Below are positions 1 to 64,000 of a stretch of 64,000 nucleotides of DNA, piece by piece (within the stretch, counting starts at the first letter, position 1; the number at the start of each line of letters is the position of its first letter). The position numbers and the translations under genes were made by a program. Location of the stretch: NCBI GenBank assembly GCA_947628895.1, contig CANRBS010000001.1, positions 5,783 through 69,782 of the forward strand, in the 5' to 3' direction. This DNA is from an uncultured Bacilli bacterium. Lineage in GTDB: Bacteria > Bacillota_I > Bacilli_A > RF39 > UBA660. The notes beneath the pieces are model-generated. The model did no database searches and was not told where the DNA came from. It was given only the letters and a program-made list of their open reading frames with translations.

Positions 1-230
1 TTTTTACCATCAACAAAGAATATTAATGTAGGTACACTCATAATTCTATATTTTAAAGCAAGATTTTCAAATTTATCTATATCTACTTTAATAATATCAA
101 TTTTATCTTCTAAGTTTTCTAAAACTGGTCCCATCATTTTACAAGGACCACACCATTCAGCATAAAAGTCTACTAAATGTTTTCCTTCTTTAACAAGTTC
201 ATCTAAATTATCTTTTTCTAAATATGTCAT
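1..230 (-). CDS. trxA: thioredoxin (partial; C-terminus lies outside the window)
   Basis: The reverse-complement translation reads MTYLEKDNLDELVKEGKHLVDFYAEWCGPCKMMGPVLENLEDKIDIIKVDIDKFENLALKYRIMSVPTLIFF and contains the WCGPCK active-site motif. The ATG at 230..228 overlaps the stop codon of the downstream gene. Confidence 0.8.
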   Translation of the reverse strand, partial: MTYLEKDNLDELVKEGKHLVDFYAEWCGPCKMMGPVLENLEDKIDIIKVDIDKFENLALKYRIMSVPTLIFFVDGK

Positions 231-901
231 TCAATTTTTCCTTTCTCTCTAAGTAAATTTAAATTTTCTTCAGTTATTATATCATATTTTAAGAATAACT
301 CAATTGCTTCTTTATTAAAGTTTTTACTATCATCTTTATAAGTTTCACTAAGTTTATATATTTCATCTATAACTACTCTTGTATCTTCTACAGCTTCACT
401 CATAACAGGTGTATTATCTAATATTTTATTAGCAAGAATAGATTCATCAATACCAGTTATTTTCATAAATGGTTGAGAGAATACAAAAAGTAAGATAAAC
501 GCGATTATATAGCTTTCAATAAATCCTACAACTCCTCCTAGTAACTTAGAAACAAAACCAAATACAACTGTAAGCTTTAATACTCCTTCAATAATACCAC
601 TTATTTTTAATAATATTCTAAGTATTAAATATAATACTGAAAATACTATAAAGAATGCTATTAACTCATATAATAATATATTTAAAATTGATACACCTTT
701 AAATATTCCATTGAAATTAAAGAATGGTAAATTTTTATATAAGAATGTTGAAAGTGGCACTCTTAAATGAAATGAAACAATTAATACTACTACTAAGCCT
801 ACAAGTAAAACTGTTTGTTTAATAAATCCTCTTCTAAATCCTGACATAACCCCTAGAATTAAAAATATTACAATAATTGCATCAAGTATACTTATTTTCA
901 T
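227..901 (-). CDS. CvpA-family membrane protein (colicin V production protein-like)
   Basis: The 224-aa protein has several TM helices and an acidic C-terminal tail. It matches CvpA in size and topology. Confidence 0.5.
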   Translation of the reverse strand: MKISILDAIIVIFLILGVMSGFRRGFIKQTVLLVGLVVVLIVSFHLRVPLSTFLYKNLPFFNFNGIFKGVSILNILLYELIAFFIVFSVLYLILRILLKISGIIEGVLKLTVVFGFVSKLLGGVVGFIESYIIAFILLFVFSQPFMKITGIDESILANKILDNTPVMSEAVEDTRVVIDEIYKLSETYKDDSKNFNKEAIELFLKYDIITEENLNLLREKGKIE

Positions 902-2394
902 TATTTTCCTCCTTCTAAATTAAGTATATATGGATAATCCATACTTCCATCTCCACTTATTACTTTTACGGTTTTTGAAATTGTGATTACTGGTCTTACA
1001 ACAGCCTCAGTTGATACTTTACTTTCAATAATTACATTATTATTTACTAAAAAATTATATGCGGCACTTCCATTATAATATGCAGGAGTAAGAGTCCAAT
1101 ATGAATCATTAAAGTTCAAAAAACTATCATCTTTAAATACATCAAATCCAGCATTTATAAGTTCATTTTTAGTAATTAAAGCAATTGGATAATTTAGTAC
1201 TTTACTACCATATTCACTATTTACTGTAAGTCTATCATTTATATTATGGCATTCATAACTAATTTTATCATTATTCATTTCATAATAACCTGTATTGTTA
1301 TTTGCAAATCCAAGAGTACCATAAAGTACTCTATTATATGTAAATTCTTTAGTTTTTCTATTACTACAATAAATTGTATCACTTGTAATATAATCTTTAT
1401 ATTCACTTAAATTCTCTTTAAAATAATTTTCTAAATAAGTTTTAATATCACTTGAAGATGTATTATTATGTTCAAGTTTATAATCAAGACTACTAACTGT
1501 TCCATACATAAAGCCAACATAAGCATTAGAATTAGATTTACTATTAAATACACTACTAAGAGATGAATCTATGCTACATACATCATTTTCATATTTACCA
1601 CTATATATAAGTCTTATTCCTCTATCCATTGTAGTTCTTATTATTTTATAACAATTATTTCCTAAAACTACGGTATTTTTTAAATCTTTACTTCCCCTAT
1701 AAAAATAAATAATTCCACCATTTATACTATTATTTGTATAATAAACACCACTATTATTTATATCATTTAAATCAATATTATTAATTGAATCTATAACACT
1801 ATTTTCAATAAGTTTTCCAAGTGAATCTTTAGTATAAATATCTTCACCAACATTAATATTAGAAGATGGTACTATATTTATATTTGAAGAAAAAGTTTTA
1901 TTCATATTATTACTTTGATCTTTATCAGTTTTAAGAAAAGTAATAATCATTTTATAAGAATGTGTAGATCCTTTTTTTAATTTTATATTGCTAGCTATTA
2001 ATTCATCACTTGTAGGAATTATACTTTCACTTCTACTAGCACCTAAACCATTTTCTTCATAAATAGAATAAACCAAATCATCTGGATTTGCAAAATTATT
2101 TACTACATTTTCAAGTTTTATATCATAATATATATCATAGTCACCTTTATTTTTAACTGTAAATGATTTCGTGATACTATCTCCAGTATAACCATCTACC
2201 ATAGTAACATTACTTGTATCTGTAAATACAACAGCTGCATTCCCATCAAATGTATTTATATTGATTTTATTACTTTCACCAAATACATTAACTGAAAAAT
2301 ATGCATAAGTACAAAATAGCATAAATATTGAGATTAATATAATTCCAATACTTGCAAGTAACATACTTAATTTATAATTATTCATAATTCTCAA
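901..2394 (-). CDS. N-terminally anchored or secreted Asn-rich protein with a TasA/camelysin-type (SipW-cognate-like) N-terminus and a conserved C-terminal RPVITIS motif
   Basis: The N-terminal TM segment is followed by TYAYFSVNVFGESNKININTFDG, which resembles T[FY]A[FY]FSD.E.S.NN.F.AGTLDL. The C-terminus is VRPVITISK. A paralogue lies at 49805..51106. Confidence 0.35.
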   Translation of the reverse strand: MRIMNNYKLSMLLASIGIILISIFMLFCTYAYFSVNVFGESNKININTFDGNAAVVFTDTSNVTMVDGYTGDSITKSFTVKNKGDYDIYYDIKLENVVNNFANPDDLVYSIYEENGLGASRSESIIPTSDELIASNIKLKKGSTHSYKMIITFLKTDKDQSNNMNKTFSSNINIVPSSNINVGEDIYTKDSLGKLIENSVIDSINNIDLNDINNSGVYYTNNSINGGIIYFYRGSKDLKNTVVLGNNCYKIIRTTMDRGIRLIYSGKYENDVCSIDSSLSSVFNSKSNSNAYVGFMYGTVSSLDYKLEHNNTSSSDIKTYLENYFKENLSEYKDYITSDTIYCSNRKTKEFTYNRVLYGTLGFANNNTGYYEMNNDKISYECHNINDRLTVNSEYGSKVLNYPIALITKNELINAGFDVFKDDSFLNFNDSYWTLTPAYYNGSAAYNFLVNNNVIIESKVSTEAVVRPVITISKTVKVISGDGSMDYPYILNLEGGK

Positions 2395-2533
2395 ATCCTT
2401 TATATATTATAAACTATTAGTTTTTTCTTATTCTAAAACCTATCATAATTATATAATTAATAAGTATTTTTTTCAATAAAAATTGAAATAATTACATTAA
2501 TTTGGTAAAATACTCGTGAAGGAGAAAAGAGTT

Positions 2534-3085
2534 ATGTTAAAGGAAAAAGATATACTTGATGAAAGAAAGTCAAAAATATTAAGGAAAAAAAGTGTTGATG
2601 TAACTTTTCCAATGAGCGAAGATGATATTGCTTTAATTAATGAAATGGTTATGTATTTAAGACTTAGCCAAGATGAAGAATATGCAAATAAAAACAATAT
2701 TAGAGCTGGTATGGGACTTTCTGCTGTACAACTTGGAAAATTAAAAAGATTTTTTGTTATTTCATATAAAAAAGATGATGGTACTTTTGAAGAATATAAA
2801 GTTGTTAATCCTAAAATAATATCTAATTCAACTGAATTAATATATGTAGAAGAAGGAGAAGGATGTTTAAGTGTAAATAGATATGTTGAAGGTATAGTTC
2901 CAAGATATGCAAGAGTTACTATTGAATATTATGATGAATTTGGAAATAAAAAAGAAGTTAGAGTTCGTGAAGAAATAGCTGTTGCCTTCCAACATGAAAT
3001 AGATCATTTAAATGGTATTTTGTTTTTAGATAGAATAGATCCAAAAGATCCATACAAAAATAAAGATAATATGAGAAGTATATAA
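2534..3085 (+). CDS. def: peptide deformylase
   Basis: The GMGLSAVQLG, EGCLS and QHEIDHLNG motifs are present. The RBS AAGGAG (2519..2524) lies 9 nt before the ATG at 2534; the ORF track begins at the upstream GTG. Confidence 0.9.
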   Translation: MLKEKDILDERKSKILRKKSVDVTFPMSEDDIALINEMVMYLRLSQDEEYANKNNIRAGMGLSAVQLGKLKRFFVISYKKDDGTFEEYKVVNPKIISNSTELIYVEEGEGCLSVNRYVEGIVPRYARVTIEYYDEFGNKKEVRVREEIAVAFQHEIDHLNGILFLDRIDPKDPYKNKDNMRSI

Positions 3086-3168
3086 AGTGTAAATGAATTA
3101 AAAATAAAAAAGTATTTGTTTACTTTTTTTTTATTTTACTTTATAATTAATATAGGTGAAATAATATT

Positions 3169-4080
3169 ATGGAAAAAGGATATTTAAAAAGGTTAATTTT
3201 TTGGGGTGTTATTTGGATTTTAGTTGTAGCTGCTGCTGCAAGTGGAATGTATATGTATTATAATGGATATGGTGAAAGTGGTAAAATAAGACAAAAATTA
3301 TTGCCAATAGTAAACCAATTTAATAATTTAGATTACATATTACAATTAAAAAATAATAATAATATTGAAGTAAAAGCTAAAATAGATCAAAATAAAATAG
3401 TTATTACTTATACAACAGTTGGAAGTGAATCAAAATTTGACTTTACTTATTCAAAAGAAAATGATATGGAAATACTTACAAATAAATATAATACAAGTGA
3501 TTCAGTTTCAGGTGAAATTATTTCAAGAGGAATGATTGATGCTGTATATATAGTAAATGCAGGTGAAGGAAGTTTATTTGATACATATCAAATTAATGAC
3601 TTTACTAAAACAACTATAGAACAAGGAGTAAATATTAAAACTGGTAACGATATAGAAATACAAATTAATTTAAATACTAATATATTAGAAAACCTACAAA
3701 ATGTTGATATAAATGATAACGATTTAACTGATTATATTTTAGAAAATGACTTAATTAATATGACAGAAGATTTAACAACTAAAAATAGATATGACATAAG
3801 TAAAAAAGCAATAAAAATAATTGTTATTAATGGAGCTGAGAATTATCAAATATATGCTGAAAATACTGATAGTGAAATAAATGATAATTTATATTTTTCA
3901 GTAATGAATATAATAAAATTATTAAATAATGATGTATATAAAACAATTGAAACAAATGAAGATAAATTAATCGCAAATAATAAAACATCAACATATGAAG
4001 TTGTTATAAATGCAGAGGTTGATATTGAAAATACATTCAATGAAGATAGTTCAATATTAGAAGTAATAATAAATAAATAA
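3169..4080 (+). CDS. hypothetical membrane-anchored protein
   Basis: The 303-aa ORF has one N-terminal TM helix (LIFWGVIWILVVAAAASGMY) and an Asn/Asp-rich extracytoplasmic part. An AGGTGA RBS precedes it. Confidence 0.5.
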   Translation: MEKGYLKRLIFWGVIWILVVAAAASGMYMYYNGYGESGKIRQKLLPIVNQFNNLDYILQLKNNNNIEVKAKIDQNKIVITYTTVGSESKFDFTYSKENDMEILTNKYNTSDSVSGEIISRGMIDAVYIVNAGEGSLFDTYQINDFTKTTIEQGVNIKTGNDIEIQINLNTNILENLQNVDINDNDLTDYILENDLINMTEDLTTKNRYDISKKAIKIIVINGAENYQIYAENTDSEINDNLYFSVMNIIKLLNNDVYKTIETNEDKLIANNKTSTYEVVINAEVDIENTFNEDSSILEVIINK

Positions 4081-4108
4081 AAAGCTTTCAAACGAAAGCT
4101 TTTTTAAT
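4081..4108. terminator. bidirectional Rho-independent terminator between convergent genes
   Basis: The hairpin is AAAGCTTTC-AAAC-GAAAGCTTT with a T-run on the plus strand and a U-rich flank on the minus strand. It overlaps the smc stop codon. Confidence 0.6.
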
Positions 4109-7034
4109 TTTCTAATTTTACACTAACTATTTTACTAACTCCACTCTCTTGCATTGTAATACCATATAATTTATCTAAATATTCCATTGTTTTCTTTTTA
4201 TGAGTTATTATTAATAATTGTGTTTTATTTTTATAATTCTCTAAATATTCTCCAAATACAGTTGCATTATTTTCATCAAGAGCTGATTCTACTTCATCAA
4301 GTATTACAAATGGGACTCTTTCTAAATTCATAATTGAGAACAATAAACTAATTGCTGTCATAGTTTTCTCTCCACCAGAAAGTAAACTTAATGGTTTTTG
4401 ATTCTTTCCAGGAGGCACCGCGATAATATCAATACCAGTTTCTAGTATATTATCAGGTTCTGTTAATTCTAAATGAGCAGAACCACCTTTAAATAATGTT
4501 TTAAATACTTTTCCAAATTCTACATTAATATTTTCAAATGTTTCTTTAAATTTATCAATCATCACTGCATCCATATCATTTATAATATTTAGTAAATCTT
4601 TTTCACTATTTTCTAAATCTTCTTTTTGTTTAGTTAAAAAATTTACTCTTTTTGATATTCTTTCAAATTCTTCAATAGAACCTAAATTTACTTCACCTAA
4701 TGATTTAATTTTCTTTCTTAATGTAGATACTTTTTCCCTTGCTATATCTTCATCAATCTCAAGTAAATATTCTTTTTTAGCTCTTTCATAACCTAAACTA
4801 TAATCTTCACTTAATCTAGTAAGTAAACTTTCTAAATTTATATTTAATTTAGTTATATTAATTTCTAATTTATTGATTTCACTATTTAAATTATTATATT
4901 CATTATTTTGTTTTTTAATAGAAGACTCTAAATCTGTAAGTGTACTATTTAAATCTAATTTTTCTTTATTATATATTTCTAAAGTCTTTTCTAATTCTAT
5001 TTTCTTTTGTTCATGTTTATAATACTCATCAATAACTTTATCTAATTCTTTATCAAGTGATTTATCTGATAAATTATTAATTTCATTTTTTACCATTTCA
5101 TATTCACTATTAGTAGTTTCATATAAATGTTGTTTACTTTTAATACTTTCTTCATTTTTAATATTTTCTATATTAAGTTTATAGATATTATCATTTATAA
5201 TTCTTAAATCACTTTCTACTTTTTGATGTTTTTCTTCTAATACTTTTATTTCATCACTAGTATTATCTACTGAAGATTTTAATTTTTCAAGTTCATATTT
5301 ATCAGAAATATATGAGTTATTTGTTTTTAAGCTACCACCAGTCATACTTCCACCAACATGAATAAGTTCGCCATCTAATGATATTACTCTATATCTATGA
5401 TTTATTTTTTTACTTATAATAGTTGCTGTAGATAGATTACTAGATACTATTATATTACCAAGTTGATTCATTATAATATTGTAATATTTTGAGTCATAAC
5501 TAACTAGTTCACTAGCAATACCAATATAACCTGTAATGTTACGAACTATATTTAAAGTTTCTGGATCAATACTTTTTGCTTTTATTACATTAAGTGGGAA
5601 AAAAGTAGCTCTTCCTTTATTATGTCTTTTTAAATAATCAATTGCTTCTTTTGCACATTCTTCATCATCAGTAATTATATTATTTGAAGATGCTCCAAGT
5701 GCTACATCTAACATAGTTACATATTCTTCTTTTGTGTCTATTACATTTCCAAGAATGTTATGTATACCTCTAAGTGTTGGACAGTCAAGTACGGTTCTTA
5801 CACTATAAGGAATTTTATTTAATGAAGAAATATTTGCTTCTAATACATCTATTTTATTTTTAATATCAAATAATTTTTTTCTTTTAATATTTAAATCATA
5901 ATTTATTTTTTCAAGTTCTTTATTTACATCATTATAATCATTAGTATATGAAAGTATTTTGTTTTTTAAATTTTCTTTTGTTTCATTACAAATTTTAATA
6001 TCAGATAATATTTCTGTAAGATTATTTTTAATTAAACCTTCTCTATCTTTTAAATTAATTAAATTTTCTTTAACAATATTACTCTCTTTATCATATTTAT
6101 TTCTCTCAGTCATTAAAGTCTTTTTATTACTTAAATCCATAAGGCTTTCATTTATTTTAAAAATTTCATTACTAGTAGATTTAATTTTCTCATCTATATT
6201 TAATATTTTAACTTTAATTTTTTCTACTTCAGTATTATCTTCTGTATTAGATGAATTAAGTTTTGATAATTCTTCTTCTAATGAAAGTTTCTTTTTAGTA
6301 CTATTTTCAAGTTCATTACTATAAGTAGTAATATCTTTAGCAATTAAAGCTATTTCAACACTTTCAAGCTCATTTAAAGCATTTTTGTATTCTACTGCCT
6401 TATGTGCTTCTTCTTCAAGTGGAATTAAGTTTTCACTATTTTCACTAATAATTAAACTTATTCTATCTATATTTTCATGAGTTTTAGATAATTTTGATAA
6501 TGTTTCTTCTTTTCTTTTCTTATATTTTAATACACCAGCTGCATCTTCAAATATAACTCTTCTATCTTCTGGTTTTTCACTCAATATTTGATCTATTTTA
6601 TTTTGAGGAATAATATTAAATGATTCTTTACTAGACATAGAATCTAAAAATAAATTAGTTATATCTTTTAGTCTACATTTATCATTATTTATATAATACT
6701 CGTTTTCACCTGTTCTATAAACTACTCTTTTAATTGAAACTTCACTATAATCTATATTTAATGTCCTATCAGTATTATCAAACACAATAGCAACACTTGC
6801 AAAGTTAGCAGACGGTCTAGAAGTAGAACCACTAAATATAACATCACTCATATTATTACTTCCACGCAAAGACTTGATACTTTGTTCTCCAAGTACCCAT
6901 TTAATAGCATCAACTATATTACTTTTACCACTTCCATTAGGACCAACAATACCTGTGAATGTAGGATCTAGTTCAATAGTCATTTTATCTGCAAAACTTT
7001 TAAATCCATGAATTTTAATTTCTTTTATATACAT
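4104..7034 (-). CDS. smc: chromosome segregation protein SMC
   Basis: The protein begins MYIKEIKIHGFKSF...GPNGSGKSN with a Walker A motif, has long coiled coils and a hinge, and ends with a signature motif and Walker B (LSGGEKTMTAISLLF...ILDEVESALD). The start was moved to the ATG at 7034, which follows an AGGTGA RBS. Confidence 0.9.
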   Translation of the reverse strand: MYIKEIKIHGFKSFADKMTIELDPTFTGIVGPNGSGKSNIVDAIKWVLGEQSIKSLRGSNNMSDVIFSGSTSRPSANFASVAIVFDNTDRTLNIDYSEVSIKRVVYRTGENEYYINNDKCRLKDITNLFLDSMSSKESFNIIPQNKIDQILSEKPEDRRVIFEDAAGVLKYKKRKEETLSKLSKTHENIDRISLIISENSENLIPLEEEAHKAVEYKNALNELESVEIALIAKDITTYSNELENSTKKKLSLEEELSKLNSSNTEDNTEVEKIKVKILNIDEKIKSTSNEIFKINESLMDLSNKKTLMTERNKYDKESNIVKENLINLKDREGLIKNNLTEILSDIKICNETKENLKNKILSYTNDYNDVNKELEKINYDLNIKRKKLFDIKNKIDVLEANISSLNKIPYSVRTVLDCPTLRGIHNILGNVIDTKEEYVTMLDVALGASSNNIITDDEECAKEAIDYLKRHNKGRATFFPLNVIKAKSIDPETLNIVRNITGYIGIASELVSYDSKYYNIIMNQLGNIIVSSNLSTATIISKKINHRYRVISLDGELIHVGGSMTGGSLKTNNSYISDKYELEKLKSSVDNTSDEIKVLEEKHQKVESDLRIINDNIYKLNIENIKNEESIKSKQHLYETTNSEYEMVKNEINNLSDKSLDKELDKVIDEYYKHEQKKIELEKTLEIYNKEKLDLNSTLTDLESSIKKQNNEYNNLNSEINKLEINITKLNINLESLLTRLSEDYSLGYERAKKEYLLEIDEDIAREKVSTLRKKIKSLGEVNLGSIEEFERISKRVNFLTKQKEDLENSEKDLLNIINDMDAVMIDKFKETFENINVEFGKVFKTLFKGGSAHLELTEPDNILETGIDIIAVPPGKNQKPLSLLSGGEKTMTAISLLFSIMNLERVPFVILDEVESALDENNATVFGEYLENYKNKTQLLIITHKKKTMEYLDKLYGITMQESGVSKIVSVKLEN

Positions 7035-7190
7035 AAACTTCACCTGCTACTATTTAACTATAAATAATTATATCACAAAGAATAAAAATACGAAAGAAAA
7101 AGTCACTTATAAATAAAATGTAACAAATTTTTTTCAAAAAAAAGAAGTGTTTATGTACACTTATGGCTAATTATATAGTAGGAGGTAAAA

Positions 7191-7679
7191 GTGAATAGTC
7201 TTATTAAAAAAATATATATTAGAAACACTATTAAAAGTAGTTCAAAAGTTATTGAAGCAAAATTTATAAAAAAAGATGGAATAAAATATTATGTAGATGG
7301 CAAAAATGTGATATTAGATTATACAAAAAATGAATTAGAAATAGCAAAATGGTTGGTAAGTATATTAGGCGGAACAATATATTTATTACCAAGAATTAAT
7401 TATCCTGAAAATATAAAGACAGCAGATTATTTATGGAATAACGAATTTTGGGATTTGAAAGAAATTAATGGAAAAGGAAAAAATATTTTAGATAATAGAA
7501 TTAAAAATTATCAAAATCAATCAAATAATTTTATTTTAGTAATTAAAAATAATAAATTAAGCATAAAAAATATTGTACTTCAAATTAATAAAATTTATAA
7601 TTCTCCACATAGATTATGGGTAAATAAAATAATAATTATTAAAAATAGCAAATTATTAATGATAATAAAAAGAGATTGA
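7191..7679 (+). CDS. hypothetical protein with a possible PD-(D/E)xK nuclease-like core
   Basis: The 162-aa ORF uses a GTG start after an AGGAGGT RBS. The motif ...TADYLWNNEFWDLKEI (D...(D/E)xK) is present. Its 3' end lies inside the tandem repeat. Confidence 0.4.
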   Translation: MNSLIKKIYIRNTIKSSSKVIEAKFIKKDGIKYYVDGKNVILDYTKNELEIAKWLVSILGGTIYLLPRINYPENIKTADYLWNNEFWDLKEINGKGKNILDNRIKNYQNQSNNFILVIKNNKLSIKNIVLQINKIYNSPHRLWVNKIIIIKNSKLLMIIKRD

Positions 7680-7926
7680 CCCCAACCCAAGTGTGTCAGG
7701 ATAAATCTCATTAACTATAATATACAATAAATTATAAATTATGTCAATAGTAAAGTGATACTTTACTTTTACTTATAAATAAAATAATAATTATTAAAAA
7801 TAACAAATTATTAATGATAATAAAAATGAGATTGACCCCAACCCAAGTGTGTCAGGACCAATCTCATTAACTATAATATACAATAAATTATAAATTATGT
7901 CAATAGTAAAGTGATACTTTACTTTC
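7621..7926. repeat. tandem direct duplication, two units of about 155 bp at about 97% identity
   Basis: Unit 1 is 7621..7775 and unit 2 is 7776..7926. They differ by one 1-nt insertion and three substitutions. Each unit carries the GTAAAGT-GAT-ACTTTAC hairpin and an internal inverted repeat, AATGAGATT...AATCTCATT in unit 2. Confidence 0.85.
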
Positions 7927-8096
7927 TTCATATATATAGCATGACCACACATTTCTATAATTTCTGATTTGATAGATGTTTGTTCAATTAAATCCATAAT
8001 TTTATTAAATAATTCATTATCTTTTATATTATATATATTATCTTCTTTTTTATATTCAAGTCCTCTAATAGATCTTATCTCTATTCTCATAGTCAT
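7794..8096 (-). CDS. hypothetical small protein (the C-terminal third is encoded by the repeat)
   Basis: The 100-aa ORF runs into repeat unit 2. A 27-aa ORF with an AGGAGAG RBS lies immediately upstream (minus strand, about 8112..8195). Confidence 0.25.
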   Translation of the reverse strand: MTMRIEIRSIRGLEYKKEDNIYNIKDNELFNKIMDLIEQTSIKSEIIEMCGHAIYMKKVKYHFTIDIIYNLLYIIVNEIGPDTLGLGSISFLLSLIICYF

Positions 8097-8237
8097 TTCA
8101 TATTCAATTTTCCACTATTATCATTAAATAATCTTTTTTTTCATTAAAATTTGCATAATAATTTTTAATTTTTAAAAAATCATTCATTTTTCTCTCCTAA
8201 ATTATATCATCATATATTTAATATAAATTAGTATATA

Positions 8238-8885
8238 TTATTTAGCTCTTTTCATATATGCAATCTTAGCAGCATTTTGTTCTGCTTCTTTTTTAGAGCC
8301 TCCATGAGCTTTTCCAAAAACTAAGCCATCTATTATAACTTCAACTTCAAAATCTTTTTTATGAGCAGGTCCACTTTCACTCACTAATTTATACTCTACA
8401 CTCTTTTTTACTGTTTGTACACTTTCTTGTAGTAAACTTTTATAATCCATTAAAAAATCTTCTTTTCTAATTATATATGGCACAATTAATTCATTAAATA
8501 TTTTTTTAACTGCATCTAGTCCTTTTTCTAAATAAACAACAGCCATTAATGCCTCAAATACATCAGCTATTATTGTTTTATTAGCTTCCTCTATTCCATT
8601 TCCAAGTAAAATATATTTTTTTAAATTAATTTCTTTAGAATATTCATATAATGCATTTTCACATACATATAAACTTCTAAGTTTACTCATTTTACCTTCT
8701 TCATAATTACTATTATTATATAAATAATCACTACAAACTATTTCTAGTACAGCATCTCCTAAGTACTCAAGCCTTTCATAAGACTTTGTATTATGTTCAT
8801 TAGAATAACTAGAATGTGTAAGAGCAACTTTAAGTAACTCATCATTTTTAATTATAATTCCATATTTTTTAAAAATCTCTTTCAT
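8238..8885 (-). CDS. rnc: ribonuclease III
   Basis: The ERLEYLGDAVLE RNase III signature is present. A C-terminal dsRBD follows (GPAHKKDFEVEV...GGSKKEAEQNAA). Confidence 0.9.
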   Translation of the reverse strand: MKEIFKKYGIIIKNDELLKVALTHSSYSNEHNTKSYERLEYLGDAVLEIVCSDYLYNNSNYEEGKMSKLRSLYVCENALYEYSKEINLKKYILLGNGIEEANKTIIADVFEALMAVVYLEKGLDAVKKIFNELIVPYIIRKEDFLMDYKSLLQESVQTVKKSVEYKLVSESGPAHKKDFEVEVIIDGLVFGKAHGGSKKEAEQNAAKIAYMKRAK

Positions 8886-8965
8886 ATTTATCACTATAGA
8901 AATTATACCACGGATTTAATAACTTATCTATTTATTTTTAAAAAGAAATATTATATAATAAATAT

Positions 8966-9184
8966 ATGAAAAAAATATTAATTGGTTTAATAAACTTATA
9001 TCAAATAACACCATTACATATTCATTCTTGTTGTAGATTTACTCCAACATGTAGTGAATATATGAAAGAATGTATAAATATATATGGTATTAAAGGTATA
9101 TTTAAAGGAATAAAAAGAATATTAAGGTGTCATCCTTTTGGAAAAATTGGATATGACCCAGTAATTAAGGGAGATGAATCATGA
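8966..9184 (+). CDS. yidD: membrane protein insertion efficiency factor YidD
   Basis: The 72-aa protein reads ...[33 protein letters not shown]...RCHPFG, which is the YidD/PF01809 pattern. Confidence 0.8.
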
Positions 9185-10038
9185 AAAAAATATTAATATG
9201 TTTAACTTGCATTTTTTTACTAAGTGCTTGTGAATGGAAAGAAGACTTTAGTGATACATATATTTACACTACTCTATATCCAATTGAATATGCTACTAAT
9301 GTTTTATATAGTGAATATGCTACAATACAAAATGTTTATCCAAATGGTGCTGATATTAACTATAAAATAACTGATAAAAGAAAAGAAACTTTTTCAAAAG
9401 CAGAAACATTTATATATTCTGGTGTAGCAAATGAAGCTAGTCTTGCTAAAGATGTAGTTAATTTAAATAAAAATATTCAATTAATAGATGCTACTAAATA
9501 TATACCTAGTAATTCTAAAATAGCAAGTGTATGGATAGATCCTTCAAATTATTTAAGACTTTGTAATAATATTAAATCTAATTTAATTAATTATACTGAT
9601 AATGTAAATATAAAAAAGAAAGTTGAAGAAAATTATAAAGAATTAAATGAAAAAATAAGTGAACTTGATGTTCAATTATATGATTTAGGTAAAAATGGAA
9701 ATTATAATACAATACTTACTACTAATAGTGCTCTTAACTATTTAACAAAATATAATATAAATGTTATATCACTTGATACAGATAATGAAGCTATTGATAA
9801 AGCATATTCAGATGCTAAAAAGCTAATAACTAGTAAAGATATTCAATATATTTATTATTTAGAAGGTGATAAACTTAATCAAAATCAAGAAAAATTAATT
9901 AGTGATAATTCACTAATTAAAGTTGAATTAAATGATATATTTTCTCTTACTGATAAAGAAAGAGAAGAAAATAAAGATTATTTAATAATAATGAATGAAA
10001 TAATAGAAAATTATAAAAAAGAACTATATAAAAATTAA
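9181..10038 (+). CDS. lipoprotein, a degenerate ZnuA/TroA-like solute-binding fold lacking metal-binding histidines
   Basis: The lipobox is LLSAC. The sequence [15 protein letters not shown]...[10 protein letters not shown]...[13 protein letters not shown] follows the ZnuA/AdcA pattern (VVTTFYP..EF...). The His ligands are replaced by N and Y. The gene overlaps yidD by 4 nt. Confidence 0.45.
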
Positions 10039-10056
10039 TAGAAAACTATTAATTTT

Positions 10057-11238
10057 TTATTTGTCTTTTATTAGTTTTTTAGTAATAATATTATTTATTT
10101 TATCATCATATCTTTTACTTATTATAATTTTATCATAATCATCTGATAAAATACTAAAATATTTAATTAAATTATTATATTCATCTGAAAACATACTTTC
10201 AAGTAAGTCTACATATTCATCATTATAACAAGATAATAAAAACCATTTAATAAATTCTATATTTGCATTTTCAAAAATATTTAACCCATTTTTTAAAATT
10301 ATATTTTCTCTTTTATATTTTATATCTTCACATGCAGATTTTATATCAATATTATTTTTATTACTATGATAAGATACTATTAATGTTAAAGCTTCTATTA
10401 ATGCTTCTTCTAATGCATATTGATATTTTAAAAAATAATTTGCTTTTTTTACATCATTATAATTATGTATATTTTTATTAGTGGCATATAAATTTATAAT
10501 TCCATAAATATCATTAATTGTATTTGATTTAAAATCTTGTAATATTTTAATTGGCATTATATCATATTCATCTAAATAATCTACTATTTTACAATATAAA
10601 TCTGTTGAATAATCAAATTTAATATCACTTATATTATATATTTTATATGAATTATCAATTTTATCATAAGTATATACTTGAATATAATCTTTCTTATTAA
10701 TAACTTTTAAAATAATTATATAATTATCTTTATAGCACTTATCATAATAATTATTTAAAATATTATCACATTCATCATATATTTTTTTATCTTTAGGTTT
10801 TAATGAATAATAATTTTTTAAATTTTCAAGATAAAATATATTATTTGCATTTTTTAAAATTAAATCTCTATTAGAATGAAGAGTTTCATGAATAATAGTT
10901 TCCCCAATATCTTTTATAATATTTTTTTTACTTATTTTATTTGAATTTTTTAAATGATTTTCAATATAATAAGCTAAAATAACTATTCTATTATTATTAG
11001 TTTTTATATAGTTATCTTCATAATAAGCTATATCTCTATTAGAATGTGCATTTAAACTACAATTATAATCTATTATAATATCAGTGTTATATAAATGATT
11101 AAATGCGGTTTTATTTATATTTAATAAATCAAAAAAATGTTTAAGTGAAAAGATTGCATATTCTCTTGCTGAATATACATAACTATATATAACTGCATCA
11201 GTATATTTAGTTTTATTTTCGCCTTCCACTTTTATCAT
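10057..11238 (-). CDS. cytoplasmic HExxH motif protein (putative zinc metallopeptidase-like), paralogue B
   Basis: The 393-aa protein has no signal peptide and contains the IIHETLHSNRD motif. It shares FNHLYN.DI, IIHE.LH.NRD.LLKN, DKKIY.EC and LEE.LIE blocks with 11255..12385. Confidence 0.5.
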   Translation of the reverse strand: MIKVEGENKTKYTDAVIYSYVYSAREYAIFSLKHFFDLLNINKTAFNHLYNTDIIIDYNCSLNAHSNRDIAYYEDNYIKTNNNRIVILAYYIENHLKNSNKISKKNIIKDIGETIIHETLHSNRDLILKNANNIFYLENLKNYYSLKPKDKKIYDECDNILNNYYDKCYKDNYIIILKVINKKDYIQVYTYDKIDNSYKIYNISDIKFDYSTDLYCKIVDYLDEYDIMPIKILQDFKSNTINDIYGIINLYATNKNIHNYNDVKKANYFLKYQYALEEALIEALTLIVSYHSNKNNIDIKSACEDIKYKRENIILKNGLNIFENANIEFIKWFLLSCYNDEYVDLLESMFSDEYNNLIKYFSILSDDYDKIIISKRYDDKINNIITKKLIKDK

Positions 11239-11254
11239 TTTTTTGCCTCATTAA

Positions 11255-12385
11255 TTATTTTAATCTTCTTTTAGCAATTTCGTCAATAATTATTTCATCA
11301 TTTAAAGAAATTTCAAAGTTATTAGAATATATTTTACTAACTAATTTTATAAATTTAGCATAATCATTTAAAAATATATTTTCAAGTTCATTTACTCTTT
11401 CATCTTGATATGATGATAAAAGAAATTTATTTATAAATTCTTCTTTGTATTTATAAAATATTTTAATACAATTTAGAAGTAAAACATTATTACTTTTAGA
11501 AATAATTTGATTGCAAAATCCATCTATATCTAAAAAGTCTTTATCTTTATGATAATCTATAATTGAAGTCATAATTTCAATTAATATTTCTTCTAATTCT
11601 GTTTGATAATTAATAAGCATATTAGCTTTTTTTATTTCATTTGTTTTATTGAATCTTCCATGTGGGGCATATATTCCTGTGATTTCATATACATAATCTT
11701 GATTATTATTATGATTAATAAATTCTTTTATAGGTATTATATTATTAGCTTTTATATAATTTATAATATTATTGTAAGAATTATTCATATTATTATAATT
11801 AATTAAATTAGATATATTATTTAATTTATATATACTAAAATAATTTTCTTCTTTATCATAAATATAAACAAGACTATATTCTTTATAATTTACAATTTTT
11901 AATACTTGTATCTTTTTATTTGAAATAGTATTATTTAAAGCGATTAAGCATTCATTATATATTTTTTTATCTTCTAAACTAAAATCACAATAATCTAAAT
12001 AATCAAGAATATTTAAATAATTAATTTCATTTTTTAATAATACATCTCTATTAGCATGTAATTTTTCATGAATAATAGTATATGCAATATCATCATAAGA
12101 TTCAAAATCATCTATAAATTCAGTATTTAATGAAATACCATTTCTATTTGGATTATATTCACAAGTAGCTTCATAATGTGCTTCTTCATCTTTTTTACAT
12201 TCACAAGTATCATAATTTACTCTAATATCAATATTATATAAATGATTAAATAATGTATAGTCATAACCTAATAATTCTATAAAATGTGCAATTCTTTTAT
12301 TTGCTATAATATTTGATTTTCTTAATTTATATCTAATACTATTAATTTCTTTTTTATCTTTCTTACTTGAAATAACTTTTATCAT
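11255..12385 (-). CDS. cytoplasmic HExxH motif protein (putative zinc metallopeptidase-like), paralogue A
   Basis: The 376-aa protein contains the IIHEKLHANRD motif. It is a tandem paralogue of 10057..11238. Confidence 0.5.
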   Translation of the reverse strand: MIKVISSKKDKKEINSIRYKLRKSNIIANKRIAHFIELLGYDYTLFNHLYNIDIRVNYDTCECKKDEEAHYEATCEYNPNRNGISLNTEFIDDFESYDDIAYTIIHEKLHANRDVLLKNEINYLNILDYLDYCDFSLEDKKIYNECLIALNNTISNKKIQVLKIVNYKEYSLVYIYDKEENYFSIYKLNNISNLINYNNMNNSYNNIINYIKANNIIPIKEFINHNNNQDYVYEITGIYAPHGRFNKTNEIKKANMLINYQTELEEILIEIMTSIIDYHKDKDFLDIDGFCNQIISKSNNVLLLNCIKIFYKYKEEFINKFLLSSYQDERVNELENIFLNDYAKFIKLVSKIYSNNFEISLNDEIIIDEIAKRRLK

Positions 12386-12466
12386 AAAACCCCCTTATAA
12401 ATTATAGTACATTATACCATATCACAAGCAAAATGTCAAAAAAATAGATACTTTTTGTAGTATCTA

Positions 12467-13486
12467 CTATAGGGTATCATAATCAAATAATGTTTTTTGT
12501 TCATTTATTTTAAATTCTCTATATGTTTTTTCTGTTACTATTCTACCTCTTGATGTTCTTTTAACATATCCTTCTTGAAGTAAAAATGGTTCAATTACAT
12601 CTTCTATAGTTGTTGCTTCTTCACCAATAGAGGATGCAATTGATTCAATACCAACAGGTCCTCCATTGAATTTCTTAATTATACTCATTAAGTATTCTAC
12701 ATCTGTACTATCAAGGCCTGATGAATTAATTTTAAGTCTATCTAATGATTTTTTTACTATTTCTAAATTTATTTTATCAATTCCTTCAACTAAAGCAAAA
12801 TCACTAACTCTTTTTAATAATCTATTTGCAATTCTCGGAGTTTTTCTTGATCTAATAGCTATTTCATGTGCAGCATTTTCATCAATTTTAGCTCCAATTA
12901 CTCTTGCAGTTCTCTCAACTATCTCTGTAAGTTCTTCATCTGTATAAAATTCAAGTTTACTAACTATTCCAAATCTATCTCTAAGTGGACTAGATAAGTC
13001 ACCTGCTCTAGTTGTAGCACCAACTAAAGTAAATGGTGGTAAGTCTATTTTAATACTTCTACTTTGTCCTTCACTACCTATTATAATATCAAGTTTAAAG
13101 TCTTCCATAGCACTATATAATATTTCTTCAATATATCTTGGTATTCTATGTATTTCATCTATAAATAATACATCATTAGGTTCAAGAGTAGATAGTATTG
13201 CGGCAAGATCTCCACTTTTTTCAATAGTAGGACCACTAGCTGTTTTAATATTGCTTCCAAGTTCATTTGCTATTATATGAGCAAGAGTTGTTTTTCCAAG
13301 TCCAGGAGGACCATATAATAATACATGATCTAGGTTAGTATTTCTCATCTTAGCAGCAGTAACAAATACTTTAATATTTTCTTTTACATCATTTTGACCA
13401 ATATACTCATCAAATGAATCTGGTCTTATATTCTTTTCAAATGTATCAGTTTCTAGTTCATGATTTGTTACAACTCTTTCATCCAT
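12467..13486 (-). CDS. ruvB: Holliday junction branch migration ATPase RuvB
   Basis: The [14 protein letters not shown] Walker A motif is present. The protein is AAA+ domain throughout and 339 aa long. Confidence 0.95.
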
Positions 13487-14054
13487 AATATTTCTCCTCT
13501 ATATATTTATATATTTGTTCCCAATTATCAACTCTATTAAATTTTTTTTCATCATGATTATAAGCATTAGTAAATAAAAGTACATCTATTCCTTCATTTG
13601 CTACATCAGCACAATGAGATTCTTTATCATCTATAAATAAAGTTACATTATTTTCTTTACATTCATCTTCTTTAGTACCAGTATTTACAAATACTTTATC
13701 ATATTTTATTCCATGTCTATCTAAATAATCTACTGTAAGTTTATATGGATCTTTTAAATATTTATCTTTTCTAAATGAAATAATTATTATTTTATTTCCT
13801 TCATCATGAAGTTTATTAATTATTTCCTGAGCTCCTTCTTTAATCTCTGCATGATCCATTATATATTCAAGTCTATCTTTAAAGAATTTACCTTTCATAT
13901 CTTTTTGCCATCCCATCATTTCAGTAAATTCATAAGCGGTTTCATCTTTAACCCCACTTCCACCTAGTACTTCTCTATCATATCTATCTGCTTCTTTAAT
14001 AATTAATTCATTAGTAGAGCATATAGTATCATCCATATCAATCCCAATTACCAT
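13479..14054 (-). CDS. HAD-superfamily 5'(3')-deoxyribonucleotidase-like hydrolase
   Basis: The HAD DxDxT motif is present in IGIDMDDTI. The protein is 191 aa with an NT5C/YorS-like profile. It sits between ruvA and ruvB. Confidence 0.6.
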
Positions 14055-14061
14055 AATAACC

Positions 14062-14610
14062 TCACTTTAATAATAATTTTAATGCTTCTTTTATTTGTGT
14101 TTCAATAGGCATGCTTGTATCAACTTTAGCAACAATATTTTTAATATCATTACTTTTATATCCAAGTGCTTCTAGTGCAAGTGTTAATTCATCATTTACT
14201 ATTGTATTATTTTCACTCATAACAAGTTTACCTTTTAAATCTAATATGATTTGTCTTGCTAGTTTTTCACCTATTTTAGGTATTTTCTTTAAATATAATA
14301 TATTTTCTCTATCTACAGCATCTACTATTCCATTAATTGATGATGTTGCAAGAATTGTTAAAGCCATTCTAGGGCCAAGTCCTTTAACATCTATTAGTTT
14401 TAAAAATAAATCTCTTTCATCTTCACTTATAAAACCATATAGTGTATTTTCATCTTCTCTTACATGATTATATAAATAAACCATTTCTTCTTCATCTAGT
14501 TTAAATCTATATGGATTTGGTGTATATACTCTATATCCTACACCACTTACATCAACTACAACATAATTTGCAAACTGTTTTGTTATTTTACCTTTTAAAT
14601 ATTCATACAT
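14062..14610 (-). CDS. ruvA: Holliday junction DNA helicase RuvA
   Basis: The N-terminus reads MYEYLKGKI...VVVDVSGVGYRV. A helix-hairpin-helix domain and a C-terminal domain III follow. Confidence 0.9.
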   Translation of the reverse strand: MYEYLKGKITKQFANYVVVDVSGVGYRVYTPNPYRFKLDEEEMVYLYNHVREDENTLYGFISEDERDLFLKLIDVKGLGPRMALTILATSSINGIVDAVDRENILYLKKIPKIGEKLARQIILDLKGKLVMSENNTIVNDELTLALEALGYKSNDIKNIVAKVDTSMPIETQIKEALKLLLK

Positions 14611-14659
14611 AATTTTTACCTCTATATAAAATTATAACACTCATACTTTAATATGTAAA

Positions 14660-15283
14660 TTAATGAGAATTATAAACCATATCTTTATATTTCTTACTAA
14701 TTCTAAATAAAGCATTTTCTACATATTTTTTATCTTTATCTAAAAGATTAGCTACTTCTTTATTATTAAGTCCACTAAGTTTTAATTCAAAAATATTTTT
14801 TTCATTTTTACTTAATTTTGATTTAACTTTTTCAAGTATTTCTTTTGTTTCTTCTTCTTTAAATATTAAATTATCGGGATCATTATTTGTATCATTTAAT
14901 ATTTCATAATAATTATAATTAGTATCATTTACTATTTTATCTAAAGGAAAAGAATTATTTAATATTCTATTTTTCATTCTAAAAGAATTTCTCATAGCAG
15001 ATATTAATGTACTTTTAATACAAGCATTAGCATAAGTATAAAAAGTTACATCTTTTTTTTCATCAAATGTATTAATAGCATGTATAAGTCCAATTAAACC
15101 TTCTTGATAAAGATCAGAGATTTCCATACCAATTACATTATATTCTTTTAAATATTCTTTTAATGTAGCTAATATACAATTCTTATATTTTTCTACTAAA
15201 ATACTTGCAGCTTCTTCATTTTGTTCTGCACATAAATAAACAAGTTCATTATCATTTAATGCTTTATAATCCATATTATTCAC
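14660..15283 (-). CDS. sigH: sigma-70 family sigma factor, SigH-like
   Basis: Region 2 reads DLYQEGLIGLIHAINTFD. A C-terminal region 4 HTH is present. The gene lies immediately downstream of rlmB, as in the B. subtilis yacO-sigH locus. Confidence 0.65.
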   Translation of the reverse strand: MNNMDYKALNDNELVYLCAEQNEEAASILVEKYKNCILATLKEYLKEYNVIGMEISDLYQEGLIGLIHAINTFDEKKDVTFYTYANACIKSTLISAMRNSFRMKNRILNNSFPLDKIVNDTNYNYYEILNDTNNDPDNLIFKEEETKEILEKVKSKLSKNEKNIFELKLSGLNNKEVANLLDKDKKYVENALFRISKKYKDMVYNSH

Positions 15284-15982
15284 CTATTTATACTTCATTA
15301 TTTCATATATTAGTATTCCACTTGCTACACTTGCATTTAAAGAATTTATTTTTCCTTTCATAGGAAGAGATATAATTTCATCACAAGAAGATGATACTAT
15401 TTGTTTAAGACCCCGCCCTTCACTTCCAATTACAAGACAAGTTTTACCATCATACTTAATACTTTGATAATCTTTACCTAAAGCATCAGTTCCATATACC
15501 CAATATCCTAAATCTTTTAATTTACGAATAGTATTTGATAAATTAACTACTTCTACTATTTTTACATAAGATAATGCTCCACTTGATGTTTTATATACAG
15601 TACTATTAACACTAACACTTCTATTTTTTGGAATAATTATATAATCTACTCCTGCACATTCACATGTACGAATAATTGCTCCAAAATTATGTGGATCTTC
15701 TATTGAATCTAACATAACAATAAAATTAGATTTATTATCTTTTTCTATTTCACTAAAATCTAAATAATTAAATTCTTCTATATCTAATGCAATACCTTGA
15801 TTTGTACTATTACCACACATTTTATCAAGTTTATTTTTATCTATATGAAATTTTTTTAAATTTCTTTTATTTATTTTATTTAAAATACTTTCATCTTTAA
15901 AATTATTATCTAAAAATACTTTATAAATTTTAATATTTTTATTTAGTATTTCATTTACTACATTTCTTCCGTATACTAGCAT
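15284..15982 (-). CDS. rlmB: 23S rRNA (guanosine-2'-O)-methyltransferase RlmB (TrmH family)
   Basis: The N-terminus MLVYGRNVVNEIL matches the SpoU/TrmH family, and a C-terminal SPOUT domain follows (GSEGRGL...SLNASVASGILIYE). The start was set at the second ATG, which follows a GGAGGG RBS. Confidence 0.8.
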   Translation of the reverse strand: MLVYGRNVVNEILNKNIKIYKVFLDNNFKDESILNKINKRNLKKFHIDKNKLDKMCGNSTNQGIALDIEEFNYLDFSEIEKDNKSNFIVMLDSIEDPHNFGAIIRTCECAGVDYIIIPKNRSVSVNSTVYKTSSGALSYVKIVEVVNLSNTIRKLKDLGYWVYGTDALGKDYQSIKYDGKTCLVIGSEGRGLKQIVSSSCDEIISLPMKGKINSLNASVASGILIYEIMKYK

Positions 15983-16094
15983 AACACCCTCCATAACTTA
16001 ATAATAATTCTATCAAAACAAATAATAAATTTCAATAATTAAAATCATTCATAATAAAAACTAAATATATCAAAAGATACATTTAGTTTATTAA

Positions 16095-16907
16095 TTAAAA
16101 ATTAATTTCTTTTTCTACTGTATTATATAAATCATCTAATTTTGGCTTTCTCATTTGACTAAATATTATATATAATCCAATTATTATCATTAATATACTT
16201 ACTACTTGTGCTACTTTGATATTATAAAACATTAAACTATCTGTTCTAAACCATTCAATTACTAATCTAATAGCTCCATACCAGAATAAATAAAATCCTG
16301 TTATTTGTCCATTTTTTGTATATTTTCTTCTTCTTATAATTAGCATTATTATAAATCCAATTAAGCATGCAAGTGATTCAAAATAGAACATTGGTAAATG
16401 ATAATTACCATTTATATACATATTATCAATTATAAATTGAGGTATTATTTTCATATTTACAAGTGTATCATATGTTACAGCTGTGCCATAAGCTTCTCCA
16501 TTAAAGAAATTTCCCCATCTACCAATTGCTTGTGCAATTAATACTGCTGGTACAATTATATCTAACATTTTCATTAAATTAACTTTATATTTCTTACAAT
16601 ATCTAACTATAACTAATAAACCTAATATAATAGCACCATGTATTGCAAGACCACCATGCCATATCATAAATATTTCTTTAATATTACTTCCATAATAATC
16701 CCAATTAAATAATACATAATAAATTCTCGCACCAATTATACCAAATATAATAGTCCAAAACATCATGTTAAATACAAATTCTTTTTTAATTTGATATCTT
16801 CTACTTTCAGCCATTATTAATGTATAAGCAATAATAACTGCAGCTAAAATAAGAACACTATACCATCTTACTTCAAAATTTCCTATTGTTACTAAAACTG
16901 GATCCAT
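16095..16907 (-). CDS. lgt: prolipoprotein diacylglyceryl transferase
   Basis: The HGGLAIHG and GRWGNFFNGEAYG signature blocks are present. Confidence 0.9.
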   Translation of the reverse strand: MDPVLVTIGNFEVRWYSVLILAAVIIAYTLIMAESRRYQIKKEFVFNMMFWTIIFGIIGARIYYVLFNWDYYGSNIKEIFMIWHGGLAIHGAIILGLLVIVRYCKKYKVNLMKMLDIIVPAVLIAQAIGRWGNFFNGEAYGTAVTYDTLVNMKIIPQFIIDNMYINGNYHLPMFYFESLACLIGFIIMLIIRRRKYTKNGQITGFYLFWYGAIRLVIEWFRTDSLMFYNIKVAQVVSILMIIIGLYIIFSQMRKPKLDDLYNTVEKEINF

Positions 16908-16910
16908 AAT

Positions 16911-17342
16911 CTACCTTCTTCCTATATTATTTGTTATTATATTATCAAATATAATTCTCATAACACTTATAAATATTGCTATTATAAACATTGAGAATAT
17001 TCCACTAATTTCAAATGCACTTCCCATTAAAACATCACATAATTTTAATATTATCATATTTACAATTGGATATGCTATTCCATAAGTTAATATATTAAGT
17101 GGAAGTGTCCAATATATTAATAATGGTTTTACTGTATAATTTAATATACTTAATATTAATGCTGCTATTATTGAATACATAAAATTCTTAATATATAATT
17201 TTTCAAATATACCTTGAGTTATATATAATACAAGTGCATATACAATAACACCAACTATTATTTGTAATAAATCAATATTAATATCATTGTCATTTTTATT
17301 TTTATTTTTTCTTTCTATTTTATATATTTTTGCTTTTGACAT
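16911..17342 (-). CDS. DUF360/YvlD-like 4-TM membrane protein (phage holin 4_2 superfamily)
   Basis: The 143-aa protein has four TM helices. YvlD-like proteins are commonly encoded near lgt and hprK in Firmicutes. Confidence 0.5.
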   Translation of the reverse strand: MSKAKIYKIERKNKNKNDNDINIDLLQIIVGVIVYALVLYITQGIFEKLYIKNFMYSIIAALILSILNYTVKPLLIYWTLPLNILTYGIAYPIVNMIILKLCDVLMGSAFEISGIFSMFIIAIFISVMRIIFDNIITNNIGRR

Positions 17343-17348
17343 ATATTT

Positions 17349-17807
17349 TTAATTACAAGAACTTAAATAGCTCTCATAATTTCCTCCTTCAGTTTTATAA
17401 ATATAATTTCCTGCATCTCCACAATATAAATATGCATTTCCTGTATCATATATATCATTCTCATTTGCTTTTAAAACTACTATTCCACTGCATGGAACAC
17501 TTTTATAAAAAATTGTATCAAAATATTCTTTCTCTTGTAATGTAGAAATACAAACATATTTTGTTTTATCATCTATTTTTTTAAATTTAGAATTACATTC
17601 TTGCCTATGAGTATCATCAATTGAATGAGTACAATAATCTTGAACAAATAATTTAGCAGCATCTATTGCTTCACCTTCTTGAGCTTGCATTGTATCATCA
17701 ACAGATTCATTAAATATATCAATAACATTTGGTATAACTATAATTACTAATATTGCTATAATTCCAATTACTGCAAGTAATTCTACCATTGTAAAACCTT
17801 TTCTCAT
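17349..17807 (-). CDS. short type IV pilin/pseudopilin (ComGC-like) with a Cys-rich globular domain
   Basis: The prepilin leader is MRKG|FTMVELLAVIGIIAILVIIVIPNV, with F at +1 and E at +5. The mature part contains six Cys. The start was moved to the ATG that follows a GGTGA RBS. Confidence 0.75.
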   Translation of the reverse strand: MRKGFTMVELLAVIGIIAILVIIVIPNVIDIFNESVDDTMQAQEGEAIDAAKLFVQDYCTHSIDDTHRQECNSKFKKIDDKTKYVCISTLQEKEYFDTIFYKSVPCSGIVVLKANENDIYDTGNAYLYCGDAGNYIYKTEGGNYESYLSSCN

Positions 17808-17926
17808 ATCTTTCACCATATTTATTTTATCATTTAATATAAATACATTCAATAATAAAAATTAAAAAATGTAAAATTAGCATATAAAAAGTATTTAATT
17901 TTTAATAAAACTAAATACTAATATTT

Positions 17927-18601
17927 TTATTTTTTTAATTTTTTTATATTATTTTTTATAGATTCTATTTCATTTAATATTTTAATTTTATTTTTATAAC
18001 TATTTCTTAATAATATAAAACATAATATAGAAGAAATAATAAAATTAAAGAAAATAATTATAACCGTATCACTTAAAGGCTCAGTTTTGTTTGAAGGATT
18101 AGCCATTTTTTCAAATACATCATACCTATCTTCACTATTATATAATTTCACTATTTCTTCTTCAATTTGACTATTAAAACTACTAGAATAACCTACAAAT
18201 GTTTTATCACCTATTATTATAAAAGGGATACCAAATTCTTGTGAACTTGTATCATAATTAAAAAATTCTCCAACTTTATTTAAAAGTTTTGCATTATTTT
18301 CATCATACCAAGTTTCAAAAGAAATAAAATTAAAATAATTTGCATATTTTTTTAATATCGTATCATTTATATAATTAATAAAATCACTACAATGAGGACA
18401 ACCTTTTCCTCTAAATAAGTAAATATTAATTTTATCTTCACTTTCTTTATAATTACTTAAATCAGTATTAATACCCTCACTTTTAAATACATCTTCTAGT
18501 GTTTCAGTATTATAATCAGATATATTTATTTCTTCTGCTTTTATATTAATAGTATTAAAAATTAATAATAAATTTAAAATCAATAAAATTATTTTTTTCA
18601 T
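17927..18601 (-). CDS. secreted, membrane-anchored thioredoxin-fold thiol-disulfide oxidoreductase (DsbA/BdbD-like)
   Basis: A signal peptide is followed by GCPHC in a thioredoxin-like fold. A C-terminal TM anchor is present. The RBS is AAAGGAG. Confidence 0.7.
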   Translation of the reverse strand: MKKIILLILNLLLIFNTINIKAEEINISDYNTETLEDVFKSEGINTDLSNYKESEDKINIYLFRGKGCPHCSDFINYINDTILKKYANYFNFISFETWYDENNAKLLNKVGEFFNYDTSSQEFGIPFIIIGDKTFVGYSSSFNSQIEEEIVKLYNSEDRYDVFEKMANPSNKTEPLSDTVIIIFFNFIISSILCFILLRNSYKNKIKILNEIESIKNNIKKLKK

Positions 18602-18660
18602 AACATCTCCTTTCTTGATTACATTTTAACTAAATAAAATATAATATAAAATAAAGAGTT

Positions 18661-18691
18661 GGTTGAAAATAACTCAACCAAAAGTTGAGTT
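18661..18691 (-). terminator. intercistronic hairpin (weak terminator or attenuator) between the pilin-FGE gene and the oxidoreductase gene
   Basis: On the minus strand the hairpin AACTCAAC-TTTTG-GTTGAGTT is followed by AUUUUC. An overlapping alternative hairpin, GGTTGA...TCAACC, is also possible. Confidence 0.4.
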
Positions 18692-18733
18692 ATTAATGAA
18701 TAAAATTAAAATAAATTTATTTTTGAAAGAAAA

Positions 18734-20473
18734 CTAATTTTTAAGAACAATCCTAGAAGTGATGCTATAATATACATCACCGGTACTTCTAGCAAAACGA
18801 AATTGACCTGCTGTTACATTATCACTATGACCACCTCCACGATCAATCCAACTATATGAAGAATCAAGAAAGAATGAATAATCTTTATACCAAGCATTTT
18901 TATAACTTCCATCACTCCAAAATGGTCCCATTTCTCCTGTTGCATCTCCAAGGATCCTATATTTATATGTTAGTTTATCACTTGATGATGAATATTTATC
19001 TAAATATTTTGTATATGTTTCATTTGATACTATATTTTTCATTCCACTAACATTTAAATCACTACCATCTCTATATGAAGCCATATATTCCCAAGATCCG
19101 CCACTCATATCATATACTCCAGTTATATTTCCTGTAGTACTTGCTAATTTTCCAGTATCTGTATTCCATAATGCATTTTCTGTTGTACTAGTAATTGCAT
19201 CTTTAGTATTAGCTGCATATCCTGTTAAAAAATTACTATTGTTATTAATTCTTACTTCATCTTTTATTCCATATTTAGAGTGTGAAAGATATGCAACTGC
19301 TCCCCACTCTGTATTTTTCATCATATGACTATCTAAGCTTCTATTAAAATTGTAAGCATTCATAAATAAATTATATACTGTTGCACCTCTCCATGAATAT
19401 ACATTAGGTTTTATTATTATATTATTAGGTTTTTCTTCATCTACTTCTGAATTTTCTTTTATCCAAGTAGATATATTTTCATCAGTTATTGGTTGTGTTG
19501 TATCACTATTTTGATTATATCCTGTTTCAAATTTTCCTACCCAAAATCCATTTGATGGTATTGATAAAAATGCTGGATGTGTCATTAAATCTCCTACTTT
19601 GCAATCTTTTGTAGCCACACTTGCTCTTGATGAACCACTTTCCATTGGTGTTATACATTCACCACTTACTTCACTTGTTGTTCTTGTTCCAAATTCTATC
19701 TCTATTTCTTTTATTTGACTTTCTGGTTGACTACTTTCTAAGCCTTCATAGTTTCCAATATTGAATATTCTATAACTATATTTTGGTATCCATACAAAAT
19801 ATGCCCTTATATCACTTTCTAATATTGTATCTCCTTCTTTATATTCTTTACTTGGAGTGTCTACTAGTATTACTGCATTTGCCCATTTCTTTGATGTATA
19901 TTTATACCATTCATCATACTCATCCGCATATGTTACTACACCTGTATCTGATAACATTATTGGTATCATTTTATCTCCTAGTACTGGGTCAGCTCCATTT
20001 AATTCACTTTCTACATATTTTGTTTTTGGTTTTTCTCCATCAATCAATTGATTTCCTTTACAATCAGTTATACTTGTCTTGGCTTCTTCTACTTTATACT
20101 TTTTACCTATGTCTTCTCTTTGTATTCCACTTGATGAAGAAGCTATTAATTCATTTGCTTCATCTCTTGCGGATATTTCTACTATCTTCCCTTTATCATT
20201 AAATTTTACTACATATAATATGTTACTTCTTCCATCTAAATTTAATACATTTGTACTACTATCAAAACATCTTATTTCTTTATTTCCAATTGAAGAAGAT
20301 ACATATTTATCTTCAGCACTTCTTATTATATTTTGTACTTCACGGGTAAATGTATTTACTTTTGCATCTCTAAACATTTTAAGTACATTTGGAAGTGCTA
20401 TAATAACTAAAATTGCTAAAATTGCTATTACTGCTAGTAACTCTACTAATGTAAATCCTTTTTTATCTTTCAT
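18734..20473 (-). CDS. modular type IV pilin: prepilin N-terminal domain fused to an FGE/SUMF1-like (C-type-lectin-fold) C-terminal domain
   Basis: The leader is MKDKKG|FTLVELLAVIAILAILVIIALPNV. A D-region disulfide (C...C) is present. The C-terminus reads ...EWGAVAYL...GVYDMSGGSWEY, resembling the FGE motif G.YDMSGNVWEW. The protein is about 80% identical to 58074..59807. Confidence 0.7.
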   Translation of the reverse strand: MKDKKGFTLVELLAVIAILAILVIIALPNVLKMFRDAKVNTFTREVQNIIRSAEDKYVSSSIGNKEIRCFDSSTNVLNLDGRSNILYVVKFNDKGKIVEISARDEANELIASSSSGIQREDIGKKYKVEEAKTSITDCKGNQLIDGEKPKTKYVESELNGADPVLGDKMIPIMLSDTGVVTYADEYDEWYKYTSKKWANAVILVDTPSKEYKEGDTILESDIRAYFVWIPKYSYRIFNIGNYEGLESSQPESQIKEIEIEFGTRTTSEVSGECITPMESGSSRASVATKDCKVGDLMTHPAFLSIPSNGFWVGKFETGYNQNSDTTQPITDENISTWIKENSEVDEEKPNNIIIKPNVYSWRGATVYNLFMNAYNFNRSLDSHMMKNTEWGAVAYLSHSKYGIKDEVRINNNSNFLTGYAANTKDAITSTTENALWNTDTGKLASTTGNITGVYDMSGGSWEYMASYRDGSDLNVSGMKNIVSNETYTKYLDKYSSSSDKLTYKYRILGDATGEMGPFWSDGSYKNAWYKDYSFFLDSSYSWIDRGGGHSDNVTAGQFRFARSTGDVYYSITSRIVLKN

Positions 20474-20505
20474 TTTTGTTACCTCTTCTCTATTTTTACC
20501 CCCTT

Positions 20506-20534
20506 ATTATATCGTATATATATATATATATCAA
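20506..20534 (-). promoter_or_regulatory. sigma-A-type promoter of the pilin-FGE gene with a (TA)8-containing 17-nt spacer
   Basis: On the sense strand the promoter reads TTGATA-(TA)n CGA-TATAAT. It is followed by a conserved leader AATAGAGAAGAGGTAACAAAAATG with a GAGG RBS. Confidence 0.5.
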
Positions 20535-20582
20535 GAGGCACCTTACTAATTTTACAAACTATTATTGCTTTTAGTTATATAA

Positions 20583-20613
20583 ATTAAAAAAAGATTACTA
20601 CACTTGTAATCTT
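20583..20613 (-). terminator. Rho-independent terminator of the XRE regulator gene
   Basis: The hairpin AAGATTAC-N7-GTAATCTT is followed by a U-run on the minus strand. It overlaps the stop codon. Confidence 0.6.
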
Positions 20614-21292
20614 AATTTTGATTTATATCAATTGGAATTTTATATGATATTGTTTTTAAATTATCGCTCTTTAAACTTATTTCTAAATACATTTTAGTGT
20701 TTACAAATAATGAATTTTCATTATTATAATTATCTAATTTTAATTTTAAATTTTTTAAATAATTATTAAGTGTTTTATTATTACCTTTTTCACATTCACC
20801 TAATTTTATTTTTTTGCCATTAACTTCACCATATAATATACAATCTAAATTTTTATATATTGTATTATCATCTTTACCATTATATTTAACTTCAGTTATT
20901 ATTAATGATGCTTTTCTTTCACTCCTTGCAACACTTCCTACTATTTTAAAATCATTATTACTAGATTTTATTTCATTTAATGAAAATATTAAATTTTTAT
21001 TTTTAACCATTATAAAACTCATTATTAAAAAAGCAAATACTATTAATGTTACATTTAATATAGTTAACATATCAATTTTAACATTCTTTTTTGCATTAAT
21101 AATTTCATCAATATCAACATTAAATTTATTACTTATTTCTTTTAAGATTAACATATCAGGTAAATTTTTACCATTTTCCCATTTACTAACAGCTTGAAAT
21201 GTAACACCTAATATATCTGCAAATTCTCGTTGTGATAAATTATTTTTAAGTCTTATATTTTTTATAAATTTACCTATTTTCTCTTGATTCAT
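20612..21292 (-). CDS. membrane-anchored XRE-family HTH transcriptional regulator with an extracytoplasmic C-terminal domain
   Basis: The N-terminal HTH_3 domain reads LSQREFADILGVTFQAVSKWENG. One TM helix follows (LTILNVTLIVFAFLIMSFIMV), then a 130-aa outside domain. Confidence 0.7.
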   Translation of the reverse strand: MNQEKIGKFIKNIRLKNNLSQREFADILGVTFQAVSKWENGKNLPDMLILKEISNKFNVDIDEIINAKKNVKIDMLTILNVTLIVFAFLIMSFIMVKNKNLIFSLNEIKSSNNDFKIVGSVARSERKASLIITEVKYNGKDDNTIYKNLDCILYGEVNGKKIKLGECEKGNNKTLNNYLKNLKLKLDNYNNENSLFVNTKMYLEISLKSDNLKTISYKIPIDINQN

Positions 21293-21367
21293 AAATTCTT
21301 TTTCCTTTTTCTATATTATACAATAAATTAATATTTTTTAACATATAAAAAGTAGATAAAATAAAAT

Positions 21368-21856
21368 CTACTTATCAATTGTACCAAATTTATCAAATGG
21401 CCATATTCTAAATTTAACTTTTCCAACAAAGTCTTCTTTTTTAAAATTACCGATCATTCTACTATCTTTAGAAAGTGGTCTATTATCACCAAGCACAAAA
21501 TATTCATTACTACCAGTAGTAGCTTTAAAATCTTCAGTATCTCTAAATTTTATATTAGATGAAACTATTTCTCCATTAATATATAAAACATTATCTTTAT
21601 ATTCAATTGTTTCATTTGGAAGACCAATTACTCTTTTAATAATTTTATCTTTTTCTGTTTTTAAAACTACTATATCAAATCTTTTAATATCATCAATTTT
21701 ATATGCTAATTTATTTATAAATACTACTTGTCCATCAGCAAGAGTACTATCCATACTACCACCATCAACAATAGCTGGTGTCACAATAAATGAACGAATA
21801 AGTACAACAACTAATATAATAAATACATAATCTTTAATAGCATGCCAAAATCTCAT
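21368..21856 (-). CDS. lepB: signal peptidase I (SipS/LepB type)
   Basis: An N-terminal TM helix is present. The catalytic Ser lies in GGSMDSTL and the catalytic Lys in KRVIGLP. The GDNRPLSKDSR box is present. Confidence 0.85.
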   Translation of the reverse strand: MRFWHAIKDYVFIILVVVLIRSFIVTPAIVDGGSMDSTLADGQVVFINKLAYKIDDIKRFDIVVLKTEKDKIIKRVIGLPNETIEYKDNVLYINGEIVSSNIKFRDTEDFKATTGSNEYFVLGDNRPLSKDSRMIGNFKKEDFVGKVKFRIWPFDKFGTIDK

Positions 21857-21901
21857 ATTATCACCCTTTCTATTTTTTAATAAAAAATTAGGCTTTAAAA
21901 C

Positions 21902-22240
21902 CTAATTTCTTTCTTTTAATTTGAATGTTCCTGTTAAATCTTTTAAGAAGTTAAGTTTAGCTCTTCTAGCTTTTCCTTTTTTAACAACTGTAATTTTATC
22001 AATTAAAGGACTATTAACTGGAAAAACTCTATTAATTCCTACATTTCCACTTTTCTTTCTAACTGTAAAAGTTTCACTAACACTTCCACCTTTACGAGCA
22101 GTTACAATTCCTTCAAAAGCTTGAATTCTCTCTCTCTTTCCTTCTTTAATTTTTACATCAACTCTAACTGTATCTCCAACTTGAAATTCTGGAACATTAG
22201 GATTAATGTGTTTCTTATTGATCTTATCAATCAAATTCAT
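21902..22240 (-). CDS. rplS: 50S ribosomal protein L19
   Basis: The sequence PEFQVGDTVRVDVKIKEGKRERIQAFEGIV...VRRAKL is characteristic of L19. Confidence 0.9.
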   Translation of the reverse strand: MNLIDKINKKHINPNVPEFQVGDTVRVDVKIKEGKRERIQAFEGIVTARKGGSVSETFTVRKKSGNVGINRVFPVNSPLIDKITVVKKGKARRAKLNFLKDLTGTFKLKERN

Positions 22241-22416
22241 CGTATATTCCTCCTTTTGCTTTATTCAATCATACATAATATGCAGCGGATTTGAGCAATA
22301 TGATAATATCATAAAATATTTAATTTATCAAGTGTTTTATTGAAATTTCATATATTTATTAATTGACATATAAAGACATAAATGTTATAATACAAAGCCA
22401 TGTTTTAGGAGGGGTT

Positions 22417-23649
22417 ATGAAAAAAAGAATTCTTGATTCAAGAGAAATTAGAGAAATTTTAAATATTGATGCTTCAGATAAATCTGATGAAGAAAAAGCA
22501 AAATTATTAAATGATTTATGTAATATAAATGATATAGAAAATACTATTGAATATAATAAATTTAAAAAAATTGAAGGTAAAAATACAATAAAAGCATATG
22601 AAATATATAAATCATTTGTTGATAAAGGTTTATTATTTAAATATGAAGCAAAATATAATTGTGATTTTAATGAAATGAAAAAAAGATTAGATAAATTAAT
22701 TATTATAAATGATGCTTTATTAGATGAAACTAAAAGTGATTATCAAAAAGCATATGTATTTTTATCTTGTTATAATAATATAAGATCATTTAAAGAATCT
22801 TACGGATTATTTATTAATAGAGGATTATTATATTGTAAAACTCCTGATGAAAGATTGAATTATGCTAGTGATGTTTTATTAAATTTTAAAAATATTTTAA
22901 ATTCTATTATTAGTTTAGATGAAAGAGGAATTATTAAAGCTGTAAAATATGTTATAAAATGTGAAAATTATAATAAATATTATAACTATGCTAAATTTGT
23001 TATAGAAAGTTATATTAATTCTAATACTAGTCATAAGAAAAAAGAATTTTTAAATAGTTTAGGAATTAATGAAGACATACTTAATTATTGTATTAAAATA
23101 ATAGAAGAATTAGATTTAGACTTGTATAATAAATATTTAGCTAAAAAAGAAGAAAATTATAAAAAAACAATTCTTAGAAATGAAAAAATATTACTTAATT
23201 TAGAAGAAGGAATTGAAACTGGATATATGCCTAATGGTGAAAAGTTTGATATATTATTATTTATTAAAAAAGTACCATTTAAAAATCATCCATATTTTTA
23301 TGATCATATGAAAAAATTTATTCTTCGTTTTATACCTAGTTGTTATAGTACAATTATTAATTATATTTATCAAAATAAATTACAAGATTTAAATCATATT
23401 GAATTAATAGATGAAAATGAGTTATATAATACAAAAGAAATAGTAAGAAATCATGTAATGACTAGAGAAGAAAAAGAAATAATAATTAATTATTTAAAAT
23501 TAAGAAGAATACCAATTATTCCAAAAACTTATACAATAGCAAGAAATATGTATTTTAATAATGAATTAGATTATTCAAATATTAATAGTGATACTATTAA
23601 AGAAAAAAAAGAATTAAATTTTACTTTAATTCCAACAATAAAACAATAA
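22417..23649 (+). CDS. hypothetical cytoplasmic protein
   Basis: The ORF encodes 410 aa from the ATG that follows a GGAGGGG RBS. No motif is recognisable. Confidence 0.5.
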   Translation: MKKRILDSREIREILNIDASDKSDEEKAKLLNDLCNINDIENTIEYNKFKKIEGKNTIKAYEIYKSFVDKGLLFKYEAKYNCDFNEMKKRLDKLIIINDALLDETKSDYQKAYVFLSCYNNIRSFKESYGLFINRGLLYCKTPDERLNYASDVLLNFKNILNSIISLDERGIIKAVKYVIKCENYNKYYNYAKFVIESYINSNTSHKKKEFLNSLGINEDILNYCIKIIEELDLDLYNKYLAKKEENYKKTILRNEKILLNLEEGIETGYMPNGEKFDILLFIKKVPFKNHPYFYDHMKKFILRFIPSCYSTIINYIYQNKLQDLNHIELIDENELYNTKEIVRNHVMTREEKEIIINYLKLRRIPIIPKTYTIARNMYFNNELDYSNINSDTIKEKKELNFTLIPTIKQ

Positions 23650-23672
23650 AAAGACTTTATGTCTTTTTTTAT
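23649..23672. terminator. bidirectional terminator hairpin
   Basis: The hairpin AAAAGAC-TTTAT-GTCTTTT is followed by a T-run. It lies between convergent genes. Confidence 0.5.
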
Positions 23673-24895
23673 TGTTTTTGTAATTCTCTATTTCTCTTTT
23701 CACGATTATTTTCTATATTAATTCTTTGTACTACTGCAAATGAACAAATAACTGTTATGCAAAAACTACCACCATAACTTAAGAATGGAAGTGGAACTCC
23801 AGTTAATGGAATAATTCCAAGAACTCCACCTAAATTAACAAATATATGTAACATAAAGTATATTCCAATTCCATAACAAATAATTGAATTTTGAAGTGAA
23901 TATGAATTTACTGCTACTTTAAAGACTAAAAATATAAGTACCATATATCCAATTATTATAAGTACTCCAGTAATTACACCAAGTTCTTCTACTACTATTG
24001 GGAAGATAAAATCTGTGTGGCTTGCTGGTAAATATAAATATTTTTGTACTGACTCTCCTATTCCACTTCCAAATATTCCACCATTATCCATTGCTATATA
24101 TCCATTACAAACTTGATAACCAGAGATTTCCTCATATCTATCACATGGATTTTTATAAATAAATCTATTTAATCTATAATCACTTGTTAATATACTTTCT
24201 GGTATTATTAAATATGCAAATTTTAATACAACGACTGCTAAAACTAAAAGAGTACAAGCTATTATTTTAAGTTTATTAAATAATTTATCTTTAGTAGGTA
24301 CACACATAAATACAAGAGCATATAAAGCAGCCATTATAGCAGCACTACCAAAGTCTCCTCCTAAAAATATAAGTCCAGCAGAGACAACACATAAAATAAT
24401 TGGTACAAAGAAAGAGTACTTTATATGTACTTTACTATTAGCCCAACTACCATAGAATGCCCCCATATACATAATTAAAAATACTTTTAAAAACTCTGCA
24501 GGTTGAAATCTTCCACCAAATAAAGATAATGTAACTTCATTTACATCACTACTAAAAAGTGAATTTTTTAAGTATACTATTAATAAAGCTCCCATAAATA
24601 CAAGAGATAATACTAGTGATAGACCTTTATAATATTTAGTTGGAAATTTAATTACAAAAATTGATGCAAAAAGTGCTATTGCTATAAATAAAAGTTGTCT
24701 TTCAAAAAAATAATATGCATCTTCTCCATAAGTTAATACTGCTGATATACTAGATGCATCTAATATTAAAAAAGCCCCGCCAATAGCAAAAATCAAAGTC
24801 AATAATAAAATTGGCTTATTTAAATCTTTTAATAAACTAACTTTTCTCTTTTTACTATTTTTCATACTATATAAATTATATAAAAAATAAATCAA
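23669..24895 (-). CDS. SEDS-family peptidoglycan glycosyltransferase (FtsW/RodA)
   Basis: The protein has 10 TM helices. The C-terminal blocks read ...LPASHTDFIFPIVVEELG... and PLTGVPLPFLSYGGS. Confidence 0.85.
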   Translation of the reverse strand: MIYFLYNLYSMKNSKKRKVSLLKDLNKPILLLTLIFAIGGAFLILDASSISAVLTYGEDAYYFFERQLLFIAIALFASIFVIKFPTKYYKGLSLVLSLVFMGALLIVYLKNSLFSSDVNEVTLSLFGGRFQPAEFLKVFLIMYMGAFYGSWANSKVHIKYSFFVPIILCVVSAGLIFLGGDFGSAAIMAALYALVFMCVPTKDKLFNKLKIIACTLLVLAVVVLKFAYLIIPESILTSDYRLNRFIYKNPCDRYEEISGYQVCNGYIAMDNGGIFGSGIGESVQKYLYLPASHTDFIFPIVVEELGVITGVLIIIGYMVLIFLVFKVAVNSYSLQNSIICYGIGIYFMLHIFVNLGGVLGIIPLTGVPLPFLSYGGSFCITVICSFAVVQRINIENNREKRNRELQKQ

Positions 24896-24983
24896 AATGT
24901 AAATTATTTATGTTTTTGTTGTGTCAATAAAACACCTTATTCCATAAAATAATATAGATAAAATTATAAGGAGGTAATATATT

Positions 24984-25199
24984 ATGTATTATTATGGATA
25001 TAATGGTGGATATGCTGGTGGAAATAGTATGTACTATAATACTTATCCAGGTTATAATAATGGTGGATATGGTTATGGTGCTGCATTTGTATTAGTATTA
25101 TTCATTTTATTAGTTATAATATTTGGTGTAGGATTTGTAAATAATGGTAATGGATTTGGTAATGGTAACAATGGTTGTGGCTGTGGCTGTAATAACTAA
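24984..25199 (+). CDS. YjcZ-like small Gly/Tyr/Asn-rich membrane protein
   Basis: Gly-, Tyr- and Asn-rich ends flank one TM helix (AAFVLVLFILLVIIFGVGF). The tail ends in CGCGCNN. A strong RBS (TAAGGAGGT) precedes it. Confidence 0.55.
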   Translation: MYYYGYNGGYAGGNSMYYNTYPGYNNGGYGYGAAFVLVLFILLVIIFGVGFVNNGNGFGNGNNGCGCGCNN

Positions 25200-25210
25200 T
25201 AAATAAAAAG

Positions 25211-25242
25211 AAAATAGAAGTCAAAACTTCTATTTTTATTTT
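25211..25242. terminator. bidirectional Rho-independent terminator
   Basis: An 11-bp stem (AAAATAGAAGT-CAAA-ACTTCTATTTT) is followed by T-runs. Confidence 0.7.
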
Positions 25243-25718
25243 AATTTTTTATATAAAACATGTTTATATTTAATACCATCATCTTCATTTTCTTTTAATA
25301 CAATTTTTTCATAATTATTTTTATCAAACTCTGGAAAATAAACACTAGCGGTTGAACATTCTGCATCTATTTCTGTTAAATAAAGATTATCTGCTATATC
25401 TATAAATAATTTATATATGCTTCCTCCTCCAATTACAAATAATTCTTCATTAGAATCTTTATAATCTTCAAGTAATTCTTCTAAATTATTATATACTTTT
25501 ACTTCACTATTAAAGTTATTACTACTTGATATTACAACATGTTTTCTATTTGGTAACATTTTAGGAAGAGAATAAAATGTTTTTCTTCCCATAATTATTG
25601 TTTTACCATTTGTAACTTCTCTAAAAAATTTTAAATCATTAGGAAGTCTCCATATTAAATTATTATCTTTTCCAAGTTCTCTATTTTTTCCAATTGCTGC
25701 AATTATTGAATAACTCAT
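25236..25718 (-). CDS. folA: dihydrofolate reductase
   Basis: The N-terminus IIAAIGKNRELGKDNNLIWRLPNDLKFFREVT..GKTIIMGRKT matches DHFR. Confidence 0.9.
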   Translation of the reverse strand: MSYSIIAAIGKNRELGKDNNLIWRLPNDLKFFREVTNGKTIIMGRKTFYSLPKMLPNRKHVVISSSNNFNSEVKVYNNLEELLEDYKDSNEELFVIGGGSIYKLFIDIADNLYLTEIDAECSTASVYFPEFDKNNYEKIVLKENEDDGIKYKHVLYKKLK

Positions 25719-25725
25719 ATTTCAC

Positions 25726-26628
25726 CTATTGACTAATTGGAAAACTAATCTTACCATGATGTTGGTAATTTAATACTTTAACATCTTTTAAATCTTTGCT
25801 ATTATCAAAGTCATAAAAATCTTTTACTTCTGGATTTAACCATAATTCTGGTGCTGGTAAATCTTCTAATTCTTCACCTCTTCTAATTTGTTCTTTAATT
25901 CCTTCAATTTGATTTACATAAATATGAGCATCTTTAATAGACCAATTTAATGTTCCAGGTTTTAGATTGCAAACTTGAGCTAGCATATATAATAAAACTG
26001 AATACTGTGTTACATTAAATGGAAGTCCTAGTGGTACATCACAACTTCTTTGATGAACCCAAGCATTTAGGTGTCCATTTGTTACATCCCATTCACTTGA
26101 CCATACACAAGATGGTAAAACAGCTGTATCTAAATGAGCATTTTGCCATAAACTAATAATTGCTCTTCTATCAGTTGGATTATTTTTAAGTGTATCAATT
26201 AATTTATCCATTTGTTTATATTCTTTTACAATCCATCCATATGCAGTACCTATTGTATGAGCCCATTCTTTTCCAAAATCTTTTTCAATATTAGTTTTAA
26301 CTAAATGGCCTTTACCATCTGGCATCATTTGAGTAGCTCTCCATTTTCCATCTTCATCTATTTCCCATTCATCCCAAATATGAACATTTCTATCTTGTAA
26401 CCATCTTACATCATTACTTTGAACTTGATAAATCCATAACATTTCTAAAATAGCTTGTCTATAAAATAATTGTTTAGTTGTTAAGAATGGAAACTCTTCT
26501 TCTAAATTAAATTCAAAATGATATGAAGGTATTTTTATAGTATTAGTACCTGTTCTATTTTCTACTTCTTCTCCTTCTTCTAATATTTTTTTACATAATT
26601 TTAAATATTCTTTATCAAACTTTGACAT
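25726..26628 (-). CDS. thyA: thymidylate synthase (ThyA, long form)
   Basis: The conserved regions ...LPSCVWSSEW...HQRSCDVPLGLPFNVTQY... are present. The catalytic Cys is retained in a variant LPSCV box where LPPCH is the norm. Confidence 0.9.
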   Translation of the reverse strand: MSKFDKEYLKLCKKILEEGEEVENRTGTNTIKIPSYHFEFNLEEEFPFLTTKQLFYRQAILEMLWIYQVQSNDVRWLQDRNVHIWDEWEIDEDGKWRATQMMPDGKGHLVKTNIEKDFGKEWAHTIGTAYGWIVKEYKQMDKLIDTLKNNPTDRRAIISLWQNAHLDTAVLPSCVWSSEWDVTNGHLNAWVHQRSCDVPLGLPFNVTQYSVLLYMLAQVCNLKPGTLNWSIKDAHIYVNQIEGIKEQIRRGEELEDLPAPELWLNPEVKDFYDFDNSKDLKDVKVLNYQHHGKISFPISQ

Positions 26629-26641
26629 AATATTACCTCCT

Positions 26642-27382
26642 TTAAAATCGTGTCATTCTTTTAATATAAGAATTATCTATATAAGATTCATTTAATTTTG
26701 AATCTATATATTCATTAATTTCATTACTTATTTCATCAATTGATTTAATATCTTCAATAGTTTTAAATTCTTTATTTTTTAAACAATTAATTGAATACCA
26801 ATCATATTTTTTAGCAAGATATAAATAAGTACTTTCTGCATTTTTCATATGCTCATCATTACTTTCATTTCCATCAGATGCTCTATCTTTTCTTAAATAT
26901 TTAGTAGCTAATAGTGGCATATATAAAAATATAACAATATCTGGTTTTGGAAGTTCACATAAATCATATTCTACCGTATGAATAAAGTTTATTATTTTTT
27001 CTCTTTGCTCTTTTGTTTTTGCTTTTCCTGCTTGATGTCCCATATTTGAAGTTACATATCTATCAAATATAATTACATCATTTTTATATATTTCATCTTC
27101 TATATATTTAAGTAAATTATATCTCCTATCAGCTGCATAATATAAACAACTAACAAGAGGGTCCACATTAGCTGATGTTTCTTCAAAAACTGAAGGTGAA
27201 ATTTCACTTTTTCCTAAATACGAACCACCTACTATTTTACCGGTAGCAGACTCATAAATTGGAAAAGAATAACTTTTTACTTTTAAACCTTTTTTCTCAA
27301 GTTTTTCTTTTAATAATTTGCTTTGTGTTTCTTTTCCAGAACCATCAGTTCCTTCAATAACTATGATTTTTGCCCTATTCAT
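26642..27382 (-). CDS. tmk: thymidylate kinase-like (dTMP kinase) with a C-terminal extension
   Basis: The P-loop is IVIEGTDGSGKETQ. The FP.Y...TGK and YAADRR...DRYVTSNMGHQ blocks are present. The protein is 246 aa. Confidence 0.75.
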   Translation of the reverse strand: MNRAKIIVIEGTDGSGKETQSKLLKEKLEKKGLKVKSYSFPIYESATGKIVGGSYLGKSEISPSVFEETSANVDPLVSCLYYAADRRYNLLKYIEDEIYKNDVIIFDRYVTSNMGHQAGKAKTKEQREKIINFIHTVEYDLCELPKPDIVIFLYMPLLATKYLRKDRASDGNESNDEHMKNAESTYLYLAKKYDWYSINCLKNKEFKTIEDIKSIDEISNEINEYIDSKLNESYIDNSYIKRMTRF

Positions 27383-27533
27383 TTTACCTCCAAAAAAAAT
27401 TAACATGAGGAAAAAACATGTTAATATAGTAAGTCATTAACATTAATATTACCTCTACTACAAATTATAACATAATGTTTTTCAAATTCAATAAAAATTA
27501 TATTTTTTTTACATTTTTCATGATAAAATATAA

Positions 27534-28481
27534 ATGGATGTGAAAAGTATGGAAAAACAAAAAACAATAGTATTTAAAGTAAGCGATAATATCAAAGAAA
27601 AAATGATTGAATACTATGATTTATTAAGAAGAGATAAAAAGCCTCCTTACTCTATTTTTCAAGCTGAAGAAGGTGGAACAATAATTACTTTATATGAAAG
27701 CGGTAAAGTAATGTTTCAAGGAATTTCTGCTGATATTGATGCTAATATGTGGAAAGATTTAGAAAGTCACTTTAACAATAGAAATATAGATGAAGAATTA
27801 AAGGCAAAAGAACAAAAAGATGATGATAAAACATACTATTATTATGATGCCATTGGTAGTGATGAAGTTGGAACTGGAGATTATTTTGGACCTATTATAG
27901 TAACTGCTACACTTGTTAATAAAGAAACAAGAAAATTACTTGAAGATTTAAAAATTATGGATTCTAAAAAAATGACTGATGATAAAATCAGAAGATGTGC
28001 TCCAATTATTATGAAAAAGCTTCCATATGTTACATTTACTCTTTCTAATACTAAATATAATGAACTTTCAAATAAAGGTTTTAATATGAATAAAATAAAA
28101 GCTATACTTCATAATAGAGTTTTATTTGAATTATCTAATAAAGGTATTCCTTATCATAAAATAATAATTGATCAGTTTACTAGTCCAAGAAGTTATTTTA
28201 GTTATTTAAAACAAGAAAATATTACAGATAAAGTTACTAAAATAACATTCTTAACTAAAGGTGAAAGTAAACATTTAAGTGTAGCTGCTGCTAGTGTTAT
28301 AAGTAGATATTTATTTTTAGAAAATATGGATAAATTATCAGAAAAATATGGTGTTACTATTTTAAAAGGTGCATCTGATAGTGTAAATGAAGTAGCTAAA
28401 AAAATAGTTTCTAAATATGGGAAAAATGAACTTAATAAAATAGCTAAATTAAATTTTAAAAATACTGAAAAAATTATTTAA
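27534..28481 (+). CDS. rnhC: ribonuclease HIII
   Basis: An N-terminal TBP-like domain is followed by GSDEVGTGDYFGPIIV, the RNase HII/HIII catalytic motif. Confidence 0.85.
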   Translation: MDVKSMEKQKTIVFKVSDNIKEKMIEYYDLLRRDKKPPYSIFQAEEGGTIITLYESGKVMFQGISADIDANMWKDLESHFNNRNIDEELKAKEQKDDDKTYYYYDAIGSDEVGTGDYFGPIIVTATLVNKETRKLLEDLKIMDSKKMTDDKIRRCAPIIMKKLPYVTFTLSNTKYNELSNKGFNMNKIKAILHNRVLFELSNKGIPYHKIIIDQFTSPRSYFSYLKQENITDKVTKITFLTKGESKHLSVAAASVISRYLFLENMDKLSEKYGVTILKGASDSVNEVAKKIVSKYGKNELNKIAKLNFKNTEKII

Positions 28482-28496
28482 ATTCAGTATTTTTTA
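28461..28496 (+). terminator. Rho-independent terminator of rnhC
   Basis: The hairpin AATACTGAA-N12-ATTCAGTAT is followed by TTTTT. It overlaps the stop codon. Confidence 0.65.
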
Positions 28497-28753
28497 ATTT
28501 TGAGAATATTTTTATACTTAATTATTTAATTATTCATATACAATAATTATATTTTAGACAAATAAAAATAAGTCAAAATTAAATTTTATCAATTTGACTT
28601 ACTTTTCTTATTAGTGTAATTTGTTAAGTAGAGATTTAAGTATTGTTTTTTAAATATATCAGTTTTGATATTAACTCCTACCTACTTTAAATTTTTATAG
28701 CTTTTAAAAAGTCATATTTTATATTCGTTTATTTTTTTAAACTTAAATCTCTA

Positions 28754-29476
28754 TTAATGTAAATTTAACATCTTAATAGATTTTAATATATTATCATCAA
28801 CTTCTTCTAATTGTTTTTCATATTTATCATTTGAAGATACATTTATACCTTCATATCTAATAGCATATTTACTAGATAAACTTTCTATATAATCACAAAT
28901 TATTCCTTGTTTTATTATTATTGAATAAATTAGATCATTTATTTCTTTTAAACATAAAATTTCATCTATTCTTTCAAGTTTTTTAATTGCAATTCTAATT
29001 AATTTTAATAATGATTTTAGATTATATATTTCATCTATACTTTCTTTTATTTTATCTTCATATTCTTGATATAATTTATATCCTTCATCTTGAAGAAATA
29101 GTAATTTTAATTTATATAATTTAACACTTAATTTTAAAATTTTTAAATTAAATACATTAATATGTCTAGAAAATGATGCTGTTTTATAATTCTTTTTAGT
29201 AGCATTAAAACTAGCTTTAATTATTTCTATTTCTTCTTTTCTTGCTTTAATAGCATAATCAATTGAAGAAGAATTATCAAACATTTCTTTTATCATATTT
29301 TTTAATTCATCTGGTATTTCATTTAATTCATCATTTTCAGATGTATCAAGAGTATTAGTAAATATTTTTATAAATAATTCATCTAAATCTTGAGATAATT
29401 TTTCTTCATCTTGATCTTTATTATTTCTTAATATTTCAATTAAATATTTCTTTAATTCATCACTACTAATATTCAT
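28754..29476 (-). CDS. hypothetical acidic coiled-coil protein downstream of mutS
   Basis: The 240-aa protein has no recognisable motif. It occupies the position usually taken by mutL. Confidence 0.45.
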   Translation of the reverse strand: MNISSDELKKYLIEILRNNKDQDEEKLSQDLDELFIKIFTNTLDTSENDELNEIPDELKNMIKEMFDNSSSIDYAIKARKEEIEIIKASFNATKKNYKTASFSRHINVFNLKILKLSVKLYKLKLLFLQDEGYKLYQEYEDKIKESIDEIYNLKSLLKLIRIAIKKLERIDEILCLKEINDLIYSIIIKQGIICDYIESLSSKYAIRYEGINVSSNDKYEKQLEEVDDNILKSIKMLNLH

Positions 29477-29485
29477 AAAACCCTC

Positions 29486-32017
29486 CTATAAAAGTGATTT
29501 CTTTTTTATTTGATCTAATATATTAATAGCTTCTATTGGAGTTACTTCAAGTGGATTAATTGTATCAATATATTCTCTTAATTCATCTTTTGTATCTTCA
29601 TCAAATATAAGTTCTAATTGTTGAGCTTTTCTTTCTACTTTATTATTTTGATTTTCAAACTCTTCTAAAAGTTCATTTGCTCTTTTTATTACTGTATTTG
29701 GAAGATTTGCAAGTTTAGCAACATTTATTCCATAACTTTTATCAACAGCTCCATCTAATACTTTATGTAAGAATGTAATATCTCCACCTTCTTCAGCAAT
29801 AGTGACATGAACATTTTTAACACCAGATAATTTATTTTCCATAGCTATAAGTTCATGATAATGAGTTGAAAATAATGTTTTACATTTAATATTAGTAGCA
29901 ATATATTCAATTATAGCTCCAGCTAGTGACATACCATCATAAGTACTAGTACCCCGTCCTAACTCATCAAATAATATTAAACTATTATGAGTTGCATTTT
30001 TAAGGGCATAAGCACTTTCTTTCATTTCTACCATAAATGTAGACTCTCCACCTACTAAATCATCACTAGCTCCAATTCTTGTAAATATTTTATCAAATAT
30101 TGGAATATTACATTTCTTAGCAGGTACAAATGAACCAATTTGATTTAATATAGCAATAATACCCATTTCCCTCATATATGTAGATTTACCACTCATATTA
30201 GGTCCTGTAATAATTAATACATTAGTATTTTTATTAAGTATTACATCATTATCAATATATTCTTTTTCAATAACACTTTCTACTACTGGATGTCTTCCAC
30301 CTATTATTTCAACTATATTATTATCATTAATAGTAGGTTTTATAAAATTATTTTCTTCAGCAATAGTTGCAAATGACTGCATAACATCTAAATATGCAAT
30401 CTTACCAGATACTACTTGTAAATTAGATATGTATTTTTTTATTTCTTCTTTTATTTCACAAAATACTTCATATTCTAAATTATTAAGTTTATCTTCAGCA
30501 TTTAATATCATGTTTTCTTTTTCTTTTAAAAGTGGTGTTATGTATCTTTCACAATTAGATAATGTTTGTTTTCTTTCATATTGAAATTCATCTTTAACAT
30601 ACATTATTTGTCCTTTAGGTACTTCTATAAAATAACCAAACACTTTATTAAATCCAACTTTTAACCCTTTAATATTAGTTCTTTGTCTTTCTTCACTTTC
30701 AAAGTTAGATATAAAATCTTTACCATTAGTTTTAATACTTCTTAATTCATCAATTTCAGCATTAAAGCCTTCTTTAATTAAATTACCTTCTTTTAGAGTA
30801 ACTGGTGAATTTTCTTTAATAGATCTTTCAATTAAATCACATAACTTATCAAAAGTTTCAAGAGGCTCTAAATTAAGTTCTGCTAATATATTATTAATAT
30901 CAGGAAATACGGTTAAACTATTTTTAAGTTGTAACATATCTCTTGCATTTAATGTAGAACATGCAACTTTACCAGTTAGTCTTTCTAAATCATATATTTC
31001 ATAAAGATAACTCTTAAGTTCACTTTTAAGCATAAATTCTTTAATTAATTTTTCTACTAAATCATGTCTTTTAGTAATTTCCTTTTTATCAATAGATGGA
31101 CTTATTATATAACTTTTTAATAGTCTACTTCCCATAGCTGTTTTAGTCTTATCCATAAAACCAAGTAGACTATTTTGTCTATCTTTATTTCTCATGGTTT
31201 CAGTAAGTTCTAGGTTTCTTATACATTCTTTATTAAGTTCAAGAAACATTTTTTTATCAACTATTTCTAAATGTTGTAAATGACTTAAGTCTTGTTTCAT
31301 TGCATTGACTAAATAATTTAAAACAATAGAAGTAGTCTTAATTATTTTTTCATCTTCTATTCCATCAAATACATTATTTTTATCAAATACTTTATCTTCA
31401 TTATAATATGAAATATATATATTATAGTTTGTTTTAAATTTATATATTAATTTTTCATTAAAATTATCTTCAACTACAATTTCTTTTATATTTAAATTAA
31501 CAATTTGACTTATTAAATTTTCATCATCATGATTAATATATGTAGCATATACTTTTCCACTTAATAAATCAGCATATGATAAAACATAAGCATAAGTATA
31601 ATCTTTAATACCTGCTATAAAATTAAAGTCTTTTTCATTTACTATATCTGTATTTGTAATAGTACCAGCACTTACTATTTGTGTTACTTCTCTTTTAACT
31701 ATTCCTTTTGCTAATTTAGGATCCTCCATTTGTTCACAAATAGCTACTTTATATCCTTTTTCTATTAGTTTTTCTAAGTAAATATTAACTGCATGATATG
31801 GTACACCACACATTGGAATTTTTTCTTTAAGACCAGCTTGCTTTCCAGTTAATGTAAGTTCTAATTCATGAGATGCAGTAATAGCATCTTCAAAAAACAT
31901 TTCATAGAAATCACCTAATCTATAAAATAATATTATTCCTTCATATTCACTTTTAGTCTTTAGATATTCTCTCATCATCGGACTAACATTATTTAAATTT
32001 ACATCTTTTCTTTCCAT
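29486..32017 (-). CDS. mutS: DNA mismatch repair protein MutS
   Basis: The N-terminus reads TPMMREYLKTKSEYEGIILFYRLGDFYEMFFEDA. The Walker A motif is GPNMSGKST. The protein is 843 aa. Confidence 0.95.
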   Translation of the reverse strand: MERKDVNLNNVSPMMREYLKTKSEYEGIILFYRLGDFYEMFFEDAITASHELELTLTGKQAGLKEKIPMCGVPYHAVNIYLEKLIEKGYKVAICEQMEDPKLAKGIVKREVTQIVSAGTITNTDIVNEKDFNFIAGIKDYTYAYVLSYADLLSGKVYATYINHDDENLISQIVNLNIKEIVVEDNFNEKLIYKFKTNYNIYISYYNEDKVFDKNNVFDGIEDEKIIKTTSIVLNYLVNAMKQDLSHLQHLEIVDKKMFLELNKECIRNLELTETMRNKDRQNSLLGFMDKTKTAMGSRLLKSYIISPSIDKKEITKRHDLVEKLIKEFMLKSELKSYLYEIYDLERLTGKVACSTLNARDMLQLKNSLTVFPDINNILAELNLEPLETFDKLCDLIERSIKENSPVTLKEGNLIKEGFNAEIDELRSIKTNGKDFISNFESEERQRTNIKGLKVGFNKVFGYFIEVPKGQIMYVKDEFQYERKQTLSNCERYITPLLKEKENMILNAEDKLNNLEYEVFCEIKEEIKKYISNLQVVSGKIAYLDVMQSFATIAEENNFIKPTINDNNIVEIIGGRHPVVESVIEKEYIDNDVILNKNTNVLIITGPNMSGKSTYMREMGIIAILNQIGSFVPAKKCNIPIFDKIFTRIGASDDLVGGESTFMVEMKESAYALKNATHNSLILFDELGRGTSTYDGMSLAGAIIEYIATNIKCKTLFSTHYHELIAMENKLSGVKNVHVTIAEEGGDITFLHKVLDGAVDKSYGINVAKLANLPNTVIKRANELLEEFENQNNKVERKAQQLELIFDEDTKDELREYIDTINPLEVTPIEAINILDQIKKKSLL

Positions 32018-32111
32018 AATTTTTATTATATAACATTTAAAAAAATATTAAAAGATAAAATTCTATAAAAATTTTTTTAAAAAATTAAAAAACTTATGAG
32101 TTTTTCATAAG

Positions 32112-33365
32112 TTATTTATCTTCTCCTGTTACAACTTTCATTGCTTTTTTCATAAGTAAATCATATTTGAATAATTCTTTTGATCCAATTTCTTTTTCAA
32201 AATCTTCTCTTGACATTCCATATTCTTTACTAGTTTCATTTAATCCATTTTCAAGTTCTTCATCACTAACTTCTAATTTTTCTTTTTGTACAATAGCATC
32301 CATCATTAATCTATAACCAATTCTTCTATTTGCTTCTGGTTTTAAAGTATTTTTGAATGCGGCCATATTAGAATTAGTATATTTTAAATAATCGTCAATA
32401 TTTAATCCTTGATATTGTAATTTTTCACTGAATTCTCTTGTTAATCTATTAACTTCATCTTCAGTCATTTCTTCTGGAATTTCAAATTTAGAGTTTTCAA
32501 CTACTTTATCTAAACATTTAAATAAGTAATCATCTTCTAGTTGTCTTTCTTTTTCATGAGTTAAGTTTTCTTTAATATATTTCTTTAAATCATCTAAACT
32601 TTCTACTCCACCAACATTTAAGTCTTCGAAGAATTCTTTATTAAATTCTGGGAATACTTTTTCTTTTACGGCTTTTACGACAACTTTAAATACAACTCTT
32701 TTACCTCTAAGTTCATCTGAATGATAATTTTCTGGGAATGTAACTTTTACATCCTTTTTATCACCTTTCTTAAGACCAACTAATGCTTCTTCAAATCCTG
32801 GAATAAATGTATGAGATCCTATTTCTAAACTATAATCTTCACCTTTTCCACCTTTAAATGCTTTATCATCTAAGAATCCTTCAAAATCAATTACAGCAAT
32901 CATACCTTCTTTGATTTTAGTTTTATCATCTAAAGTTTTCATTTCAGCAAATTGTTCTTTTAAATGTCCAAGTTCATGTTCAATTTCTTCATCACTAACT
33001 TCAACGGTTTCTTTTTTAATTCCTAAATTTTTATATTTACCAAGTTCAACATCTGGAGTTGAAACTAATGTAAATTCTATTTCTACTTTGTCTTTTGAAA
33101 TATCTTTAATATCAATTTGTGGTGTAGCAGCTGGTGTAATAGTTTCTTTATCACTTAATAGTTTTGCATATAGAATATCTACAGCCTCGTCAATAGCATC
33201 CATAAATAATGCTTCTACTCCTACTTTTTTAACATAGATGTCATATGGTACTTGACCTTTTCTAAACCCATCCATTTTGATTTCTTTTTTCTTTTTGTCA
33301 TAAGCATCATGTAAACAATCTTTCCATTCTTTTCCTTCTAATTTTAATGTATAACTTTTTTTCAT
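32112..33365 (-). CDS. tig: trigger factor
   Basis: The protein is 417 aa. An FKBP-type PPIase core (GFRKGQVP...) and the usual domain order are present. Confidence 0.9.
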   Translation of the reverse strand: MKKSYTLKLEGKEWKDCLHDAYDKKKKEIKMDGFRKGQVPYDIYVKKVGVEALFMDAIDEAVDILYAKLLSDKETITPAATPQIDIKDISKDKVEIEFTLVSTPDVELGKYKNLGIKKETVEVSDEEIEHELGHLKEQFAEMKTLDDKTKIKEGMIAVIDFEGFLDDKAFKGGKGEDYSLEIGSHTFIPGFEEALVGLKKGDKKDVKVTFPENYHSDELRGKRVVFKVVVKAVKEKVFPEFNKEFFEDLNVGGVESLDDLKKYIKENLTHEKERQLEDDYLFKCLDKVVENSKFEIPEEMTEDEVNRLTREFSEKLQYQGLNIDDYLKYTNSNMAAFKNTLKPEANRRIGYRLMMDAIVQKEKLEVSDEELENGLNETSKEYGMSREDFEKEIGSKELFKYDLLMKKAMKVVTGEDK

Positions 33366-33413
33366 ATTTCCTCCCTTGTTATAAATTAATCGTTATCAAA
33401 AAAGGATATTTTA

Positions 33414-33884
33414 TTATCCTATTGCTACTATTTTAACTGAATAAACACCATCTGGTGATGCTACTTCTACTGTATCTCCAACTTTTTTACCCATAATTGC
33501 TGCTGCAATTGGACTTTCATTAGAGATTTTATTGTTAAATGGATCAGCTTCTTGACTACCAACTATTTTATAACTTTCAGTATCATCATCATCTTCATAC
33601 TTAAGTTCTACTTGGCATCCAATTCCAACTCTTCCATCATTATCACTTTTATCTATTACAGTTGCATGTTCAAGTGCATACTCTACTTCTAAAATTCTTT
33701 TTTCTAAGTTAGCTTGATCTTCTCTTGCTTGCTCGTATTCACTATTTTCAGACAAGTCACCAAGAGCTCTAGCTTCTTTTAGGGTTTGTGTAACTTCTTC
33801 TCTTTTAGTTGTTTTTAAATAATGAAGTTCATTTTCAAGTTCTAAATACCCTTCACTTGTTAAAAATATTTCTTTCTTTTTCAT
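33414..33884 (-). CDS. greA: transcription elongation factor GreA
   Basis: The sequence ...EARALGDLSENSEYEQAREDQ... matches GreA. The protein is 156 aa. Confidence 0.9.
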   Translation of the reverse strand: MKKKEIFLTSEGYLELENELHYLKTTKREEVTQTLKEARALGDLSENSEYEQAREDQANLEKRILEVEYALEHATVIDKSDNDGRVGIGCQVELKYEDDDDTESYKIVGSQEADPFNNKISNESPIAAAIMGKKVGDTVEVASPDGVYSVKIVAIG

Positions 33885-33943
33885 GTGCTTTAAGCCACCT
33901 CTTTCTCATTACCAAAAAATGATACTACTAAATCACTATTTTG

Positions 33944-35119
33944 TCAAGATATTTGTACTCTTAAGATATCATTTTCACATACCTTAAATGGTATTTTCAC
34001 TTTAACAATTTCCTGTGCATGACAGGCAGAATCAACACTTTCATTATCACTATTTATAATATATTCAATTTTAAATTTTTGTACCATAGTATTAGGTCCA
34101 AAAACTTCAATAATATCGCCTACGGTAAATTTATTCCTCTGTTCAACTACTGCTTCTTGAGTTTCTTCATTATAAGATAAAACTAGTCCTAAAAAGTCTT
34201 TATTACTTACTTCTTCTCTTCCTGTGAAATATTGACCATCAACACCTGGATTTCCATTATAAAATTGACTTATATTTTCGCGGTTTGAAACTCTATTTAA
34301 TACTTTTTTATAATAAGCAATATCATCAAGAGTTAGTGTATTATTTATTTTTTTATCCATTATAGTTCTATATGCATTTGCTACTGTTGCTATATAATAT
34401 AGGCTTTTCATTCTACCTTCTATTTTATATGATTCTATTTTTAAATCCATCATATCACTTATATAATCTATCATATTTAAGTCTTTAGAAGAAATCGTAT
34501 AATCATGATTAGTATTATTATCAAATGTAAATCTACATACTTGTGAACATCCACCTCTATTAGAGTCTCTAAGTGTTACATAATTTGACATAACACATCT
34601 TCCACTATAGCTTGTGCACATAGCTCCATGTATAAATACCTCTACTTCAGTATCTATATTATCTTTTATATTTTTAATATCTTCTCTTGAACATTCACGA
34701 GCTAGAACTACTCTATAAGCACCTAAACTTTTATAAAATTTAACTGCGGCTAAATTAGTAATTGATTTTTGAGTAGATATAAAAAATGGTGTTTTTAATT
34801 TTAATCTTTTAATTGCTTCTATTACAGCAAAATCACTTACTATAAATGAATCTATATTAATACTATCTAATTCTTTTAAATAATTATCTAAATTTTCTAA
34901 ATCAACATTATGAAAAATCATGTTTACTGTAACGAATACTTTTTTATTTAATCTATGAGCAAATTCTACGGCTTCTTTTATTTCATCTAAACTAAAATTA
35001 TTAGCATTTGCTCTTAAGCTATAATTATATCCACCAATATATACAGCATCAGCTCCATACATACATGCAAATTTAAGTCTATTTAAATCCCCAGCAGGTA
35101 ATAATAATTCATATTTCAT
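33944..35119 (-). CDS. peptidase U32 family protein (YrrO/TrhP-like)
   Basis: The U32 signature region reads ...GADAVYIGG...E.GRMK. Synteny with yrrM-yrrN-yrrO supports the call. Confidence 0.75.
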   Translation of the reverse strand: MKYELLLPAGDLNRLKFACMYGADAVYIGGYNYSLRANANNFSLDEIKEAVEFAHRLNKKVFVTVNMIFHNVDLENLDNYLKELDSINIDSFIVSDFAVIEAIKRLKLKTPFFISTQKSITNLAAVKFYKSLGAYRVVLARECSREDIKNIKDNIDTEVEVFIHGAMCTSYSGRCVMSNYVTLRDSNRGGCSQVCRFTFDNNTNHDYTISSKDLNMIDYISDMMDLKIESYKIEGRMKSLYYIATVANAYRTIMDKKINNTLTLDDIAYYKKVLNRVSNRENISQFYNGNPGVDGQYFTGREEVSNKDFLGLVLSYNEETQEAVVEQRNKFTVGDIIEVFGPNTMVQKFKIEYIINSDNESVDSACHAQEIVKVKIPFKVCENDILRVQIS

Positions 35120-35925
35120 TATAAATCACCTACCTTATATTTAATATCATGCTCTAAGAAATAATAGTCACTATCTATTAAGTTACATAGATTTTCATCA
35201 TTTAAACTATCTAATATTATTTTTTTAGATATATCATTTATATCAGTAAAATCTATTATTAAATTTAAATTAGATAATTCATTTAAATATTTAGCCGCAC
35301 AAAATATTCTATTATATCTTACTATACTTCCATCATTTTCTTCTTTTACTTCAAGTGTTTTTTTACTAACTATTTCTTTAATATCATATTTATTATTATC
35401 ATTATCTATATTAAAATACTTATTAAAGTTAGATACTAAATGTCTTCTTGAATACATAAGTATATTTTTAGCCGTATAAAAATAGTATAAATTACTCTTA
35501 GTGTTATTTTTAATATCTTTTATTTCATCAATCATTAAATCATTATTAATAACTACATTTTTAATATCTAAATCATATAAAAAATTAACAGCTTTATAAT
35601 TAGATAAAATATGATTTTCATATAAAACTAATCTATCTTTATCTATTATATTTAAAAGTCCTATATCTTCTATAATAAACTTAATATTTTTATTAAATTT
35701 TTCATATATTTTTTTAAACTCATAAATATTTAAATGTAAAAATTTATTCATAATTACATATATTTCATAATTAGAAGATAAATTATTTATTTCATCTATA
35801 TCAAAATATACGGCATATCCAATTGAATAATCTTTTAAAGGCAAAATAAAAGTATTTAAATTAAAATTTTCGTATAATTTAAAATCTTTATCATTTGGAA
35901 TAATTAAATATTTTTTCTCTTGCAT
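35119..35925 (-). CDS. peptidase U32-family partner protein (YrrN-like)
   Basis: The call rests on its position upstream of the U32 gene and downstream of the O-methyltransferase gene. The protein is 268 aa. Confidence 0.5.
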   Translation of the reverse strand: MQEKKYLIIPNDKDFKLYENFNLNTFILPLKDYSIGYAVYFDIDEINNLSSNYEIYVIMNKFLHLNIYEFKKIYEKFNKNIKFIIEDIGLLNIIDKDRLVLYENHILSNYKAVNFLYDLDIKNVVINNDLMIDEIKDIKNNTKSNLYYFYTAKNILMYSRRHLVSNFNKYFNIDNDNNKYDIKEIVSKKTLEVKEENDGSIVRYNRIFCAAKYLNELSNLNLIIDFTDINDISKKIILDSLNDENLCNLIDSDYYFLEHDIKYKVGDL

Positions 35926-36497
35926 ACTCCTAATCTATCTCCTACTTCTATATATGTTACGACAAATTCTTGATTATTATTTAAAAAATCAATAAATTTT
36001 TCTATTTTTCTTACCATTTGTCTTAAATTTCTACTTTTAATTTCACTACTTTTACCAACATATCCATGAAAAGATAAATTATCTATTATGATAATACCAT
36101 TTGAATTTAAGTTTTCTTTAAATTTATTAAAGAATTTTAGATTTTGTGATTTAGCTGCATCAATAATAACTAAATCAAATTTATCTTTTATATTAATGTT
36201 TTCAGCGGCATCATGAATTAATTTAATATTTGAAAGATTTGATAATTTAACATTATTTGCGGCTAATAAATATCTATTATCATCTCTTTCAATACTAGTT
36301 ATATTTTTAACTCTATTATTATTTGCAAAGCATATTGTAGAGTAAGCAATAGCTGTACCTATTTCTAATATGCTTTCTATATTATTTTCATTTATTATGT
36401 TTATTATTGTATTAATAGTATCTTCACTCATAATTGGAACATTATTTTCATTTCCATAAGTTTTTATATCATTAATTAGCTCTCGTATTCTATCCAT
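35904..36497 (-). CDS. SAM-dependent O-methyltransferase (YrrM/TrmR-like)
   Basis: The SAM motif ILEIGTAIAYSTI is present. The protein is 197 aa, and the gene order is conserved. Confidence 0.7.
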   Translation of the reverse strand: MDRIRELINDIKTYGNENNVPIMSEDTINTIINIINENNIESILEIGTAIAYSTICFANNNRVKNITSIERDDNRYLLAANNVKLSNLSNIKLIHDAAENINIKDKFDLVIIDAAKSQNLKFFNKFKENLNSNGIIIIDNLSFHGYVGKSSEIKSRNLRQMVRKIEKFIDFLNNNQEFVVTYIEVGDRLGVCKRKNI

Positions 36498-37588
36498 AAT
36501 CCTTCTCTTTTTAATTTATTTACTGTACTTGTATGTTCACTATCAGTTTTATTAAAATATGTTTTACCATTTTTATCTGCTACAAAATAATAATAGTTGT
36601 GTTTTGTTGGCTCAATTGCTGCAATGATTGAATTAATACTTGGATTACATATTGGCCCTATTGGAAGTTTTCCTGCCATACATGAACTTCTTGTATTATA
36701 ATCATTACAATCATTTAATTCACTTTTCTTTAAGTCTCTTAAATAATTATCTATTTTTTCTGCATAATATGTAGTTACATCACTACCAAGTGACCAATTA
36801 TTTTTAAGTCTATTATAAAATACTCCGGCTACTCCTTTTCTATCATCTGCATTACCTGCTTCTAATTCAATAATAGATGCAAGAGTTAGCATTTCATGTA
36901 TACTATAATCACTTTTTTCTACGGCATCTTTATAATCTGCTAGTTTATTTTCCATATTATCAAGCATTTTTCTAAATATATCATCTATATCAGCAGTAGA
37001 ATAAAAGTCATATGTATCTGGAAATAAATATCCTTCTAAACTATAATATATACCTTTCTTTTTAATATCATCTGTTAAAAACCAATAATCATTAATTAAT
37101 TCATCTAAATAACTTTCATCTTTTAATTTATTTAATATATCTTCTTCAGTAATATCAAAATTATCAGTTATTGTTTTGATAATGTATCTCATATTTTTAC
37201 CTTCTACAAAAGTTACTCTTTTAGTTGAAGCTAAAGTTACACTACCTTTTTCTAATTGTTTTATTAATTCTTCTACGGTATAATTTTTCTTAAGTATATA
37301 GTCTCCATGTTCTAAATTACCGACTTCATGTAATTTTAGATATACTTTATATGCAAGCTCATTTCTAATAAGTCCTTTTTCTTTTAACATACTAGATATT
37401 GTACTATAAGTTTGTCCTTCACTTATATTTATAGTTACTTCTTCACTACTTTTAGAAGGTGAAGTTAGCATATAAAAATAAGTACCAATAACACTTCCTA
37501 TCATTAATAGTATTACTAATATCACTACTACAATAAATATTATAAACTTTTTAACATTAAACACCTTTTTTTCCATTTTTACCTCCAA
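36476..37588 (-). CDS. mltG: endolytic murein transglycosylase MltG (YceG-like)
   Basis: An N-terminal TM helix is followed by a YceG-like domain. The gene follows ruvX and yrzB as in Bacillus. Confidence 0.75.
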   Translation of the reverse strand: MEVKMEKKVFNVKKFIIFIVVVILVILLMIGSVIGTYFYMLTSPSKSSEEVTINISEGQTYSTISSMLKEKGLIRNELAYKVYLKLHEVGNLEHGDYILKKNYTVEELIKQLEKGSVTLASTKRVTFVEGKNMRYIIKTITDNFDITEEDILNKLKDESYLDELINDYWFLTDDIKKKGIYYSLEGYLFPDTYDFYSTADIDDIFRKMLDNMENKLADYKDAVEKSDYSIHEMLTLASIIELEAGNADDRKGVAGVFYNRLKNNWSLGSDVTTYYAEKIDNYLRDLKKSELNDCNDYNTRSSCMAGKLPIGPICNPSINSIIAAIEPTKHNYYYFVADKNGKTYFNKTDSEHTSTVNKLKREGLWIEYES

Positions 37589-37593
37589 TAGTA

Positions 37594-37854
37594 CTATTTA
37601 GTTTCTAATGATTCTAATATTTTTTTTATAAAATCTATTTCATCTTTATTTTTAACTTCTTTTAATTTAGTCATATTACCTTTTTCACTTATAACATAAC
37701 TACTAGCATATGCGGTAATATCACCATCTTTAGTCTTTTTATCATCTGTATATATAACGAAATTTATATCATTATCACACTCAATATTTAGAAGAATTCT
37801 ATATTCTTTTTTATTTCCCTTTTTATCTTTAAGAGTTAAATAATTATCTTTCAT
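37594..37854 (-). CDS. DUF1292 (YrzB-like) small protein
   Basis: The 86-aa protein lies between ruvX and mltG. It shares the NKDEIDFI block with 46097..46360. Confidence 0.45.
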   Translation of the reverse strand: MKDNYLTLKDKKGNKKEYRILLNIECDNDINFVIYTDDKKTKDGDITAYASSYVISEKGNMTKLKEVKNKDEIDFIKKILESLETK

Positions 37855-38266
37855 GTGTCCTCCTATCTAAATATGCTTGTAATATAATAGTTGCTGCTAC
37901 TTTATCAATTACTTTTTTTCTATTTTTTCTATTAGTATTATTACTTATTAATAATTTTTCTGCTTCTACAGTAGATAGTCTTTCATCTTGAAGAATTACG
38001 GCTTTATTTTTATATCTTTCTTCTAACATTTTTTTAAATTCTAAAGTTTCAATACTTCTTGTAGATAAACTACCATCTAAATTTAAAGGATTTCCAAGTA
38101 CAAATGCATCTATTTTTCTATTATAAACAACTAAATCTAATTGATTAAATAAATCTTCATAGTTAGTATATCTAATTATATCTAGACTTGTTGCTATAGT
38201 AGATGTTTTATCACTAAGAGCAAGGCCTAGTGTTTTACTTCCTAAATCAAGACCTAAATATACCAT
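37844..38266 (-). CDS. ruvX: Holliday junction resolvase-like protein RuvX/YqgF
   Basis: The N-terminus MVYLGLDLGSKTLGLALSD matches the YqgF/RuvX family. Confidence 0.85.
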   Translation of the reverse strand: MVYLGLDLGSKTLGLALSDKTSTIATSLDIIRYTNYEDLFNQLDLVVYNRKIDAFVLGNPLNLDGSLSTRSIETLEFKKMLEERYKNKAVILQDERLSTVEAEKLLISNNTNRKNRKKVIDKVAATIILQAYLDRRTHER

Positions 38267-38520
38267 TAGTCAATAAAACTTACTAGCATTACTTCTAGTA
38301 TATCTTCCCTTTTAAATTTAAGAATTCTATTTCTACATTCTTTATAATTTGATATATAACCAGGATCCCCACTAATTAAATAAGCTACAATTTGTTTATG
38401 AGGGTCATATCCTCTTTCTTTTAAATCTTCACTTATACTTAATAATGTACCTTTTATATTTTCATCTATTATTGATTTAGTATCTACTATAGTTGTCTCA
38501 TCATTTGACATACTCTTCAC
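38266..38520 (-). CDS. ireB: IreB/YrzL family protein (UPF0297)
   Basis: The GYDPHKQIVAYLISGDPGYI block matches the UPF0297 pattern. Confidence 0.75.
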   Translation of the reverse strand: MKSMSNDETTIVDTKSIIDENIKGTLLSISEDLKERGYDPHKQIVAYLISGDPGYISNYKECRNRILKFKREDILEVMLVSFID

Positions 38521-38612
38521 TTCCTTATAAATATTTTATCAAAAAATTGATAATATAACAATAAGATTAAACTAAAATGACTATTAACTTTTTTGCTAAT
38601 AGTCACTATTAA

Positions 38613-39422
38613 TTAATTTTCTTTTCTATATATACTTTCTTCTTTTACATAACCTTCACATATTCTATATGGAGCTTTTGCACCTCTTATGATTTCTTCA
38701 ATTCTTGACTTTTTATCACATACATTAGTTTTTATATTATCAGCACTACTAGTATCATAAATATCACCTGAAACATAGATAGTGTCTCCTACTTTATATT
38801 TATAATTATCTAAATGATTAAGTCCTTTATCCCTTATAATTTTAGGATAATCATAAAAAGCAACATCTCCATCTACTCTTCCATCTATTCCACTAATTTC
38901 ATCATATGATGTATTTTGCCACATTCCAGCGGTAATATCAACATCAAATTTATCTGCCCAATATGCTACCCATTTATCATAAGGATCAAGCTCTCTTGAA
39001 TCTAAATTACTTCTAAATCTATTTAAACTTGAATAAATACCAACATAATACCCATTCTTTTCCATTTCATCACAATAATATTTAACTATTTCAATTAATT
39101 TATCTTTTCTAAGTGCCATTTGTTTTCTACTTTCTACATCTAGAAAAACTGGATACTCTAACTTTTTATCTTTAATAAGTCTTAGTGTATGATTAACTTC
39201 ACTTCTAGCATCATCTAATGTAGTAGCATCACTAAATAAATATACTCCATATGGTATTTTTAACTCTTCACATAATCTTGCATTTCTTTCAAAATAAACA
39301 TCATCTTGACTATATAAATTATTACCAAAACCACATCTTATAATAGCAAAATCTATATAAGGTTTAACTTTTTCCCAATCAATTCTTCCTTGATATGCTG
39401 AAACATCTATACCTCTTTTCAT
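38613..39422 (-). CDS. GH25 muramidase (lysozyme) with a C-terminal SH3-like domain, no signal peptide
   Basis: The protein starts MKRGIDVSAYQGRIDW, with the GH25 catalytic D and Q at the very N-terminus, as in phage endolysins. The C-terminal 70 aa are SH3_5-like. Confidence 0.75.
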   Translation of the reverse strand: MKRGIDVSAYQGRIDWEKVKPYIDFAIIRCGFGNNLYSQDDVYFERNARLCEELKIPYGVYLFSDATTLDDARSEVNHTLRLIKDKKLEYPVFLDVESRKQMALRKDKLIEIVKYYCDEMEKNGYYVGIYSSLNRFRSNLDSRELDPYDKWVAYWADKFDVDITAGMWQNTSYDEISGIDGRVDGDVAFYDYPKIIRDKGLNHLDNYKYKVGDTIYVSGDIYDTSSADNIKTNVCDKKSRIEEIIRGAKAPYRICEGYVKEESIYRKEN

Positions 39423-39588
39423 TAAATCATCTCCAATATTAATATTTTAGATAAAATTATTTATCTATTATAAGATACTTAAAAATATTAATAAATTGTA
39501 GAGAATTTATCATAAATAAAATAATTAAATATTTTTCTTTAATTTACTTATTAAATTATACATGATACAATTTTATTAGAGGTGAATT

Positions 39589-41457
39589 ATGATATATTAC
39601 TCAAAATCTTATGGAATAGATGATTGTATAAATAGACAAATAGATATATCAATATCTCTTAGTAAAGAGTTTAGTGATAAAACTATTTATATGTTAAATG
39701 ATGATACAAATTTTAAAGACTTATTTAAAAATACAAATATTAAAGTAATAAATGATTATAAAAAATTAAAAGAAAATGATATAGTTGTTTTAAACTATTA
39801 TGGTGAAAGTAAAAATACTTATGATTATTTAAACAAAAATAAAATCATTTATTATGAATCATGTTCATTTGATATATCTAATACTAGTAAAACTATATTA
39901 GAAAAATATAATCAAAAATTTAATATTATTATAGTTGGAGATAAAAACTCAAAAGAAGTAATTAATTATAATACTTGGTGTAATAAAAAAGCATTAATTA
40001 TTGATAACATTAGTGATTTTAAGTTAATAAATAAAAATAATTATTTTATATTTTATTCTTTATATACATCAGTTGAATTATTAAATGAATTACAAAAATA
40101 TTTAAATGAAAATAAAATTGATTATGAAATAGATAATTCTATTTATGAAAGACAAAATAATATAGAAAAAGATACTATTAATTTATCTGAATATGTAGAT
40201 AAATTAATTATATTAGGAAGTAGTAATTATACTAATAAATTAGTACAAAAATGTTCTTTAAATACTAAAGTATATTTATATAAAGATATAAATGAATTTT
40301 ATAAAGGTATTAAAGCTGAAAAATTCACTAATGAAGAAAAAATAGGATTTTCTATGGAAGAAAATATTTCTAGAAATATTATGTATGATTGTGCTCATTT
40401 ATTAGAATTTTATATTTATTATAAAGATAGAATTAAAGATATAGAAGAAGAAATAAATAATTTTAATGAATTTATCAAATCAAAAGATAATAAAATTATA
40501 ACTGAGGCTATTCAAAAATTTATTAATATGAATAGTGGTGGTAAATATTTAAGAGCAATACTTATTGATCTTGGATATAAGTTAAATAAAGATAGTGATT
40601 ATGCACTTAAACTCGCTTCTTCTTATGAAGCATTTCAAACTTCTATATTAATACATGATGATATTATTGATAACTCTTGTTTTAGAAGAGGAAAAGAAAC
40701 TATTTCATATAGCTATAAAAAAGAATTTGAGTGTTTTAACTCTAATGATAATATTCATAATAATTTAGCTCTTTGTATTGGTGACTTAGGATTTTACTTC
40801 GTAAATGAATATATACTAAATAATTATAAAGATAATAAAAACTTTAATAAATTATTTTCTTATTATAATAATATTGTTATTAATACTATTAAAGGTGAAA
40901 TACTTGATGTTTATTTACCTTTTGTTGAAGAGTATGATAAAAAACGGGTATTAAAAGAAGAAGATATAATGGAAATATATAAATTGAAAACGGCACACTA
41001 CTCTATAGTCGGTCCATTTGTTATGGGAATGATACTATCTAACTCAAGAGATGATGAAATTAAAGAAATGGAAAATATTTTAGAGAATGTTGGTATTGCT
41101 TTTCAAATAAAAGATGATATTTTAGGTATTTATAGTAGTAATGAAATACTTGGAAAACCAGTATTTAGTGATATTGAAGAATTTAAACAAACAATACTTT
41201 ATTCTTATATTAAAATTAATAAAAAAGAATATTTAAATGAATTACTAAAATATTATGGTAAAAAAGAATTAACAGAAGATACTGCGGTAAAAGTACAAAA
41301 AATCATTGAAGAATCTGGTTCACTAAAATATGCTAATGATAAAATGAATGATATGTTTACTTTAGCTAAAAGAGAAATTAATTTTCTTCAAATTAATAAA
41401 GAAATAAAAGATATACTACTAGGTTTAATAGTATATTTAGAATTAAGGGAAAAATAA
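39589..41457 (+). CDS. trans-polyprenyl diphosphate synthase (IspA/GGPPS-like) with a 300-aa N-terminal extension of unknown function
   Basis: The C-terminal half carries both Asp-rich motifs (ILIHDDIIDN and FQIKDDILG). The N-terminal half has an IILGSSNYTNKL block weakly reminiscent of the IspH/LytB VVGSxNSSNS box. Confidence 0.7.
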   Translation: MIYYSKSYGIDDCINRQIDISISLSKEFSDKTIYMLNDDTNFKDLFKNTNIKVINDYKKLKENDIVVLNYYGESKNTYDYLNKNKIIYYESCSFDISNTSKTILEKYNQKFNIIIVGDKNSKEVINYNTWCNKKALIIDNISDFKLINKNNYFIFYSLYTSVELLNELQKYLNENKIDYEIDNSIYERQNNIEKDTINLSEYVDKLIILGSSNYTNKLVQKCSLNTKVYLYKDINEFYKGIKAEKFTNEEKIGFSMEENISRNIMYDCAHLLEFYIYYKDRIKDIEEEINNFNEFIKSKDNKIITEAIQKFINMNSGGKYLRAILIDLGYKLNKDSDYALKLASSYEAFQTSILIHDDIIDNSCFRRGKETISYSYKKEFECFNSNDNIHNNLALCIGDLGFYFVNEYILNNYKDNKNFNKLFSYYNNIVINTIKGEILDVYLPFVEEYDKKRVLKEEDIMEIYKLKTAHYSIVGPFVMGMILSNSRDDEIKEMENILENVGIAFQIKDDILGIYSSNEILGKPVFSDIEEFKQTILYSYIKINKKEYLNELLKYYGKKELTEDTAVKVQKIIEESGSLKYANDKMNDMFTLAKREINFLQINKEIKDILLGLIVYLELREK

Positions 41458-41492
41458 AAACATTTGATTTTCATTTTTCAAATGTTTTTTTA
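41456..41492. terminator. bidirectional terminator hairpin
   Basis: The hairpin AAAACATTTGA-N9-TCAAATGTTTT has T-runs on both sides. Confidence 0.5.
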
Positions 41493-41493
41493 A

Positions 41494-42480
41494 TTATCTT
41501 GAAAGCCCCATCTTTTCTTTCATAAATTCATACTTTTCATGTGCAAGACTTCTTGATTTTTTAATACCTTCATCAAGTATTTCATCTAATTCTTTACTAT
41601 TTATAATTTCATTATATTTAGTTTGTATTTTTTCTATAAAATTAGCTACTACATCAGCAACATAAGATTTAAATTCACCATAACCTTTTCCTTTAAATCT
41701 ATTTTCTAATTCTTCTATAGTAGTATTATCTAAAATAGCCGCTATATTTAATAAGTTAGAAATTCCTGGTTGAATCTCTTTATCATAATGAATATTATTT
41801 AAGCTATCTGTTGTAGCTTTTTTTATTTTAGATTTAACGGCATCTACAGTATCAAATAAACTAATTACTCCACCTGGATTTTCTTCTGATTTACTCATTT
41901 TCTTTAATGGATTTTTTAAATCATTTATTTTTTGTCCATTTAAGTTTATGAATGGCTCTGGTAATTTAAAAGTTTCACCATATTTATTATTAAATCTTTC
42001 TGCTATATTTCTTGCAAGTTCTACATGTTGTTTTTGATCTATTCCAACTGGTACTAAATCAGCATCACAATATAAAATATCAGCAGCCATTAATATTGGA
42101 TATGTAAGAAGACCAACTGAAAAATTAGCGGTTTGTTTACTTTTTTCTTTAAATTGTATCATTCTAGATGCTTCTCCATAAGTTGTACTACATTCAAGTA
42201 AATATGAAATATCACCTAAATATTCATTTTCTGATTGAATATAAATAGTATTCTTTTTAGGATCTATTCCACAAGCAATATACATAGCTATAAATTTGCG
42301 AATTCTTTGTTTTAATTCATTTGGATCTTGATATGTAGTTAAAGCATGTAAATCAGCAACAAATACAAAAGATTCATATTCATCTTGTAATTTAACCATT
42401 TGACTAATTGATCCAATATAATTACCAAGTGTTAAGTCACCTGTTGGTTTTAAACCAGTTAATATTCTTTTCATAAACAC
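41494..42480 (-). CDS. trpS: tryptophanyl-tRNA synthetase
   Basis: The sequence GLKPTGDLTLGNYIG carries the HIGH-class motif. The KMSKS motif is present. Confidence 0.9.
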   Translation of the reverse strand: MFMKRILTGLKPTGDLTLGNYIGSISQMVKLQDEYESFVFVADLHALTTYQDPNELKQRIRKFIAMYIACGIDPKKNTIYIQSENEYLGDISYLLECSTTYGEASRMIQFKEKSKQTANFSVGLLTYPILMAADILYCDADLVPVGIDQKQHVELARNIAERFNNKYGETFKLPEPFINLNGQKINDLKNPLKKMSKSEENPGGVISLFDTVDAVKSKIKKATTDSLNNIHYDKEIQPGISNLLNIAAILDNTTIEELENRFKGKGYGEFKSYVADVVANFIEKIQTKYNEIINSKELDEILDEGIKKSRSLAHEKYEFMKEKMGLSR

Positions 42481-42520
42481 TCCTTTAAATATTAATATAA
42501 GTATATCACAAATTAATAAT

Positions 42521-43225
42521 TTATTTTACGGTACCTTTTGTAATATTTCTATTTTGATAGTCTAGAAGAGCTTTATCAAATTCTTCTTCATCAAAATCTG
42601 GAAAACAAGTAGTCGTAAAATATATTTCAGCATAACTAATACTATATAACATAAAATTACTAATTCTAATTTCTCCACTAGTTCTAATTAATAAATCTAC
42701 TGGTGGTAAATCATTATATAAATAATGGTAATAGTTTTCAGTATCAAGTGAATTTATATCTAACTTACCTTCTTCTACAAGATCCACTATTTTCTTAGTA
42801 GTATCAACTATTTCTGCTTGTCCACCATAATTTAAACATACATTAAATACGGTTTTTTTACAATTACTAGTCTCGTTTTCTATTTCTTTCATTACATTAT
42901 AAACTTCATCACTAAGTGGCTCTTTTCTACCTGAAAATACTACTTTTATATCATTTTTAATAAAGAAATTTTGATCGCTTTTAAATGCTGTTACAAATAA
43001 ATTCATTAAATAATCTACTTCTTCTTTACTTCTTTTAAAGTTTTCAGTAGAAAATGCAAATACGGATAAATATTTAACACCCTTATCTAATATATGAAGT
43101 GCTGTTTTTTTAAGTGTTTTATATCCAGCATAATGTCCTTCACTTCTTTTAAGTCCTCTTCTTGTAGCCCATCTTCCATTTCCATCCATTATAATAGCTA
43201 CATGAGTTGGAATATCATTTTTCAT
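42521..43225 (-). CDS. uppS: undecaprenyl diphosphate synthase
   Basis: The motif HVAIIMDGNGRWA is present. Confidence 0.9.
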   Translation of the reverse strand: MKNDIPTHVAIIMDGNGRWATRRGLKRSEGHYAGYKTLKKTALHILDKGVKYLSVFAFSTENFKRSKEEVDYLMNLFVTAFKSDQNFFIKNDIKVVFSGRKEPLSDEVYNVMKEIENETSNCKKTVFNVCLNYGGQAEIVDTTKKIVDLVEEGKLDINSLDTENYYHYLYNDLPPVDLLIRTSGEIRISNFMLYSISYAEIYFTTTCFPDFDEEEFDKALLDYQNRNITKGTVK

Positions 43226-43357
43226 AAGTACTCTCCTTCAAATTCACTATTATTATACAAGAAATATTTAATTATTTACACTATTTTTATTTTTTTTTAC
43301 ACTTTTTAATTAAAATATAGTATAATTTATTAGATTTAAGAAAAAGGTGGTGTAAAA

Positions 43358-44692
43358 ATGTTAGAAAAAATAGAAGATTTAATTGAAGAAAAGAAATATT
43401 CAAAAATAAAAGAATTATTAATTGAAATGAATGAGCATGATATTGCTGATATTTTAGAAAATTTATCTAAAAAGGAAGCAATTAAAATATTTAGATTATT
43501 AAAAAAAGAAGTAGCAGCAGTCGTATTTTCTAATTTAGAAACAGATACACAAACAAGCATCATTACATCACTAAGTGATATGGAAGCAGTTGATATTATT
43601 AATGATATGTCAGCAGATGATGCTACTGATTTAATTGATGAAATGCCCGCGAATGTTGTAAATAAATTACTAAATAAAGTCGATAGTGATACTAGAAGAA
43701 ATATAAATCAATTACTTAAGTATCCTGATAATTCTGCTGGTAGTATTATGACTGTAGAATATCTTGATTTTAAAGAATATATAACTATAAGAGATGCTAT
43801 TAAAAAGATAAGACGTGAATATGATGAGAAAGAAACAATTAATATATGTTTTGTTACTGATAAAAGAAGAAAATTAATTGGTAGTGTTAAATTAAAAGAT
43901 TTAGTTATTAATAATGAAGATATGAGTATAAAAGATATAATGGATAATGATATCATTTCAGTAAATACTCTTATGGATCAAGAAGAAGTTGCTAAAATAA
44001 TAAAAGATTATGATTTAACAAGTGTTCCTGTAGTTGATAGTGAAAATAAATTAGTTGGAATTATTACTATTGATGATGTAATTGATATTATTGAAGAAGA
44101 AACCACAGAAGATATTGAAAAAATGGCCGCTATTGTACCAACTGAAAAATCATATCTAAAATTATCTATATTTGATATTTATAAAAGTAGAATTCCATGG
44201 TTACTTCTTTTAATGATTTCAGCTACGGTTACAGGTAAAATAATAAGTCATTATGAAACTTCACTTGCAAGTATGGTAATTCTTACATCATTTATTCCAA
44301 TGATTATGGATACTGGTGGTAATGCTGGTGGTCAAGCAAGTGCTACTATTATAAGAGGACTATCATTAAATGATATTGAATTTAAAGATATTTTTAAAGT
44401 TATATTTAAAGAATTAAGAGTATCTTTAATTGTAGGTGTAACTCTTGCTATTGCAAACTTTATTAAATTATTAGTTATTGATAAAGTTAGTACTACTATC
44501 GCGGTTGTAGTCTGTTTAACTTTAATTCTTACTGTATGTGTTGCTAAAATCATTGGTTGTACTCTTCCAATAATAGCTAAAAAGATTGGATTTGATCCAG
44601 CTGTTATGGCAAGCCCATTTATTACTACTATTGTTGATGCAATATCTTTATTTATATATTTTAAAACTGCAGTTGGTATACTTGGCATATAA
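43358..44692 (+). CDS. mgtE: magnesium transporter MgtE
   Basis: An N-terminal MgtE_N domain is followed by two CBS domains and then 5 TM helices. Confidence 0.9.
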   Translation: MLEKIEDLIEEKKYSKIKELLIEMNEHDIADILENLSKKEAIKIFRLLKKEVAAVVFSNLETDTQTSIITSLSDMEAVDIINDMSADDATDLIDEMPANVVNKLLNKVDSDTRRNINQLLKYPDNSAGSIMTVEYLDFKEYITIRDAIKKIRREYDEKETINICFVTDKRRKLIGSVKLKDLVINNEDMSIKDIMDNDIISVNTLMDQEEVAKIIKDYDLTSVPVVDSENKLVGIITIDDVIDIIEEETTEDIEKMAAIVPTEKSYLKLSIFDIYKSRIPWLLLLMISATVTGKIISHYETSLASMVILTSFIPMIMDTGGNAGGQASATIIRGLSLNDIEFKDIFKVIFKELRVSLIVGVTLAIANFIKLLVIDKVSTTIAVVVCLTLILTVCVAKIIGCTLPIIAKKIGFDPAVMASPFITTIVDAISLFIYFKTAVGILGI

Positions 44693-44720
44693 AAAAGGCA
44701 AATTCAATTGAATTTGTCTT

Positions 44721-46094
44721 TTATCTTGAATACATACTATAATTTGTTCCGATTTCAGCATTTATCTTTTCATTTATTACAGAAACTTTTCTATGTATTT
44801 GATTAGGCAAAGAGCAAGCTCCTCTTTTAACTCTTAATAGACCAAGCCTACTATTTAAATAAATAGTTTTAACTTTACTGTTTGTTTGACTTTTTCTATT
44901 TTCAAAATCTCGCTTATCATATTCAACATCTAACATTTTATCAGCATATTCATTATCTTTTTGTTGTTTATTAATATATTTCTGTTGTTTTTTAGTAACT
45001 TTATCTATATATTTTGCATTATTTTTATTAATAATAGCTGTTTGTTTGTTATACATATATCCTTGTTTTTCTTGTAATTTTTGAATTTGTTTTTCCAAGC
45101 GATCTATTCTTTTATTTATTGTACCTTTAAAGTTACTATAGCTTGCCTGAGTTAGTTGTGATTTTTTTTCTTCTAAAGTTTTATATTTTTGTTGCAATTG
45201 TAAATCTATTTTATCCATTTTTCTTTGATTAGATTTAATTCTAACATCATCAAAACTATCTAAATCTATATCTTTCATATTTTTTTCATATTCATCTTTA
45301 TTTTTTTCTATTTCACTTACAGTATCACCAATATATGACTGTTCTTTTAATCCATTAAGTTTATTTGATACAACTTTATAGTCTTTTAGAATAGATTTAT
45401 ATGTTTCTAAACTTTCATTAAGTTGATTATGAATATTCTTTTTTTCAAAAGCATCTAGTACATCTTTTGAAAAATATAGTCTATTAAATAAACTAGGACT
45501 TAATGGAGAATTAAAATCTGTTATATTAATATTATTTTTCTTAAAAATATCTAACCATTCATTTTTAGTAATATTATCTGGTAGTTTACCTTCTTTTATA
45601 TAATAATTAAGAGAGTTTTCTACAGAAGCAGGTTGTATAGGTGGAGTTTGTTTTACTGCTTGTGTAGGAGTTGATGGTTGTACAGAACTATTTTGTGTTG
45701 AAACTGCTGTTTGAGTTATTCCAGAATTAGTTTGCATTTGAGATGCATTTTGAGTATTTTTTTGTATCTCTTCTCTTTTTCTTCTTTCTTCTTCTTTTTT
45801 TATTACTTCCTTTTTTATTTTTTGTGTTACATATATTTTTTCATATAATTCATTAAGAGAAATCATAAATTTTAAATAAGAAGATATATCTCTTTTATCA
45901 ATATTATCTAAAGTTATTATATCAATTGTCTTATTTTTTAAATTTTTCAAAGTACTAGAATTTTTAAAATTATTATAATCTTTTTTATTTAATTTATTTA
46001 TATTATTTAGTACATTTGTATATATTTCTAATTCTTTAGATATAATATCTGTTTTTTTCTTAAGTTCACTTATAGTTATTATTGTATTATTCAT
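44721..46094 (-). CDS. hypothetical coiled-coil protein with a Q/T/S/P-rich linker
   Basis: The 457-aa protein has no enzymatic motif. It is translationally coupled to the upstream DUF1292 gene. Confidence 0.45.
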   Translation of the reverse strand: MNNTIITISELKKKTDIISKELEIYTNVLNNINKLNKKDYNNFKNSSTLKNLKNKTIDIITLDNIDKRDISSYLKFMISLNELYEKIYVTQKIKKEVIKKEEERRKREEIQKNTQNASQMQTNSGITQTAVSTQNSSVQPSTPTQAVKQTPPIQPASVENSLNYYIKEGKLPDNITKNEWLDIFKKNNINITDFNSPLSPSLFNRLYFSKDVLDAFEKKNIHNQLNESLETYKSILKDYKVVSNKLNGLKEQSYIGDTVSEIEKNKDEYEKNMKDIDLDSFDDVRIKSNQRKMDKIDLQLQQKYKTLEEKKSQLTQASYSNFKGTINKRIDRLEKQIQKLQEKQGYMYNKQTAIINKNNAKYIDKVTKKQQKYINKQQKDNEYADKMLDVEYDKRDFENRKSQTNSKVKTIYLNSRLGLLRVKRGACSLPNQIHRKVSVINEKINAEIGTNYSMYSR

Positions 46095-46096
46095 AA

Positions 46097-46360
46097 CTAC
46101 TCAACCTCTAATTCACTTACGACTCTATCAATTTCAGAATTAATATAATCAATTTCATCTTTATTTTTTATTTCTTCGAAAGTATAACTATTTTCACTTT
46201 CATTCAAAATTGAAGCAAAAACAGTTTCATTATCATTATTAACTGTATAAATAATAAATGTTTTACCATATACTTTTGATTCAATAATATCAAGTACATT
46301 AACTGTAGCTTTAACATTATTATCTATATAAACTTCTAATTTATTATTAAATTCTTCCAT
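46097..46360 (-). CDS. DUF1292-like small protein (second copy)
   Basis: The 87-aa protein contains ...TFIIYTVNNDNETVFASIL...EEIKNKDEIDYI. It is paralogous to 37594..37854. Confidence 0.4.
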   Translation of the reverse strand: MEEFNNKLEVYIDNNVKATVNVLDIIESKVYGKTFIIYTVNNDNETVFASILNESENSYTFEEIKNKDEIDYINSEIDRVVSELEVE

Positions 46361-46428
46361 AAATTCCTCCTAATTATACTATAGATATTTTATCAAATTA
46401 ATAATAAAATGTCTATAAATTTATTATC

Positions 46429-47607
46429 CTAGATAGACCTTTTATTATTAATCTTTTCTAAATATAATTGTATTAAAGTTTGAATTAAAGTTACAATAAA
46501 TGCACCTAAAAATAACACTTTAAATGAACCAAGTAAAAGAATACCTGCAAGAAAAGTTCCAATACCTTCCCCTACACTAGATATAAAGTATCTTATATTT
46601 TCAAATAAGAATTGACTATCATTATCTACGGTTCTTTGGTATACTCCAGTTACTTTATCTTCTAATATTCTAGAAGTTACATGAGCAAGTACTATAGCTA
46701 TTATAAAACCAATATTGTTATTTAATAAAACCGCAAGTAAATATCCTATACTTCTAGTACCAAACTTAATAATTGTACTTATATACCCTGATAATTTATT
46801 GCTAAATTTATTAAATATAGATGAAAGTATACTACCAAGTAAATTTGAAATAATTATAAATATAGATGCAATTGTTACATTAAGATTAACATAACTTGTT
46901 AAAAGTAATATTACTAAATCAAATACTATTCCATAAGAAATATTAATAATTAATTGATTTAATAAAAATATATTATTTATTTTAGATGTAAATATTTTTT
47001 TAAATGAACTTTTTAAAGTTAATTTTTCTTGTGTTTTTTCTATATCCCTCATAAATAATAAAAGTATACAAGAAATTATTGTTGAAATTAAAGAGATTAT
47101 TAAACAACCATTATAATCAAAAACATATTTACCAAAGCTAATTCCAATCAATAAACCACAAATAATAATTCCAGCATCTTTTGAAAAATATTCTACTACT
47201 GTTTTCTTTTTATAAATTTTATCACTTTTATTTACATTTGAAAGTAATGGAAAAAAAGATATTGTAAATATAACTTCACACATAATAGTAAGTAACATAC
47301 TCGTTTTAATTATAAATTCATTTTTTATACTTAATAGTAAAATAAATGAAATTATTCTAATAATCATTGATAATACAATTACATTTTTAACTTTAATTTT
47401 AGATGAAAATAAACTAATAATAAAAGCTATTATAGAACTACAAATTAATGCAACTGATAAAATTCTACTTATACTTTGTACATTAAAATTTATACTCTCA
47501 AGCCACATACTTCTATAATTAGTCCATATACCAATAGAAAAAGACATTAATGCAAATACTATCAATAATATATTTTCAATACTAAAAAATTTATTTTGTT
47601 CTTTCAT
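46429..47607 (-). CDS. MFS-type 12-TM transporter
   Basis: The 392-aa protein has 12 predicted TM helices. Confidence 0.55.
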   Translation of the reverse strand: MKEQNKFFSIENILLIVFALMSFSIGIWTNYRSMWLESINFNVQSISRILSVALICSSIIAFIISLFSSKIKVKNVIVLSMIIRIISFILLLSIKNEFIIKTSMLLTIMCEVIFTISFFPLLSNVNKSDKIYKKKTVVEYFSKDAGIIICGLLIGISFGKYVFDYNGCLIISLISTIISCILLLFMRDIEKTQEKLTLKSSFKKIFTSKINNIFLLNQLIINISYGIVFDLVILLLTSYVNLNVTIASIFIIISNLLGSILSSIFNKFSNKLSGYISTIIKFGTRSIGYLLAVLLNNNIGFIIAIVLAHVTSRILEDKVTGVYQRTVDNDSQFLFENIRYFISSVGEGIGTFLAGILLLGSFKVLFLGAFIVTLIQTLIQLYLEKINNKRSI

Positions 47608-47752
47608 ATCCGCACTTCCCTATAATTAGATTATAATAATAAATTTGTATTAAATCAAATAAAATTGATTGACAAATTATTACATATTTGATAATATGTC
47701 TTTTAGACCGTTAATTTTATTGCTAATATACACTTAATTTATAGGAGGAATA

Positions 47753-49798
47753 ATGAATTTAAGTGAAGAAGAATTAAAAAAAGAAAAAAAGCATCTAGAA
47801 TTAACAATCAATCTTTTGAGAAATCAAATTTCTACTCTAGCTCAAGACTTATACGATAATGAAGAAAAACAACAAGAATTCAAAAAATTTATTTGGGATA
47901 CAAGAAGTGAACTAGACCCTACTGAAATGAAAACTATTATGTCAAATAATAACAAGGAGATTGAAGATCTTGAAGTAAAAGCAAAATATTATATGAAACT
48001 TTATAAGATTCAAAACTCACCTTATTTTGCTAAAATAGTTTTTGAAAGTGATGAAGGTAAAGATGACATTTATATTGGGCTTACATATCTTACTGAAAAT
48101 AATGAAAATATTATTTATGACTGGAGAGCACCAATATCAAGTGTATTTTATGATTATGAACCAGGGGAAGTTTCATATGAAGCTCCTGGTGGAATAATTA
48201 AAGGATACTTACATAATAAAAGACAATTTACTATTGAAGATGGGAAAATTAAAAGAGTATTTGATTCTAAACTTAATGTTCAAGATGAAATGTTACAAGA
48301 AGTACTTGCAAATAAAACTGATGAATATATGAAAAATATAGTTAATACAATTCAAACAGAACAAAATGCAATTATTAGAAATGTTAAAGATAAAAATTTA
48401 ATAGTTCAAGGAATTGCTGGTTCTGGTAAAACATCAGTAGCACTTCATAGAATTGCATTTCTACTATATAAAATTAAAAATTTAACAAGTGATAAAGTTT
48501 TGATATTTGCACCAAACCAAGTATTTAGTGAATACATATCAAATGTACTTCCAGAACTTGGAGAAGAAAATACAAAAGAAACAACATTTAGTGATTTTTT
48601 AGAAACATATATCACTGAATATAAATCAATTGAATCATTTACATCATTTATAGAAAGATATTATAAATATGAAGAAGCTTATATTGATTTAATTAAATTT
48701 AAACAATCAAATGAAATAATTACCGTAATGGAAGAATACATTAAAAATTATGTAAATAAAGCGAACTTTACAAATGAAATATTTAATAGAGACTTATATA
48801 TTGAAAAAAGTAAATTAAATTATTATTTAAAAGAAAGATACTCTTCTCTTCCACTATTTGAAAGATTAGAAGAAATATCATTAAAAATATCTGAAATGGA
48901 ATTTAGAGGTAATAAGTCAAAAGCAAAGCAAATTAAAAAATGGTTAAAAGAAATATTAAATATTTCAACAGATCCAAAAGAAATATATAAAAATTTCTAT
49001 AAAAGTAGTGAATTTAAAACTGCATATCAAAAAGAAATACCTGATTCTTATTTAAATAAATTAAATGATAAAAATATATCATTTGAAGATGCTTGTTTAT
49101 TTGTATATATGAAAAGCTTACTTATGTTTTTAGGAAATGATTATACAATAGAACAAACAATTATAGATGAAGCACAAGATTATAATGTACTTCAATATAT
49201 TCTTCTTAAGAAAATACTTAAGAAAAGTAAATTTACAATCCTTGGAGATATTAATCAAACAATAAATCCTTATTATCAATATAAATCACTTGAAGATTTA
49301 AAAATGGTATTTAATGATTCAGTAAATTATATTGAACTTAATAAAACATATAGATCTAGTCCAGAAATAATTGAACATACAAATAAAATATTAGGTTTGA
49401 ATTTAGTATCCGCAATTAGAAGAGACACACACATACCTGTAATATTTAGAAATGAAGATAATTTAAAAGAACAACTTACAAATGATATAAATACTTTAAT
49501 GAAAGATAATAAAAGTATTGCTATAATTACTAAAAATGATTCTGAAGCTACTAATATTTATAAATTACTAGTTTATGATTTTAAAGACTTAGTACTTATT
49601 AGAAATAACTCAAAAAAATTCTCAAGAAAACTTGTTGTAATACCATCTTATATGGCTAAAGGATTAGAATTTGATGCTAGTATCATTTATACAGATAAAA
49701 ATAATAAATATACTTATGATGAAAGATATTTATATTATGTAGCTTGTACTAGAAGTCAACATCATTTAATAATTTATAATCAAGAAAATAAAGAATAA
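47753..49798 (+). CDS. helD: UvrD-like helicase IV (HelD-like, RNA polymerase-associated)
   Basis: An N-terminal coiled-coil domain is followed by VQGIAGSGKTSVALHRIAFLLY (UvrD Walker A). The protein is 681 aa. Confidence 0.7.
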   Translation: MNLSEEELKKEKKHLELTINLLRNQISTLAQDLYDNEEKQQEFKKFIWDTRSELDPTEMKTIMSNNNKEIEDLEVKAKYYMKLYKIQNSPYFAKIVFESDEGKDDIYIGLTYLTENNENIIYDWRAPISSVFYDYEPGEVSYEAPGGIIKGYLHNKRQFTIEDGKIKRVFDSKLNVQDEMLQEVLANKTDEYMKNIVNTIQTEQNAIIRNVKDKNLIVQGIAGSGKTSVALHRIAFLLYKIKNLTSDKVLIFAPNQVFSEYISNVLPELGEENTKETTFSDFLETYITEYKSIESFTSFIERYYKYEEAYIDLIKFKQSNEIITVMEEYIKNYVNKANFTNEIFNRDLYIEKSKLNYYLKERYSSLPLFERLEEISLKISEMEFRGNKSKAKQIKKWLKEILNISTDPKEIYKNFYKSSEFKTAYQKEIPDSYLNKLNDKNISFEDACLFVYMKSLLMFLGNDYTIEQTIIDEAQDYNVLQYILLKKILKKSKFTILGDINQTINPYYQYKSLEDLKMVFNDSVNYIELNKTYRSSPEIIEHTNKILGLNLVSAIRRDTHIPVIFRNEDNLKEQLTNDINTLMKDNKSIAIITKNDSEATNIYKLLVYDFKDLVLIRNNSKKFSRKLVVIPSYMAKGLEFDASIIYTDKNNKYTYDERYLYYVACTRSQHHLIIYNQENKE

Positions 49799-49804
49799 CA
49801 GCCG

Positions 49805-51106
49805 TTATTCTTTATTTAATTTCCAATATTCATCAAAATATATATTTACATTATTACTTATAGTAATTACTGGTCTTATATATAAACTACTTTTATATGT
49901 ATTATTATAAATATCATGTAGTTTTGAATTATTAATTTCATTATTATTTATACTAAGTATTCCAAATATAGCACTTTCATCTGTTGCATCAATATGTCTT
50001 GTAGATAAATAATATGGACTATAATATTTATTATTTTTTTCTATAAATAATTCATAATAAATGTCATTTATAAAATTATTTTTAGTAATTTTATTTATAT
50101 TATTTGTTTCATGTAATGTTATAGAATTTACTATTTTAAAATTTGAAGTTATATAATTATTACCTTCACTATTAAGAAGTACACCATTTGTATGAATATT
50201 ATTTATAATACTATTTTTTTCATCTTCATATATAGTTGGAATATATATACTATCCATATTATATGTTTTAATATTATCATTATATTCTATTAGTTTAGTA
50301 GTAGTATATTTATGAATATCATCTAAATTTAAATTTCTAGCATTAGTACTATATTTTGTAGAATACAATGAATTACAAATATCATTTAAAATATATACAG
50401 CATTATTATATCCATTAGATCCTCCAAGTAACATATTATTTGATAGTAAAATTGCTTCTTCAGCAATTAAATCAATAGTTCCATCATTATTAATATTTAA
50501 GATTCTATAATTTGTTTTTATTGCTGATAATTCTAAATCACTGTTATTTTGTGTAAATTCTTTTTGTAAATTATATTTTTTATTTTCATCTATTTTATAT
50601 TCAAAATAATCACCAACAGATATTTTATCTTTAATTTCTTTATAATTAAGTGGTGTTTTTATATCATCTAATGTATTATTAATATAACCACCTACAACTA
50701 AAAATTTACAATTTATTGAATCACTTGAATTATTAGATATAAATAATTTTATTTTAATTTTACTATTTCCATCTATCGTACCATCCGTATTATTTTCATA
50801 AATATATAAATTCAAATTAGTATTTTCTAAATAAAATAATTTATAAAATGTATTAATTTTATTTAATGATTCTATTTCTAATTCAATTAAACTATTTCCA
50901 GGTGAAACTGTTATTTCATTAGTATTAGTATTATTTATTTTAATACTATAATTTAATTTATCTATATGCATTTCTACAGCTCTGTGGTTATTTGAATTAT
51001 ATATAAAATTAGAATATGATATTCCAAATGAAAAACATACTACAATAAGTAATATTACTAAAACTACTACATTCTTTTTTAAAAATTTAATATATTTTTC
51101 TTTCAT
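49805..51106 (-). CDS. N-terminally anchored Asn-rich surface protein, paralogue of 901..2394 (C-terminal RPVITIS motif)
   Basis: An N-terminal TM helix is followed by SYSNFIYNSNN. The C-terminus reads YIRPVITISNN. The protein is 433 aa. Confidence 0.35.
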   Translation of the reverse strand: MKEKYIKFLKKNVVVLVILLIVVCFSFGISYSNFIYNSNNHRAVEMHIDKLNYSIKINNTNTNEITVSPGNSLIELEIESLNKINTFYKLFYLENTNLNLYIYENNTDGTIDGNSKIKIKLFISNNSSDSINCKFLVVGGYINNTLDDIKTPLNYKEIKDKISVGDYFEYKIDENKKYNLQKEFTQNNSDLELSAIKTNYRILNINNDGTIDLIAEEAILLSNNMLLGGSNGYNNAVYILNDICNSLYSTKYSTNARNLNLDDIHKYTTTKLIEYNDNIKTYNMDSIYIPTIYEDEKNSIINNIHTNGVLLNSEGNNYITSNFKIVNSITLHETNNINKITKNNFINDIYYELFIEKNNKYYSPYYLSTRHIDATDESAIFGILSINNNEINNSKLHDIYNNTYKSSLYIRPVITISNNVNIYFDEYWKLNKE

Positions 51107-51208
51107 ATTTTTTATCCTATTCTTAAATTAATTATAATAGAAAAGATACTATAGTGTCAAGGAACAAAAAAGTATATAATTTTTATTACATACTTCCAAT
51201 ATAATATT

Positions 51209-51592
51209 TTATTCAAAATATTTTTCTAATACAGCAATTACTCTTACTATTTCATCTTGATATTCTCTAAAATGTTCATTTAAAAATTTATAATTATAAA
51301 GTTTTGCATTTATTTCTTGATCTTTAGAAAGTTCATATAATTTATTTAGTCCATAATAGTTGCAATCTTTTTTAAGTAAACTTGTTTCTTTTAAATAATC
51401 ATCTAAATTATTTGTAGCTTTATCTTCAATTATTTTATTAAATCTTTTTTTTAAATTAGAATAAAATTCTTTTAACATACTCTCATATGTTTTCTCATCT
51501 CCAATAATATCTATTCCAGATACTGCATCTATTCCATTAACATCTAAAAATTCAATTGTATGATAATTTGTTTTTTCTACTTCTTCTTGCAT
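51209..51592 (-). CDS. hypothetical protein
   Basis: The ORF encodes 127 aa with no recognisable motif. Confidence 0.35.
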   Translation of the reverse strand: MQEEVEKTNYHTIEFLDVNGIDAVSGIDIIGDEKTYESMLKEFYSNLKKRFNKIIEDKATNNLDDYLKETSLLKKDCNYYGLNKLYELSKDQEINAKLYNYKFLNEHFREYQDEIVRVIAVLEKYFE

Positions 51593-51671
51593 TTAATGCA
51601 CCTCTTTATCCTAATAATAATTTATCATAAATAGAAGTTTTTTTCAATTAAAAAAAGTGCCCTTTAAGACA

Positions 51672-53825
51672 CTAATTTTGAAATTGTGAATTATAAAGTT
51701 CTGCATAAAATCCATTTTGTTTTAATAATTCTTCGTGACTTCCTTGTTCTACTATATTTCCATCTTTCATAACTAATATTAAGTCTGCATTTTTAATAGT
51801 TGATAGTCTATGTGCAATTATAAATGCCGTTCTTTTTTCAGTTAATTTATCCATCGCGGTTTGAACTAATTCCTCAGTTCTTGTATCAACTGATGATGTT
51901 GCTTCATCTAAAATTAAGAATGGAGCATTTTCAATCATACCTCTTGCAATAGTTAAAAGTTGTTTTTGACCTGCTGATATTGACTCATTATCTTCAATTT
52001 TATAATCAAGTCCATTTGGAAGTGTTTTAACAAAGTGATCAATTCCAACTACTTTCAAAGCTTCCCATACTTTAGAATCTTTTACTCTATTTTTATTAAA
52101 TTTAATGTTTTCTCTAATAGTTCCATTAAATAGCCAAGTATCTTGAAGTACCATTATAAATAATTCATGTATGTTTTCTCTTGTTAATTCATTTATAGAT
52201 ACTCCATCTATTTTAATATCTCCACTATTTATTTCATAGAATTTCATAAGTAAGTTAACTATAGTTGTTTTACCTGCTCCAGTAGGACCTACTATTGCTA
52301 TTTTTTGTCCAGGTTTTACTTTACAATTAAAGTCTTTAATAATTATTTTATCATCATTATATCCAAATTTAACATGTTCAAATTCTATACTTCCTTTAAC
52401 GGTATTTTTATCAAGTTTTTTAGTGAGACCTTCTTCACTAGACATTTCAGGAGATTCAATAAATTCAAATACTCTTTCACTAGCAGCAGTAGCTGATTGT
52501 AAATTAGTAAGACTTTGTGCTATTTGTGATAAGGGTCCTGTAAACAATCTTACATACATTATGAATGCAACTATAACACCATATGATATTTTATTATTTA
52601 TAACAAGTATAGCACCAACTATACATACACATACATATCCAAAGTTACCAATAAATCCCATCATAGGTTGCATAAGGCCAGATAAAAATTGACTCATTTT
52701 ATTACAGTTATAAACACTATCATTATATTCTTCAAATTTTTCTCTTGCTTCCCTGCTTCCATTATAAACTTTAACTACATTATGTGATGAATATATTTCT
52801 TCTATATGTCCATTTAATTTACCAAGTTCTACTTGTCTTTTAATAAAATATTTTTGTGATCTTTTAATTATTTTACTCATAAATGCAAATCCAATTAATG
52901 ATGATAACATACCAGTAATAGCCATTATATAATTAGTTTTAAACATCATAATTATAGAACCTATAAATAATGATAAACTAGATACAAGAGTTCCTAAACT
53001 ATTATGAAGTGACATGTTAATAGTATCAACATCATTAGTTACTCTTGATAAAATATCACCAAAACTATGATCATCAAAGTATTTTAATGCAAGTTTATTT
53101 ATTTTATTAATAATTTTAGTTCTTAATGATTTTGCAAATCTATTAGATGTAAGAAGCATTAAATAATTTTGTGTGTAATTAAATAATGCACTTAATAAAT
53201 ACATAACAACAAGTATTTTAGCAATATTTTTAATTTTACTTATATTCATACTTGGTTTTAATAAATTATAAATATCTTCATTTAATAATTCAAAATCTTT
53301 ATAAGCGGTTTCTACATCATTATTATTTAATTTGTATACCGCGTTAAATAATACTAGTTTATCTTCACTACTAAATTCTATATTATCAATAATAGAATTA
53401 TTAAAGAATAATTTTTTTGTATTATCACTAAGTGAACTTATTAAATTAAATATTTCTTCTTTATTAGAATCATTTATTTTAGAGATAAATTCTTGATATT
53501 TAACTTTCTCTTCTTCACTTAATGTATTTAACTTATCTTTACTTAAAACAATATTATTTTGAATATCATTTTGAATACTACCAATAAATATATTTAAATT
53601 ATCTCTATTAATACTTAAACCAGTAGATATTTCATCAGTTAAATCACTTAATTTATCAGGACCTATTATTGATAAAATACTACTACAAGATGCTAGGAGT
53701 AATGCAAATACTATAAATAATGTATAAGGACGTAAATATTTCATTAATTTTTTTAATGATAATTTTAAATTCTTTGGTTTTTCAGGAATTCTATCTCTTC
53801 TTCCAACTCTTCTTCTTTCTTTCAT
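51672..53825 (-). CDS. ABC multidrug exporter, fused permease/ATPase, BmrD/YheH-like with a long extracytoplasmic loop between TM1 and TM2
   Basis: The protein is 717 aa. Walker A reads GPTGAGKTT, the signature motif is LSAGQKQLL, and Walker B is ILDEATS. A 150-aa insertion follows TM1. Confidence 0.85.
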   Translation of the reverse strand: MKERRRVGRRDRIPEKPKNLKLSLKKLMKYLRPYTLFIVFALLLASCSSILSIIGPDKLSDLTDEISTGLSINRDNLNIFIGSIQNDIQNNIVLSKDKLNTLSEEEKVKYQEFISKINDSNKEEIFNLISSLSDNTKKLFFNNSIIDNIEFSSEDKLVLFNAVYKLNNNDVETAYKDFELLNEDIYNLLKPSMNISKIKNIAKILVVMYLLSALFNYTQNYLMLLTSNRFAKSLRTKIINKINKLALKYFDDHSFGDILSRVTNDVDTINMSLHNSLGTLVSSLSLFIGSIIMMFKTNYIMAITGMLSSLIGFAFMSKIIKRSQKYFIKRQVELGKLNGHIEEIYSSHNVVKVYNGSREAREKFEEYNDSVYNCNKMSQFLSGLMQPMMGFIGNFGYVCVCIVGAILVINNKISYGVIVAFIMYVRLFTGPLSQIAQSLTNLQSATAASERVFEFIESPEMSSEEGLTKKLDKNTVKGSIEFEHVKFGYNDDKIIIKDFNCKVKPGQKIAIVGPTGAGKTTIVNLLMKFYEINSGDIKIDGVSINELTRENIHELFIMVLQDTWLFNGTIRENIKFNKNRVKDSKVWEALKVVGIDHFVKTLPNGLDYKIEDNESISAGQKQLLTIARGMIENAPFLILDEATSSVDTRTEELVQTAMDKLTEKRTAFIIAHRLSTIKNADLILVMKDGNIVEQGSHEELLKQNGFYAELYNSQFQN

Positions 53826-55573
53826 TGCAATTCCTCCATAGATAATTGTGAATAAGCAATTTCTTTATATACTTTACATTTTTTAAGTAGTTCACTATGA
53901 GTACCAAATCCTACACATTTACCTTTATCAAGTACTAATATTTTATCTGCATTTTTAATAGTACCAATTCTTTGAGCTACGATTATACTAGTAGCATCTT
54001 TTGTATATTTTTTTAATTCTTTTCTTAATTTATAATCAGTTTTATAGTCAAGTGCACTAAATGAATCATCAAAAATATATATTTCTGGGTCTCTTGCTAT
54101 TGCTCTTGCAATTGACAATCTTTGTTTTTGACCACCTGAGATATTACTTCCACCTTCTGCTATATCACTATCATATTGATTACTCATTTTTTCTACAAAA
54201 TCTTTAGCTTGTGCTACTTTAATTGCTTCTTTTATTTTTTTATCAGTAAATTTATATTTTTCTTTTTCACCATAAGCTACATTATATTTAACACTACCTC
54301 TAAACATAATAGCTTTTTGTGAAATATAACCTATTTTATTATATAAATATGGTAAATCATAATTTCTAACATCAACATTATCAACAAGAACACTACCCTC
54401 TGTTACATCATAAAATCTTGTAATTAAATTTATAAGTGTACTCTTACCACTACCAGTAGATCCGATAATAGCAAGTGTTTCTCCTTTATTTACTTTGAAA
54501 GATATATTTTTCAAAATATTTTCTTTAGCATCAGGATATTTAAATGATACGGATTTAAATTCAACACTACCTTTTTCTTTAGTATCTTTTACTACTCCAT
54601 TAATAATTTTATTTTCTGTTTTTAATACTTCATTAATCCTTGATGCTGATATTGCAGCTCTTGGATACATTACAAATATCATAGTAAGCATTAAGAATGA
54701 AATAATAACTTGTGTTGCATATGAACTAAATATAACCATATTACTAAATAAATCTATTCTTAAAGATAATAATGAATTATTAATTAATGAAGCACCAACA
54801 AAATATATAGCAAGAGCAACCCCATTCATAATTAAATACATCATTGGTGACATTATACCCATAACTTTTTGATTAAATATTTGAGTATATGTAAGTCTAT
54901 CATTACCTTGTTCAAATTTCTTTTCTTGATATTTTTCTGCATTAAAAGCCCTTATTACTCTAAGACCTTTTAAATTTTCCCTTGTAAGCTCATTTATATT
55001 ATCAATTAATTTTTGTACTATTTTAAATCTAGGTAATACTACTATCATTACACTAATTACAGTTATTAATAGTATTACAACTGCACTACCTGTAATTACT
55101 GACCATTCATAATTCTTATTTACTATTTTCATAAGAGCCCATACAGCAGTAAGAGGTGCTTTTATCATCATTTGAAGTCCCATAGTAAGCATCATTTCAA
55201 CATTAGTAATATCATTAGTTGTTCTAGTAATTAAACTACTAACACTAAATTTCTTTATTTCTTCCATATTAAATGAATCTACTTTATTAAATAATTTACT
55301 TCTTAATGTTTTAGAAAATAAAGAACAACTACTTGCTATTATATATCCAACTAAAATAGATGTAATTAAACTACCAAATGCACAAAGAACCATATACACG
55401 CCTTGTACTAAAATATCATGAATACTCTTACTTGTTTGTATTAAAGTGGTTATCTTACTCATATAATCAGGTATTTTAAGTTCTAAATATACTTGAGTTG
55501 CAATTAGTAAAAATGCTATAAAAATATAAAATACTTGTTTTGGTTTAAAATATTTAATTAATCTTATCATCAT
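53822..55573 (-). CDS. ABC multidrug exporter, fused permease/ATPase, BmrC/YheI-like
   Basis: The protein is 583 aa. Walker A reads GSTGSGKST, the signature motif is LSGGQKQRL, and Walker B is IFDDSFSALD. Confidence 0.85.
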   Translation of the reverse strand: MMIRLIKYFKPKQVFYIFIAFLLIATQVYLELKIPDYMSKITTLIQTSKSIHDILVQGVYMVLCAFGSLITSILVGYIIASSCSLFSKTLRSKLFNKVDSFNMEEIKKFSVSSLITRTTNDITNVEMMLTMGLQMMIKAPLTAVWALMKIVNKNYEWSVITGSAVVILLITVISVMIVVLPRFKIVQKLIDNINELTRENLKGLRVIRAFNAEKYQEKKFEQGNDRLTYTQIFNQKVMGIMSPMMYLIMNGVALAIYFVGASLINNSLLSLRIDLFSNMVIFSSYATQVIISFLMLTMIFVMYPRAAISASRINEVLKTENKIINGVVKDTKEKGSVEFKSVSFKYPDAKENILKNISFKVNKGETLAIIGSTGSGKSTLINLITRFYDVTEGSVLVDNVDVRNYDLPYLYNKIGYISQKAIMFRGSVKYNVAYGEKEKYKFTDKKIKEAIKVAQAKDFVEKMSNQYDSDIAEGGSNISGGQKQRLSIARAIARDPEIYIFDDSFSALDYKTDYKLRKELKKYTKDATSIIVAQRIGTIKNADKILVLDKGKCVGFGTHSELLKKCKVYKEIAYSQLSMEELQ

Positions 55574-56000
55574 ATTCTCCTTTCAAATTATTATTTATTT
55601 TATCTAATACTTTATAAAATACATTTAATTCATTATCAGTAATATCATTTTTTAATAATTTATCAAATTCATTAACACTATTTTGAAGTTCTAAATATAA
55701 TTCTTTAGCCCTATCAGTTAAGACTATCTTTTTACTTCTTCCATCTTTATCTATTCTTTTAATTAAATTATTTTTCTCCATAGTATCTAATATACCTGAT
55801 AATGTAGATTTTCTTAATTTAAAATGCTCTAAATCTTTTTGACAAATTATTTCATTATCATTTTCATATAAATGTTTAATAATCATAATTTGTGAAGGAG
55901 ATAATAATATATCAAATTTATTTTTTTGATAATTAATTAATTTTCTAAATATTAAGTTATCTATTTTTTTAATTTCTAATCCAATTAATTTATCTTTCAT
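55554..56000 (-). CDS. MarR-family transcriptional regulator
   Basis: A winged HTH is present (LSPSQIMIIKHL...KRIDKDGRSKKIVLT). The stop codon overlaps the ABC gene start. Confidence 0.8.
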   Translation of the reverse strand: MKDKLIGLEIKKIDNLIFRKLINYQKNKFDILLSPSQIMIIKHLYENDNEIICQKDLEHFKLRKSTLSGILDTMEKNNLIKRIDKDGRSKKIVLTDRAKELYLELQNSVNEFDKLLKNDITDNELNVFYKVLDKINNNLKGEYDDKIN

Positions 56001-56112
56001 AAATAAAATCTCCTTTTAATTGTTAGGGCACTAACAATAATTATACTCACTCTATATTATATGTCAATAGATAAAAATGTTTTAAAAGAAAAAAAGTTCA
56101 AAATGAACTTTT

Positions 56113-57879
56113 CTAATTTAATAATGTTATTTTTGCATAACCATTTCCAGTATGTCCAACTTCTGTTCCACCATCTGGTTTTGGCATACTCTCATTTCCA
56201 GCAATCATTTGTGTCTCTGTAAATACTTTTCCACTATAATGGTTTGGAGAGTCTAAATGCTTTATATTATTTTCTGTTGAAGTTGCTGTTATTGCTTTAC
56301 ATCCTGGGTGACCTGATATAAATGAAGATCCACCTGAACCTGATGATTTTGATCTAACATTTTGTGATTTACCACCATAATATCCGCCTCCGCCTCCACC
56401 GACACCATCTCCTGCAGCATAACCAACACCATCCATTCCTTTTCCTAAAGCATACCCACTTGTTTGACTTCCACCTAAAAGTGTATCATATAATGTTCTT
56501 GCAGAAAGTCCTCCTCCTTCGCCAACATCAAATTCCCAAGACCTTCCACCACCGCCAGCTGCAACCATTATTCTTGATTTTAAACTTTCAAAATTATCCC
56601 ATTTACCACTAGTTAGTCTTACATCAGTAGCTCCTCCGCCTCCACCAGAAGTCTCATCGTCACTACCATCAGTAGTTCCAAGACCTCCACCATTATATCC
56701 TCCTAGTGAATTTTCTCTTAAAACTGCATCTACTCCTTTACCTCCAACATAAATATATAACTCTTCATCTTTATTTAAAGTTATTTTTCCAGTTGTATAT
56801 GCTCCATTTCCGCCTTCTTTACCTCTCTTACCACTCATTAATGAGGCACCACCTTGTCCACCCCATAATTCAATTTTATATACTCCTGTTTTTGGTACTA
56901 CAAATGTCTCATAATTTCCAGTAAATGTATAATTTACTTTTGACCATATTGCATATAATGTTACTCTACCATTTTTATCACTTGTTAAATTTTTTACTAT
57001 TTCATTATTTTCATATGTTATTACTTTTGAAGTTTTATCTAATGACCAACCTACAAATTGATAACCATCTCTTGTAAAATTATTTGCAGTTAATTTTTCT
57101 TCTTTATCATATGTATGTGTTGATGAAGTTGTTTGTCCAGTTCCTTCATTTGCATTATATTCTACTGTATATGTATGAGCTTCATACTTACTTTCTAACA
57201 CAGTTGTACTATTTAATTTTGATAAATTTTCTTCTACTATATTTCCAACTTCATCAATTACTTTATCTTCAGTATTTGGTATATAATATCCTAAAAAATC
57301 ATATCCTTCTTTTTCTACTACTTTATCTAATTTTGTTATTTGAGTTGTTTTATCTTCTTTATATAATTTTCCATCATTTAAATATCCATAATTTGGAGTT
57401 GAGCCATCAAATGAGATTATTGGATATTTTGTTTCACTTCCTTGAAATATCAAACTTCCATCACAATCAAATATTATTGTTTCTTGACCTCTTTGATTTA
57501 CTTTATATGTTTTTCCTATATCTTCTTTTTTTATTCCATTTTCATTTGTAGCTATTAATTCATAAGTATTATCTACAATTTTTATTTCTGTTATTTTACC
57601 TTTATTTGATAATCTTATTAAATATACCATATCACTTCTTCCATCTAAATCTAATTTATTTTTATTACTATCAAAGCAGGTTACTCTTTTACTCCCTAAT
57701 GATAAAGATACAAACTTATTTTCTGCCTCTCTTATCATATTTTGTACTTCACTTGTAAATGTTTTTTCTGTTGAACCTTTAAATAATTTTAATACATTTG
57801 GTACTGCTATGATTACAAGTATCGCGAGTATTGCTATTACTGCTAGTAACTCTATTAATGTAAATCCTTTTTTCTTCAT
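56113..57879 (-). CDS. modular type IV pilin: prepilin domain, then a Listeria/Bacteroides flg_new repeat, then a Gly-rich C-terminal domain
   Basis: The leader is MKKKG|FTLIELLAVIAILAILVIIAVPNV. The flg_new repeat reads YTVEYNANEGTGQ...DGYQFVGWS...VTLYAIWS. The C-terminal Gly-rich domain reads VYKIELWGGQGG...LYIYVGGKG. Confidence 0.7.
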   Translation of the reverse strand: MKKKGFTLIELLAVIAILAILVIIAVPNVLKLFKGSTEKTFTSEVQNMIREAENKFVSLSLGSKRVTCFDSNKNKLDLDGRSDMVYLIRLSNKGKITEIKIVDNTYELIATNENGIKKEDIGKTYKVNQRGQETIIFDCDGSLIFQGSETKYPIISFDGSTPNYGYLNDGKLYKEDKTTQITKLDKVVEKEGYDFLGYYIPNTEDKVIDEVGNIVEENLSKLNSTTVLESKYEAHTYTVEYNANEGTGQTTSSTHTYDKEEKLTANNFTRDGYQFVGWSLDKTSKVITYENNEIVKNLTSDKNGRVTLYAIWSKVNYTFTGNYETFVVPKTGVYKIELWGGQGGASLMSGKRGKEGGNGAYTTGKITLNKDEELYIYVGGKGVDAVLRENSLGGYNGGGLGTTDGSDDETSGGGGGATDVRLTSGKWDNFESLKSRIMVAAGGGGRSWEFDVGEGGGLSARTLYDTLLGGSQTSGYALGKGMDGVGYAAGDGVGGGGGGYYGGKSQNVRSKSSGSGGSSFISGHPGCKAITATSTENNIKHLDSPNHYSGKVFTETQMIAGNESMPKPDGGTEVGHTGNGYAKITLLN

Positions 57880-57910
57880 TTTATTACCTCTTCTCTATTC
57901 TATATATTTT

Positions 57911-57940
57911 ATTATATCTTATATTCTTAAGTATTATCAA
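57911..57940 (-). promoter_or_regulatory. sigma-A-type promoter of the pilin/flg_new gene
   Basis: The sense strand reads CCCCTTGATA, an 18-nt spacer, then TATAAT. The conserved leader ATAGAGAAGAGGTAATAAAATG follows. Confidence 0.4.
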
Positions 57941-58043
57941 GGGGTTGATCACTATTTTTACATTATACATTTTTATTATTACTAAATAGAAAATTTATAT
58001 GTAGTGTATTAAAAGTATTTATAAAAATATATACTTTTAATAA

Positions 58044-58074
58044 ATATAAAAAAAGAAGTAAACCAGTTACTTCT
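58044..58074 (-). terminator. Rho-independent terminator of the pilin-FGE paralogue
   Basis: The hairpin AGAAGTAA-ACCAG-TTACTTCT is followed by UUUUUU on the minus strand. It overlaps the stop codon. Confidence 0.6.
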
Positions 58075-59807
58075 TAATTGGTTGGTGTAAGAACAAGACG
58101 AGAACCATTACTAGGATATGCTACACCCCTATTCCTGTCAAAGTTGAATTGACCAGTAATATATGTATTATTGTAACCACCACCACGATTAAACCAAGGC
58201 TGAGTAGAATGAACAAAATTTGAAAAGTCAGTATACCAAGTACTTTGATTATAACTACCACTACTCCAAAATGGTCCAAGCTCTCCTGTTGCATCTCCGA
58301 GGATTCTATATTTATATAACAATCTATCACTTGATTCTAAATATTTTTCTAAATATTTTGTGTATGTTTCATTTAATACTATATTTTCCATTCCACTAGC
58401 ACTTAAATCACTACCATCTCTATATGAGGCCATATATTCCCAATATCCACCACCTATATCATATATTCCACTTATATTTCCTGTTGTACTTGCTAAATGT
58501 CCTATTGATGTATTCCATTTTGAATTTTCAGTTGCACTTCCTTCTGCGTCTTTTTCATTTGCTGCATAGCCTGTTAAATAATTACTATTATTATTTATTC
58601 TTACTCCATCTTGTATTCCATATTTTGAATATGAAAGATATGCAACAGCTCCCCACTCAGTATTTTTCATCATGTGACTATCTAAGTTTCTTTTAAAATT
58701 GTAGGCACTTTGAAAAAATGTTGCAATTGTTTGATCTCTCCATGAATATACATTAGGTTTTACTATTATATTTGATGGCTTTTCTTCATCTACTTGCGCA
58801 TTTTCAGTTGTCCAAGTAGATATATCAGTATCAGTTATAGGTAAACTTGGATCTTCATTTTGATTATATCCTGTTTCAAATTTTCCTACCCAGAATCCAT
58901 TACTTGGTATACTTAAGAATGCTGGATGTGTCATTAAATCTCCTATATCACACTCCCCAGTTTCTCCACTTTCCATTGGACTTGCACATTCTTTTTTTAT
59001 TTCATCATTTACTGTTGTTCTTGTTCCAAATTCTATCTCTATTTGTTGAACACTACTTTTTTCTGGTTCACTACTTTCTAATCCTTCATAATTTCCTAAA
59101 TTGAATATTCTATAACTATATTTTGGTATCCATACAAAATATGCACGTATATCTGATTCTGCTATTACTTCCCCTTCAGTATATTTTTTACTTGGCTTGT
59201 CTACTAATATTACTGCATTTGCCCATTTCTTTTCAGTATATTTATACCACTCATCATACTCATGTGCATATGTTACTACTCCTGCATCTGATAATATTAC
59301 TGGTATCATTCCACTTCCTAGTACTGGATCAGACCCATTTAATTCACTTTCTTTGTATACTATTTTTTCTCCACTAGTTAACTCATTTCCATTACAATCT
59401 AATATTTGTGTTTTTGCTTCATTTACTTTATACTTTTTTCCTATGTCTTCCCTTTGTATTCCATTTGTATTATTTGCTATTAATTCATTTGCTTCATCTC
59501 TTGCCCTTACTTCTATTACTTTTCCTTTATCGTTAAATTTAACTATATATAATATATTACTTCTTCCATCTAAATTTAATGCATTTGTACTACTATCAAA
59601 ACATCTTACTTCTTTATTTCCAATTGAAGCAGAAATATATTTACTCTCAGCACTCTTCATTATATTTTGTACTTCACTTGTAAATGTATTAACTTTGGCA
59701 TCCCTAAACATTTTTAAAACATTTGGAAGTGCTATAATAACTAGTATTGCTAATATTGCAATTACTGCTAAAAGTTCTACTAATGTAAAAGCATTTTTAT
59801 TTTTCAT
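58074..59807 (-). CDS. modular type IV pilin with an FGE/SUMF1-like C-terminal domain (paralogue of 18734..20473)
   Basis: The leader is MKNKNA|FTLVELLAVIAILA, with Ala rather than Gly at position -1. The protein is about 80% identical to the 579-aa paralogue across the pilin domain, the central IRAYFVWIPKYSYRIF block and the C-terminal domain. Confidence 0.7.
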   Translation of the reverse strand: MKNKNAFTLVELLAVIAILAILVIIALPNVLKMFRDAKVNTFTSEVQNIMKSAESKYISASIGNKEVRCFDSSTNALNLDGRSNILYIVKFNDKGKVIEVRARDEANELIANNTNGIQREDIGKKYKVNEAKTQILDCNGNELTSGEKIVYKESELNGSDPVLGSGMIPVILSDAGVVTYAHEYDEWYKYTEKKWANAVILVDKPSKKYTEGEVIAESDIRAYFVWIPKYSYRIFNLGNYEGLESSEPEKSSVQQIEIEFGTRTTVNDEIKKECASPMESGETGECDIGDLMTHPAFLSIPSNGFWVGKFETGYNQNEDPSLPITDTDISTWTTENAQVDEEKPSNIIVKPNVYSWRDQTIATFFQSAYNFKRNLDSHMMKNTEWGAVAYLSYSKYGIQDGVRINNNSNYLTGYAANEKDAEGSATENSKWNTSIGHLASTTGNISGIYDIGGGYWEYMASYRDGSDLSASGMENIVLNETYTKYLEKYLESSDRLLYKYRILGDATGELGPFWSSGSYNQSTWYTDFSNFVHSTQPWFNRGGGYNNTYITGQFNFDRNRGVAYPSNGSRLVLTPTN

Positions 59808-59839
59808 TTGGTTTACCTCTTCTCTATTTTTACTCCCTT

Positions 59840-59866
59840 ATTATATCGTATATATATATATATCAA
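59840..59866 (-). promoter_or_regulatory. sigma-A-type promoter of the pilin-FGE paralogue with a (TA)7-containing 15-nt spacer
   Basis: The architecture matches 20506..20534 but has one TA unit fewer. The spacer is therefore 15 nt rather than 17. Confidence 0.45.
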
Positions 59867-60082
59867 GAGGCACTTCAATATTTTTACATTTAAAAATCTA
59901 CATTATGTATAACATATATGTAGACTATTTTAATCAAAATGTAGGAGGAAAGACTTGCTAACCTTTCATCTCTTTTGACCATTAAGGTGTGTGGACGCAA
60001 GATATATTTTTCCACCTCTCCTACAAAAAATATTATATCAATTTTTCTTATTTTGTCAATTTTAATTATAAATTTATTCATT

Positions 60083-60106
60083 AAAAAAGACTTCTTACGA
60101 AGCCTT
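60083..60106 (-). terminator. Rho-independent terminator of tuf
   Basis: On the minus strand the hairpin GGCUUC-GUAA-GAAGUC is followed by UUUUUU. Confidence 0.55.
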
Positions 60107-60118
60107 AATTAATTTTTA

Positions 60119-61288
60119 TTATTCTATAATTTCAGAAACTACACCAGCACCAACTGTTCTACCACCTTCACGAATTGAGAAATTAGTTCCATTTTCTATC
60201 GCGATAGGAGTGATTAATTCAACAGTCATATCTACATTATCACCTGGCATAACCATTTCAGTTCCTTCTGGTAATGTAATTACTCCTGTAACATCAGTTG
60301 TTCTAAAATAGAATTGTGGTCTGTAGTTACTAAAGAATGGTGTATGACGACCACCTTCTTCTTTAGATAATACATAAACACTAGCTTTAAATTTCTTATG
60401 TGGTGTAACACTTCCTGGTTTGCAAAGAACTTGTCCTCTTTCAACATCTTCTCTGTTGATACCACGAAGTAAAACTCCAGCATTATCTCCAGCTTCAGCA
60501 TAATCTAAAGATTTTCTGAACATTTCAATACCAGTAACTACTGTTTTTCTAGTATCTCTAATACCAACGATTTCAACTTCATCGTTAAGATTTAATCTAC
60601 CTCTTTCAACACGACCTGTAACAACAGTTCCACGACCTGTGATAGTAAATACATCTTCAATGCTCATTAAGAATGGTTTGTCATTATCTCTAACTGGAGT
60701 ATCAATCCATGAATCAACTGCAGCCATAAGATCTTTAATTGGTTGTACCCATTTTTCATCTCCTTCAAGAGCTTTAAGAGCACTACCACGAATAACTGGA
60801 GTATTTTCTCCATCAAAACCATATTCAGTTAATAATTCTCTAACTTCCATTTCTACTAAATCAAGAAGTTCAGCATCATCAACCATATCACATTTGTTGA
60901 TAAATACAACCATTTTTGGTACACCAACTTGACGTGATAATAAGATGTGTTCACGAGTTTGAGGCATTGGTCCATCTGTAGCACTAACTACTAAGATTGC
61001 TCCATCCATTTGAGCAGCACCTGTAATCATGTTTTTAACATAATCAGCGTGTCCTGGGCAGTCTACGTGAGCATAGTGACGTTTTTCAGTAGTATACTCA
61101 ACATGAGCAGTATTAATAGTAATACCTCTTTCTCTTTCTTCTGGAGCTTTATCAATTTGGTCATAAGCCATGAATTCTCCAAAATATTTAGTAATTGCAG
61201 CTGTTAATGTTGTTTTACCATGGTCAACGTGTCCAATAGTACCAATATTAACATGTTCTTTTGAACGATCGAATTTTTGTTTTGCCAT
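60119..61288 (-). CDS. tuf: elongation factor Tu
   Basis: The N-terminus reads [32 protein letters not shown]. The protein is 389 aa. Its GC content is well above the surrounding average, as expected for this conserved gene. Confidence 0.97.
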
Positions 61289-61388
61289 TTTCTATTTTTC
61301 CTCCTTTTTTTACATATAAATATATTTTATCTAATACTTGAAATAAATTCAAGTATAAAATAACTAATTGGCAATTATAATGTACAGC

Positions 61389-63464
61389 TTATGCTTGTAC
61401 ACCATTTTTCTTAATAATATCTTCAGCTATACTCTTTGGTACTTCTTCATAATGATCAAATATCATTTGATAAGTTCCACGTCCTTGAGTATTACTTCTA
61501 AGAACAGTCATATAACCGAACATTTCTGATAGAGGTACCATAGCTTTAATTGAAATATCTCTACCAATACTTTCATTTCCAAGAGGTCTTCCTCTTCTAC
61601 TTGTTAAATCTCCCATAACTGTACCCATAAATTCTTCTGGAACTCTAACTTCTACATTCATAATAGGTTCTAAAATACATGGATTACATTTATTTTTAGC
61701 TTCTTTTAAAGCCATTGAAGCAGCAATTTTAAATGCCATTTCGTTTGAGTCTACATCATGATAAGATCCATCAAATAATGTACACTTAACATCAATCATT
61801 GGGTATCCTGCTAGTACTCCACCAGCAAGTGCTTCTTGAAGTCCTTTATCTACTACTGGTATATATTCTCTTGGAACTACACCACCAACAACTTCATCAA
61901 CAAATTCATAACCTTTATCTTTATTTGGTTCAAATTTAACCCAAACATGTCCGTATTGTCCACGGCCACCTGATTGTTTAATATATTTACCTTCGCATTC
62001 AGCAGATGATTTTAATGTTTCTCTATAAGCAACTTGTGGTTTACCAACATTTGCTTCAACATTAAATTCTCTTTTCATTCTATCTACTAATACATCTAAG
62101 TGAAGTTCACCCATACCAGCAATTATTGTTTGACCAGTTTCATGATCAGTTTTAGCTCTAAATGATGGGTCTTCTTTAGCAAGTTTTTGAAGTGCTAAAC
62201 TCATTTTTTCTTGATCTGCTTTTGATTTTGGTTCAATTGCAAGTTCAATAACTGGTTCTGGGAATACCATTTTTTCTAAAATAACTTGACTCTTTTCATC
62301 ACAAAGAGTATCTCCTGTTGTAGTATCTTTAAGACCTACAGCAGCTGCTATTTCACCAGCATATACTTCACTAATTTCTTTTCTTTGATTAGCATGCATT
62401 TGAAGAATTCTACCGATTCTTTCTTTTTCTCCATTAGTTGAGTTCATTACATAACTTCCACTCTTTAATACACCAGAGTAAACTCTAAAGAATGTTAAGT
62501 TTCCAACAAATGGGTCATTCATAACTTTAAATGCTAAAGCTGAGAATGGTTCACTATCACTTGCAGTTCTTTCTATTTCTTTATCGTTTAAATCTACTCC
62601 TTTAACAGGTGGAATATCTGTTGGAGCTGGTAAATAATCAATTACAGCATCAAGAAGTGTTCTTGTACCTTTATCTCCAAGTGCATCTGCACATAATACA
62701 GGATAGAATTTACCATCAATAGTAGATTTTCTAATAGCAGATTTTAATAAATCAACTGAAATTTCATTACCTTCAAGGTATGCTTCCATTAATTCATCAC
62801 TATAATCAGCTACTGCTTCTATTAATTTATTTCTATATTCTTCTACCTTATCTTGCATATCACTAGGAATATCTATTTCTTCTAATTCTTGTTTTTCAGT
62901 TCCATCATACTTATATGCTTTCATTGTAACTAAATCAACATATCCAGTAAAATGATCTTCTGCTCCGATTGGTAACATAATTGGTTCAGCATTAGTTGCT
63001 AATCTATTATGAATTGAATCCATTGAATAATAGAAGTCAGCTCCTATTTTTTCCATTTTATTAGCACAAATCATTCTTGGAACTTTATAATCATTTGCTT
63101 GTCTCCAAACTTGTTCAGTTTGAGTTTCAACTCCAGCTTGAGCATCAATAAGTGCAATAGCACCATCTAATACTCTTAAACTACGAGCAACTTCAATAGT
63201 GAAGTCTACATGTCCCGGAGTATCTATTATATTAAGTCTATAACCTTTCCAGTGAACAGTTGTTGCAGCACTAGTAATAGTTATACCTCTTTCTTTTTCT
63301 TGATCCATCCAGTCCATTTGTGATTCACCATCGTGTGTTTCACCAATTTTATGGATGTTTCCACCTAGGAATAAGATTCTTTCAGTTGTTGTTGTTTTAC
63401 CAGCATCAATATGAGCCATTATTCCTATATTACGAGTTTTATCTATTGAGACATCACGTGCCAT
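61389..63464 (-). CDS. fusA: elongation factor G
   Basis: The N-terminus [20 protein letters not shown] matches EF-G. The protein is 691 aa. Confidence 0.97.
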
Positions 63465-63479
63465 TTTATATCTCCCTTC

Positions 63480-63947
63480 TTACCATCTATAGTGTGCATA
63501 AGCTTTATTTGCTTCTGCCATCTTATGTGTATCTTCACGTTTCTTAACTGCTCCACCTGTATTATTTGAAGCATCTATTATTTCAGCAGCTAATTTTTCT
63601 GCCATACCTTTTCCTGGTCTATTTTTAGCATATTGAATTAACCATCTTAAAGTTAAAGCATTAGCTCTATCTTCTCTTACTTCCATTGGTACAGAATAGT
63701 TACTTCCACCAATTCTTCTACTCTTTATTTCTAAAGCTGGTTTAATATTTTCAAATGCTTGATTTAATACTTCAATTGGATCATTTCCAGTCTTTTCTTT
63801 TACTATATCAAGAGCATTATATAATATTCTTTGAGCAGTTCCTTTTTTACCATCTAACATAATTCCATTGATTAATTTAGTAATCATTTTAGAATTATAT
63901 ATTGGATCTTCTAAAACATTTCTTTTTATTGCTTGTCTTTTACGCAT
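63480..63947 (-). CDS. rpsG: 30S ribosomal protein S7
   Basis: The N-terminus [27 protein letters not shown] matches S7. The protein is 155 aa. Confidence 0.95.
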
Positions 63948-64000
63948 GTTCTATTCTCCTTTCTATAAGTTTTATTTATTTACTAGTTTTTAGGTTTTTT

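Follow-up and report, generated by a model that had tools for sequence, protein, structure and literature searches.

Two adjacent open reading frames (ORFs), called A and B here, lie between ruvB and the gene of a ZnuA-type lipoprotein in a contig of an uncultured Bacilli bacterium, of which a stretch of 64,000 nucleotides (the window) was analysed. Both encode proteins with an HExxH motif, and the locus raises the question of what these proteins are and how two of them came to stand among housekeeping genes. A preliminary description had seen in them a divergent paralogous pair of an uncharacterised family, inserted into a housekeeping context and perhaps acting in proteolysis, regulation or defence. 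The reading favoured here, which we consider probable, is that A and B, as tandem paralogues, belong to a rare unnamed family with the hallmarks of gluzincin-type zinc metallohydrolases, and that an ancestral single copy was duplicated in a rabbit-gut clade. The features of the locus are given in Table 1.

Table 1. Features of the A/B locus. Positions are those of the window; ribosome-binding sites and HExxH codons were read from the sequence.
Feature	Positions	Strand	Remark
AT-rich hairpin, bidirectional-terminator-like	10030-10057	.	between convergent ends of A and the ZnuA-like gene
Gene A	10057-11238	-	ORF of 393 aa; downstream, more conserved paralogue
EEALIE codons, A residues 277-282	10393-10410	-	putative glutamate helix, would carry the third metal ligand
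HETLH codons, A residues 117-121	10876-10890	-	putative zinc-binding/catalytic motif
Ribosome-binding site TGAGG, for A	11246-11250	-	in the 16-nt spacer from B to A
Gene B	11255-12385	-	ORF of 376 aa; upstream, fast-evolving paralogue of the unnamed HExxH family; transcribed first
EEILIE codons, B residues 265-270	11576-11593	-	B counterpart of EEALIE in A
HEKLH codons, B residues 106-110	12056-12070	-	putative zinc-binding/catalytic motif
Ribosome-binding site AAGGGGG, for B	12390-12396	-	
Sigma-70-type promoter TTGACA-17-TATAAT, extended -10 TG	12411-12439	-	upstream of B; consensus match only
Hairpin + U7, intrinsic-terminator-like	12443-12468	-	directly past the ruvB stop codon

Both ORFs were confirmed, on the same strand, with yidD and the lipoprotein gene on one side and ruvB, an NT5C-type gene and ruvA on the other. 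Judged from their sequences, A and B are paralogues far beyond chance (BLASTP E 9e-45). Their identity is low, at 35% over 369 columns slightly above the 30% first estimated, and all five of the shared blocks quoted earlier were found. The HExxH motif is present in both proteins, at the residues listed in Table 1 and not at about residue 125. Signal peptides and hydrophobic segments are absent from both proteins (maximum Kyte-Doolittle mean over 19 residues 0.86 in A and 0.75 in B). The isoelectric points are 6.1 (A) and 5.5 (B), and the family median is 4.9. The extreme composition that had been pointed out was borne out: A has the lowest GC content of the 55 ORFs of the window (16.1%) and B the fourth lowest (16.9%), against a median of 24.1%, and FYMINK residues make up 52-54% of the two proteins against a median of 40%. 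We rejected an alternative genetic code, since TGA terminates six of the 55 ORFs, among them NT5C and ruvA, whose lengths agree with those of their orthologues.

A and B are members of a rare unnamed family, as judged by profile comparison (family HMM against A, E 1.8e-88; against B, E 1.4e-71). An exhaustive profile search returned 154 cluster representatives with E<=1e-3, of which 106 reached E<=1e-10; most are 350-410 aa long. All 154 are derived from metagenomes, and the GC content of every family locus fetched was 18-26%. A word-indexed homologue search with a deep profile gave four proteins only, and a search for related loci with a shallow alignment gave only two metagenome-assembled genomes that were already known. 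The term 'uncharacterised' proved apt: Pfam, NCBIfam, PADLOC and PHROGs hold no family that matches A or B above threshold, a Pfam scan of 75 long members, 35 short members and the family consensus likewise gave nothing above threshold, and none of ten members looked up in their clusters had a name given by the source. Sequence searches of the PDB (three profiles and one short form) gave chance-level matches only (NCAM, PUT3 and Spartan, the last at E about 0.6).

Conservation was counted in an alignment of 75 full-length members with identities of about 20-30%, using the numbering of A. The preliminary description had made its peptidase call depend on conservation of HExxH among homologues, and H117, E118, H121 and R124 are invariant in all 75; the motif is also found in nearly all of the 150 representatives that cover this region. 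R124 stands just past HETLH in A (HExxH-x-N-R). Further downstream, E277, E278 and Y354 are each present in 74 of the 75 members and E282 in 66, with Asp in its place in five. The position three residues after E282 is Ala, Ser or Thr in every member (46 A, 19 S, 10 T); three residues past E278, the family consensus (LEEALTE) has Thr, and A and B have Ile. In gluzincins a small residue (the Ser/Gly-turn, commonly ExxA) stands at this distance from the ligand Glu, and whether the family agrees with that rule depends on which Glu serves as the ligand. The alignment contains no conserved His downstream of HExxH; the conserved downstream residues are glutamates. A third zinc ligand, which it had been proposed to look for in alignments, thus has a candidate in the helix of E277 and E278, at the classical gluzincin spacing in minimal members.

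This spacing was revealed by the short forms. Complete short members (227-310 aa) correspond to the long ones minus residues ~131-255 (hhalign probability 100%), and in the shortest of them the distance from HExxH to EE is 27-34 residues. Since residues ~131-255 are absent there, the EE helix falls 27-34 residues past HExxH, which is the classical gluzincin layout. In long members, a segment of about 125 residues (~131-255), with a beta-rich module at ~171-255, separates the two putative catalytic helices.

The AlphaFold2 model of A (pLDDT 91.7, pTM 0.88) was assigned by DSSP a helix at 14-38, strands at 53-57, 71-74 and 84-88, and a helix at 104-123. HExxH lies near the end of the last of these, in 10-residue blocks with a mean pLDDT of 96-98, and the EE motif (E277, E278, E282) lies within a predicted helix at 260-293. 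The N-terminal subdomain of gluzincins consists of a backing helix and a roughly three-stranded beta-sheet, followed by the active-site helix (PMC6414381). The model reproduces this sequence of elements (long N-terminal helix, three beta-strands, HExxH helix and, later, the long EE helix), the agreement being one of order alone. The comparison with Foldseek that had been suggested for the AlphaFold models found no relative: both models against the PDB, and the better one against BFVD, gave nothing below E 0.07.

The likeness to gluzincins has several parts. As in gluzincins, the predicted HExxH helix of A follows a long helix and three beta-strands, and a conserved Glu-bearing helix, the putative glutamate helix, lies downstream, 27-34 residues past the motif in minimal members; minimal gluzincins are known as 'minigluzincins' and are related to M48/M56. 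In thermolysin, the third-ligand motif consists of a Glu and an Asp with x3 spacing. The spacing of E278-x3-E282 is the same. The conserved Tyr and Arg may correspond to transition-state helpers. The differences are the insertion of about 125 residues between the catalytic helices and a helical tail of about 100 residues, and the gluzincins solved so far match the window's proteins neither in sequence nor with Foldseek. The signature HExxH-x-N-R ... Q-x3-E-E-x3-E ... W-F-x2-S-x-Y agrees with no named family.

Sub-threshold Pfam matches recurred, and they were to zinc-peptidase families only. The most recurrent and longest were to DUF4344 (PF14247, 'putative metallopeptidase') and DUF7844 (PF25226). 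The family consensus matched the former at 19.0 bits (E 1.3e-3) and the latter at E 2.5e-4, and five members matched DUF4344 individually (13.7-15.5 bits where reported; best E 3.7e-5, for one short form). In these matches, of about 14-21 bits where reported and thus short of the gathering cut-offs (29.6 and 27), about 75-85 N-terminal residues ending at HExxH align to profile positions ~15-105. The N-terminal third alone aligns, and the Glu helix and the C-terminal domain do not. Both DUFs are themselves uncharacterised and add no functional information; a literature search on them turned up passing mentions only. Further sub-threshold matches were to Peptidase_M76, SprT-like, DUF2268, DUF5700 and M30.

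The SprT-like matches bear on the idea that the pair encodes a DNA-repair-linked protease, similar to the DNA-protein crosslink proteases SprT, Spartan and Wss1 and co-expressed with the RuvAB branch-migration genes. We regard this as quite improbable. The sequence of the HExxH helix is similar (TIIHEMIHA in the family, TLLHEMIHA in Spartan), weak matches to SprT-like (PF10263) recur at this helix, and Spartan is among the chance-level PDB matches. These Pfam matches, however, cover about 25 residues surrounding HExxH and score 10.9-17.6 bits, against a threshold of 25.6 bits. In SprT-like proteins, Spartan and Wss1 the third ligand is a downstream His. This residue has no conserved counterpart in the family, where glutamates are conserved instead, and the acidity of A, of B and of the family median (pI 4.9) is ill-suited to DNA binding. 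Genomic position speaks on both sides. The family gene follows ruvB on the same strand after a gap of 16-28 nt in L005, L009 and L023, and a distant member in L016 overlaps the end of an endonuclease-IV-like gene (assigned by eye). The ruvB linkage is nevertheless limited to one syntenic lineage and lost in other subfamilies, and in the window a terminator-like hairpin separates the pair from ruvB, and the pair has a putative promoter of its own.

A regulatory protease of the ImmA/IrrE type (M78-like), which would cleave a repressor or anti-sigma factor under stress, is very improbable. In its favour, A and B are cytoplasmic and combine HExxH with a Glu further downstream. A sigma-factor gene (14660-15283) lies near the pair, as do DNA-repair genes, and the member in L020 precedes an rpoD-like gene. 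Against this, Peptidase_M78 was matched in no Pfam scan at any threshold used, and no HTH/Xre-type gene, as a potential substrate, adjoins the family gene in about 10 distinct contexts.

The pair had been described as an insertion that interrupts a housekeeping context, and this part of the description did not hold. The same position, next after ruvB and in convergent orientation to the ZnuA-like gene, is occupied by a single family gene even in relatives of only 25-35% identity, which makes the locus ancestral and the pair a duplication that arose locally. Foreign insertion was rejected, because synteny is conserved and other native ORFs are equally low in GC. The tandem pair is a duplication specific to a rabbit-gut clade. 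The pairing is conserved in four related lineages, and in the tree the A clade is sister to the B clade. Multiplication also recurs independently, with three tandem copies in L026. Two genes of L017, one of 272 aa between ruvB and the family gene and one of 397 aa after rnc, were tested and are not diverged family members.

In this genome the pair would have gained its own consensus promoter, and B and A probably form one bicistron. The promoter-like element upstream of B is the sole 12/12 match within 8900-16200, and a near-identical element (TTGACT ... TACAAT) lies ahead of the pair in L001. The hairpin past ruvB has a folding energy of -9.6 kcal/mol (z -2.7 against shuffles) and was missed by a scan for G+C-rich terminators. 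The hairpin at the end of A was folded for both strands (minus, -8.8 kcal/mol, z -4.9; plus, -7.8 kcal/mol, z -4.4), and a U-rich tract comes after it on each.

The two copies evolve at different rates. Orthologues of B are 42-52% identical and those of A 64-65%, against 87-97% for flanking proteins. The dN/dS ratio is 0.67-0.70 for B, 0.15-0.46 for A and 0.01-0.16 for the flanks, and the dS of B is about 2.7 times that of the flanks. B is thus hypervariable. Between two strains whose flanks are 97-100% identical, its identity is 63%. In the comparison of L005 with L009 it forms a sharply bounded divergence island (nucleotide identity 53-87% within B and 94-100% in both flanks). Divergence is even across all domains of B, with no focus on a single surface. 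The catalytic-type residues are intact in all eight A and B copies of the four lineages.

Such an island invites the reading that both genes, or B at the least, act in conflict (as a phage-defence protease, a protease acting on phage or competitor proteins, or a toxin), and that the hypervariability reflects an arms race in which A is the conserved partner. The high dS of B, its dN/dS of about 0.7 and the recurrent tandem multiplication are consistent with this, as is an ORF with a CdiA_C toxin domain, 2.4 kb from the pair in a variable spot. We nevertheless consider it unlikely. The dN/dS ratio is below 1, and the even spread of divergence is what relaxed constraint predicts. The locus is chromosomal, syntenic across deep divergence and set amid housekeeping genes, with no immunity-like or sensor partner gene and no defence genes as neighbours. 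PADLOC (E up to 10) and PHROGs gave no match, and tblastn with protein A and the family consensus gave none among 50,697 phage and 72,556 plasmid records. No evidence for defence or for a mobile element was found in these searches, which leaves the earlier idea of a defence pair unsupported. We would likewise give little credence to a more specific proposal, in which diversifying or balancing selection acts on B as an intracellular zinc protease, very divergent alleles persist within one species at a fixed core-genome locus, and a fast-changing partner, e.g. phage proteins, is recognised by B or targets it.

The same rates could also mean that A and B are weakly constrained, lineage-specific scaffolds, in which the metal at HExxH is structural or regulatory and serves no proteolysis, or that B is drifting towards loss of function. 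The dN/dS values of 0.4-0.7 fit this, as do the extreme composition of the pair (poorest in GC and richest in FYMINK residues within the window), the lack of a fold or family match and, in one strain, a 5-bp deletion that shifts the reading frame of A. That deletion stands, however, on a contig of about 3x coverage, and the ORFs are intact in all other lineages. About a dozen positions (H, E, H, R, EE and Y included) are fixed across members of 20-30% identity and kept in all A and B copies, which is a typical active-site pattern, and the general-base Glu of HExxH, unneeded for mere metal binding, is invariant. This explanation is accordingly judged unlikely.

Under the favoured gluzincin-type reading, the most likely function of A and B is that of a cytoplasmic zinc metallopeptidase. 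Zinc would be held by H117 and H121 of the active-site helix and by one Glu of the E277-E278-x3-E282 helix, with E118 activating water as the general base. For transition-state stabilisation or substrate binding, the candidates are R124 (invariant) and Y354 and Y342 (nearly so), and the ~131-255 segment probably shapes access to the cleft. As the proteins are soluble and have no export signal, the likely substrates are intracellular peptides or proteins. The ancestor of this lineage carried a single copy directly downstream of ruvA-NT5C-ruvB, before the tandem duplication in the rabbit-gut clade. A has since retained moderate constraint, and B has diverged very fast yet kept every catalytic-type residue. 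In this account the analysis establishes that A and B are paralogues, that the family exists and conserves the motif, that the locus is syntenic, how the duplication came about and that the copies differ in rate, whereas metal binding, catalysis, peptidase activity and co-transcription are inferred.

If this reading is right, an unnamed family absent from Pfam, NCBIfam and the PDB would be added to the zincin metalloproteases. It would combine a confident predicted structure that has no detectable solved relative with an unusually large insertion between the catalytic helices, and it would be confined to uncultured, extremely AT-rich gut bacteria. The practical gain would be modest, consisting of a family definition and of catalytic-site predictions for annotation and for the choice of structural targets. 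Were B under diversifying or balancing selection, A and B would represent a kind of conflict module not recognised before in uncultured AT-rich gut Firmicutes, based on a protease with a zincin fold that has no solved relative. The pair is a clean natural case of asymmetric evolution after tandem duplication, and B, as a hypervariable island inside an almost identical core-genome region, is open to testing by population metagenomics.

At 23.7% G+C, the window as a whole is a very AT-rich piece of chromosome; it is 91% coding and uses the standard genetic code, and genes A and B are the only copies of their family in it. The preliminary description of the ORF pair was right apart from minor numerical details and the strand, which it had left unstated. 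Every shared motif block that it listed was present in A and B. The proposed paralogy was borne out by BLASTP (E 9e-45), with an identity of 35% over 369 columns in place of about 30%; the HExxH motif, said to lie about 125 aa into both proteins, occupies residues 117-121 in A and 106-110 in B. A and B are both hydrophilic, with a slightly acidic pI (6.1 for A and 5.5 for B). As claimed, no signal peptide was found in either, nor any membrane segment (maximum 19-residue Kyte-Doolittle mean below 0.9 in both). Coordinates are collected in the table.

Features of the window and of fetched metagenome loci (L numbers); positions are in the window unless a locus is named
Feature	Position	Strand	Remarks
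Gene A	10057-11238	minus	393 aa; adjoins B
Gene B	11255-12385	minus	376 aa; upstream ORF of the pair
Predicted promoter	12439-12411	minus	TTGACA-17-TATAAT, extended -10 TG; sole perfect match in 7.3 kb
Predicted ribosome-binding site	between promoter and B		AAGGGGG, before B
NT5C/HAD-type 5'-nucleotidase gene	13479-14054	minus	wedged between ruvA and ruvB; 8-nt overlap with ruvB
ZnuA-type metal-binding lipoprotein gene	9181-10038	plus	lipobox LLSAC; 4-nt overlap with yidD
yidD	8966-9184	plus	
CdiA_C toxin ORF	7191-7679	plus	162 aa; CdiA C-terminal toxin domain (PF18451, E 6.4e-15, above threshold)
ORF adjoining CdiA_C ORF	7794-8096	minus	100 aa; no Pfam match
Orphan ORF	22363-23649	plus	428 aa
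Orphan ORF	28754-29476	minus	240 aa
Orphan ORF	49805-51106	minus	433 aa
Skipping-rope RNA (RF02924)	59940-60025	minus	53.4 bits (gathering score 36.7)
DDE transposase (DDE_Tnp_1 / DUF772), L001 (MAG GCA_947629235.1)	104-1501	minus	in place of the ruvB side
Frameshifted gene A, L007	2311-3490		5-bp deletion (AGTGC) relative to L005; ORFs of 158 and 247 aa
Three tandem members, L026 (SRR8436538)	1-3002		partial copy, 365 aa, 377 aa

A and B matched no family in Pfam, NCBIfam, PADLOC or PHROGs, and none of the ten family members looked up had a name in any source, in agreement with the earlier view of an uncharacterised family. Word-indexed searches of 5.8 billion proteins returned only about six close relatives; their sources are the 'Lapin' metagenomes of rabbit gut and two MAGs labelled 'uncultured Bacilli bacterium'. 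A profile of these was then run exhaustively with HMMER against 1.84 billion cluster representatives. It matched 154 of them at E<=1e-3, and 106 when the limit was E<=1e-10; most were 350-410 aa long. The searches thus revealed a real but rare family. No relative was found in phage or plasmid records, and all fetched family loci have a G+C content of 18-26%.

Residue conservation was assessed in an alignment of 75 full-length members (about 20-30% identical to A). Residues H117, E118, H121 and R124 (numbering of A) were invariant; E277, E278 and Y354 were each present in 74 of the 75, and F35, I85, F333 and Y342 in at least 90%. N123, Y191, E282, W332, S336 and Y338 were also strongly conserved. 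This conservation defines the family signature HExxH-x-N-R ... Q-x3-E-E-x3-E ... W-F-x2-S-x-Y-x3-Y ... Y. Loss of HExxH in homologues, named beforehand as evidence against a peptidase, was clearly not observed (motif kept in 75/75). The search for a third zinc ligand yielded E277/E278 and E282 as candidates. The position three residues after E282 is Ala, Ser or Thr in all members, which would fit an 'ExxA' pattern if E282 were the ligand, and the E278-x3-E282 spacing resembles that between Glu and Asp in the third-ligand motif of thermolysin.

The structure of A was predicted with AlphaFold2 (pLDDT 91.7 and pTM 0.88 with the 75-sequence alignment; pLDDT only 77 with a 7-sequence alignment). 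The model begins with a short strand and two helices, one long (14-38) and one short (43-50), followed by three strands (53-57, 71-74 and 84-88), a short helix (89-97) and the HExxH-bearing helix (104-123). Helices 134-144 and 148-168 and a beta-rich module (about 171-255) precede a long helix with the EE motif (260-293) and a C-terminal helical bundle. About 45 members are shorter yet complete (227-310 aa) and correspond to long forms minus residues ~131-255 (hhalign probability 100%); in the shortest, only 27-34 residues separate HExxH from EE. Gluzincins are built of a backing helix, three strands, an active-site helix and a glutamate helix giving the third metal ligand (PMC6414381), and both the order of elements in the model of A and this spacing of the EE helix in the shortest members match that layout. 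Compared with HExxH zincins, the family of A and B adds an unusual insertion of ~125 residues between the catalytic helices.

No sequence-level link to a named family rose above threshold. The family consensus matched DUF7844 (E 2.5e-4) and DUF4344 'putative metallopeptidase' (E 1.3e-3) below threshold, over ~75-85 residues ending at HExxH; individual members matched DUF4344 (best E 3.7e-5), Peptidase_M76, SprT-like, DUF2268, DUF5700, M30, Aspzincin_M35 and Tox-MPTase3, also below threshold. All these Pfam families are zinc peptidases, but the motif helix was the centre of most matches. PDB sequences searched with profiles gave nothing meaningful, and Foldseek with the confident model found no significant relative in PDB (best E 0.1, TM about 0.1) or BFVD (best E 0.07). 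A SprT-like DNA-protein crosslink protease is improbable, given the acidic pI, scores below threshold and the lack of a His downstream of the motif. On balance we favour reading A and B as soluble proteins of the cytoplasm that belong to an unnamed family of gluzincin-type zinc metallohydrolases, most likely peptidases, and were duplicated in tandem at an ancestral site beside the ruv operon.

The pair had been described as inserted into a housekeeping context. This reading was contradicted by distant relatives (L023, L017/L018 and L025; 25-35% identical to A and B), which carry a single family gene at the same position, in the same gene string as the window: ruvA, NT5C, ruvB, family gene, convergent ZnuA, yidD, rnc, SMC. 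In L017, an unrelated gene for a 272-aa membrane-anchored protein separates ruvB from the family gene. Within the rabbit-gut clade the tandem pairing was conserved (L001, L005-L007 and L009), always facing the ZnuA-like lipoprotein gene in convergent orientation, and the pair lies directly downstream of ruvB wherever the upstream side is intact (L005-L007, L009). The A and B clades are sisters in a neighbour-joining tree of the family. From this single-copy synteny and sister relationship, the locus is ancestral, and the ancestor of the rabbit-gut clade gained the pair by tandem duplication. Other subfamilies occupy housekeeping contexts unrelated to the ruv locus: beside yabG, veg and ksgA (L027), before an rpoD-like gene (L020), after an endonuclease-IV-like gene (L016, read by eye) or beside adh_short and VanY genes (L029). 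Linkage to ruvB belongs to one lineage and reflects phylogenetic inertia there. The triplet of L026, from an unrelated metagenome, is an independent tandem expansion.

The order ruvA-NT5C-ruvB, an unusual three-gene ruv operon, was kept in every relative with the locus (L005, L009, L017, L023). No ABC permease or ATPase gene adjoins the ZnuA-type gene. Its convergent neighbour is in every case the putative zinc-enzyme gene; this conserved pairing of zinc-binding lipoprotein and zinc-motif genes may be coincidence. Between SMC and rnc, gene content differs in every relative: the window has the CdiA_C toxin ORF, with no delivery domain upstream and a neighbouring ORF that could be its immunity gene, L001 a 125-aa ORF and a Rce1-like gene, L018 unknowns of 397 and 197 aa, and L023 nothing. 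Elsewhere in the 64-kb window, the skipping-rope RNA was the sole Rfam match, no tRNA genes were found, and three low-GC ORFs without a Pfam match at E<=1e-3 are further lineage-specific orphans.

Expression signals were predicted by consensus and folding. In the window, a hairpin (-9.6 kcal/mol, z -2.7) with U7 behind it comes directly after ruvB, ahead of the predicted promoter. Hairpin and promoter are shared with L001, which retains the pair and the lipoprotein gene. The B-A spacer is 16 nt, with a TGAGG site ahead of A, and a strong AT-rich hairpin lies between A and the ZnuA gene (z -4.9 and -4.4). In L005, L009 and L023 the gap between ruvB and the family gene is only 16-28 nt, which would imply read-through from the ruv operon.

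Between the window and L005, amino acid identity was 96.5% for RuvB, 91.8% for RuvA, 90.7% for Rnc, 88.4% for ZnuA and 86.9% for NT5C, compared with 64.3% for A and 44.2% for B. In the near-identical strains L005 and L009, these values were 97.4-100% for flanking proteins, 94.9% for A and 63.1% for B; DNA identity was 94-100% on both sides and dropped to 53-87% exactly inside B, whose dS (0.32) was ~2.7 times that of the flanks. The dN/dS ratio (Nei-Gojobori) was 0.01-0.18 for flanking proteins and 0.67-0.70 for B in all pairs, and for A 0.15 in the close pair and 0.40-0.46 in distant pairs. Catalytic-type residues were kept in all eight A and B copies. Evolution after duplication has been asymmetric, A being moderately constrained and B fast-evolving with its active-site residues kept. 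The deletion in A of L007, a contig of about 3x coverage, may be a natural knock-out in that strain or an error of assembly. That B acts in conflict or defence, as only its hypervariability and elevated dS would suggest, is improbable: the locus shows core-genome synteny, no defence or mobile-element signal was detected, and substitutions are evenly spread. Divergence of B reaches every predicted domain and also affects two indel-prone acidic loops. Among the 55 ORFs of the window, A has the lowest G+C content and B the fourth-lowest. This fits weak constraint under AT-biased mutation, not foreign origin, because other native ORFs have similarly low values.

No solved or curated relative was detected in Pfam, NCBIfam, PADLOC, PHROGs, PDB or BFVD, and the family would be a new one among the well-known HExxH zincins. 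Unnamed zincin-like families are not rare; what makes this one concrete and testable is a confident orphan fold together with a sharply bounded hypervariable paralogue.

Follow-up and report, generated by a model that had tools for sequence, protein, structure and literature searches.

This locus raises the question whether an exported thiol-disulfide oxidoreductase, encoded directly beside a cysteine-rich pilin, is the folding enzyme of that pilin or a general redox protein that merely lies next to it. As cited in PMC7212644, the BdbDC oxidoreductase of B. subtilis is needed for the disulfide of the ComGC pseudopilin, and following this analogy an initial annotation of the 64-kb window (the whole stretch of DNA that was analysed) had proposed that a large pilin-FGE gene, an oxidoreductase gene and a short pilin gene form a self-contained pilin maturation module.

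An exported thioredoxin-fold protein and its family

The oxidoreductase gene (17927..18601, minus strand; hereafter the Trx gene) encodes a 224-residue exported protein with a thioredoxin fold and a C-terminal membrane anchor, and the features described earlier, a secreted protein with a GCPHC site and a C-terminal transmembrane segment, are all present. The N-terminus consists of MKK, a 12-residue hydrophobic core and IKA, with the boundary before EE, giving a signal peptide of residues 1-22. The alanine at -1 is kept in at least 90% of 28 homologues. The active site reads F-R-G-K-G-C68-P-H-C71, and a hydrophobic transmembrane helix at residues ~181-203 is followed by a lysine-rich tail that was assigned to the cytoplasm. 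P126, at the cis-proline position, is invariant in 28 sequences and lies in the motif G-[VI]-P-[YF]-I-[IV]-I-G. The AF2 model (pLDDT 89) has thioredoxin topology, with a beta-alpha-beta-alpha-beta-beta-alpha core comprising strand (E) and helix (H) elements E58-64, the C68-C71 site, H69-86, E90-96, H101-113, E127-130, E133-136 and H140-155, and an extra N-terminal E32-34/H35-41 unit, as in thioredoxin. The best Foldseek matches to this model were thioredoxins (probability 0.97-0.99, TM on the target 0.55-0.67, all with E >0.001). The best Pfam match, PF13098 Thioredoxin_2, scored 17.8 bits, below the cut-off of 27, and none of the NCBIfam models matched, so that today's curated models miss the family. 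In a profile search of the PDB, the solved structures that matched best were A. fulgidus Grx-1 (3ic4, E = 2.8e-4), which came out on top, and M. thermautotrophicus 1nho. The former shares the CPHC site and the 'VP..(I/V)..G' cis-proline strand, but these chains are 85-92 residues long and have no signal peptide, N-terminal beta-alpha unit or C-terminal transmembrane helix.

The protein had been called DsbA-like, and of this description the oxidase-type CPHC motif stands whereas the fold does not, the topology being that of a plain thioredoxin. The Pfam check proposed with that annotation was carried out, and neither DSBA (PF01323) nor Thioredoxin_4 (PF13462) matched at E <= 0.1, so that membership of the DsbA/BdbD family can be dismissed. 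In the AF2 model the 55 residues from C71 to P126 form one strand and one helix, with no inserted helical domain, and none of the top 50 Foldseek matches was a DsbA chain.

Instead, the protein is this organism's representative of a CxxC thioredoxin-fold family that spans the clade and has as yet no name. The family comprises 97 protein clusters and occurs in the representative genomes of 395 species of uncultured gut Bacilli/"Tenericutes" (395/440 candidate species loci), with YLFRG, C68, C71 and P126 invariant. To compare gene surroundings, the loci of other species were viewed with ±10 kb flanks and that of the host genome within the 64-kb window. Cx[H/Y/F]C is found in 79 of 83 family members (95%), and none of the 83 has CGPC or any other CxPC motif, with proline at X2. 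The commonest neighbour, present in 25 of the 83 loci, is a second exported thioredoxin-fold protein with a CPWC site, which matches TIGR01295 (PedC/BrcD) weakly (E ~1e-8, 34-35 bits against a cut-off of 120 bits). The Trx protein of the window itself gave no match to TIGR01295.

Neighbouring genes and transcription signals

The short pilin gene (17349..17807, minus strand) encodes a prepilin-type protein of 152 residues whose globular head contains six cysteines. Its start is preceded, at a distance of 5 nt, by a GGTGA ribosome-binding site, and public gene callers likewise predict 152 residues. The leader MRKG is followed by FTMVELLAVIGIIAILVIIVIPNV, the mature protein beginning with FTMVE (F1 to E5). 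This prepilin start and the six cysteines, both reported in the initial annotation, were confirmed, with Pfam N_methyl (PF07963) at 26.1 bits (cut-off 21.2) and TIGR02532 at 24.1 bits (cut-off 16.3). The cysteines, at positions 59, 71, 86, 106, 129 and 151, are all invariant in three close homologues. An AF2 model, with a pLDDT of 74 and built from only three sequences, places a long helix alpha1 (H7-60) before a beta-sheet of five strands, and a Foldseek search of the PDB with this moderate-confidence model returned no significant match. Identity with ComGC (NF040999) was rejected, since the score was 29.2 bits against a cut-off of 75 and only the N-terminal 36 residues align. Judged from its sequence, the short pilin is a member of a lineage-restricted six-Cys pilin-head family, which counts 102 representative clusters, 96 of them with a prepilin motif, and whose cysteines are 85-99% conserved. 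A metagenome scan with the pilin-head alignment gave just three spurious, high-GC matches. Downstream follow its operon partners, a PF04020 protein with four transmembrane segments (16911..17342, minus strand) and lgt (16095..16907, minus strand), separated by gaps of 6 nt and 3 nt.

On the other side of the Trx gene, the pilin-FGE gene (18734..20473, minus strand) encodes 579 residues with four cysteines. The first half of its earlier name is borne out by a prepilin-type N-terminus, but the FGE-sulfatase-like region is weak, scoring 21.4 bits against the Pfam cut-off of 23.3. FGE-like surface proteins lie near the Trx gene in four loci, an association that was judged uninformative because two of the contigs are so short that only immediate neighbours exist. 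Further upstream lies the gene of an HTH_3 regulator (20612..21292, minus strand), which has a single transmembrane helix and an ectodomain with two cysteines; this gene belongs to the conserved block ftsW-rplS-lepB-HTH-(pilin-FGE)-Trx.

Terminator-like hairpins flank the Trx gene on both sides. The intercistronic hairpin already noted between the pilin-FGE and Trx genes has a 12-bp stem (18668..18694, minus strand; z = -3.8 for the region against shuffles), overlaps an alternative hairpin at 18659..18681 with a T-rich tail, and was the only terminator-like site called in 16000..21500 by a scan for terminator and promoter sites. The other hairpin had been overlooked. It is an AU-rich 13-bp structure with a U-run, the stem being followed by UUUUUAUAU (~17881..17919, minus strand; z = -2.5 against shuffles), and is located between the 3' end of the Trx gene and the short pilin gene. 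A promoter-like TTGAAT-17-TAAAAT (17852..17824, minus strand) comes next. Both hairpins are AU-rich in a genome of ~22% GC, in which structures of this kind and promoter-like hexamers occur often (68 promoter-like sites against an expected 59), and read-through co-transcription across them is possible. When the upstream regions of the three genes were searched for a common operator or promoter motif, only AT-rich low-complexity repeats came up, and an Rfam scan of 16000..22500 for riboswitches or leaders gave nothing at E <= 1. In the 64-kb window, a motif scan and a Pfam analysis of 30 further ORFs detected no prepilin peptidase, assembly ATPase or PilD/PilB/PilC. With hairpins at either end of the Trx gene, no pilus assembly genes in the 64 kb and, from a weak search, no DsbB/VKOR-like partner there, the term self-contained is not supported for this locus.

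Conservation of the gene linkage

The comparison with related genomes speaks against a conserved pairing. Only two of 83 loci, those of the window and of one sister MAG, have a prepilin gene no more than two genes away from the Trx gene, and the pairing is missing in 81 of the 82 other species with a member of the Trx family. In the closest relative (L011, 83% identity) the order is rplS-lepB-HTH-Trx, without a pilin. Conversely, six other loci of the short-pilin family were examined and none contained a Trx gene (0/6); the pilin genes sit there amid housekeeping genes such as recX, prsA, valS and secDF. The oxidoreductase can thus hardly be regarded as dedicated to the short pilin.

The sister MAG CANRJN01 is informative on this point. 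Its contig 22 (L009) carries ftsW-rplS-lepB-HTH-pilinFGE-Trx, and its contig 69 (L094) carries rpmF-pilin-PF04020-lgt. Using tblastn, these two blocks map to 24865..17966 and 17807..16098 of the window, and none of the genes that flank them in the sister MAG was found in the window. The blocks are on separate contigs and end at the gap between the Trx and short pilin genes, and this intergenic region is therefore a synteny breakpoint, which speaks against treating the two genes as a unit. The order pilin-PF04020-lgt is also kept in L095 and L089, and as in L094 the upstream gene is rpmF and not Trx. The pilin-FGE gene in turn accompanies the Trx gene only variably: the window and L009 have it, and L011 lacks it. 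The comparative data thus show that the two Trx/prepilin adjacencies arose separately and that the adjacency of Trx and short pilin is specific to this species. A possible tie of the Trx gene to the nearby lgt gene, in which the lipobox cysteine would be kept reduced, was also considered and rejected, since the linkage of lgt is with the pilin block, not with that of Trx, and other species do not have it close to their Trx gene.

Our preferred reading, to which we assign a probability of roughly 0.65, is that the Trx protein is a general extracytoplasmic oxidoreductase whose gene is fortuitously adjacent to the short pilin gene, and that three separately transcribed neighbours were joined by genome rearrangement. 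The opposite reading, a co-regulated maturation module whose oxidoreductase is dedicated to the cysteines of the neighbouring pilins, draws on the common strand and close spacing of the genes, a prepilin gene on both flanks of the Trx gene, the six conserved cysteines of the short pilin and the four of pilin-FGE. Four of the ~60 genes in the window are of prepilin type, and naive chance would place one on each side of the Trx gene in ~0.3% of cases. The precedent of a BdbDC-dependent pilin, as cited in PMC7212644, and the recurrence of the pilin-FGE/Trx adjacency in L009 point the same way, and with this recurrence in one sister species selection may have favoured the linkage locally to some extent. 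We nevertheless consider such a module improbable, given the missing pairing in nearly all other species including the closest relative, the orthologue of the short pilin on another contig of the sister MAG with the junction at a synteny breakpoint, the terminator-like hairpins combined with the lack of a shared upstream motif, and the absence of PilD/PilB/PilC from the window.

Redox direction and possible role

On the preferred reading, the Trx protein is probably a general housekeeping redox enzyme of a large uncultured gut group and not a dedicated pilin helper. Like the other members of its family, it has a cleavable Sec signal for export and a C-terminal helix that keeps it at the outside of the membrane, where it would serve exported proteins in general as a thiol-disulfide oxidoreductase. 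The CxxC motif differs between enzyme classes, with CPHC in DsbA and MdbA, CGYC in DsbC, CGHC in PDI, CGPC in thioredoxin and CEPC in ResA. Among the non-redundant exported families with at least two cysteines in these loci, 34 have an even and 11 an odd number (p = 8e-4), versus 138 even and 118 odd for cytoplasmic families, and such an even-Cys bias is a published signature of disulfide formation (PMC2823432). We infer that the Cys68-Cys71 disulfide is most likely passed on from the protein to its substrates, in the oxidase or isomerase direction, because of the Cx[H/Y/F]C motif, the even-Cys bias of exported proteins and the conserved pilin cysteines, a direction derived from motif statistics and a heuristic signal-peptide classifier. 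Re-oxidation would then depend on a partner encoded elsewhere or on small-molecule disulfides, and no DsbB/BdbC or VKOR partner was found in the window or in the 82 ±10 kb flanks, using neighbour clustering and phmmer with approximate BdbC/CcdA queries, a weak search. The short pilin head, with three putative disulfides, would be one plausible client among many, and an enzyme-substrate relation between the two proteins is a matter of chemical plausibility; the conserved genetic partners of the pilin are PF04020 and lgt, not the Trx protein.

Among the small thioredoxin-fold proteins that Firmicutes tether to the membrane, most are reductases, and the Trx protein might accordingly be an extracytoplasmic reductase of the ResA, CcmG, TlpA or Etrx type, fed by a CcdA/DsbD-type protein, that reduces or repairs and makes no disulfides. 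The plain thioredoxin fold, distinct from DsbA, would agree with this, as would a presumably anaerobic host, judged from the gut metagenome-assembled genomes among its relatives, and the tendency of aerobic Firmicutes to exclude cysteine from exported proteins (PMC2823432). We regard a reductase as unlikely in view of the predominance of Cx[H/Y/F]C, with proline never at X2, the even-Cys bias, the frequent neighbour that weakly resembles the PedC/BrcD disulfide isomerase family and, as a weak test with approximate queries, the lack of a CcdA-like protein in the 83 loci. Very unlikely is a redox-sensing or redox-controlled signalling pair of the Trx protein and the adjacent membrane-bound HTH_3 regulator, with the pilins as bystanders. 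An orthologous HTH_3-TM-ectodomain gene does lie within ±2 genes of the Trx gene in seven species from two sub-lineages, its ectodomain cysteines are conserved within each type, and lepB-HTH-Trx is a conserved core in the three closest species; yet these are only seven of 83 loci, with varying position and order, XRE-type regulators are abundant, and the support consists of gene context.

The preferred reading of a general enzyme can be compared with known systems. BdbD is a general oxidase that is not encoded beside comG, in line with our conclusion for the Trx protein. It is DsbA-like with a helical insertion, has a CPSC site and an N-terminal anchor, and shares an operon with the DsbB-like BdbC; the Trx protein, in contrast, has plain thioredoxin topology, a C-terminal anchor and no DsbB-like gene in view. 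Both cases concern a monoderm, and in B. subtilis an extracytoplasmic oxidoreductase is needed for the disulfide of a prepilin-type protein (as cited in PMC7212644), although ComGC has one disulfide and the short pilin would have three. MdbA of Actinomyces/Corynebacterium is likewise a membrane-anchored CPHC oxidoreductase whose exported substrates include pilins; its oxidation of the FimA pilin, as cited in PMC6744442, is a precedent, and for CPR bacteria a role of an MdbA-like family in type IV pilin folding has been put forward from genomics only (PMC6744442). However, MdbA has a DsbA-type fold and an N-terminal transmembrane segment and is re-oxidised by VKOR, often adjacent in CPR, whereas no VKOR was seen near the Trx gene, and fold and anchor differ. 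PedC/BrcD (TIGR01295) are exported Firmicutes thioredoxin-fold CxxC proteins that secure the correct disulfides of small exported proteins rich in cysteine, with the genes of enzyme and substrate side by side, but bacteriocin genes are absent from the Trx locus. For the re-oxidation route, C. botulinum DsbA may serve as a model, as this anaerobic Firmicute oxidase is, according to PMC12453122, recycled by small disulfides without DsbB/VKOR, although it differs in being a DsbA homologue.

The data suggest that bacteria of this clade make extracellular disulfides, and the usual DsbA/DsbB or MdbA/VKOR machinery was not found in the sequence examined; such disulfides bear on the stabilisation of surface proteins in these host-associated bacteria. 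Tentatively, the C-terminally anchored Trx family and the PedC-like CPWC proteins, encoded after it in a quarter of species, might constitute an undescribed DsbB/VKOR-independent oxidative-folding system of uncultured low-GC host-associated Bacilli ('Tenericutes'/RF39-like MAGs) that supports a lineage-specific expansion of disulfide-rich surface proteins with prepilin signals, among them the six-Cys pilin heads. If so, this would counter the view that Firmicutes mostly avoid exported cysteines. A pilin gene with its own oxidase would have offered a compact system for studies of monoderm pilin folding, a value that is lost if the linkage is accidental. What remains is a large family of thioredoxin-fold proteins, unusual in its C-terminal anchor and missed by curated models, together with the even-Cys signature that exported proteins show in an uncultured gut clade and the family of six-Cys pilin heads, which occur either by themselves or in fusion with proteins of up to 1461 residues.

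The exported CxxC protein and its family

The minus-strand gene at 17927..18601 encodes a 224-aa protein, here called the Trx protein. It begins with a Sec signal of the usual type, in which 12 hydrophobic residues lie between MKK and IKA|EE; the active-site motif is YLFRGKGC68PHC71, and near the C-terminus a hydrophobic helix leads into a tail. Because this tail is Lys-rich, it is predicted to stay inside the cell, which places the redox domain on the outside. The exported thioredoxin-fold protein with a GCPHC site and a C-terminal transmembrane (TM) helix, as proposed in the initial annotation, is thus borne out by these sequence features, and a cytoplasmic enzyme is ruled out by the Sec signal and the tail topology.

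The label "DsbA-like" did not hold. Neither the DSBA nor the Thioredoxin_4 model of Pfam matched the protein, the only Pfam hit being a sub-threshold one to Thioredoxin_2, and an NCBIfam search gave no match. The AlphaFold2 model (pLDDT 89) had the full thioredoxin topology, β1-α1-β2-CxxC-α2-β3-α3-β4-β5-α4, with a long C-terminal helix, and Foldseek matched it to ordinary thioredoxins and small glutaredoxins, and to no DsbA. The best profile match among solved structures was A. fulgidus Grx-1 (3ic4, E = 2.8e-4), which likewise has CPHC. On these grounds a DsbA-like identity was rejected, and the protein is a thioredoxin-fold member of an unnamed family. Its homologues formed 97 clusters in the protein collection, nearly all of 190-270 aa and with no Pfam assignment. 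When one genome per species was scanned, 395 relatives were obtained, every one of them in a gut metagenome-assembled genome (MAG) assigned to uncultured "Bacilli", "Tenericutes", "Erysipelotrichaceae" or "Mycoplasmatota". Across 28 aligned members, Y61, F63, R64, G65, C68, C71, E96, N103, P126, G131 and G137 were invariant; the Ala at position -1 of the signal peptide was conserved, as was the C-terminal TM helix.

Reductants such as thioredoxin and ResA carry CGPC and CEPC, respectively, and oxidases or isomerases carry CPHC (DsbA and MdbA), CGYC (DsbC) or CGHC (PDI). The pattern Cx[H/Y/F]C was present in 79 of 83 family members (CGYC, CAYC, CGFC, CSHC, CPHC and others), and none of the 83 had Pro at the second variable position. 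As this is the pattern of oxidases and isomerases and not of reductants, we infer that the family works in the oxidase/isomerase direction. A heuristic export classifier was applied to ~1,300 ORFs of the loci, collapsed to families. Exported families with at least two Cys were even in 34 cases and odd in 11 (binomial p = 8e-4), compared to 138 and 118 for cytoplasmic families (exported versus cytoplasmic, Fisher p = 0.008), a result that comes from a crude signal-peptide heuristic and from a sample of 83 loci biased towards Trx neighbourhoods. An even-Cys bias is an indicator of enzymatic disulfide formation, reported for Actinobacteria and not for aerobic Firmicutes, which are reported to exclude cysteine from exported proteins (PMC2823432). 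No DsbB, VKOR or CcdA-like gene was seen in the loci, although this was a weak test. A precedent for re-oxidation is a clostridial DsbA, which is recycled by small disulfides (PMC12453122).

The six-Cys pilin head

The short pilin (152 aa, 17349..17807, minus strand) starts with MRKG|FTMVE, carries six Cys and passes the Pfam and TIGRFAM prepilin models, confirming at the sequence level that a six-Cys prepilin lies beside the Trx gene. It has the class III signal but stays below the cut-off of the ComGC equivalog (29 versus 75 bits). An exhaustive HMMER search with the head only (residues 34-152) yielded 102 representative clusters, 96 of which had a prepilin N-terminus; 68 were short, and 34, longer than 230 aa, were fused to large surface proteins. 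Since conservation of the six Cys is 85-99% across the members, the head likely contains three structural disulfides, and the short pilin would be a plausible client of the exported oxidoreductase.

In proteins of 286-1461 aa (clusters P0108, P0109, P0114, P0116, P0121, P0132, P0142 and P0144) the head forms the N-terminal module, joined to leucine-rich or 'FDTSNVTxM'-type repeats and other surface domains. Two further large proteins in the window have prepilin-type N-termini. In one (56113..57879, minus strand), N_methyl is joined by Flg_new, a Listeria-Bacteroides repeat, and by PF12810, the ALK/LTK glycine-rich domain (E = 1.4e-52); the other (58074..59807, minus strand) is 67% identical to the L009 orthologue of the pilin-FGE protein encoded at 18734..20473. 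This organism seems to employ the prepilin signal quite generally, to export or anchor large surface proteins.

Organization of the locus

On the minus strand, ftsW (23669..24895) is followed by rplS, lepB, a single-TM HTH_3 regulator (20612..21292), the gene for the 579-aa pilin-FGE protein (18734..20473; prepilin-type at the N-terminus, with a region weakly resembling FGE-sulfatase), the Trx gene, the short pilin, a PF04020 gene (16911..17342), lgt (16095..16907), a SpoU methylase, a sigma factor and ruvA. The hairpin reported between the pilin-FGE and Trx genes is present (12-bp stem, T-rich tail), and the Trx/short-pilin spacer contains a 13-bp AU hairpin, then UUUUUAUAU, then a TTGAAT-17-TAAAAT site. 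The gap from short pilin to PF04020 is 6 nt, and from PF04020 to lgt 3 nt. These hairpins, the promoter-like site and the short gaps suggest that the Trx gene is monocistronic and that pilin, PF04020 and lgt form an operon, although such signals weigh little in so AT-rich a genome (G+C of the window ~22%; 68 promoter-like sites versus 59 expected). Neither a common upstream motif nor an Rfam element was found.

The PF04020 protein, annotated as 'phage holin 4_2', has four TM helices. The pilin-PF04020-lgt order is kept in the window (16095..17807, minus strand), L094 (4374..6071) and L095, with pilin/PF04020 gaps of 2-6 nt; in L089 (918..1801) pilin-PF04020 runs up to the end of a 1.8-kb contig. 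A 428-aa ORF without Pfam family (22363..23649), encoded on the plus strand, separates ftsW from rplS; with a 410-aa counterpart in L011 and none at the same position in L009, it is a variable insertion in otherwise conserved synteny. Elsewhere on the plus strand, a 162-aa ORF (7191..7679) matches the CdiA C-terminal toxin domain (PF18451, E = 6e-15) and shows no obvious delivery domain. A single 622-aa ORF (39589..41457), in which a LytB/IspH-like region (PF02401) is combined with a polyprenyl synthetase domain (PF00348), looks like two enzymes of the isoprenoid pathway fused into one.

Linkage of oxidoreductase and pilin genes

Linkage was assessed in 83 loci, the window and those of 82 other species. 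Apart from the window, only L009 (71% identity, pilin-FGE gene upstream) had a prepilin-motif gene at a distance of two genes or fewer from Trx, and the motif occurred in only 3 of ~1,240 neighbouring ORFs at the other species' Trx loci. In the closest relative, L011 (83% identity), the order is rplS-lepB-HTH-Trx, and neither flank holds a pilin. The nearest short-pilin homologues (L089, L094, L095) are found in rpmF-pilin-PF04020(-lgt), and distant ones in recX-pilin adjoining prsA, in valS-pilin-pilin...secDF or next to a ParA gene; none of these three, or of the distant members examined, had a Trx gene nearby. The sister MAG CANRJN01 carries the two orthologues on separate contigs, the short pilin on L094 (61% identity) and Trx on L009. 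By tblastn, its block ftsW...pilin-FGE-Trx maps to window positions 24865..17966 and its block pilin-PF04020-lgt to 17807..16098, and the genes flanking these blocks in CANRJN01 are found nowhere in the window. The 119-nt Trx/pilin spacer is therefore a synteny breakpoint, and the adjacency is specific to this species.

The best explanation, to which we give a probability of roughly two in three, is therefore a general, clade-wide extracytoplasmic thiol-disulfide oxidoreductase that rearrangement has set beside a six-Cys prepilin. The initial annotation favoured a dedicated, self-contained pilin maturation module. This interpretation holds in its weakest form only, in that an exported oxidoreductase happens to adjoin a plausible substrate; with a prepilin gene within two genes in 2 of 83 Trx loci and a breakpoint in the spacer, a dedicated pairing is not supported. 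Nor is there a PilD/PilB/PilC-type gene within the 64-kb window, and the locus is thus in no way self-contained. The nearest functional analogues are BdbD/BdbC, acting on ComGC (PMC7212644), and MdbA, acting on pilins, which for type IV pilins of CPR bacteria is a purely genomic proposal (PMC6744442); in both systems the oxidase is likewise general and not pilin-dedicated. The Trx protein falls outside DsbA/BdbD/MdbA by their defining tests, and differs from them in fold size and anchor topology, with no re-oxidising partner visible. More tentatively, the general oxidoreductase might belong to an undescribed oxidative-folding system that would serve prepilin-type surface proteins rich in disulfides in uncultured Bacilli of the gut.

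The commonest Trx neighbour was another exported protein with a thioredoxin fold (~230 aa, CPWC active site), located at most four genes away in 25 of the 83 loci, directly downstream in 20, and sometimes accompanied by a paralogue. It has a lipoprotein-type or signal-anchor N-terminus, often a Cys-rich CxxxC...CxxC-type C-terminal tail, and is a weak match to the PedC/BrcD model of disulfide isomerases for bacteriocin maturation. Examples are L058 10714..11415 and 13933..14622, and L036 10668..11375; the window has no member of this family. In seven species, including the window, L027 (5773..6456), L046 (4961..5644) and L056 (6553..7233), an XRE/HTH_3 regulator that is membrane-bound and bears Cys in its ectodomain was present within two genes of Trx. 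It has one TM helix and either two or five ectodomain Cys, conserved per type.

Follow-up and report, generated by a model that had tools for sequence, protein, structure and literature searches.

The gene at 18,734-20,473 of the 64-kb stretch of DNA analysed here (the window) raises two questions: what kind of surface protein is formed when a type IV prepilin N-terminus is joined to a large C-terminal domain, and whether that protein belongs to a filament and is still being diversified. Our preferred reading, to which we assign a probability of roughly 0.6, is that the 579-aa product is a modular type IV pilin-like surface adhesin with a C-terminal C-type-lectin-fold (CLec) domain of the type associated with diversity-generating retroelements (DGRs), and that this copy is a frozen one which has left DGR control. 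An initial annotation of the locus had described a prepilin N-terminus joined to an FGE-like domain of C-type-lectin fold, possibly non-catalytic; this architecture is supported, with a domain that is indeed non-catalytic, and the protein is a modular pilin in the sense of Raynaud et al. 2021. The features are collected in Table 1.

Table 1. Features of the modular prepilin gene and related genes in the 64-kb window (positions of the window).
Feature	Position	Strand	Remarks
579-aa modular prepilin-type protein gene	18734..20473	-	ORF; database protein P0001 identical; Pfam N_methyl and weak FGE-sulfatase
Promoter-like TTGATA-17-TATAAT	20534-20506	-	11/12 match; no enrichment over shuffles in such AT-rich DNA
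Ribosome-binding site GAGG		-	8 nt ahead of ATG; element with promoter-like site 20482..20534
Class III leader MKDKKG, residues 1-6	20456..20473	-	Predicted prepilin-peptidase cut before Phe7
Pilin module, residues 7 to ~140	20054..20455	-	Helix alpha1 residues 9-62, four-stranded sheet, conserved Cys69/Cys138
Beta-rich middle region, residues ~141-344	19442..20053	-	Holds Cys273/Cys291; conserved across family together with C-terminal domain
FGE-like / DGR-variable-protein-type C-type-lectin-fold domain, residues 345-579	18737..19441	-	Cysteine-free
DGR-variable-region equivalent, residues 525-577	18743..18901	-	Hypervariable on conserved W-Y-D-S-F-PWF-RGG-AGQF-F-R-G-RLVL scaffold
AT-rich terminator-like hairpin	18659..18681	-	Past stop codon; differs from GC-rich hairpin behind DGR-linked variable regions
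Thioredoxin-like membrane protein	17927..18601	-	Signal peptide, CPHC motif, C-terminal TM segment; between two pilin genes
Small prepilin ...MRKGF/TMVELLAV...	17349..17819	-	N_methyl 26.1 bits, TIGR02532 24.1 bits
Paralogue P0009, 577 aa, 73% identical, same architecture	58074..59807	-	tblastn; N_methyl 28.8 bits
Third modular prepilin	56113..57879	-	ALK_LTK_GRD 179.5 bits, Flg_new 42.1 bits, N_methyl 30.5 bits

Architecture of the protein

The N-terminus (MKDKKG/FTLVELLAV, with Gly at -1, Phe at +1 and Glu at +5) has all the parts of a type IV pilin signal, that is, a charged leader ending in Gly, Phe or Met at +1, Glu at +5 and about 20 hydrophobic residues (MKDKKG followed by FTLVELLAVIAILAILVIIALP). 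The N_methyl profile PF07963 scored 33.3 bits against a cut-off of 21.2 and TIGR02532 scored 28.9 bits against 16.3, which bears out the textbook class III leader first read from the letters. Two AF2 models show the pilin module as an alpha1 helix of 54 residues with a sheet of four strands. Standalone pilins homologous to it exist, and a Foldseek search with the isolated module returned noise only, with no significant pilin match. The protein has four cysteines in all, at positions 69, 138, 273 and 291, and the pair in the pilin module to which the initial annotation drew attention, C69 and C138, is kept in 3/3 modular pilins of the window.

The AF2 model of the whole protein has a pLDDT of 83.6 and a pTM of 0.75, with pLDDT of about 85-97 in the beta-rich middle region, and conservation within the family begins near residue 150 (LNGADPVL...). 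The C-terminal domain has the FGE-subtype C-type-lectin fold, and the C-terminal strings quoted at the outset, NTEWGAVAYL... and GVYDMSGGSWEYMASY, are present in the protein. We envisage that the class III signal peptide would be cut after Gly6, ahead of a complete small pilin module which would either anchor the protein in the membrane or enter a type IV filament, probably at its tip, with the neighbouring 167-aa pilin. A beta-rich stalk would follow, and then a TaqVP-like C-terminal domain of C-type-lectin fold, the last ~53 residues of which would form a hypervariable ligand-binding face.

Filament subunit or membrane anchor

The initial annotation had seen no pilus assembly genes in the window, and a Pfam scan agrees: among the window ORFs that are 110 aa or longer and do not lie inside a larger annotated gene, none in the 64 kb matched T2SSE, T2SSF or Peptidase_A24. 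Family members in related MAGs (L024, L070) have neighbouring genes for a platform protein of the T2SSF family and a prepilin peptidase of the A24 family; the L024 member adjoining them has a non-pilin N-terminus. When 1.2 Mb of related loci were scanned with strict motifs for T2SSE ATPase and A24 peptidase, only ABC transporters came up; relaxed motifs brought out two A24 peptidases together with two ATPases of the T2SSE family, the ATPases being possibly conjugative.

These observations bear on an alternative that we regard as unlikely, in which the prepilin-like N-terminus is only a membrane anchor or stalk, as in a pseudopilin, and the protein acts as a receptor on the cell surface without ever entering a filament. 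Many, indeed most, relatives bear the identical C-terminal module on ordinary TM or signal anchors (e.g. L047 and L053). Display can therefore do without a pilus, and the pilus-displayed module of the initial annotation is for the same reason putative. The scattering of the lineage's pilin genes among housekeeping genes and the lack of assembly genes in the window are likewise what an anchor would lead one to expect. A simple anchor would, however, hardly account for a full pilin module that retains the G/F/E5 processing motif and is homologous to standalone pilins, or for the adjoining genes for a small pilin and a thioredoxin-like protein. Moreover, the lineage does encode T2SSF and A24 peptidase, and two modular pilins that have been characterised, PilB and PilC of S. 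sanguinis, are subunits of filaments (PMC8179133). We continue to treat the protein as a modular pilin-like adhesin with putative incorporation into a filament.

A variable region of DGR type

In a comparison with the 27 closest homologues, the variable region was about 40% identical, against 70-94% elsewhere in the protein. Identity over the last ~53 aa remained at ~40% even where the pilin modules of the homologues were 94% identical, and the divergence of this region was equal between near-identical and distant homologues. Such divergence between near-identical homologues could reflect recent diversification. The region aligns with the variable region and template repeat (VR/TR) of DGR locus L002, and the window protein has the configuration of a DGR variable protein, a CLec fold whose C-terminal end is variable while its scaffold is conserved.

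Among the relatives, three independent loci (L002/L003, L047 and L053) are DGR-linked, each with a MutS-like ORF, bAvd and RT and a template repeat that matches the 3' end of the gene; L002/L003 is the locus with a prepilin N-terminus. The TR/VR mismatches coincide with a template A in 14/15, 15/17 and 12/12 cases. All three copies have a GC-rich 3' end and a GC-rich downstream hairpin, neither of which is found in the window copies. One MAG holds at least 9 paralogues that share a common variable-region backbone and differ at NNC/NNT codons, and most of these dispersed targets have no RT within 10 kb. The GC-rich signature recurs in 53 of 117 candidate 3'-end segments of related loci, a few of the 117 being overlapping calls or template repeats. 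The best match to the window genome among GTDB representatives, a set from which the window genome itself is absent, is at 61% identity. In these related genomes the module serves as a DGR substrate: RT copies the template repeat, making errors at adenines, and the copy is written into the 3' end of the gene.

A probably frozen copy in the window

Within the 64-kb window, the RT, Avd and MutS-like ORF of L002 had no tblastn match, Pfam scans gave no match to RVT_1 or bAvd, and no template repeat was found, the only match to either 3' end being the other paralogue, at 71%. The variable region of our gene has a GC content of 0.34 and an A content of 0.27. For the window variable regions together the values are GC 0.34-0.36 and A 0.26-0.27, compared with GC 0.51-0.58 and A 0.14-0.18 in the DGR-linked ones. 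In the wider comparison, at GC 0.33-0.36, they are the most AT-rich of the set, with only L088/P0017 (GC 0.31) lower. The window copies thus have neither a variable region rich in GC and poor in A that ends in an IMH-type 3' end, nor a GC-rich hairpin downstream. The A content of their variable regions is below that of the gene body (0.44). The variable regions of both window paralogues, at 18743-18901 and 58083-58240, are 46-52% identical, against 70-92% elsewhere, and they differ from each other at many third codon positions and in scaffold residues; the two were therefore not recently written from one template. P0017 and P0018, the closest homologues for which DNA is available, have equally decayed variable regions and no nearby RT. 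Because RT, Avd and template repeat are missing from the 64 kb and the variable regions are AT-rich and decayed in appearance, we infer that the window copy and its paralogue are most likely frozen (ex-DGR) variants of fixed specificity. Their variable regions would have drifted to the AT-rich composition of the genome, and it would be paralogy, not ongoing hypermutation, that supplies the diversity in this genome.

It is also conceivable, if quite improbable, that the gene is an active remote target, with the DGR elsewhere in the genome, one template repeat serving several paralogues in trans and the adhesin tip still hypermutated. Relatives of the same architecture are DGR targets, and the MAG with dispersed targets on one backbone, mostly far from any RT, provides a precedent, as does the frequency of the GC-rich signature in related loci. 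The low identity of the variable region beside 94%-identical pilin modules, and its A content below that of the gene body, would also fit. On the other hand, RT, Avd and template repeat are all absent from the 64 kb, the GC content of the window variable regions is near the bottom of the compared set, and the GC-rich 3' end and hairpin common to the three DGR-linked copies are missing. The third-position and scaffold differences between the paralogues and the equal decay of P0017 and P0018, which have no RT close by, also argue for frozen copies.

Relation to FGE enzymes

The FGE-sulfatase profile PF03781 matched residues 345-469 with an E-value of 2.2e-4 and 21.4 bits, just under the 23.3-bit gathering threshold, in an alignment spanning only profile positions 84-195 of 255; among 40 relatives, 16 matched the profile at E <= 0.01. 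The FGE resemblance pointed out in the initial annotation is accordingly real, but weak by sequence. The FGE catalytic cysteine pair, which that annotation had singled out for checking, is absent, and since residues 292-579 contain no cysteine the domain is not an FGE enzyme. FGE is too coarse a label for it. An FGE/SUMF1-, EgtB- or PvdO-type enzyme exported by a pilin-like signal is thus extremely improbable and was rejected, as the cysteines are missing, the PF03781 score is under the curated cut-off and a hypervariable C-terminus is unlike a conserved active site. A phage receptor-binding protein was also considered and rejected, because the gene sits in a housekeeping context on the chromosome, has a promoter and a terminator to itself and encodes an N-terminus of membrane-anchor type.

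Compared with FGE and SUMF2 (PF03781), then, the window protein lacks the catalytic cysteines, scores below the Pfam cut-off, and has a hypervariable C-terminus and an extracellular anchor. The carbohydrate-binding lectin suggested at first is not implied by the fold, as DGR CLec domains bind mostly varied, often protein, ligands, for example Mtd-pertactin.

Comparison with known systems

The InterPro architecture IPR012902-IPR005532 includes an entry that we take to be the SUMF domain. This architecture had already been catalogued for 8 proteins in Dataset S1 of Raynaud et al. 2021 (PMC8179133), so an FGE-like module on a pilin, of which the initial annotation was unaware, is not new. The pilin-FGE architecture is known, and the module of the window protein is a DGR-type CLec domain. 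A 2024 DGR survey reported GspG-type pilin domains on variable-region proteins (PMC11661182). Our literature searches found no paper joining 'diversity-generating retroelement' with 'prepilin', and nothing relevant on RF39 and type IV pili. Modular type IV pilins are an established class, as are DGR variable proteins, but we found no study of both together.

The C-terminal domain is closest to TaqVP, the DGR variable protein of Thermus aquaticus (PDB 5VF4), and more broadly to Mtd, the tail-fibre tip of Bordetella phage BPP-1, and TvpA, a lipoprotein of Treponema denticola. These three are without a pilin module, and the window copy differs from them in that its 64 kb contain neither template repeat nor RT and that its variable region is compositionally decayed. 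S. sanguinis PilB and PilC resemble the window protein in having a class III signal peptide and a small N-terminal pilin module that carries a bulky ligand-binding module, in a monoderm host. They bear a vWA module and a ConA-like lectin module, respectively, in place of the DGR-type CLec domain, whereas the window pilin genes lie outside a pil operon and incorporation into a filament is putative. The DGR-diversified type V pilus adhesins of Bacteroides (bioRxiv 10.1101/2024.11.15.621889) likewise combine, in a gut bacterium, a pilus subunit as scaffold with an adhesin of the DGR-variable CLec type. However, type V pili, which are FimA-like and lipoprotein-sorted, bear no relation to type IV pilins, and the Bacteroides loci have cis DGRs, which the window gene has not.

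The C-terminal module belongs to a very large multi-copy family of reduced-genome gut Bacilli. We counted 3,489 representatives of 50%-identity clusters and, among 8,000 scored candidates, at least 7,967 matches at 90% clustering, with many copies per small genome. Given the size of the family and its copy number, surface-ligand recognition is apparently a major investment of such uncultured, host-associated Bacilli. Should the pilin-anchored members turn out to be subunits of a filament, they would demonstrate that the presentation of hypermutable adhesins is within the capacity of type IV as well as type V pili. As a tentative and somewhat doubtful extension, reduced-genome gut Bacilli (RF39-like) may carry DGR-hypermutated CLec adhesins on type IV pilus subunits, with up to ~10 targets per genome, the window genes being trans-targeted or recently released. 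If true, this would amount to a programmable pilus-tip binding repertoire, parallel to yet independent of the Bacteroides type V pilus adhesins. The window copy also offers a natural comparison of frozen with actively diversified variable regions.

Other pilins and neighbouring genes

The pilin inventory of the initial annotation was incomplete, having overlooked a small prepilin (17349-17852), the paralogue (58074-59807) and a further modular prepilin (56113-57879). The small prepilin was listed as an ORF of 167 aa starting at TTG 17852, and an internal ATG at 17819 or 17807 is the more likely start; it is a candidate major or partner pilin. The paralogue lies immediately downstream of tuf. 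The third modular prepilin shares the pilin module of our protein, with 54% identity over ~165 aa; joined to it are a Listeria-Bacteroides repeat and a glycine-rich domain of ALK/LTK type. Upstream of our gene, an HTH regulator (20612-21292) was dropped from consideration, since its likeness to the regulator by the PilC/PilD genes of L024 is that of a generic HTH domain only. The thioredoxin-like protein has a weak Thioredoxin_2 match (17.8 bits, under the cut-off) and is a candidate oxidase for the pilin disulfide, for which BdbDC/ComGC would be the B. subtilis analogue.

Overall reading

We read the 579-aa product of the gene at 18734..20473 as a probable variable adhesin module of the diversity-generating retroelement (DGR) type on a pilin carrier, without its retroelement here. 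The interpretation in the initial annotation is partly supported: the modular pilin architecture and the non-catalytic, FGE-like fold stand, and our reading sharpens the nature of the displayed module.

Modular prepilin genes and their neighbours in the window
Feature	Position	Strand	Remarks
Modular prepilin gene	18734..20473	-	579-aa ORF; same sequence as database protein P0001
Small prepilin	17349-17852	-	Two genes downstream of the 579-aa ORF
Thioredoxin-like membrane protein	17927-18601	-	Between the two pilin genes; signal peptide, CPHC motif, C-terminal TM segment
Paralogue	58074-59807	-	73% identical to the 579-aa protein
Third modular prepilin	56113-57879	-	Adjoins the paralogue; same pilin module, 54% identity over ~165 aa

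Pilin module and filament role

The ORF and the C-terminal motifs quoted in the initial annotation were found in the sequence, and its class III prepilin leader is borne out: MKDKKG|FTLVELLAVIAILAILVIIALP has Gly at -1, Phe at +1 and Glu at +5, and the N-terminus scores above the curated thresholds of both Pfam N_methyl (33.3 bits versus 21.2) and TIGR02532 (28.9 bits versus 16.3). Upstream of the ATG are a promoter-like TTGATA-17-TATAAT site and a ribosome-binding site (GAGG), and an AT-rich hairpin with a T-run lies 3' of the stop codon, all as consensus matches only. In the AF2 model of the whole protein (40-sequence alignment; pLDDT 83.6, pTM 0.75), residues 9-62 form a 54-residue helix and residues 69-112 a four-stranded sheet, which was recovered in a second model of residues 1-150 (pLDDT 85.2). 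A beta-rich middle region and a C-terminal alpha/beta domain follow. Residues 1-135 share 40-60% identity with more than 1,000 proteins, mostly standalone pilins of 130-230 aa from Bacilli/Tenericutes MAGs, and Cys69 and Cys138 are kept in all three modular pilins that the window encodes. A family profile matches PilE1 (8pfb) and geopilin at E ~3e-4. Since Foldseek found no significant match for the isolated module alone, the pilin assignment at the fold level is only suggestive.

The third modular prepilin carries a Listeria-Bacteroides repeat (Flg_new) and an ALK/LTK-type glycine-rich domain (179.5 bits), and in other relatives the same pilin module is joined to DUF285, dockerin or ephrin-receptor-like domains. 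Because it is joined to so many different domains, the module is a general carrier, as in the modular pilins described previously (PMC8179133). The thioredoxin-like protein could oxidise the two conserved cysteines of the pilin module. As had been noted, pilus assembly genes were not found in the window: T2SSE, T2SSF and Peptidase_A24 had no Pfam match in any ORF of 110 aa or longer that was not contained within a larger annotated gene. In related MAGs, a T2SSF platform protein and an A24 prepilin peptidase that pass the curated cut-offs are encoded next to family members or no more than 7 kb away (L024, 9524-14288; L070, 24-2343). At L024, a family member with a non-pilin 'MKKKSIIYFFVIALVIGFASVTTNLIINN' N-terminus has rplQ on one side and, on the other, a T2SSF platform gene (539 aa) and then the A24 peptidase gene.

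That non-pilin N-terminus at L024, and the scattering of this lineage's pilin genes among housekeeping genes, would suit a protein that is purely membrane-anchored and forms no filament. We consider this unlikely; the nearby small prepilin and thioredoxin-like gene, the paralogue and third modular prepilin with their shared module, the use of that module as a carrier and the T2SSF and A24 genes of related MAGs favour a filament role. It is plausible that the 579-aa protein is a filament subunit.

C-terminal domain and its family

Pfam FGE-sulfatase matches residues 345-469 just below its cut-off (21.4 versus 23.3 bits, E 2.2e-4), and 16 of 40 family members match at E <= 0.01. Against the PDB, the only significant Foldseek matches of the C-terminal domain were Mtd (1yu0, E 7e-5) and TaqVP (5vf4, E 1e-4, probability 1.0). 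Structural comparison ranked TaqVP first (17.2; 238 residues, 20% identity), followed by PvdO (10.8), TvpA (10.1), Mtd (9.3), SUMF2 (9.2), EgtB (8.4) and classical C-type lectins (5-6). Given these comparisons, the FGE-like C-type-lectin fold of the initial annotation is right, but the specific relatives of the modelled domain are the DGR variable proteins. Residues 292-579 contain no cysteine; thus the FGE catalytic pair is absent, in agreement with the proposed non-catalytic role.

With the C-terminal ~430 aa as query, we found 3,489 representatives of 50%-identity clusters (E <= 1e-3) and, at 90% clustering, at least nearly 8,000 proteins (7,967 of 8,000 candidates scored). The module follows at least three kinds of N-terminus (prepilin leader, 'MKK..VIGFASVTTNLIINN' type and plain TM anchors) and recurs 5-7 times in giant proteins of 3,700-4,500 aa (P0242, P0291, P0382). 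Among species-representative genomes it occurs almost solely, and in many copies per genome, in gut MAGs named uncultured Bacilli, Tenericutes or Ca. Ventrenecus. These hosts are probably RF39-like.

Relatives with DGR cassettes

Protein P0093, with a prepilin N-terminus and the same C-terminal module, is encoded directly upstream of a MutS_I-like ORF, the accessory gene bAvd and an RVT_1 reverse transcriptase (RT), twice on one contig (L002, L003). The last 160 nt of its gene are 91% identical to a repeat 299 nt downstream, and the downstream copy has A at 14 of 15 mismatches in a scripted count (all but one or two), which marks that copy as a template repeat. The same cassette occurs at L047 and L053, with A-specific mismatches at 15/17 and 12/12 and targets on ordinary TM or signal anchors. 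MutS-like DGR accessory proteins are a known class (Wu et al. 2018, PMC5758913). L002 and L003 (7072-13908), both on contig JAQVKM010000001.1, carry identical copies of the entire cassette, from target and template repeat to MutS-like ORF, Avd and RT, and each copy adjoins a large serine recombinase, which suggests a mobile DGR element.

Aligned C-termini share a conserved scaffold (W-Y-D-S-F-PWF-RGG-AGQF-F-R-G-RLVL), and the hypervariable positions between its residues are those of AAY codons in the L002 template. MAG CATNCE01 (MGG24433; L011, L013, L016-L019, L023, L040) has at least nine dispersed paralogues with a common GC-rich variable-region backbone, and all differences among them fall on the first two positions of NNC/NNT codons. 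This codon pattern implies that a single template repeat serves many targets in this small genome; within 10 kb of these paralogues, no RT was seen. The MAG also has family copies that are AT-rich and decayed.

Status of the window copies

Across the 27 closest homologues, mean identity to the window protein is 71% in the pilin module, 76% in the middle region and 72% in the CLec core, and 39% over the last 53 residues (94, 91, 74 and 40%, respectively, for the closest, P0002). Identity between the two paralogues of the window is 70-92% along the protein and 46-52% over the last 60 residues, where third codon positions and scaffold residues also differ. In the window, tblastn gave no match to the L002 RT, Avd or MutS-like ORF, and no template repeat was found: the 300 nt at the 3' end of either paralogue matched only the other (71%). 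The window variable regions (GC 0.34-0.36, A 0.26-0.27) lack the GC-rich 3' end and the GC-rich downstream hairpin; DGR-linked variable regions have GC 0.51-0.58 and A 0.14-0.18, and gene bodies GC ~0.30 and A 0.39-0.44. P0017 and P0018, the nearest homologues with DNA available, look like the window copies and have no RT near their genes. For all these reasons, we read the window genes as putative frozen, ex-DGR variants with no retroelement in the window. The A-depletion that remains fits a once-written variable region whose composition is returning to that of the genome, although amino-acid composition could also account for it. It is quite improbable that a trans-acting DGR elsewhere in the genome still targets these copies.

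Relation to known systems

The initial annotation knew of no FGE-like module on a pilin. We take IPR005532 to be the SUMF domain. The architecture IPR012902-IPR005532 had already been catalogued in eight proteins in Dataset S1 of Raynaud et al. 2021, alongside IPR012902-IPR011460, -PF12810 and -IPR005046 (PMC8179133). A 2024 DGR survey lists a GspG-type pilin domain among the rare domains of variable-region proteins (PMC11661182), and the best-studied analogue is the DGR diversification of type V pilus adhesins in Bacteroides (bioRxiv 10.1101/2024.11.15.621889). The finding is therefore a variation on known kinds and not categorically new. In the literature searched, no paper combined 'diversity-generating retroelement' and 'prepilin'. 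The family-level biology is attractive and testable; the window copy itself shows no active mechanism.

Other features of the window

The window is ~22% GC, and its Pfam content is ruvAB, lgt, rplS, lepB, thyA/folA, mutS, tig, greA, tuf, fusA, rpsG, ABC transporters and other housekeeping genes. Family genes recur at the ends of translation operons: after tuf (window, 58074-61288), in the rpoC/rpsL gap (L001, 10001-12527) and after rplQ (L024, 9088-11218). A 162-aa ORF at 7191-7679 (+) has a CdiA C-terminal toxin domain (55.5 bits) with no obvious large delivery protein upstream. At 24984-25199 (+) lies a peptide of 71 aa, rich in Gly, Tyr and Asn, with a single TM segment and a CGCGCNN C-terminal end, presumably like the small YjcZ-like sporulation peptides. 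Finally, a single 622-aa ORF at 39589-41457 (+) joins a LytB/IspH domain to a polyprenyl synthetase domain and thus looks like a fusion of two isoprenoid-synthesis genes.

Follow-up and report, generated by a model that had tools for sequence, protein, structure and literature searches.

Most documented cases of phase variation by sequence repeats come from pathogens (Haemophilus, Neisseria, Campylobacter, Mycoplasma), and the switches known from gut commensals are mostly invertible promoters. Promoters with a homopolymer in the spacer are known as well, namely those of the Mycoplasma hyorhinis vlp genes, with poly(A), and of Neisseria meningitidis porA, opc and fetA, with poly(G/C). As for dinucleotide repeats, the hifA/hifB fimbrial promoter of Haemophilus influenzae carries (TA)9-11 (van Ham et al. 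1993, via PMC2651432 and PMC7911514), and according to these two sources a change from (TA)10 to (TA)9 strongly lowers expression; PMC2651432 also describes an interrupted allele, (TA)4ATTA, in strain R2866. In Mycoplasma mycoides, poly-TA tracts precede the Vmm lipoprotein genes (Persson 2002, via PMC3053259) and number 10 to 16 units. The vmc genes of M. capricolum are reported to vary by slipped-strand mispairing (Wise 2006, via PMC3498834).

Two promoters with a comparable arrangement are present in the window, by which we mean the whole 64-kb stretch of DNA analysed here (24% G+C). They belong to two paralogous genes, A and B, and their features are listed below.

18734..20473, minus strand: gene A, 579 aa, prepilin-type N-terminus and large C-terminal domain (Pfam, profile and fold search)
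20534..20529, minus strand: -35 hexamer TTGATA of promoter A (11/12 consensus match)
20528..20512, minus strand: spacer of promoter A, 17 nt, (TA)7 then CGA (counted from the sequence)
20511..20506, minus strand: -10 hexamer TATAAT of promoter A (sequence and consensus scan)
20515..20531, no strand assigned: alternating TA run of locus A, uninterrupted, 17 nt or 8.5 units (TRF and run scan)
20474..20505, minus strand: short leader of gene A (read from the sequence)
20541..20556, minus strand: conserved element directly 5' of the -35 hexamer at A, TGTAAAATTAGTAAGG (alignments)
58074..59807, minus strand: gene B, 577 aa, paralogue of A (Pfam, alignment)
59866..59861, minus strand: -35 hexamer TTGATA of promoter B (read from the sequence)
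59860..59846, minus strand: spacer of promoter B, 15 nt, (TA)6 then CGA (counted from the sequence)
59845..59840, minus strand: -10 hexamer TATAAT of promoter B (read from the sequence)
59849..59863, no strand assigned: alternating TA run of locus B, uninterrupted, 15 nt or 7.5 units (sequence and run scan)

At both A and B, a surface-structure gene has a promoter whose -35 and -10 hexamers can be recognised and are separated by a perfect simple-sequence repeat. The original prediction had placed TTGATA-(TA)n-CGA-TATAAT before both genes, with a 17-nt spacer within 20506..20534 and a 15-nt spacer within 59840..59866, and direct reading of the minus strand bears this out: TTGATA-17 nt-TATAAT stands before gene A and TTGATA-15 nt-TATAAT before gene B, the spacer of promoter B being that of promoter A minus one TA unit. 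The run at A (TRF period 2, 8.5 copies, 100% matches) forms the spacer and extends 3 nt into the end of the -35 hexamer. CGA directly precedes the -10 hexamer of promoter A, where the TG of an extended -10 is absent. In the consensus scan, promoter A was the best promoter-like site in its region (11/12, spacer 17), while promoter B is missing from the list because the scan took only spacers of 16-18 nt. Transcription of gene A would start at about 20499, and its Shine-Dalgarno sequence, AGAGG, lies at 20486..20482, 8 nt ahead of the ATG (20473); the ATG of gene B is at 59807. A leader shared by both genes had also been predicted, and a leader motif, ATAGAGAAGAGGTAA, is indeed common to A, B and the third pilin-like gene of the window, but the leader of B ends in GGTAAACCAAATG and not in GGTAA(A)AAAATG.

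The products of the two genes are 73% identical in amino acid sequence (81% at the DNA level), and their type IV prepilin motif, G/FTLxE followed by a hydrophobic helix, is evident: the N-terminus of A reads MKDKKG/FTLVELL, and the motif common to A and B is MK.K.(G/A)/FTLVELL. Pfam N_methyl is found in both (E 3e-8 in A, 8e-7 in B), a profile of the A/B family searched against the PDB matches only pilin N-termini (helices), at E down to 1.9e-9, and the AlphaFold model of A, of moderate confidence (mean pLDDT 66), contains a helix over residues 9-62. In the label 'FGE-pilin', under which the genes had been predicted, the FGE part is weak, as Pfam FGE-sulfatase (PF03781) gives 21.4 bits in A, below the 23.3 cut-off, and no match to it was found in gene B. 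Beyond the pilin helix, the family profile retrieves only 5vf4 from the PDB, at E 0.17. The same entry, the variable protein TaqVP of a DGR, is the best Foldseek match of the A model (E 0.023, TM 0.24-0.34), with Mtd (1yu3) at rank 14, and TaqVP has what we take to be a C-type-lectin/FGE-like fold. These weak profile and fold matches hint at a C-type-lectin-like ligand-binding fold for the C-terminal domain rather than at an FGE enzyme.

Assignment of the hexamers gains from a further gene of the window, which has the following features.

56113..57879: third pilin-like gene (Pfam N_methyl, Flg_new and ALK_LTK_GRD)
57911..57940, minus strand: promoter of the third pilin-like gene, CCCCTTGATA, 18-nt non-repeat spacer, TATAAT (consensus scan)

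This promoter shares its hexamers and leader with A and B, while its spacer is unrelated in sequence, which supports the TTGATA/TATAAT assignment. Across the window, 10 of the 22 pairs of TTGnnn (at least 5/6) and TATAAT are spaced by 16-18 nt (P = 0.010), among them the intergenic promoters of a marR-like gene, of a skipping-rope RNA and of the third pilin-like gene, and this clustering indicates that canonical spacing matters in this organism. Among the near-consensus pairs that lie close to a gene, only promoter B has a non-canonical spacing. Judged from the 11/12 score, the homology with the third gene and the spacing preference, the two hexamers are the real promoter of A and B.

The elements that flank the two genes are as follows.

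18681..18659, minus strand: terminator-like hairpin 3' of gene A (terminator scan)
20613..20586, minus strand: hairpin AAGATTAC..GTAATCTT followed by a T-run, 3' of the upstream HTH (XRE-type) gene (by eye)
58075..58047, minus strand: hairpin and T-run 3' of gene B (by eye)
59940..60025, minus strand: skipping-rope RNA between tuf and gene B (Rfam RF02924)
60059..60032, minus strand: perfect-consensus promoter of the skipping-rope RNA, TTGACA-16-TGnTATAAT (consensus scan)
59926..59890, minus strand: hairpin and U-run terminating the skipping-rope RNA (RNA fold -12.1 kcal/mol, z -3.06)

The hairpin 3' of gene A makes this gene monocistronic. Since the upstream HTH gene is terminated at 20613..20586 (by a hairpin which the G+C-dependent terminator scan did not pick up), the TA promoter is the sole good promoter for gene A. 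An HTH gene is the upstream neighbour at locus A only; at locus B it is tuf, and between tuf and B lies the skipping-rope RNA (RF02924, 53.4 bits vs a gathering score of 36.7), a motif which is described as followed by a terminator and of unknown function (Weinberg et al. 2017, PMC5737381). Read-through from the strong promoter at 60059..60032 could contribute to expression of gene B. We rejected the idea that such read-through makes promoter B irrelevant, as the hairpin and U-run at 59926..59890 intervene, and promoter B is therefore at least partly insulated. Genes A and B each stand on their own, the coding sequence being flanked by its promoter and short leader on one side and a terminator on the other. 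Housekeeping genes of the window include tuf, fusA, rplS, lepB, ftsW, ruvAB, mutS and smc; no type IV pilus machinery was found beside A and B, whose neighbours are ruvAB, rplS, lepB, ftsW, tuf and fusA. The organism is taken as cell-walled, FtsW being encoded in the window. Elsewhere in the window, an intergenic region (7621..7925) holds a tandem duplication of a 156-nt unit (2.0 copies, 97% identical). Within each copy there is a G+C-richer core (GAGATTGACCCCAACCCAAGTGTGTCAGGA..AATCTC), and at its end a hairpin (GTAAAGTGATACTTTAC) and a T-run; no Rfam match at the gathering score was found for this unit.

The two tracts are exceptional in their surroundings. TA runs of at least 11 nt occur in the window only at A and B, and a first-order Markov model predicts 0.055 runs of at least 15 nt. 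Long A/T homopolymers, in turn, are depleted, with 2 observed vs 16.5 expected at a length of at least 9, and 0 vs 6.6 at a length of at least 10; this genome thus avoids slippery tracts, and the two TA tracts stand out. It needs to be mentioned that A and B are duplicates, the homology between them beginning sharply at GTGCCTCTTGATA, and therefore their tracts are not independent events.

Related metagenome-assembled genomes (MAGs) contain a very large, multi-copy A/B family. Within the species-representative collection, the genomes closest to this one are MAGs of uncultured Bacilli, mostly from the gut (rabbit 'Lapin', Hadza, mouse, chicken), and the closest relatives, P0002-P0014 (NCBI MAGs), show 70-81% identity. 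The promoter of A and B, which we call type 1, recurs before family members in other assemblies with the core GGTGCCTCTTGATA(TA)nCGATATAATAAGG. A, B, L083 and L099 share this core of ~40 nt (GTGCC to TAAGG) letter for letter and differ in it by whole TA units alone (spacers of 17 nt in A and 15 nt in B, L083 and L099; TA runs of 15 nt in each of the last two), whereas the coding DNA of the same four genes is only 73-81% identical. This suggests that purifying selection has acted on the hexamers and kept the repeat pure. The -35 context found at A, CCTCTTGATA, is kept in B, L083, L099, L003 and the third pilin-like gene. Upstream of the type-1 -35 hexamer lies TGTAAAA-N2-3-(T/A)GTAAGG, aligned also in L083 (about 4312..4328) and L099 (about 2236..2252); in relatives it takes the form of a direct repeat, TGTAA-N4-TGTAA. 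This element is a possible UP element or activator site and, if regulatory, would suggest conventional regulation on top of the TA tract.

A second type of promoter shows the same kind of length difference, with TGCACA-16-TATAAT in L085 vs TGCACA-14-TATAAT in L081 and L082, all with identical 5' flanks. In silico, a change by one unit therefore crosses the 16-18-nt range in both types (17 vs 15 nt in type 1, 16 vs 14 nt in type 2). The distal TTGACT promoters of L001 and L004 have a 15-nt TA run and a 15-nt spacer, while L003 has an interrupted tract, an 18-nt spacer and TAAAAT as its -10 hexamer, and looks, from its sequence, like a fixed allele. CGA before the -10 hexamer is missing in L001, L002, L003 and L004. 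Within ~500 kb of related gut Bacilli loci, all ten TA runs of at least 11 nt fall in upstream modules of this family. The lengths of the long tracts are narrowly distributed (17, 15, 15, 15, 15 and 15 nt), and the tracts of L081 and L082, which represent the same gene in two samples, are equal.

Several further observations were made in the course of these comparisons. A related rabbit-gut MAG has two tandem promoter-like modules before family genes (L002 1..115; L004 1470..1690), a distal one, TTGACT-TTCC-(AT)7.5-ATTTTCTTAGTA, and a proximal one, GGGAG(C/T)ACACC-(AT)5.5-ATT(A/T)TCTTAGTAG, and this arrangement suggests modular duplication or recombination at TA tracts. In L099 (sample ERZ27249129), the family gene behind the 15-nt-spacer promoter (2334..4041) is split by gene calling into two overlapping ORFs (233 and 346 aa); it is either a pseudogene with a frameshift or misassembled, the coverage being 3.5x. 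Searching JGI metagenome contigs for the pattern CTCTTGATA-N(4-34)-CGATATAATAAGG gave 11 matches, all of them due to chance and devoid of TA tracts, and the single match to a similar pattern among viral contigs was an ordinary promoter with a non-repeat spacer.

If the tracts were variable, different lengths might be seen at one and the same locus, and counting of TA units at both loci had been proposed as a check. Contigs of the same strain from other samples were retrieved by their exact EF-Tu and L19 protein sequences (ERZ27249363, ERZ27249370, ERZ27249377 and Logan ERR10663774), and over 1.9-6.9 kb they align to the window at 100% identity, with no mismatch or gap. At the level of assembly consensus, we found no length variation of tract A in three assemblies (17 nt each in the window, L101 and L104), nor of tract B in two (15 nt each in the window and L100). 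TA number was seen to vary between paralogues only. The strain is clonal (five contigs, overlapping in part, add up to 19,954 nt with 0 mismatches), and as consensus sequences alone were compared, the power of this check is low; equal tract lengths are weak evidence against very frequent switching under selection and not a refutation. The predicted slipped-strand switch is partly supported, its spacer architecture and the comparison with other family promoters speaking for it and the unchanged consensus lengths across same-strain assemblies against it. Many contigs, of relatives and of the same strain, end within about 200 nt of these promoters (L002, L081, L082, L084, L085, L100, L101, L103 and L104), L103 stopping 1 nt before the -35 hexamer of A and L002 beginning inside a TA run. 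Paralogue repeats and 3-4x coverage are the likely causes, heterogeneity at the tract being a conceivable one, and for this reason contig ends are not interpretable as population heterogeneity and were not used as evidence.

What, then, may the two tracts be? We give roughly even odds (a probability of about 0.5) to a slipped-strand phase-variation switch of the known kind, where phase-variable stands for high-frequency reversible switching, at about 1e-5 per generation or more. A housekeeping-sigma promoter with a perfect (TA)n spacer would drive each of the two genes, and slipped-strand mispairing in replication would add or remove one TA unit, shifting the distance between -35 and -10 by 2 bp. 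The 17 nt at locus A are canonical and predicted to be strong, while the non-canonical 15 nt at locus B are predicted to be weak or off. In a multi-copy family, the choice of surface proteins expressed would then vary stochastically, heritably and reversibly, with most copies parked one TA unit short of ON. We infer that 15 nt means OFF, that slippage reaches the rate of phase variation and that it is reversible; a consensus TATAAT preceded by a G (-14) may still be active with the 15-nt spacer, even without a well-spaced -35 hexamer. In favour of a switch, the tract sits exactly in the spacer, the repeat has stayed pure, the promoters of diverged paralogues differ by whole units alone, long TA runs are restricted to this surface-protein family, and several near-consensus promoters are kept exactly one unit short of the optimal spacing. 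A possible, if doubtful, alternative is that these are fixed promoters of different strength, with an inherited AT-rich TA spacer that changes only over evolutionary time; the copies would then differ permanently in expression, or some would be silenced, with no high-frequency reversible switching. Such promoters would fit the equal tract lengths in all same-strain assemblies and in the orthologues L081 and L082, and also the recurrence of 15 nt in five of the six long tracts, which belong to different genes and genomes. The window encodes a complete MutS (29486..32017) that probably repairs part of any dinucleotide slippage, and this again favours fixed strength. The same can be said of tract length, as 7.5-8.5 units are fewer than in the proven cases, (TA)9-11 and (TA)10-16 (PMC2651432, PMC3053259). 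MutS, tract length and the narrow length distribution all speak against a switch. Fixed strength leaves unexplained, however, why the repeat has stayed pure despite 19-27% divergence of the coding DNA, why several near-consensus promoters are held at 15 nt, one unit from the optimum, and why the long TA runs of the clade are confined to these promoters.

The conservation of sequence around the tract, with TGTAAAA..GTAAGG and CGA kept in A, B, L083 and L099, and the recurrence of the 15-nt length in different genes would also agree with a sequence-specific regulatory or structural element made up of the tract and its flanks (the TGTAA repeats and CGA), such as a site where a regulator or a nucleoid protein binds, or a spacer that is flexible or melts readily; a 2-bp difference would then be tolerated, or compensated by an activator. 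We regard this as unlikely: the third pilin-like promoter has an unrelated, non-repeat spacer of 18 nt, CGA is absent from four of the relatives, and the HTH gene accompanies A only, with tuf upstream of B. Moreover, the single-strand DNA fold (z 0.45) is not better than that of shuffled sequences. A cruciform or other DNA structure in the tract was rejected on the same value, which gives no sign of a stable cruciform; eight TA units are also short for cruciform extrusion. It is highly improbable that the difference between 17 and 15 nt arose from errors of assembly or sequencing in a low-complexity repeat common to paralogues. Although the relatives' contigs have a coverage of 3-4x and many stop near these promoters, independent assemblies repeat 17 nt at A and 15 nt at B with locus-specific flanks (TTAGTAAGGTGCCTCTTGA ... 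CGATATAATAAGGGGG at A, ATATTGAAGTGCCTCTTGA ... CGATATAATAAGGGAG at B), and a single read is much longer than a run of 15-17 nt. We considered an alternative sigma factor as well, as TACGA resembles the start of the streptococcal ComX box, but the match stops after CGA, and the hexamers, which the third pilin-like gene has as well, come close to the consensus of the housekeeping sigma. The window does encode a small sigma factor (14660..15283, minus strand, 207 aa, Sigma70_r2 and r4_2), directly downstream of a SpoU-type rRNA methylase, the position that sigH has in Bacillus; in this lineage, such a SigH-like sigma might regulate competence or pili.

To return to the slipped-strand switch, we extend it to the whole family only tentatively. 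Each paralogue, a pilin-anchored, lectin-like adhesin, would then have its own (TA)n switch, most of them one unit short of ON, and there would be combinatorial surface variation of the Vmm/Vmc type outside pathogens and Mollicutes, in cell-walled, mismatch-repair-proficient, uncultured gut Bacilli living as commensals. If the tracts do switch, a lineage of uncultured gut Bacilli with an AT-rich genome (24% G+C) would vary its pilus-displayed surface proteins by localized hypermutation, which bears on colonisation and on immune or phage evasion, and also on how metagenome assemblies of such genomes are to be read.

How do A and B compare with the systems described so far? The hifA/hifB promoter, which the original prediction had named as precedent, is not the only close one: the (TA)n tracts of Mycoplasma mycoides Vmm (PMC3053259) are phylogenetically nearer. 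Both at hif and here, the promoter of a pilus or fimbrial gene has a TA repeat separating its -35 and -10 hexamers, and the organism is proficient in mismatch repair (here judged by the complete MutS); the interrupted tract of L003 also resembles the hif allele of R2866. In hif, one-unit changes alter both spacing and expression, as is predicted for A and B from their difference in spacing. Besides, hif is one bidirectional promoter serving two divergent chaperone-usher fimbria genes of a Gram-negative pathogen, while A and B have unidirectional promoters with shorter tracts (7.5-8.5 units), in a multi-copy, type-IV-pilin-like family of uncultured gut Bacilli. Vmm and Vmc share with A and B the (TA)n promoter tracts, the multi-gene family of surface proteins, the setting in a very AT-rich member of the Bacilli/Mollicutes, and repeat numbers that differ between copies, with combinatorial expression expected. 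Their tracts, however, are broadly distributed over 10-16 units, unlike the 7.5-8.5 units found here, almost all of one length, and their products are lipoproteins and not pilin-like proteins. The organism studied here also encodes MutS and has a cell wall (FtsW), unlike Mycoplasmas, which to our knowledge lack MutS/MutL. In vlp, porA, opc and fetA, a slippery tract likewise sets the -35/-10 distance of a surface-protein gene, but these tracts are mononucleotide ones, with 1-bp steps and graded expression. The mechanism is thus already known from hif and Vmm/Vmc, and if A and B belong there, what is new is the setting, an uncultured, cell-walled, MutS-encoding lineage of gut commensals, and the cargo, pilin-like proteins with a large and, judging from the fold model, possibly lectin-like domain.
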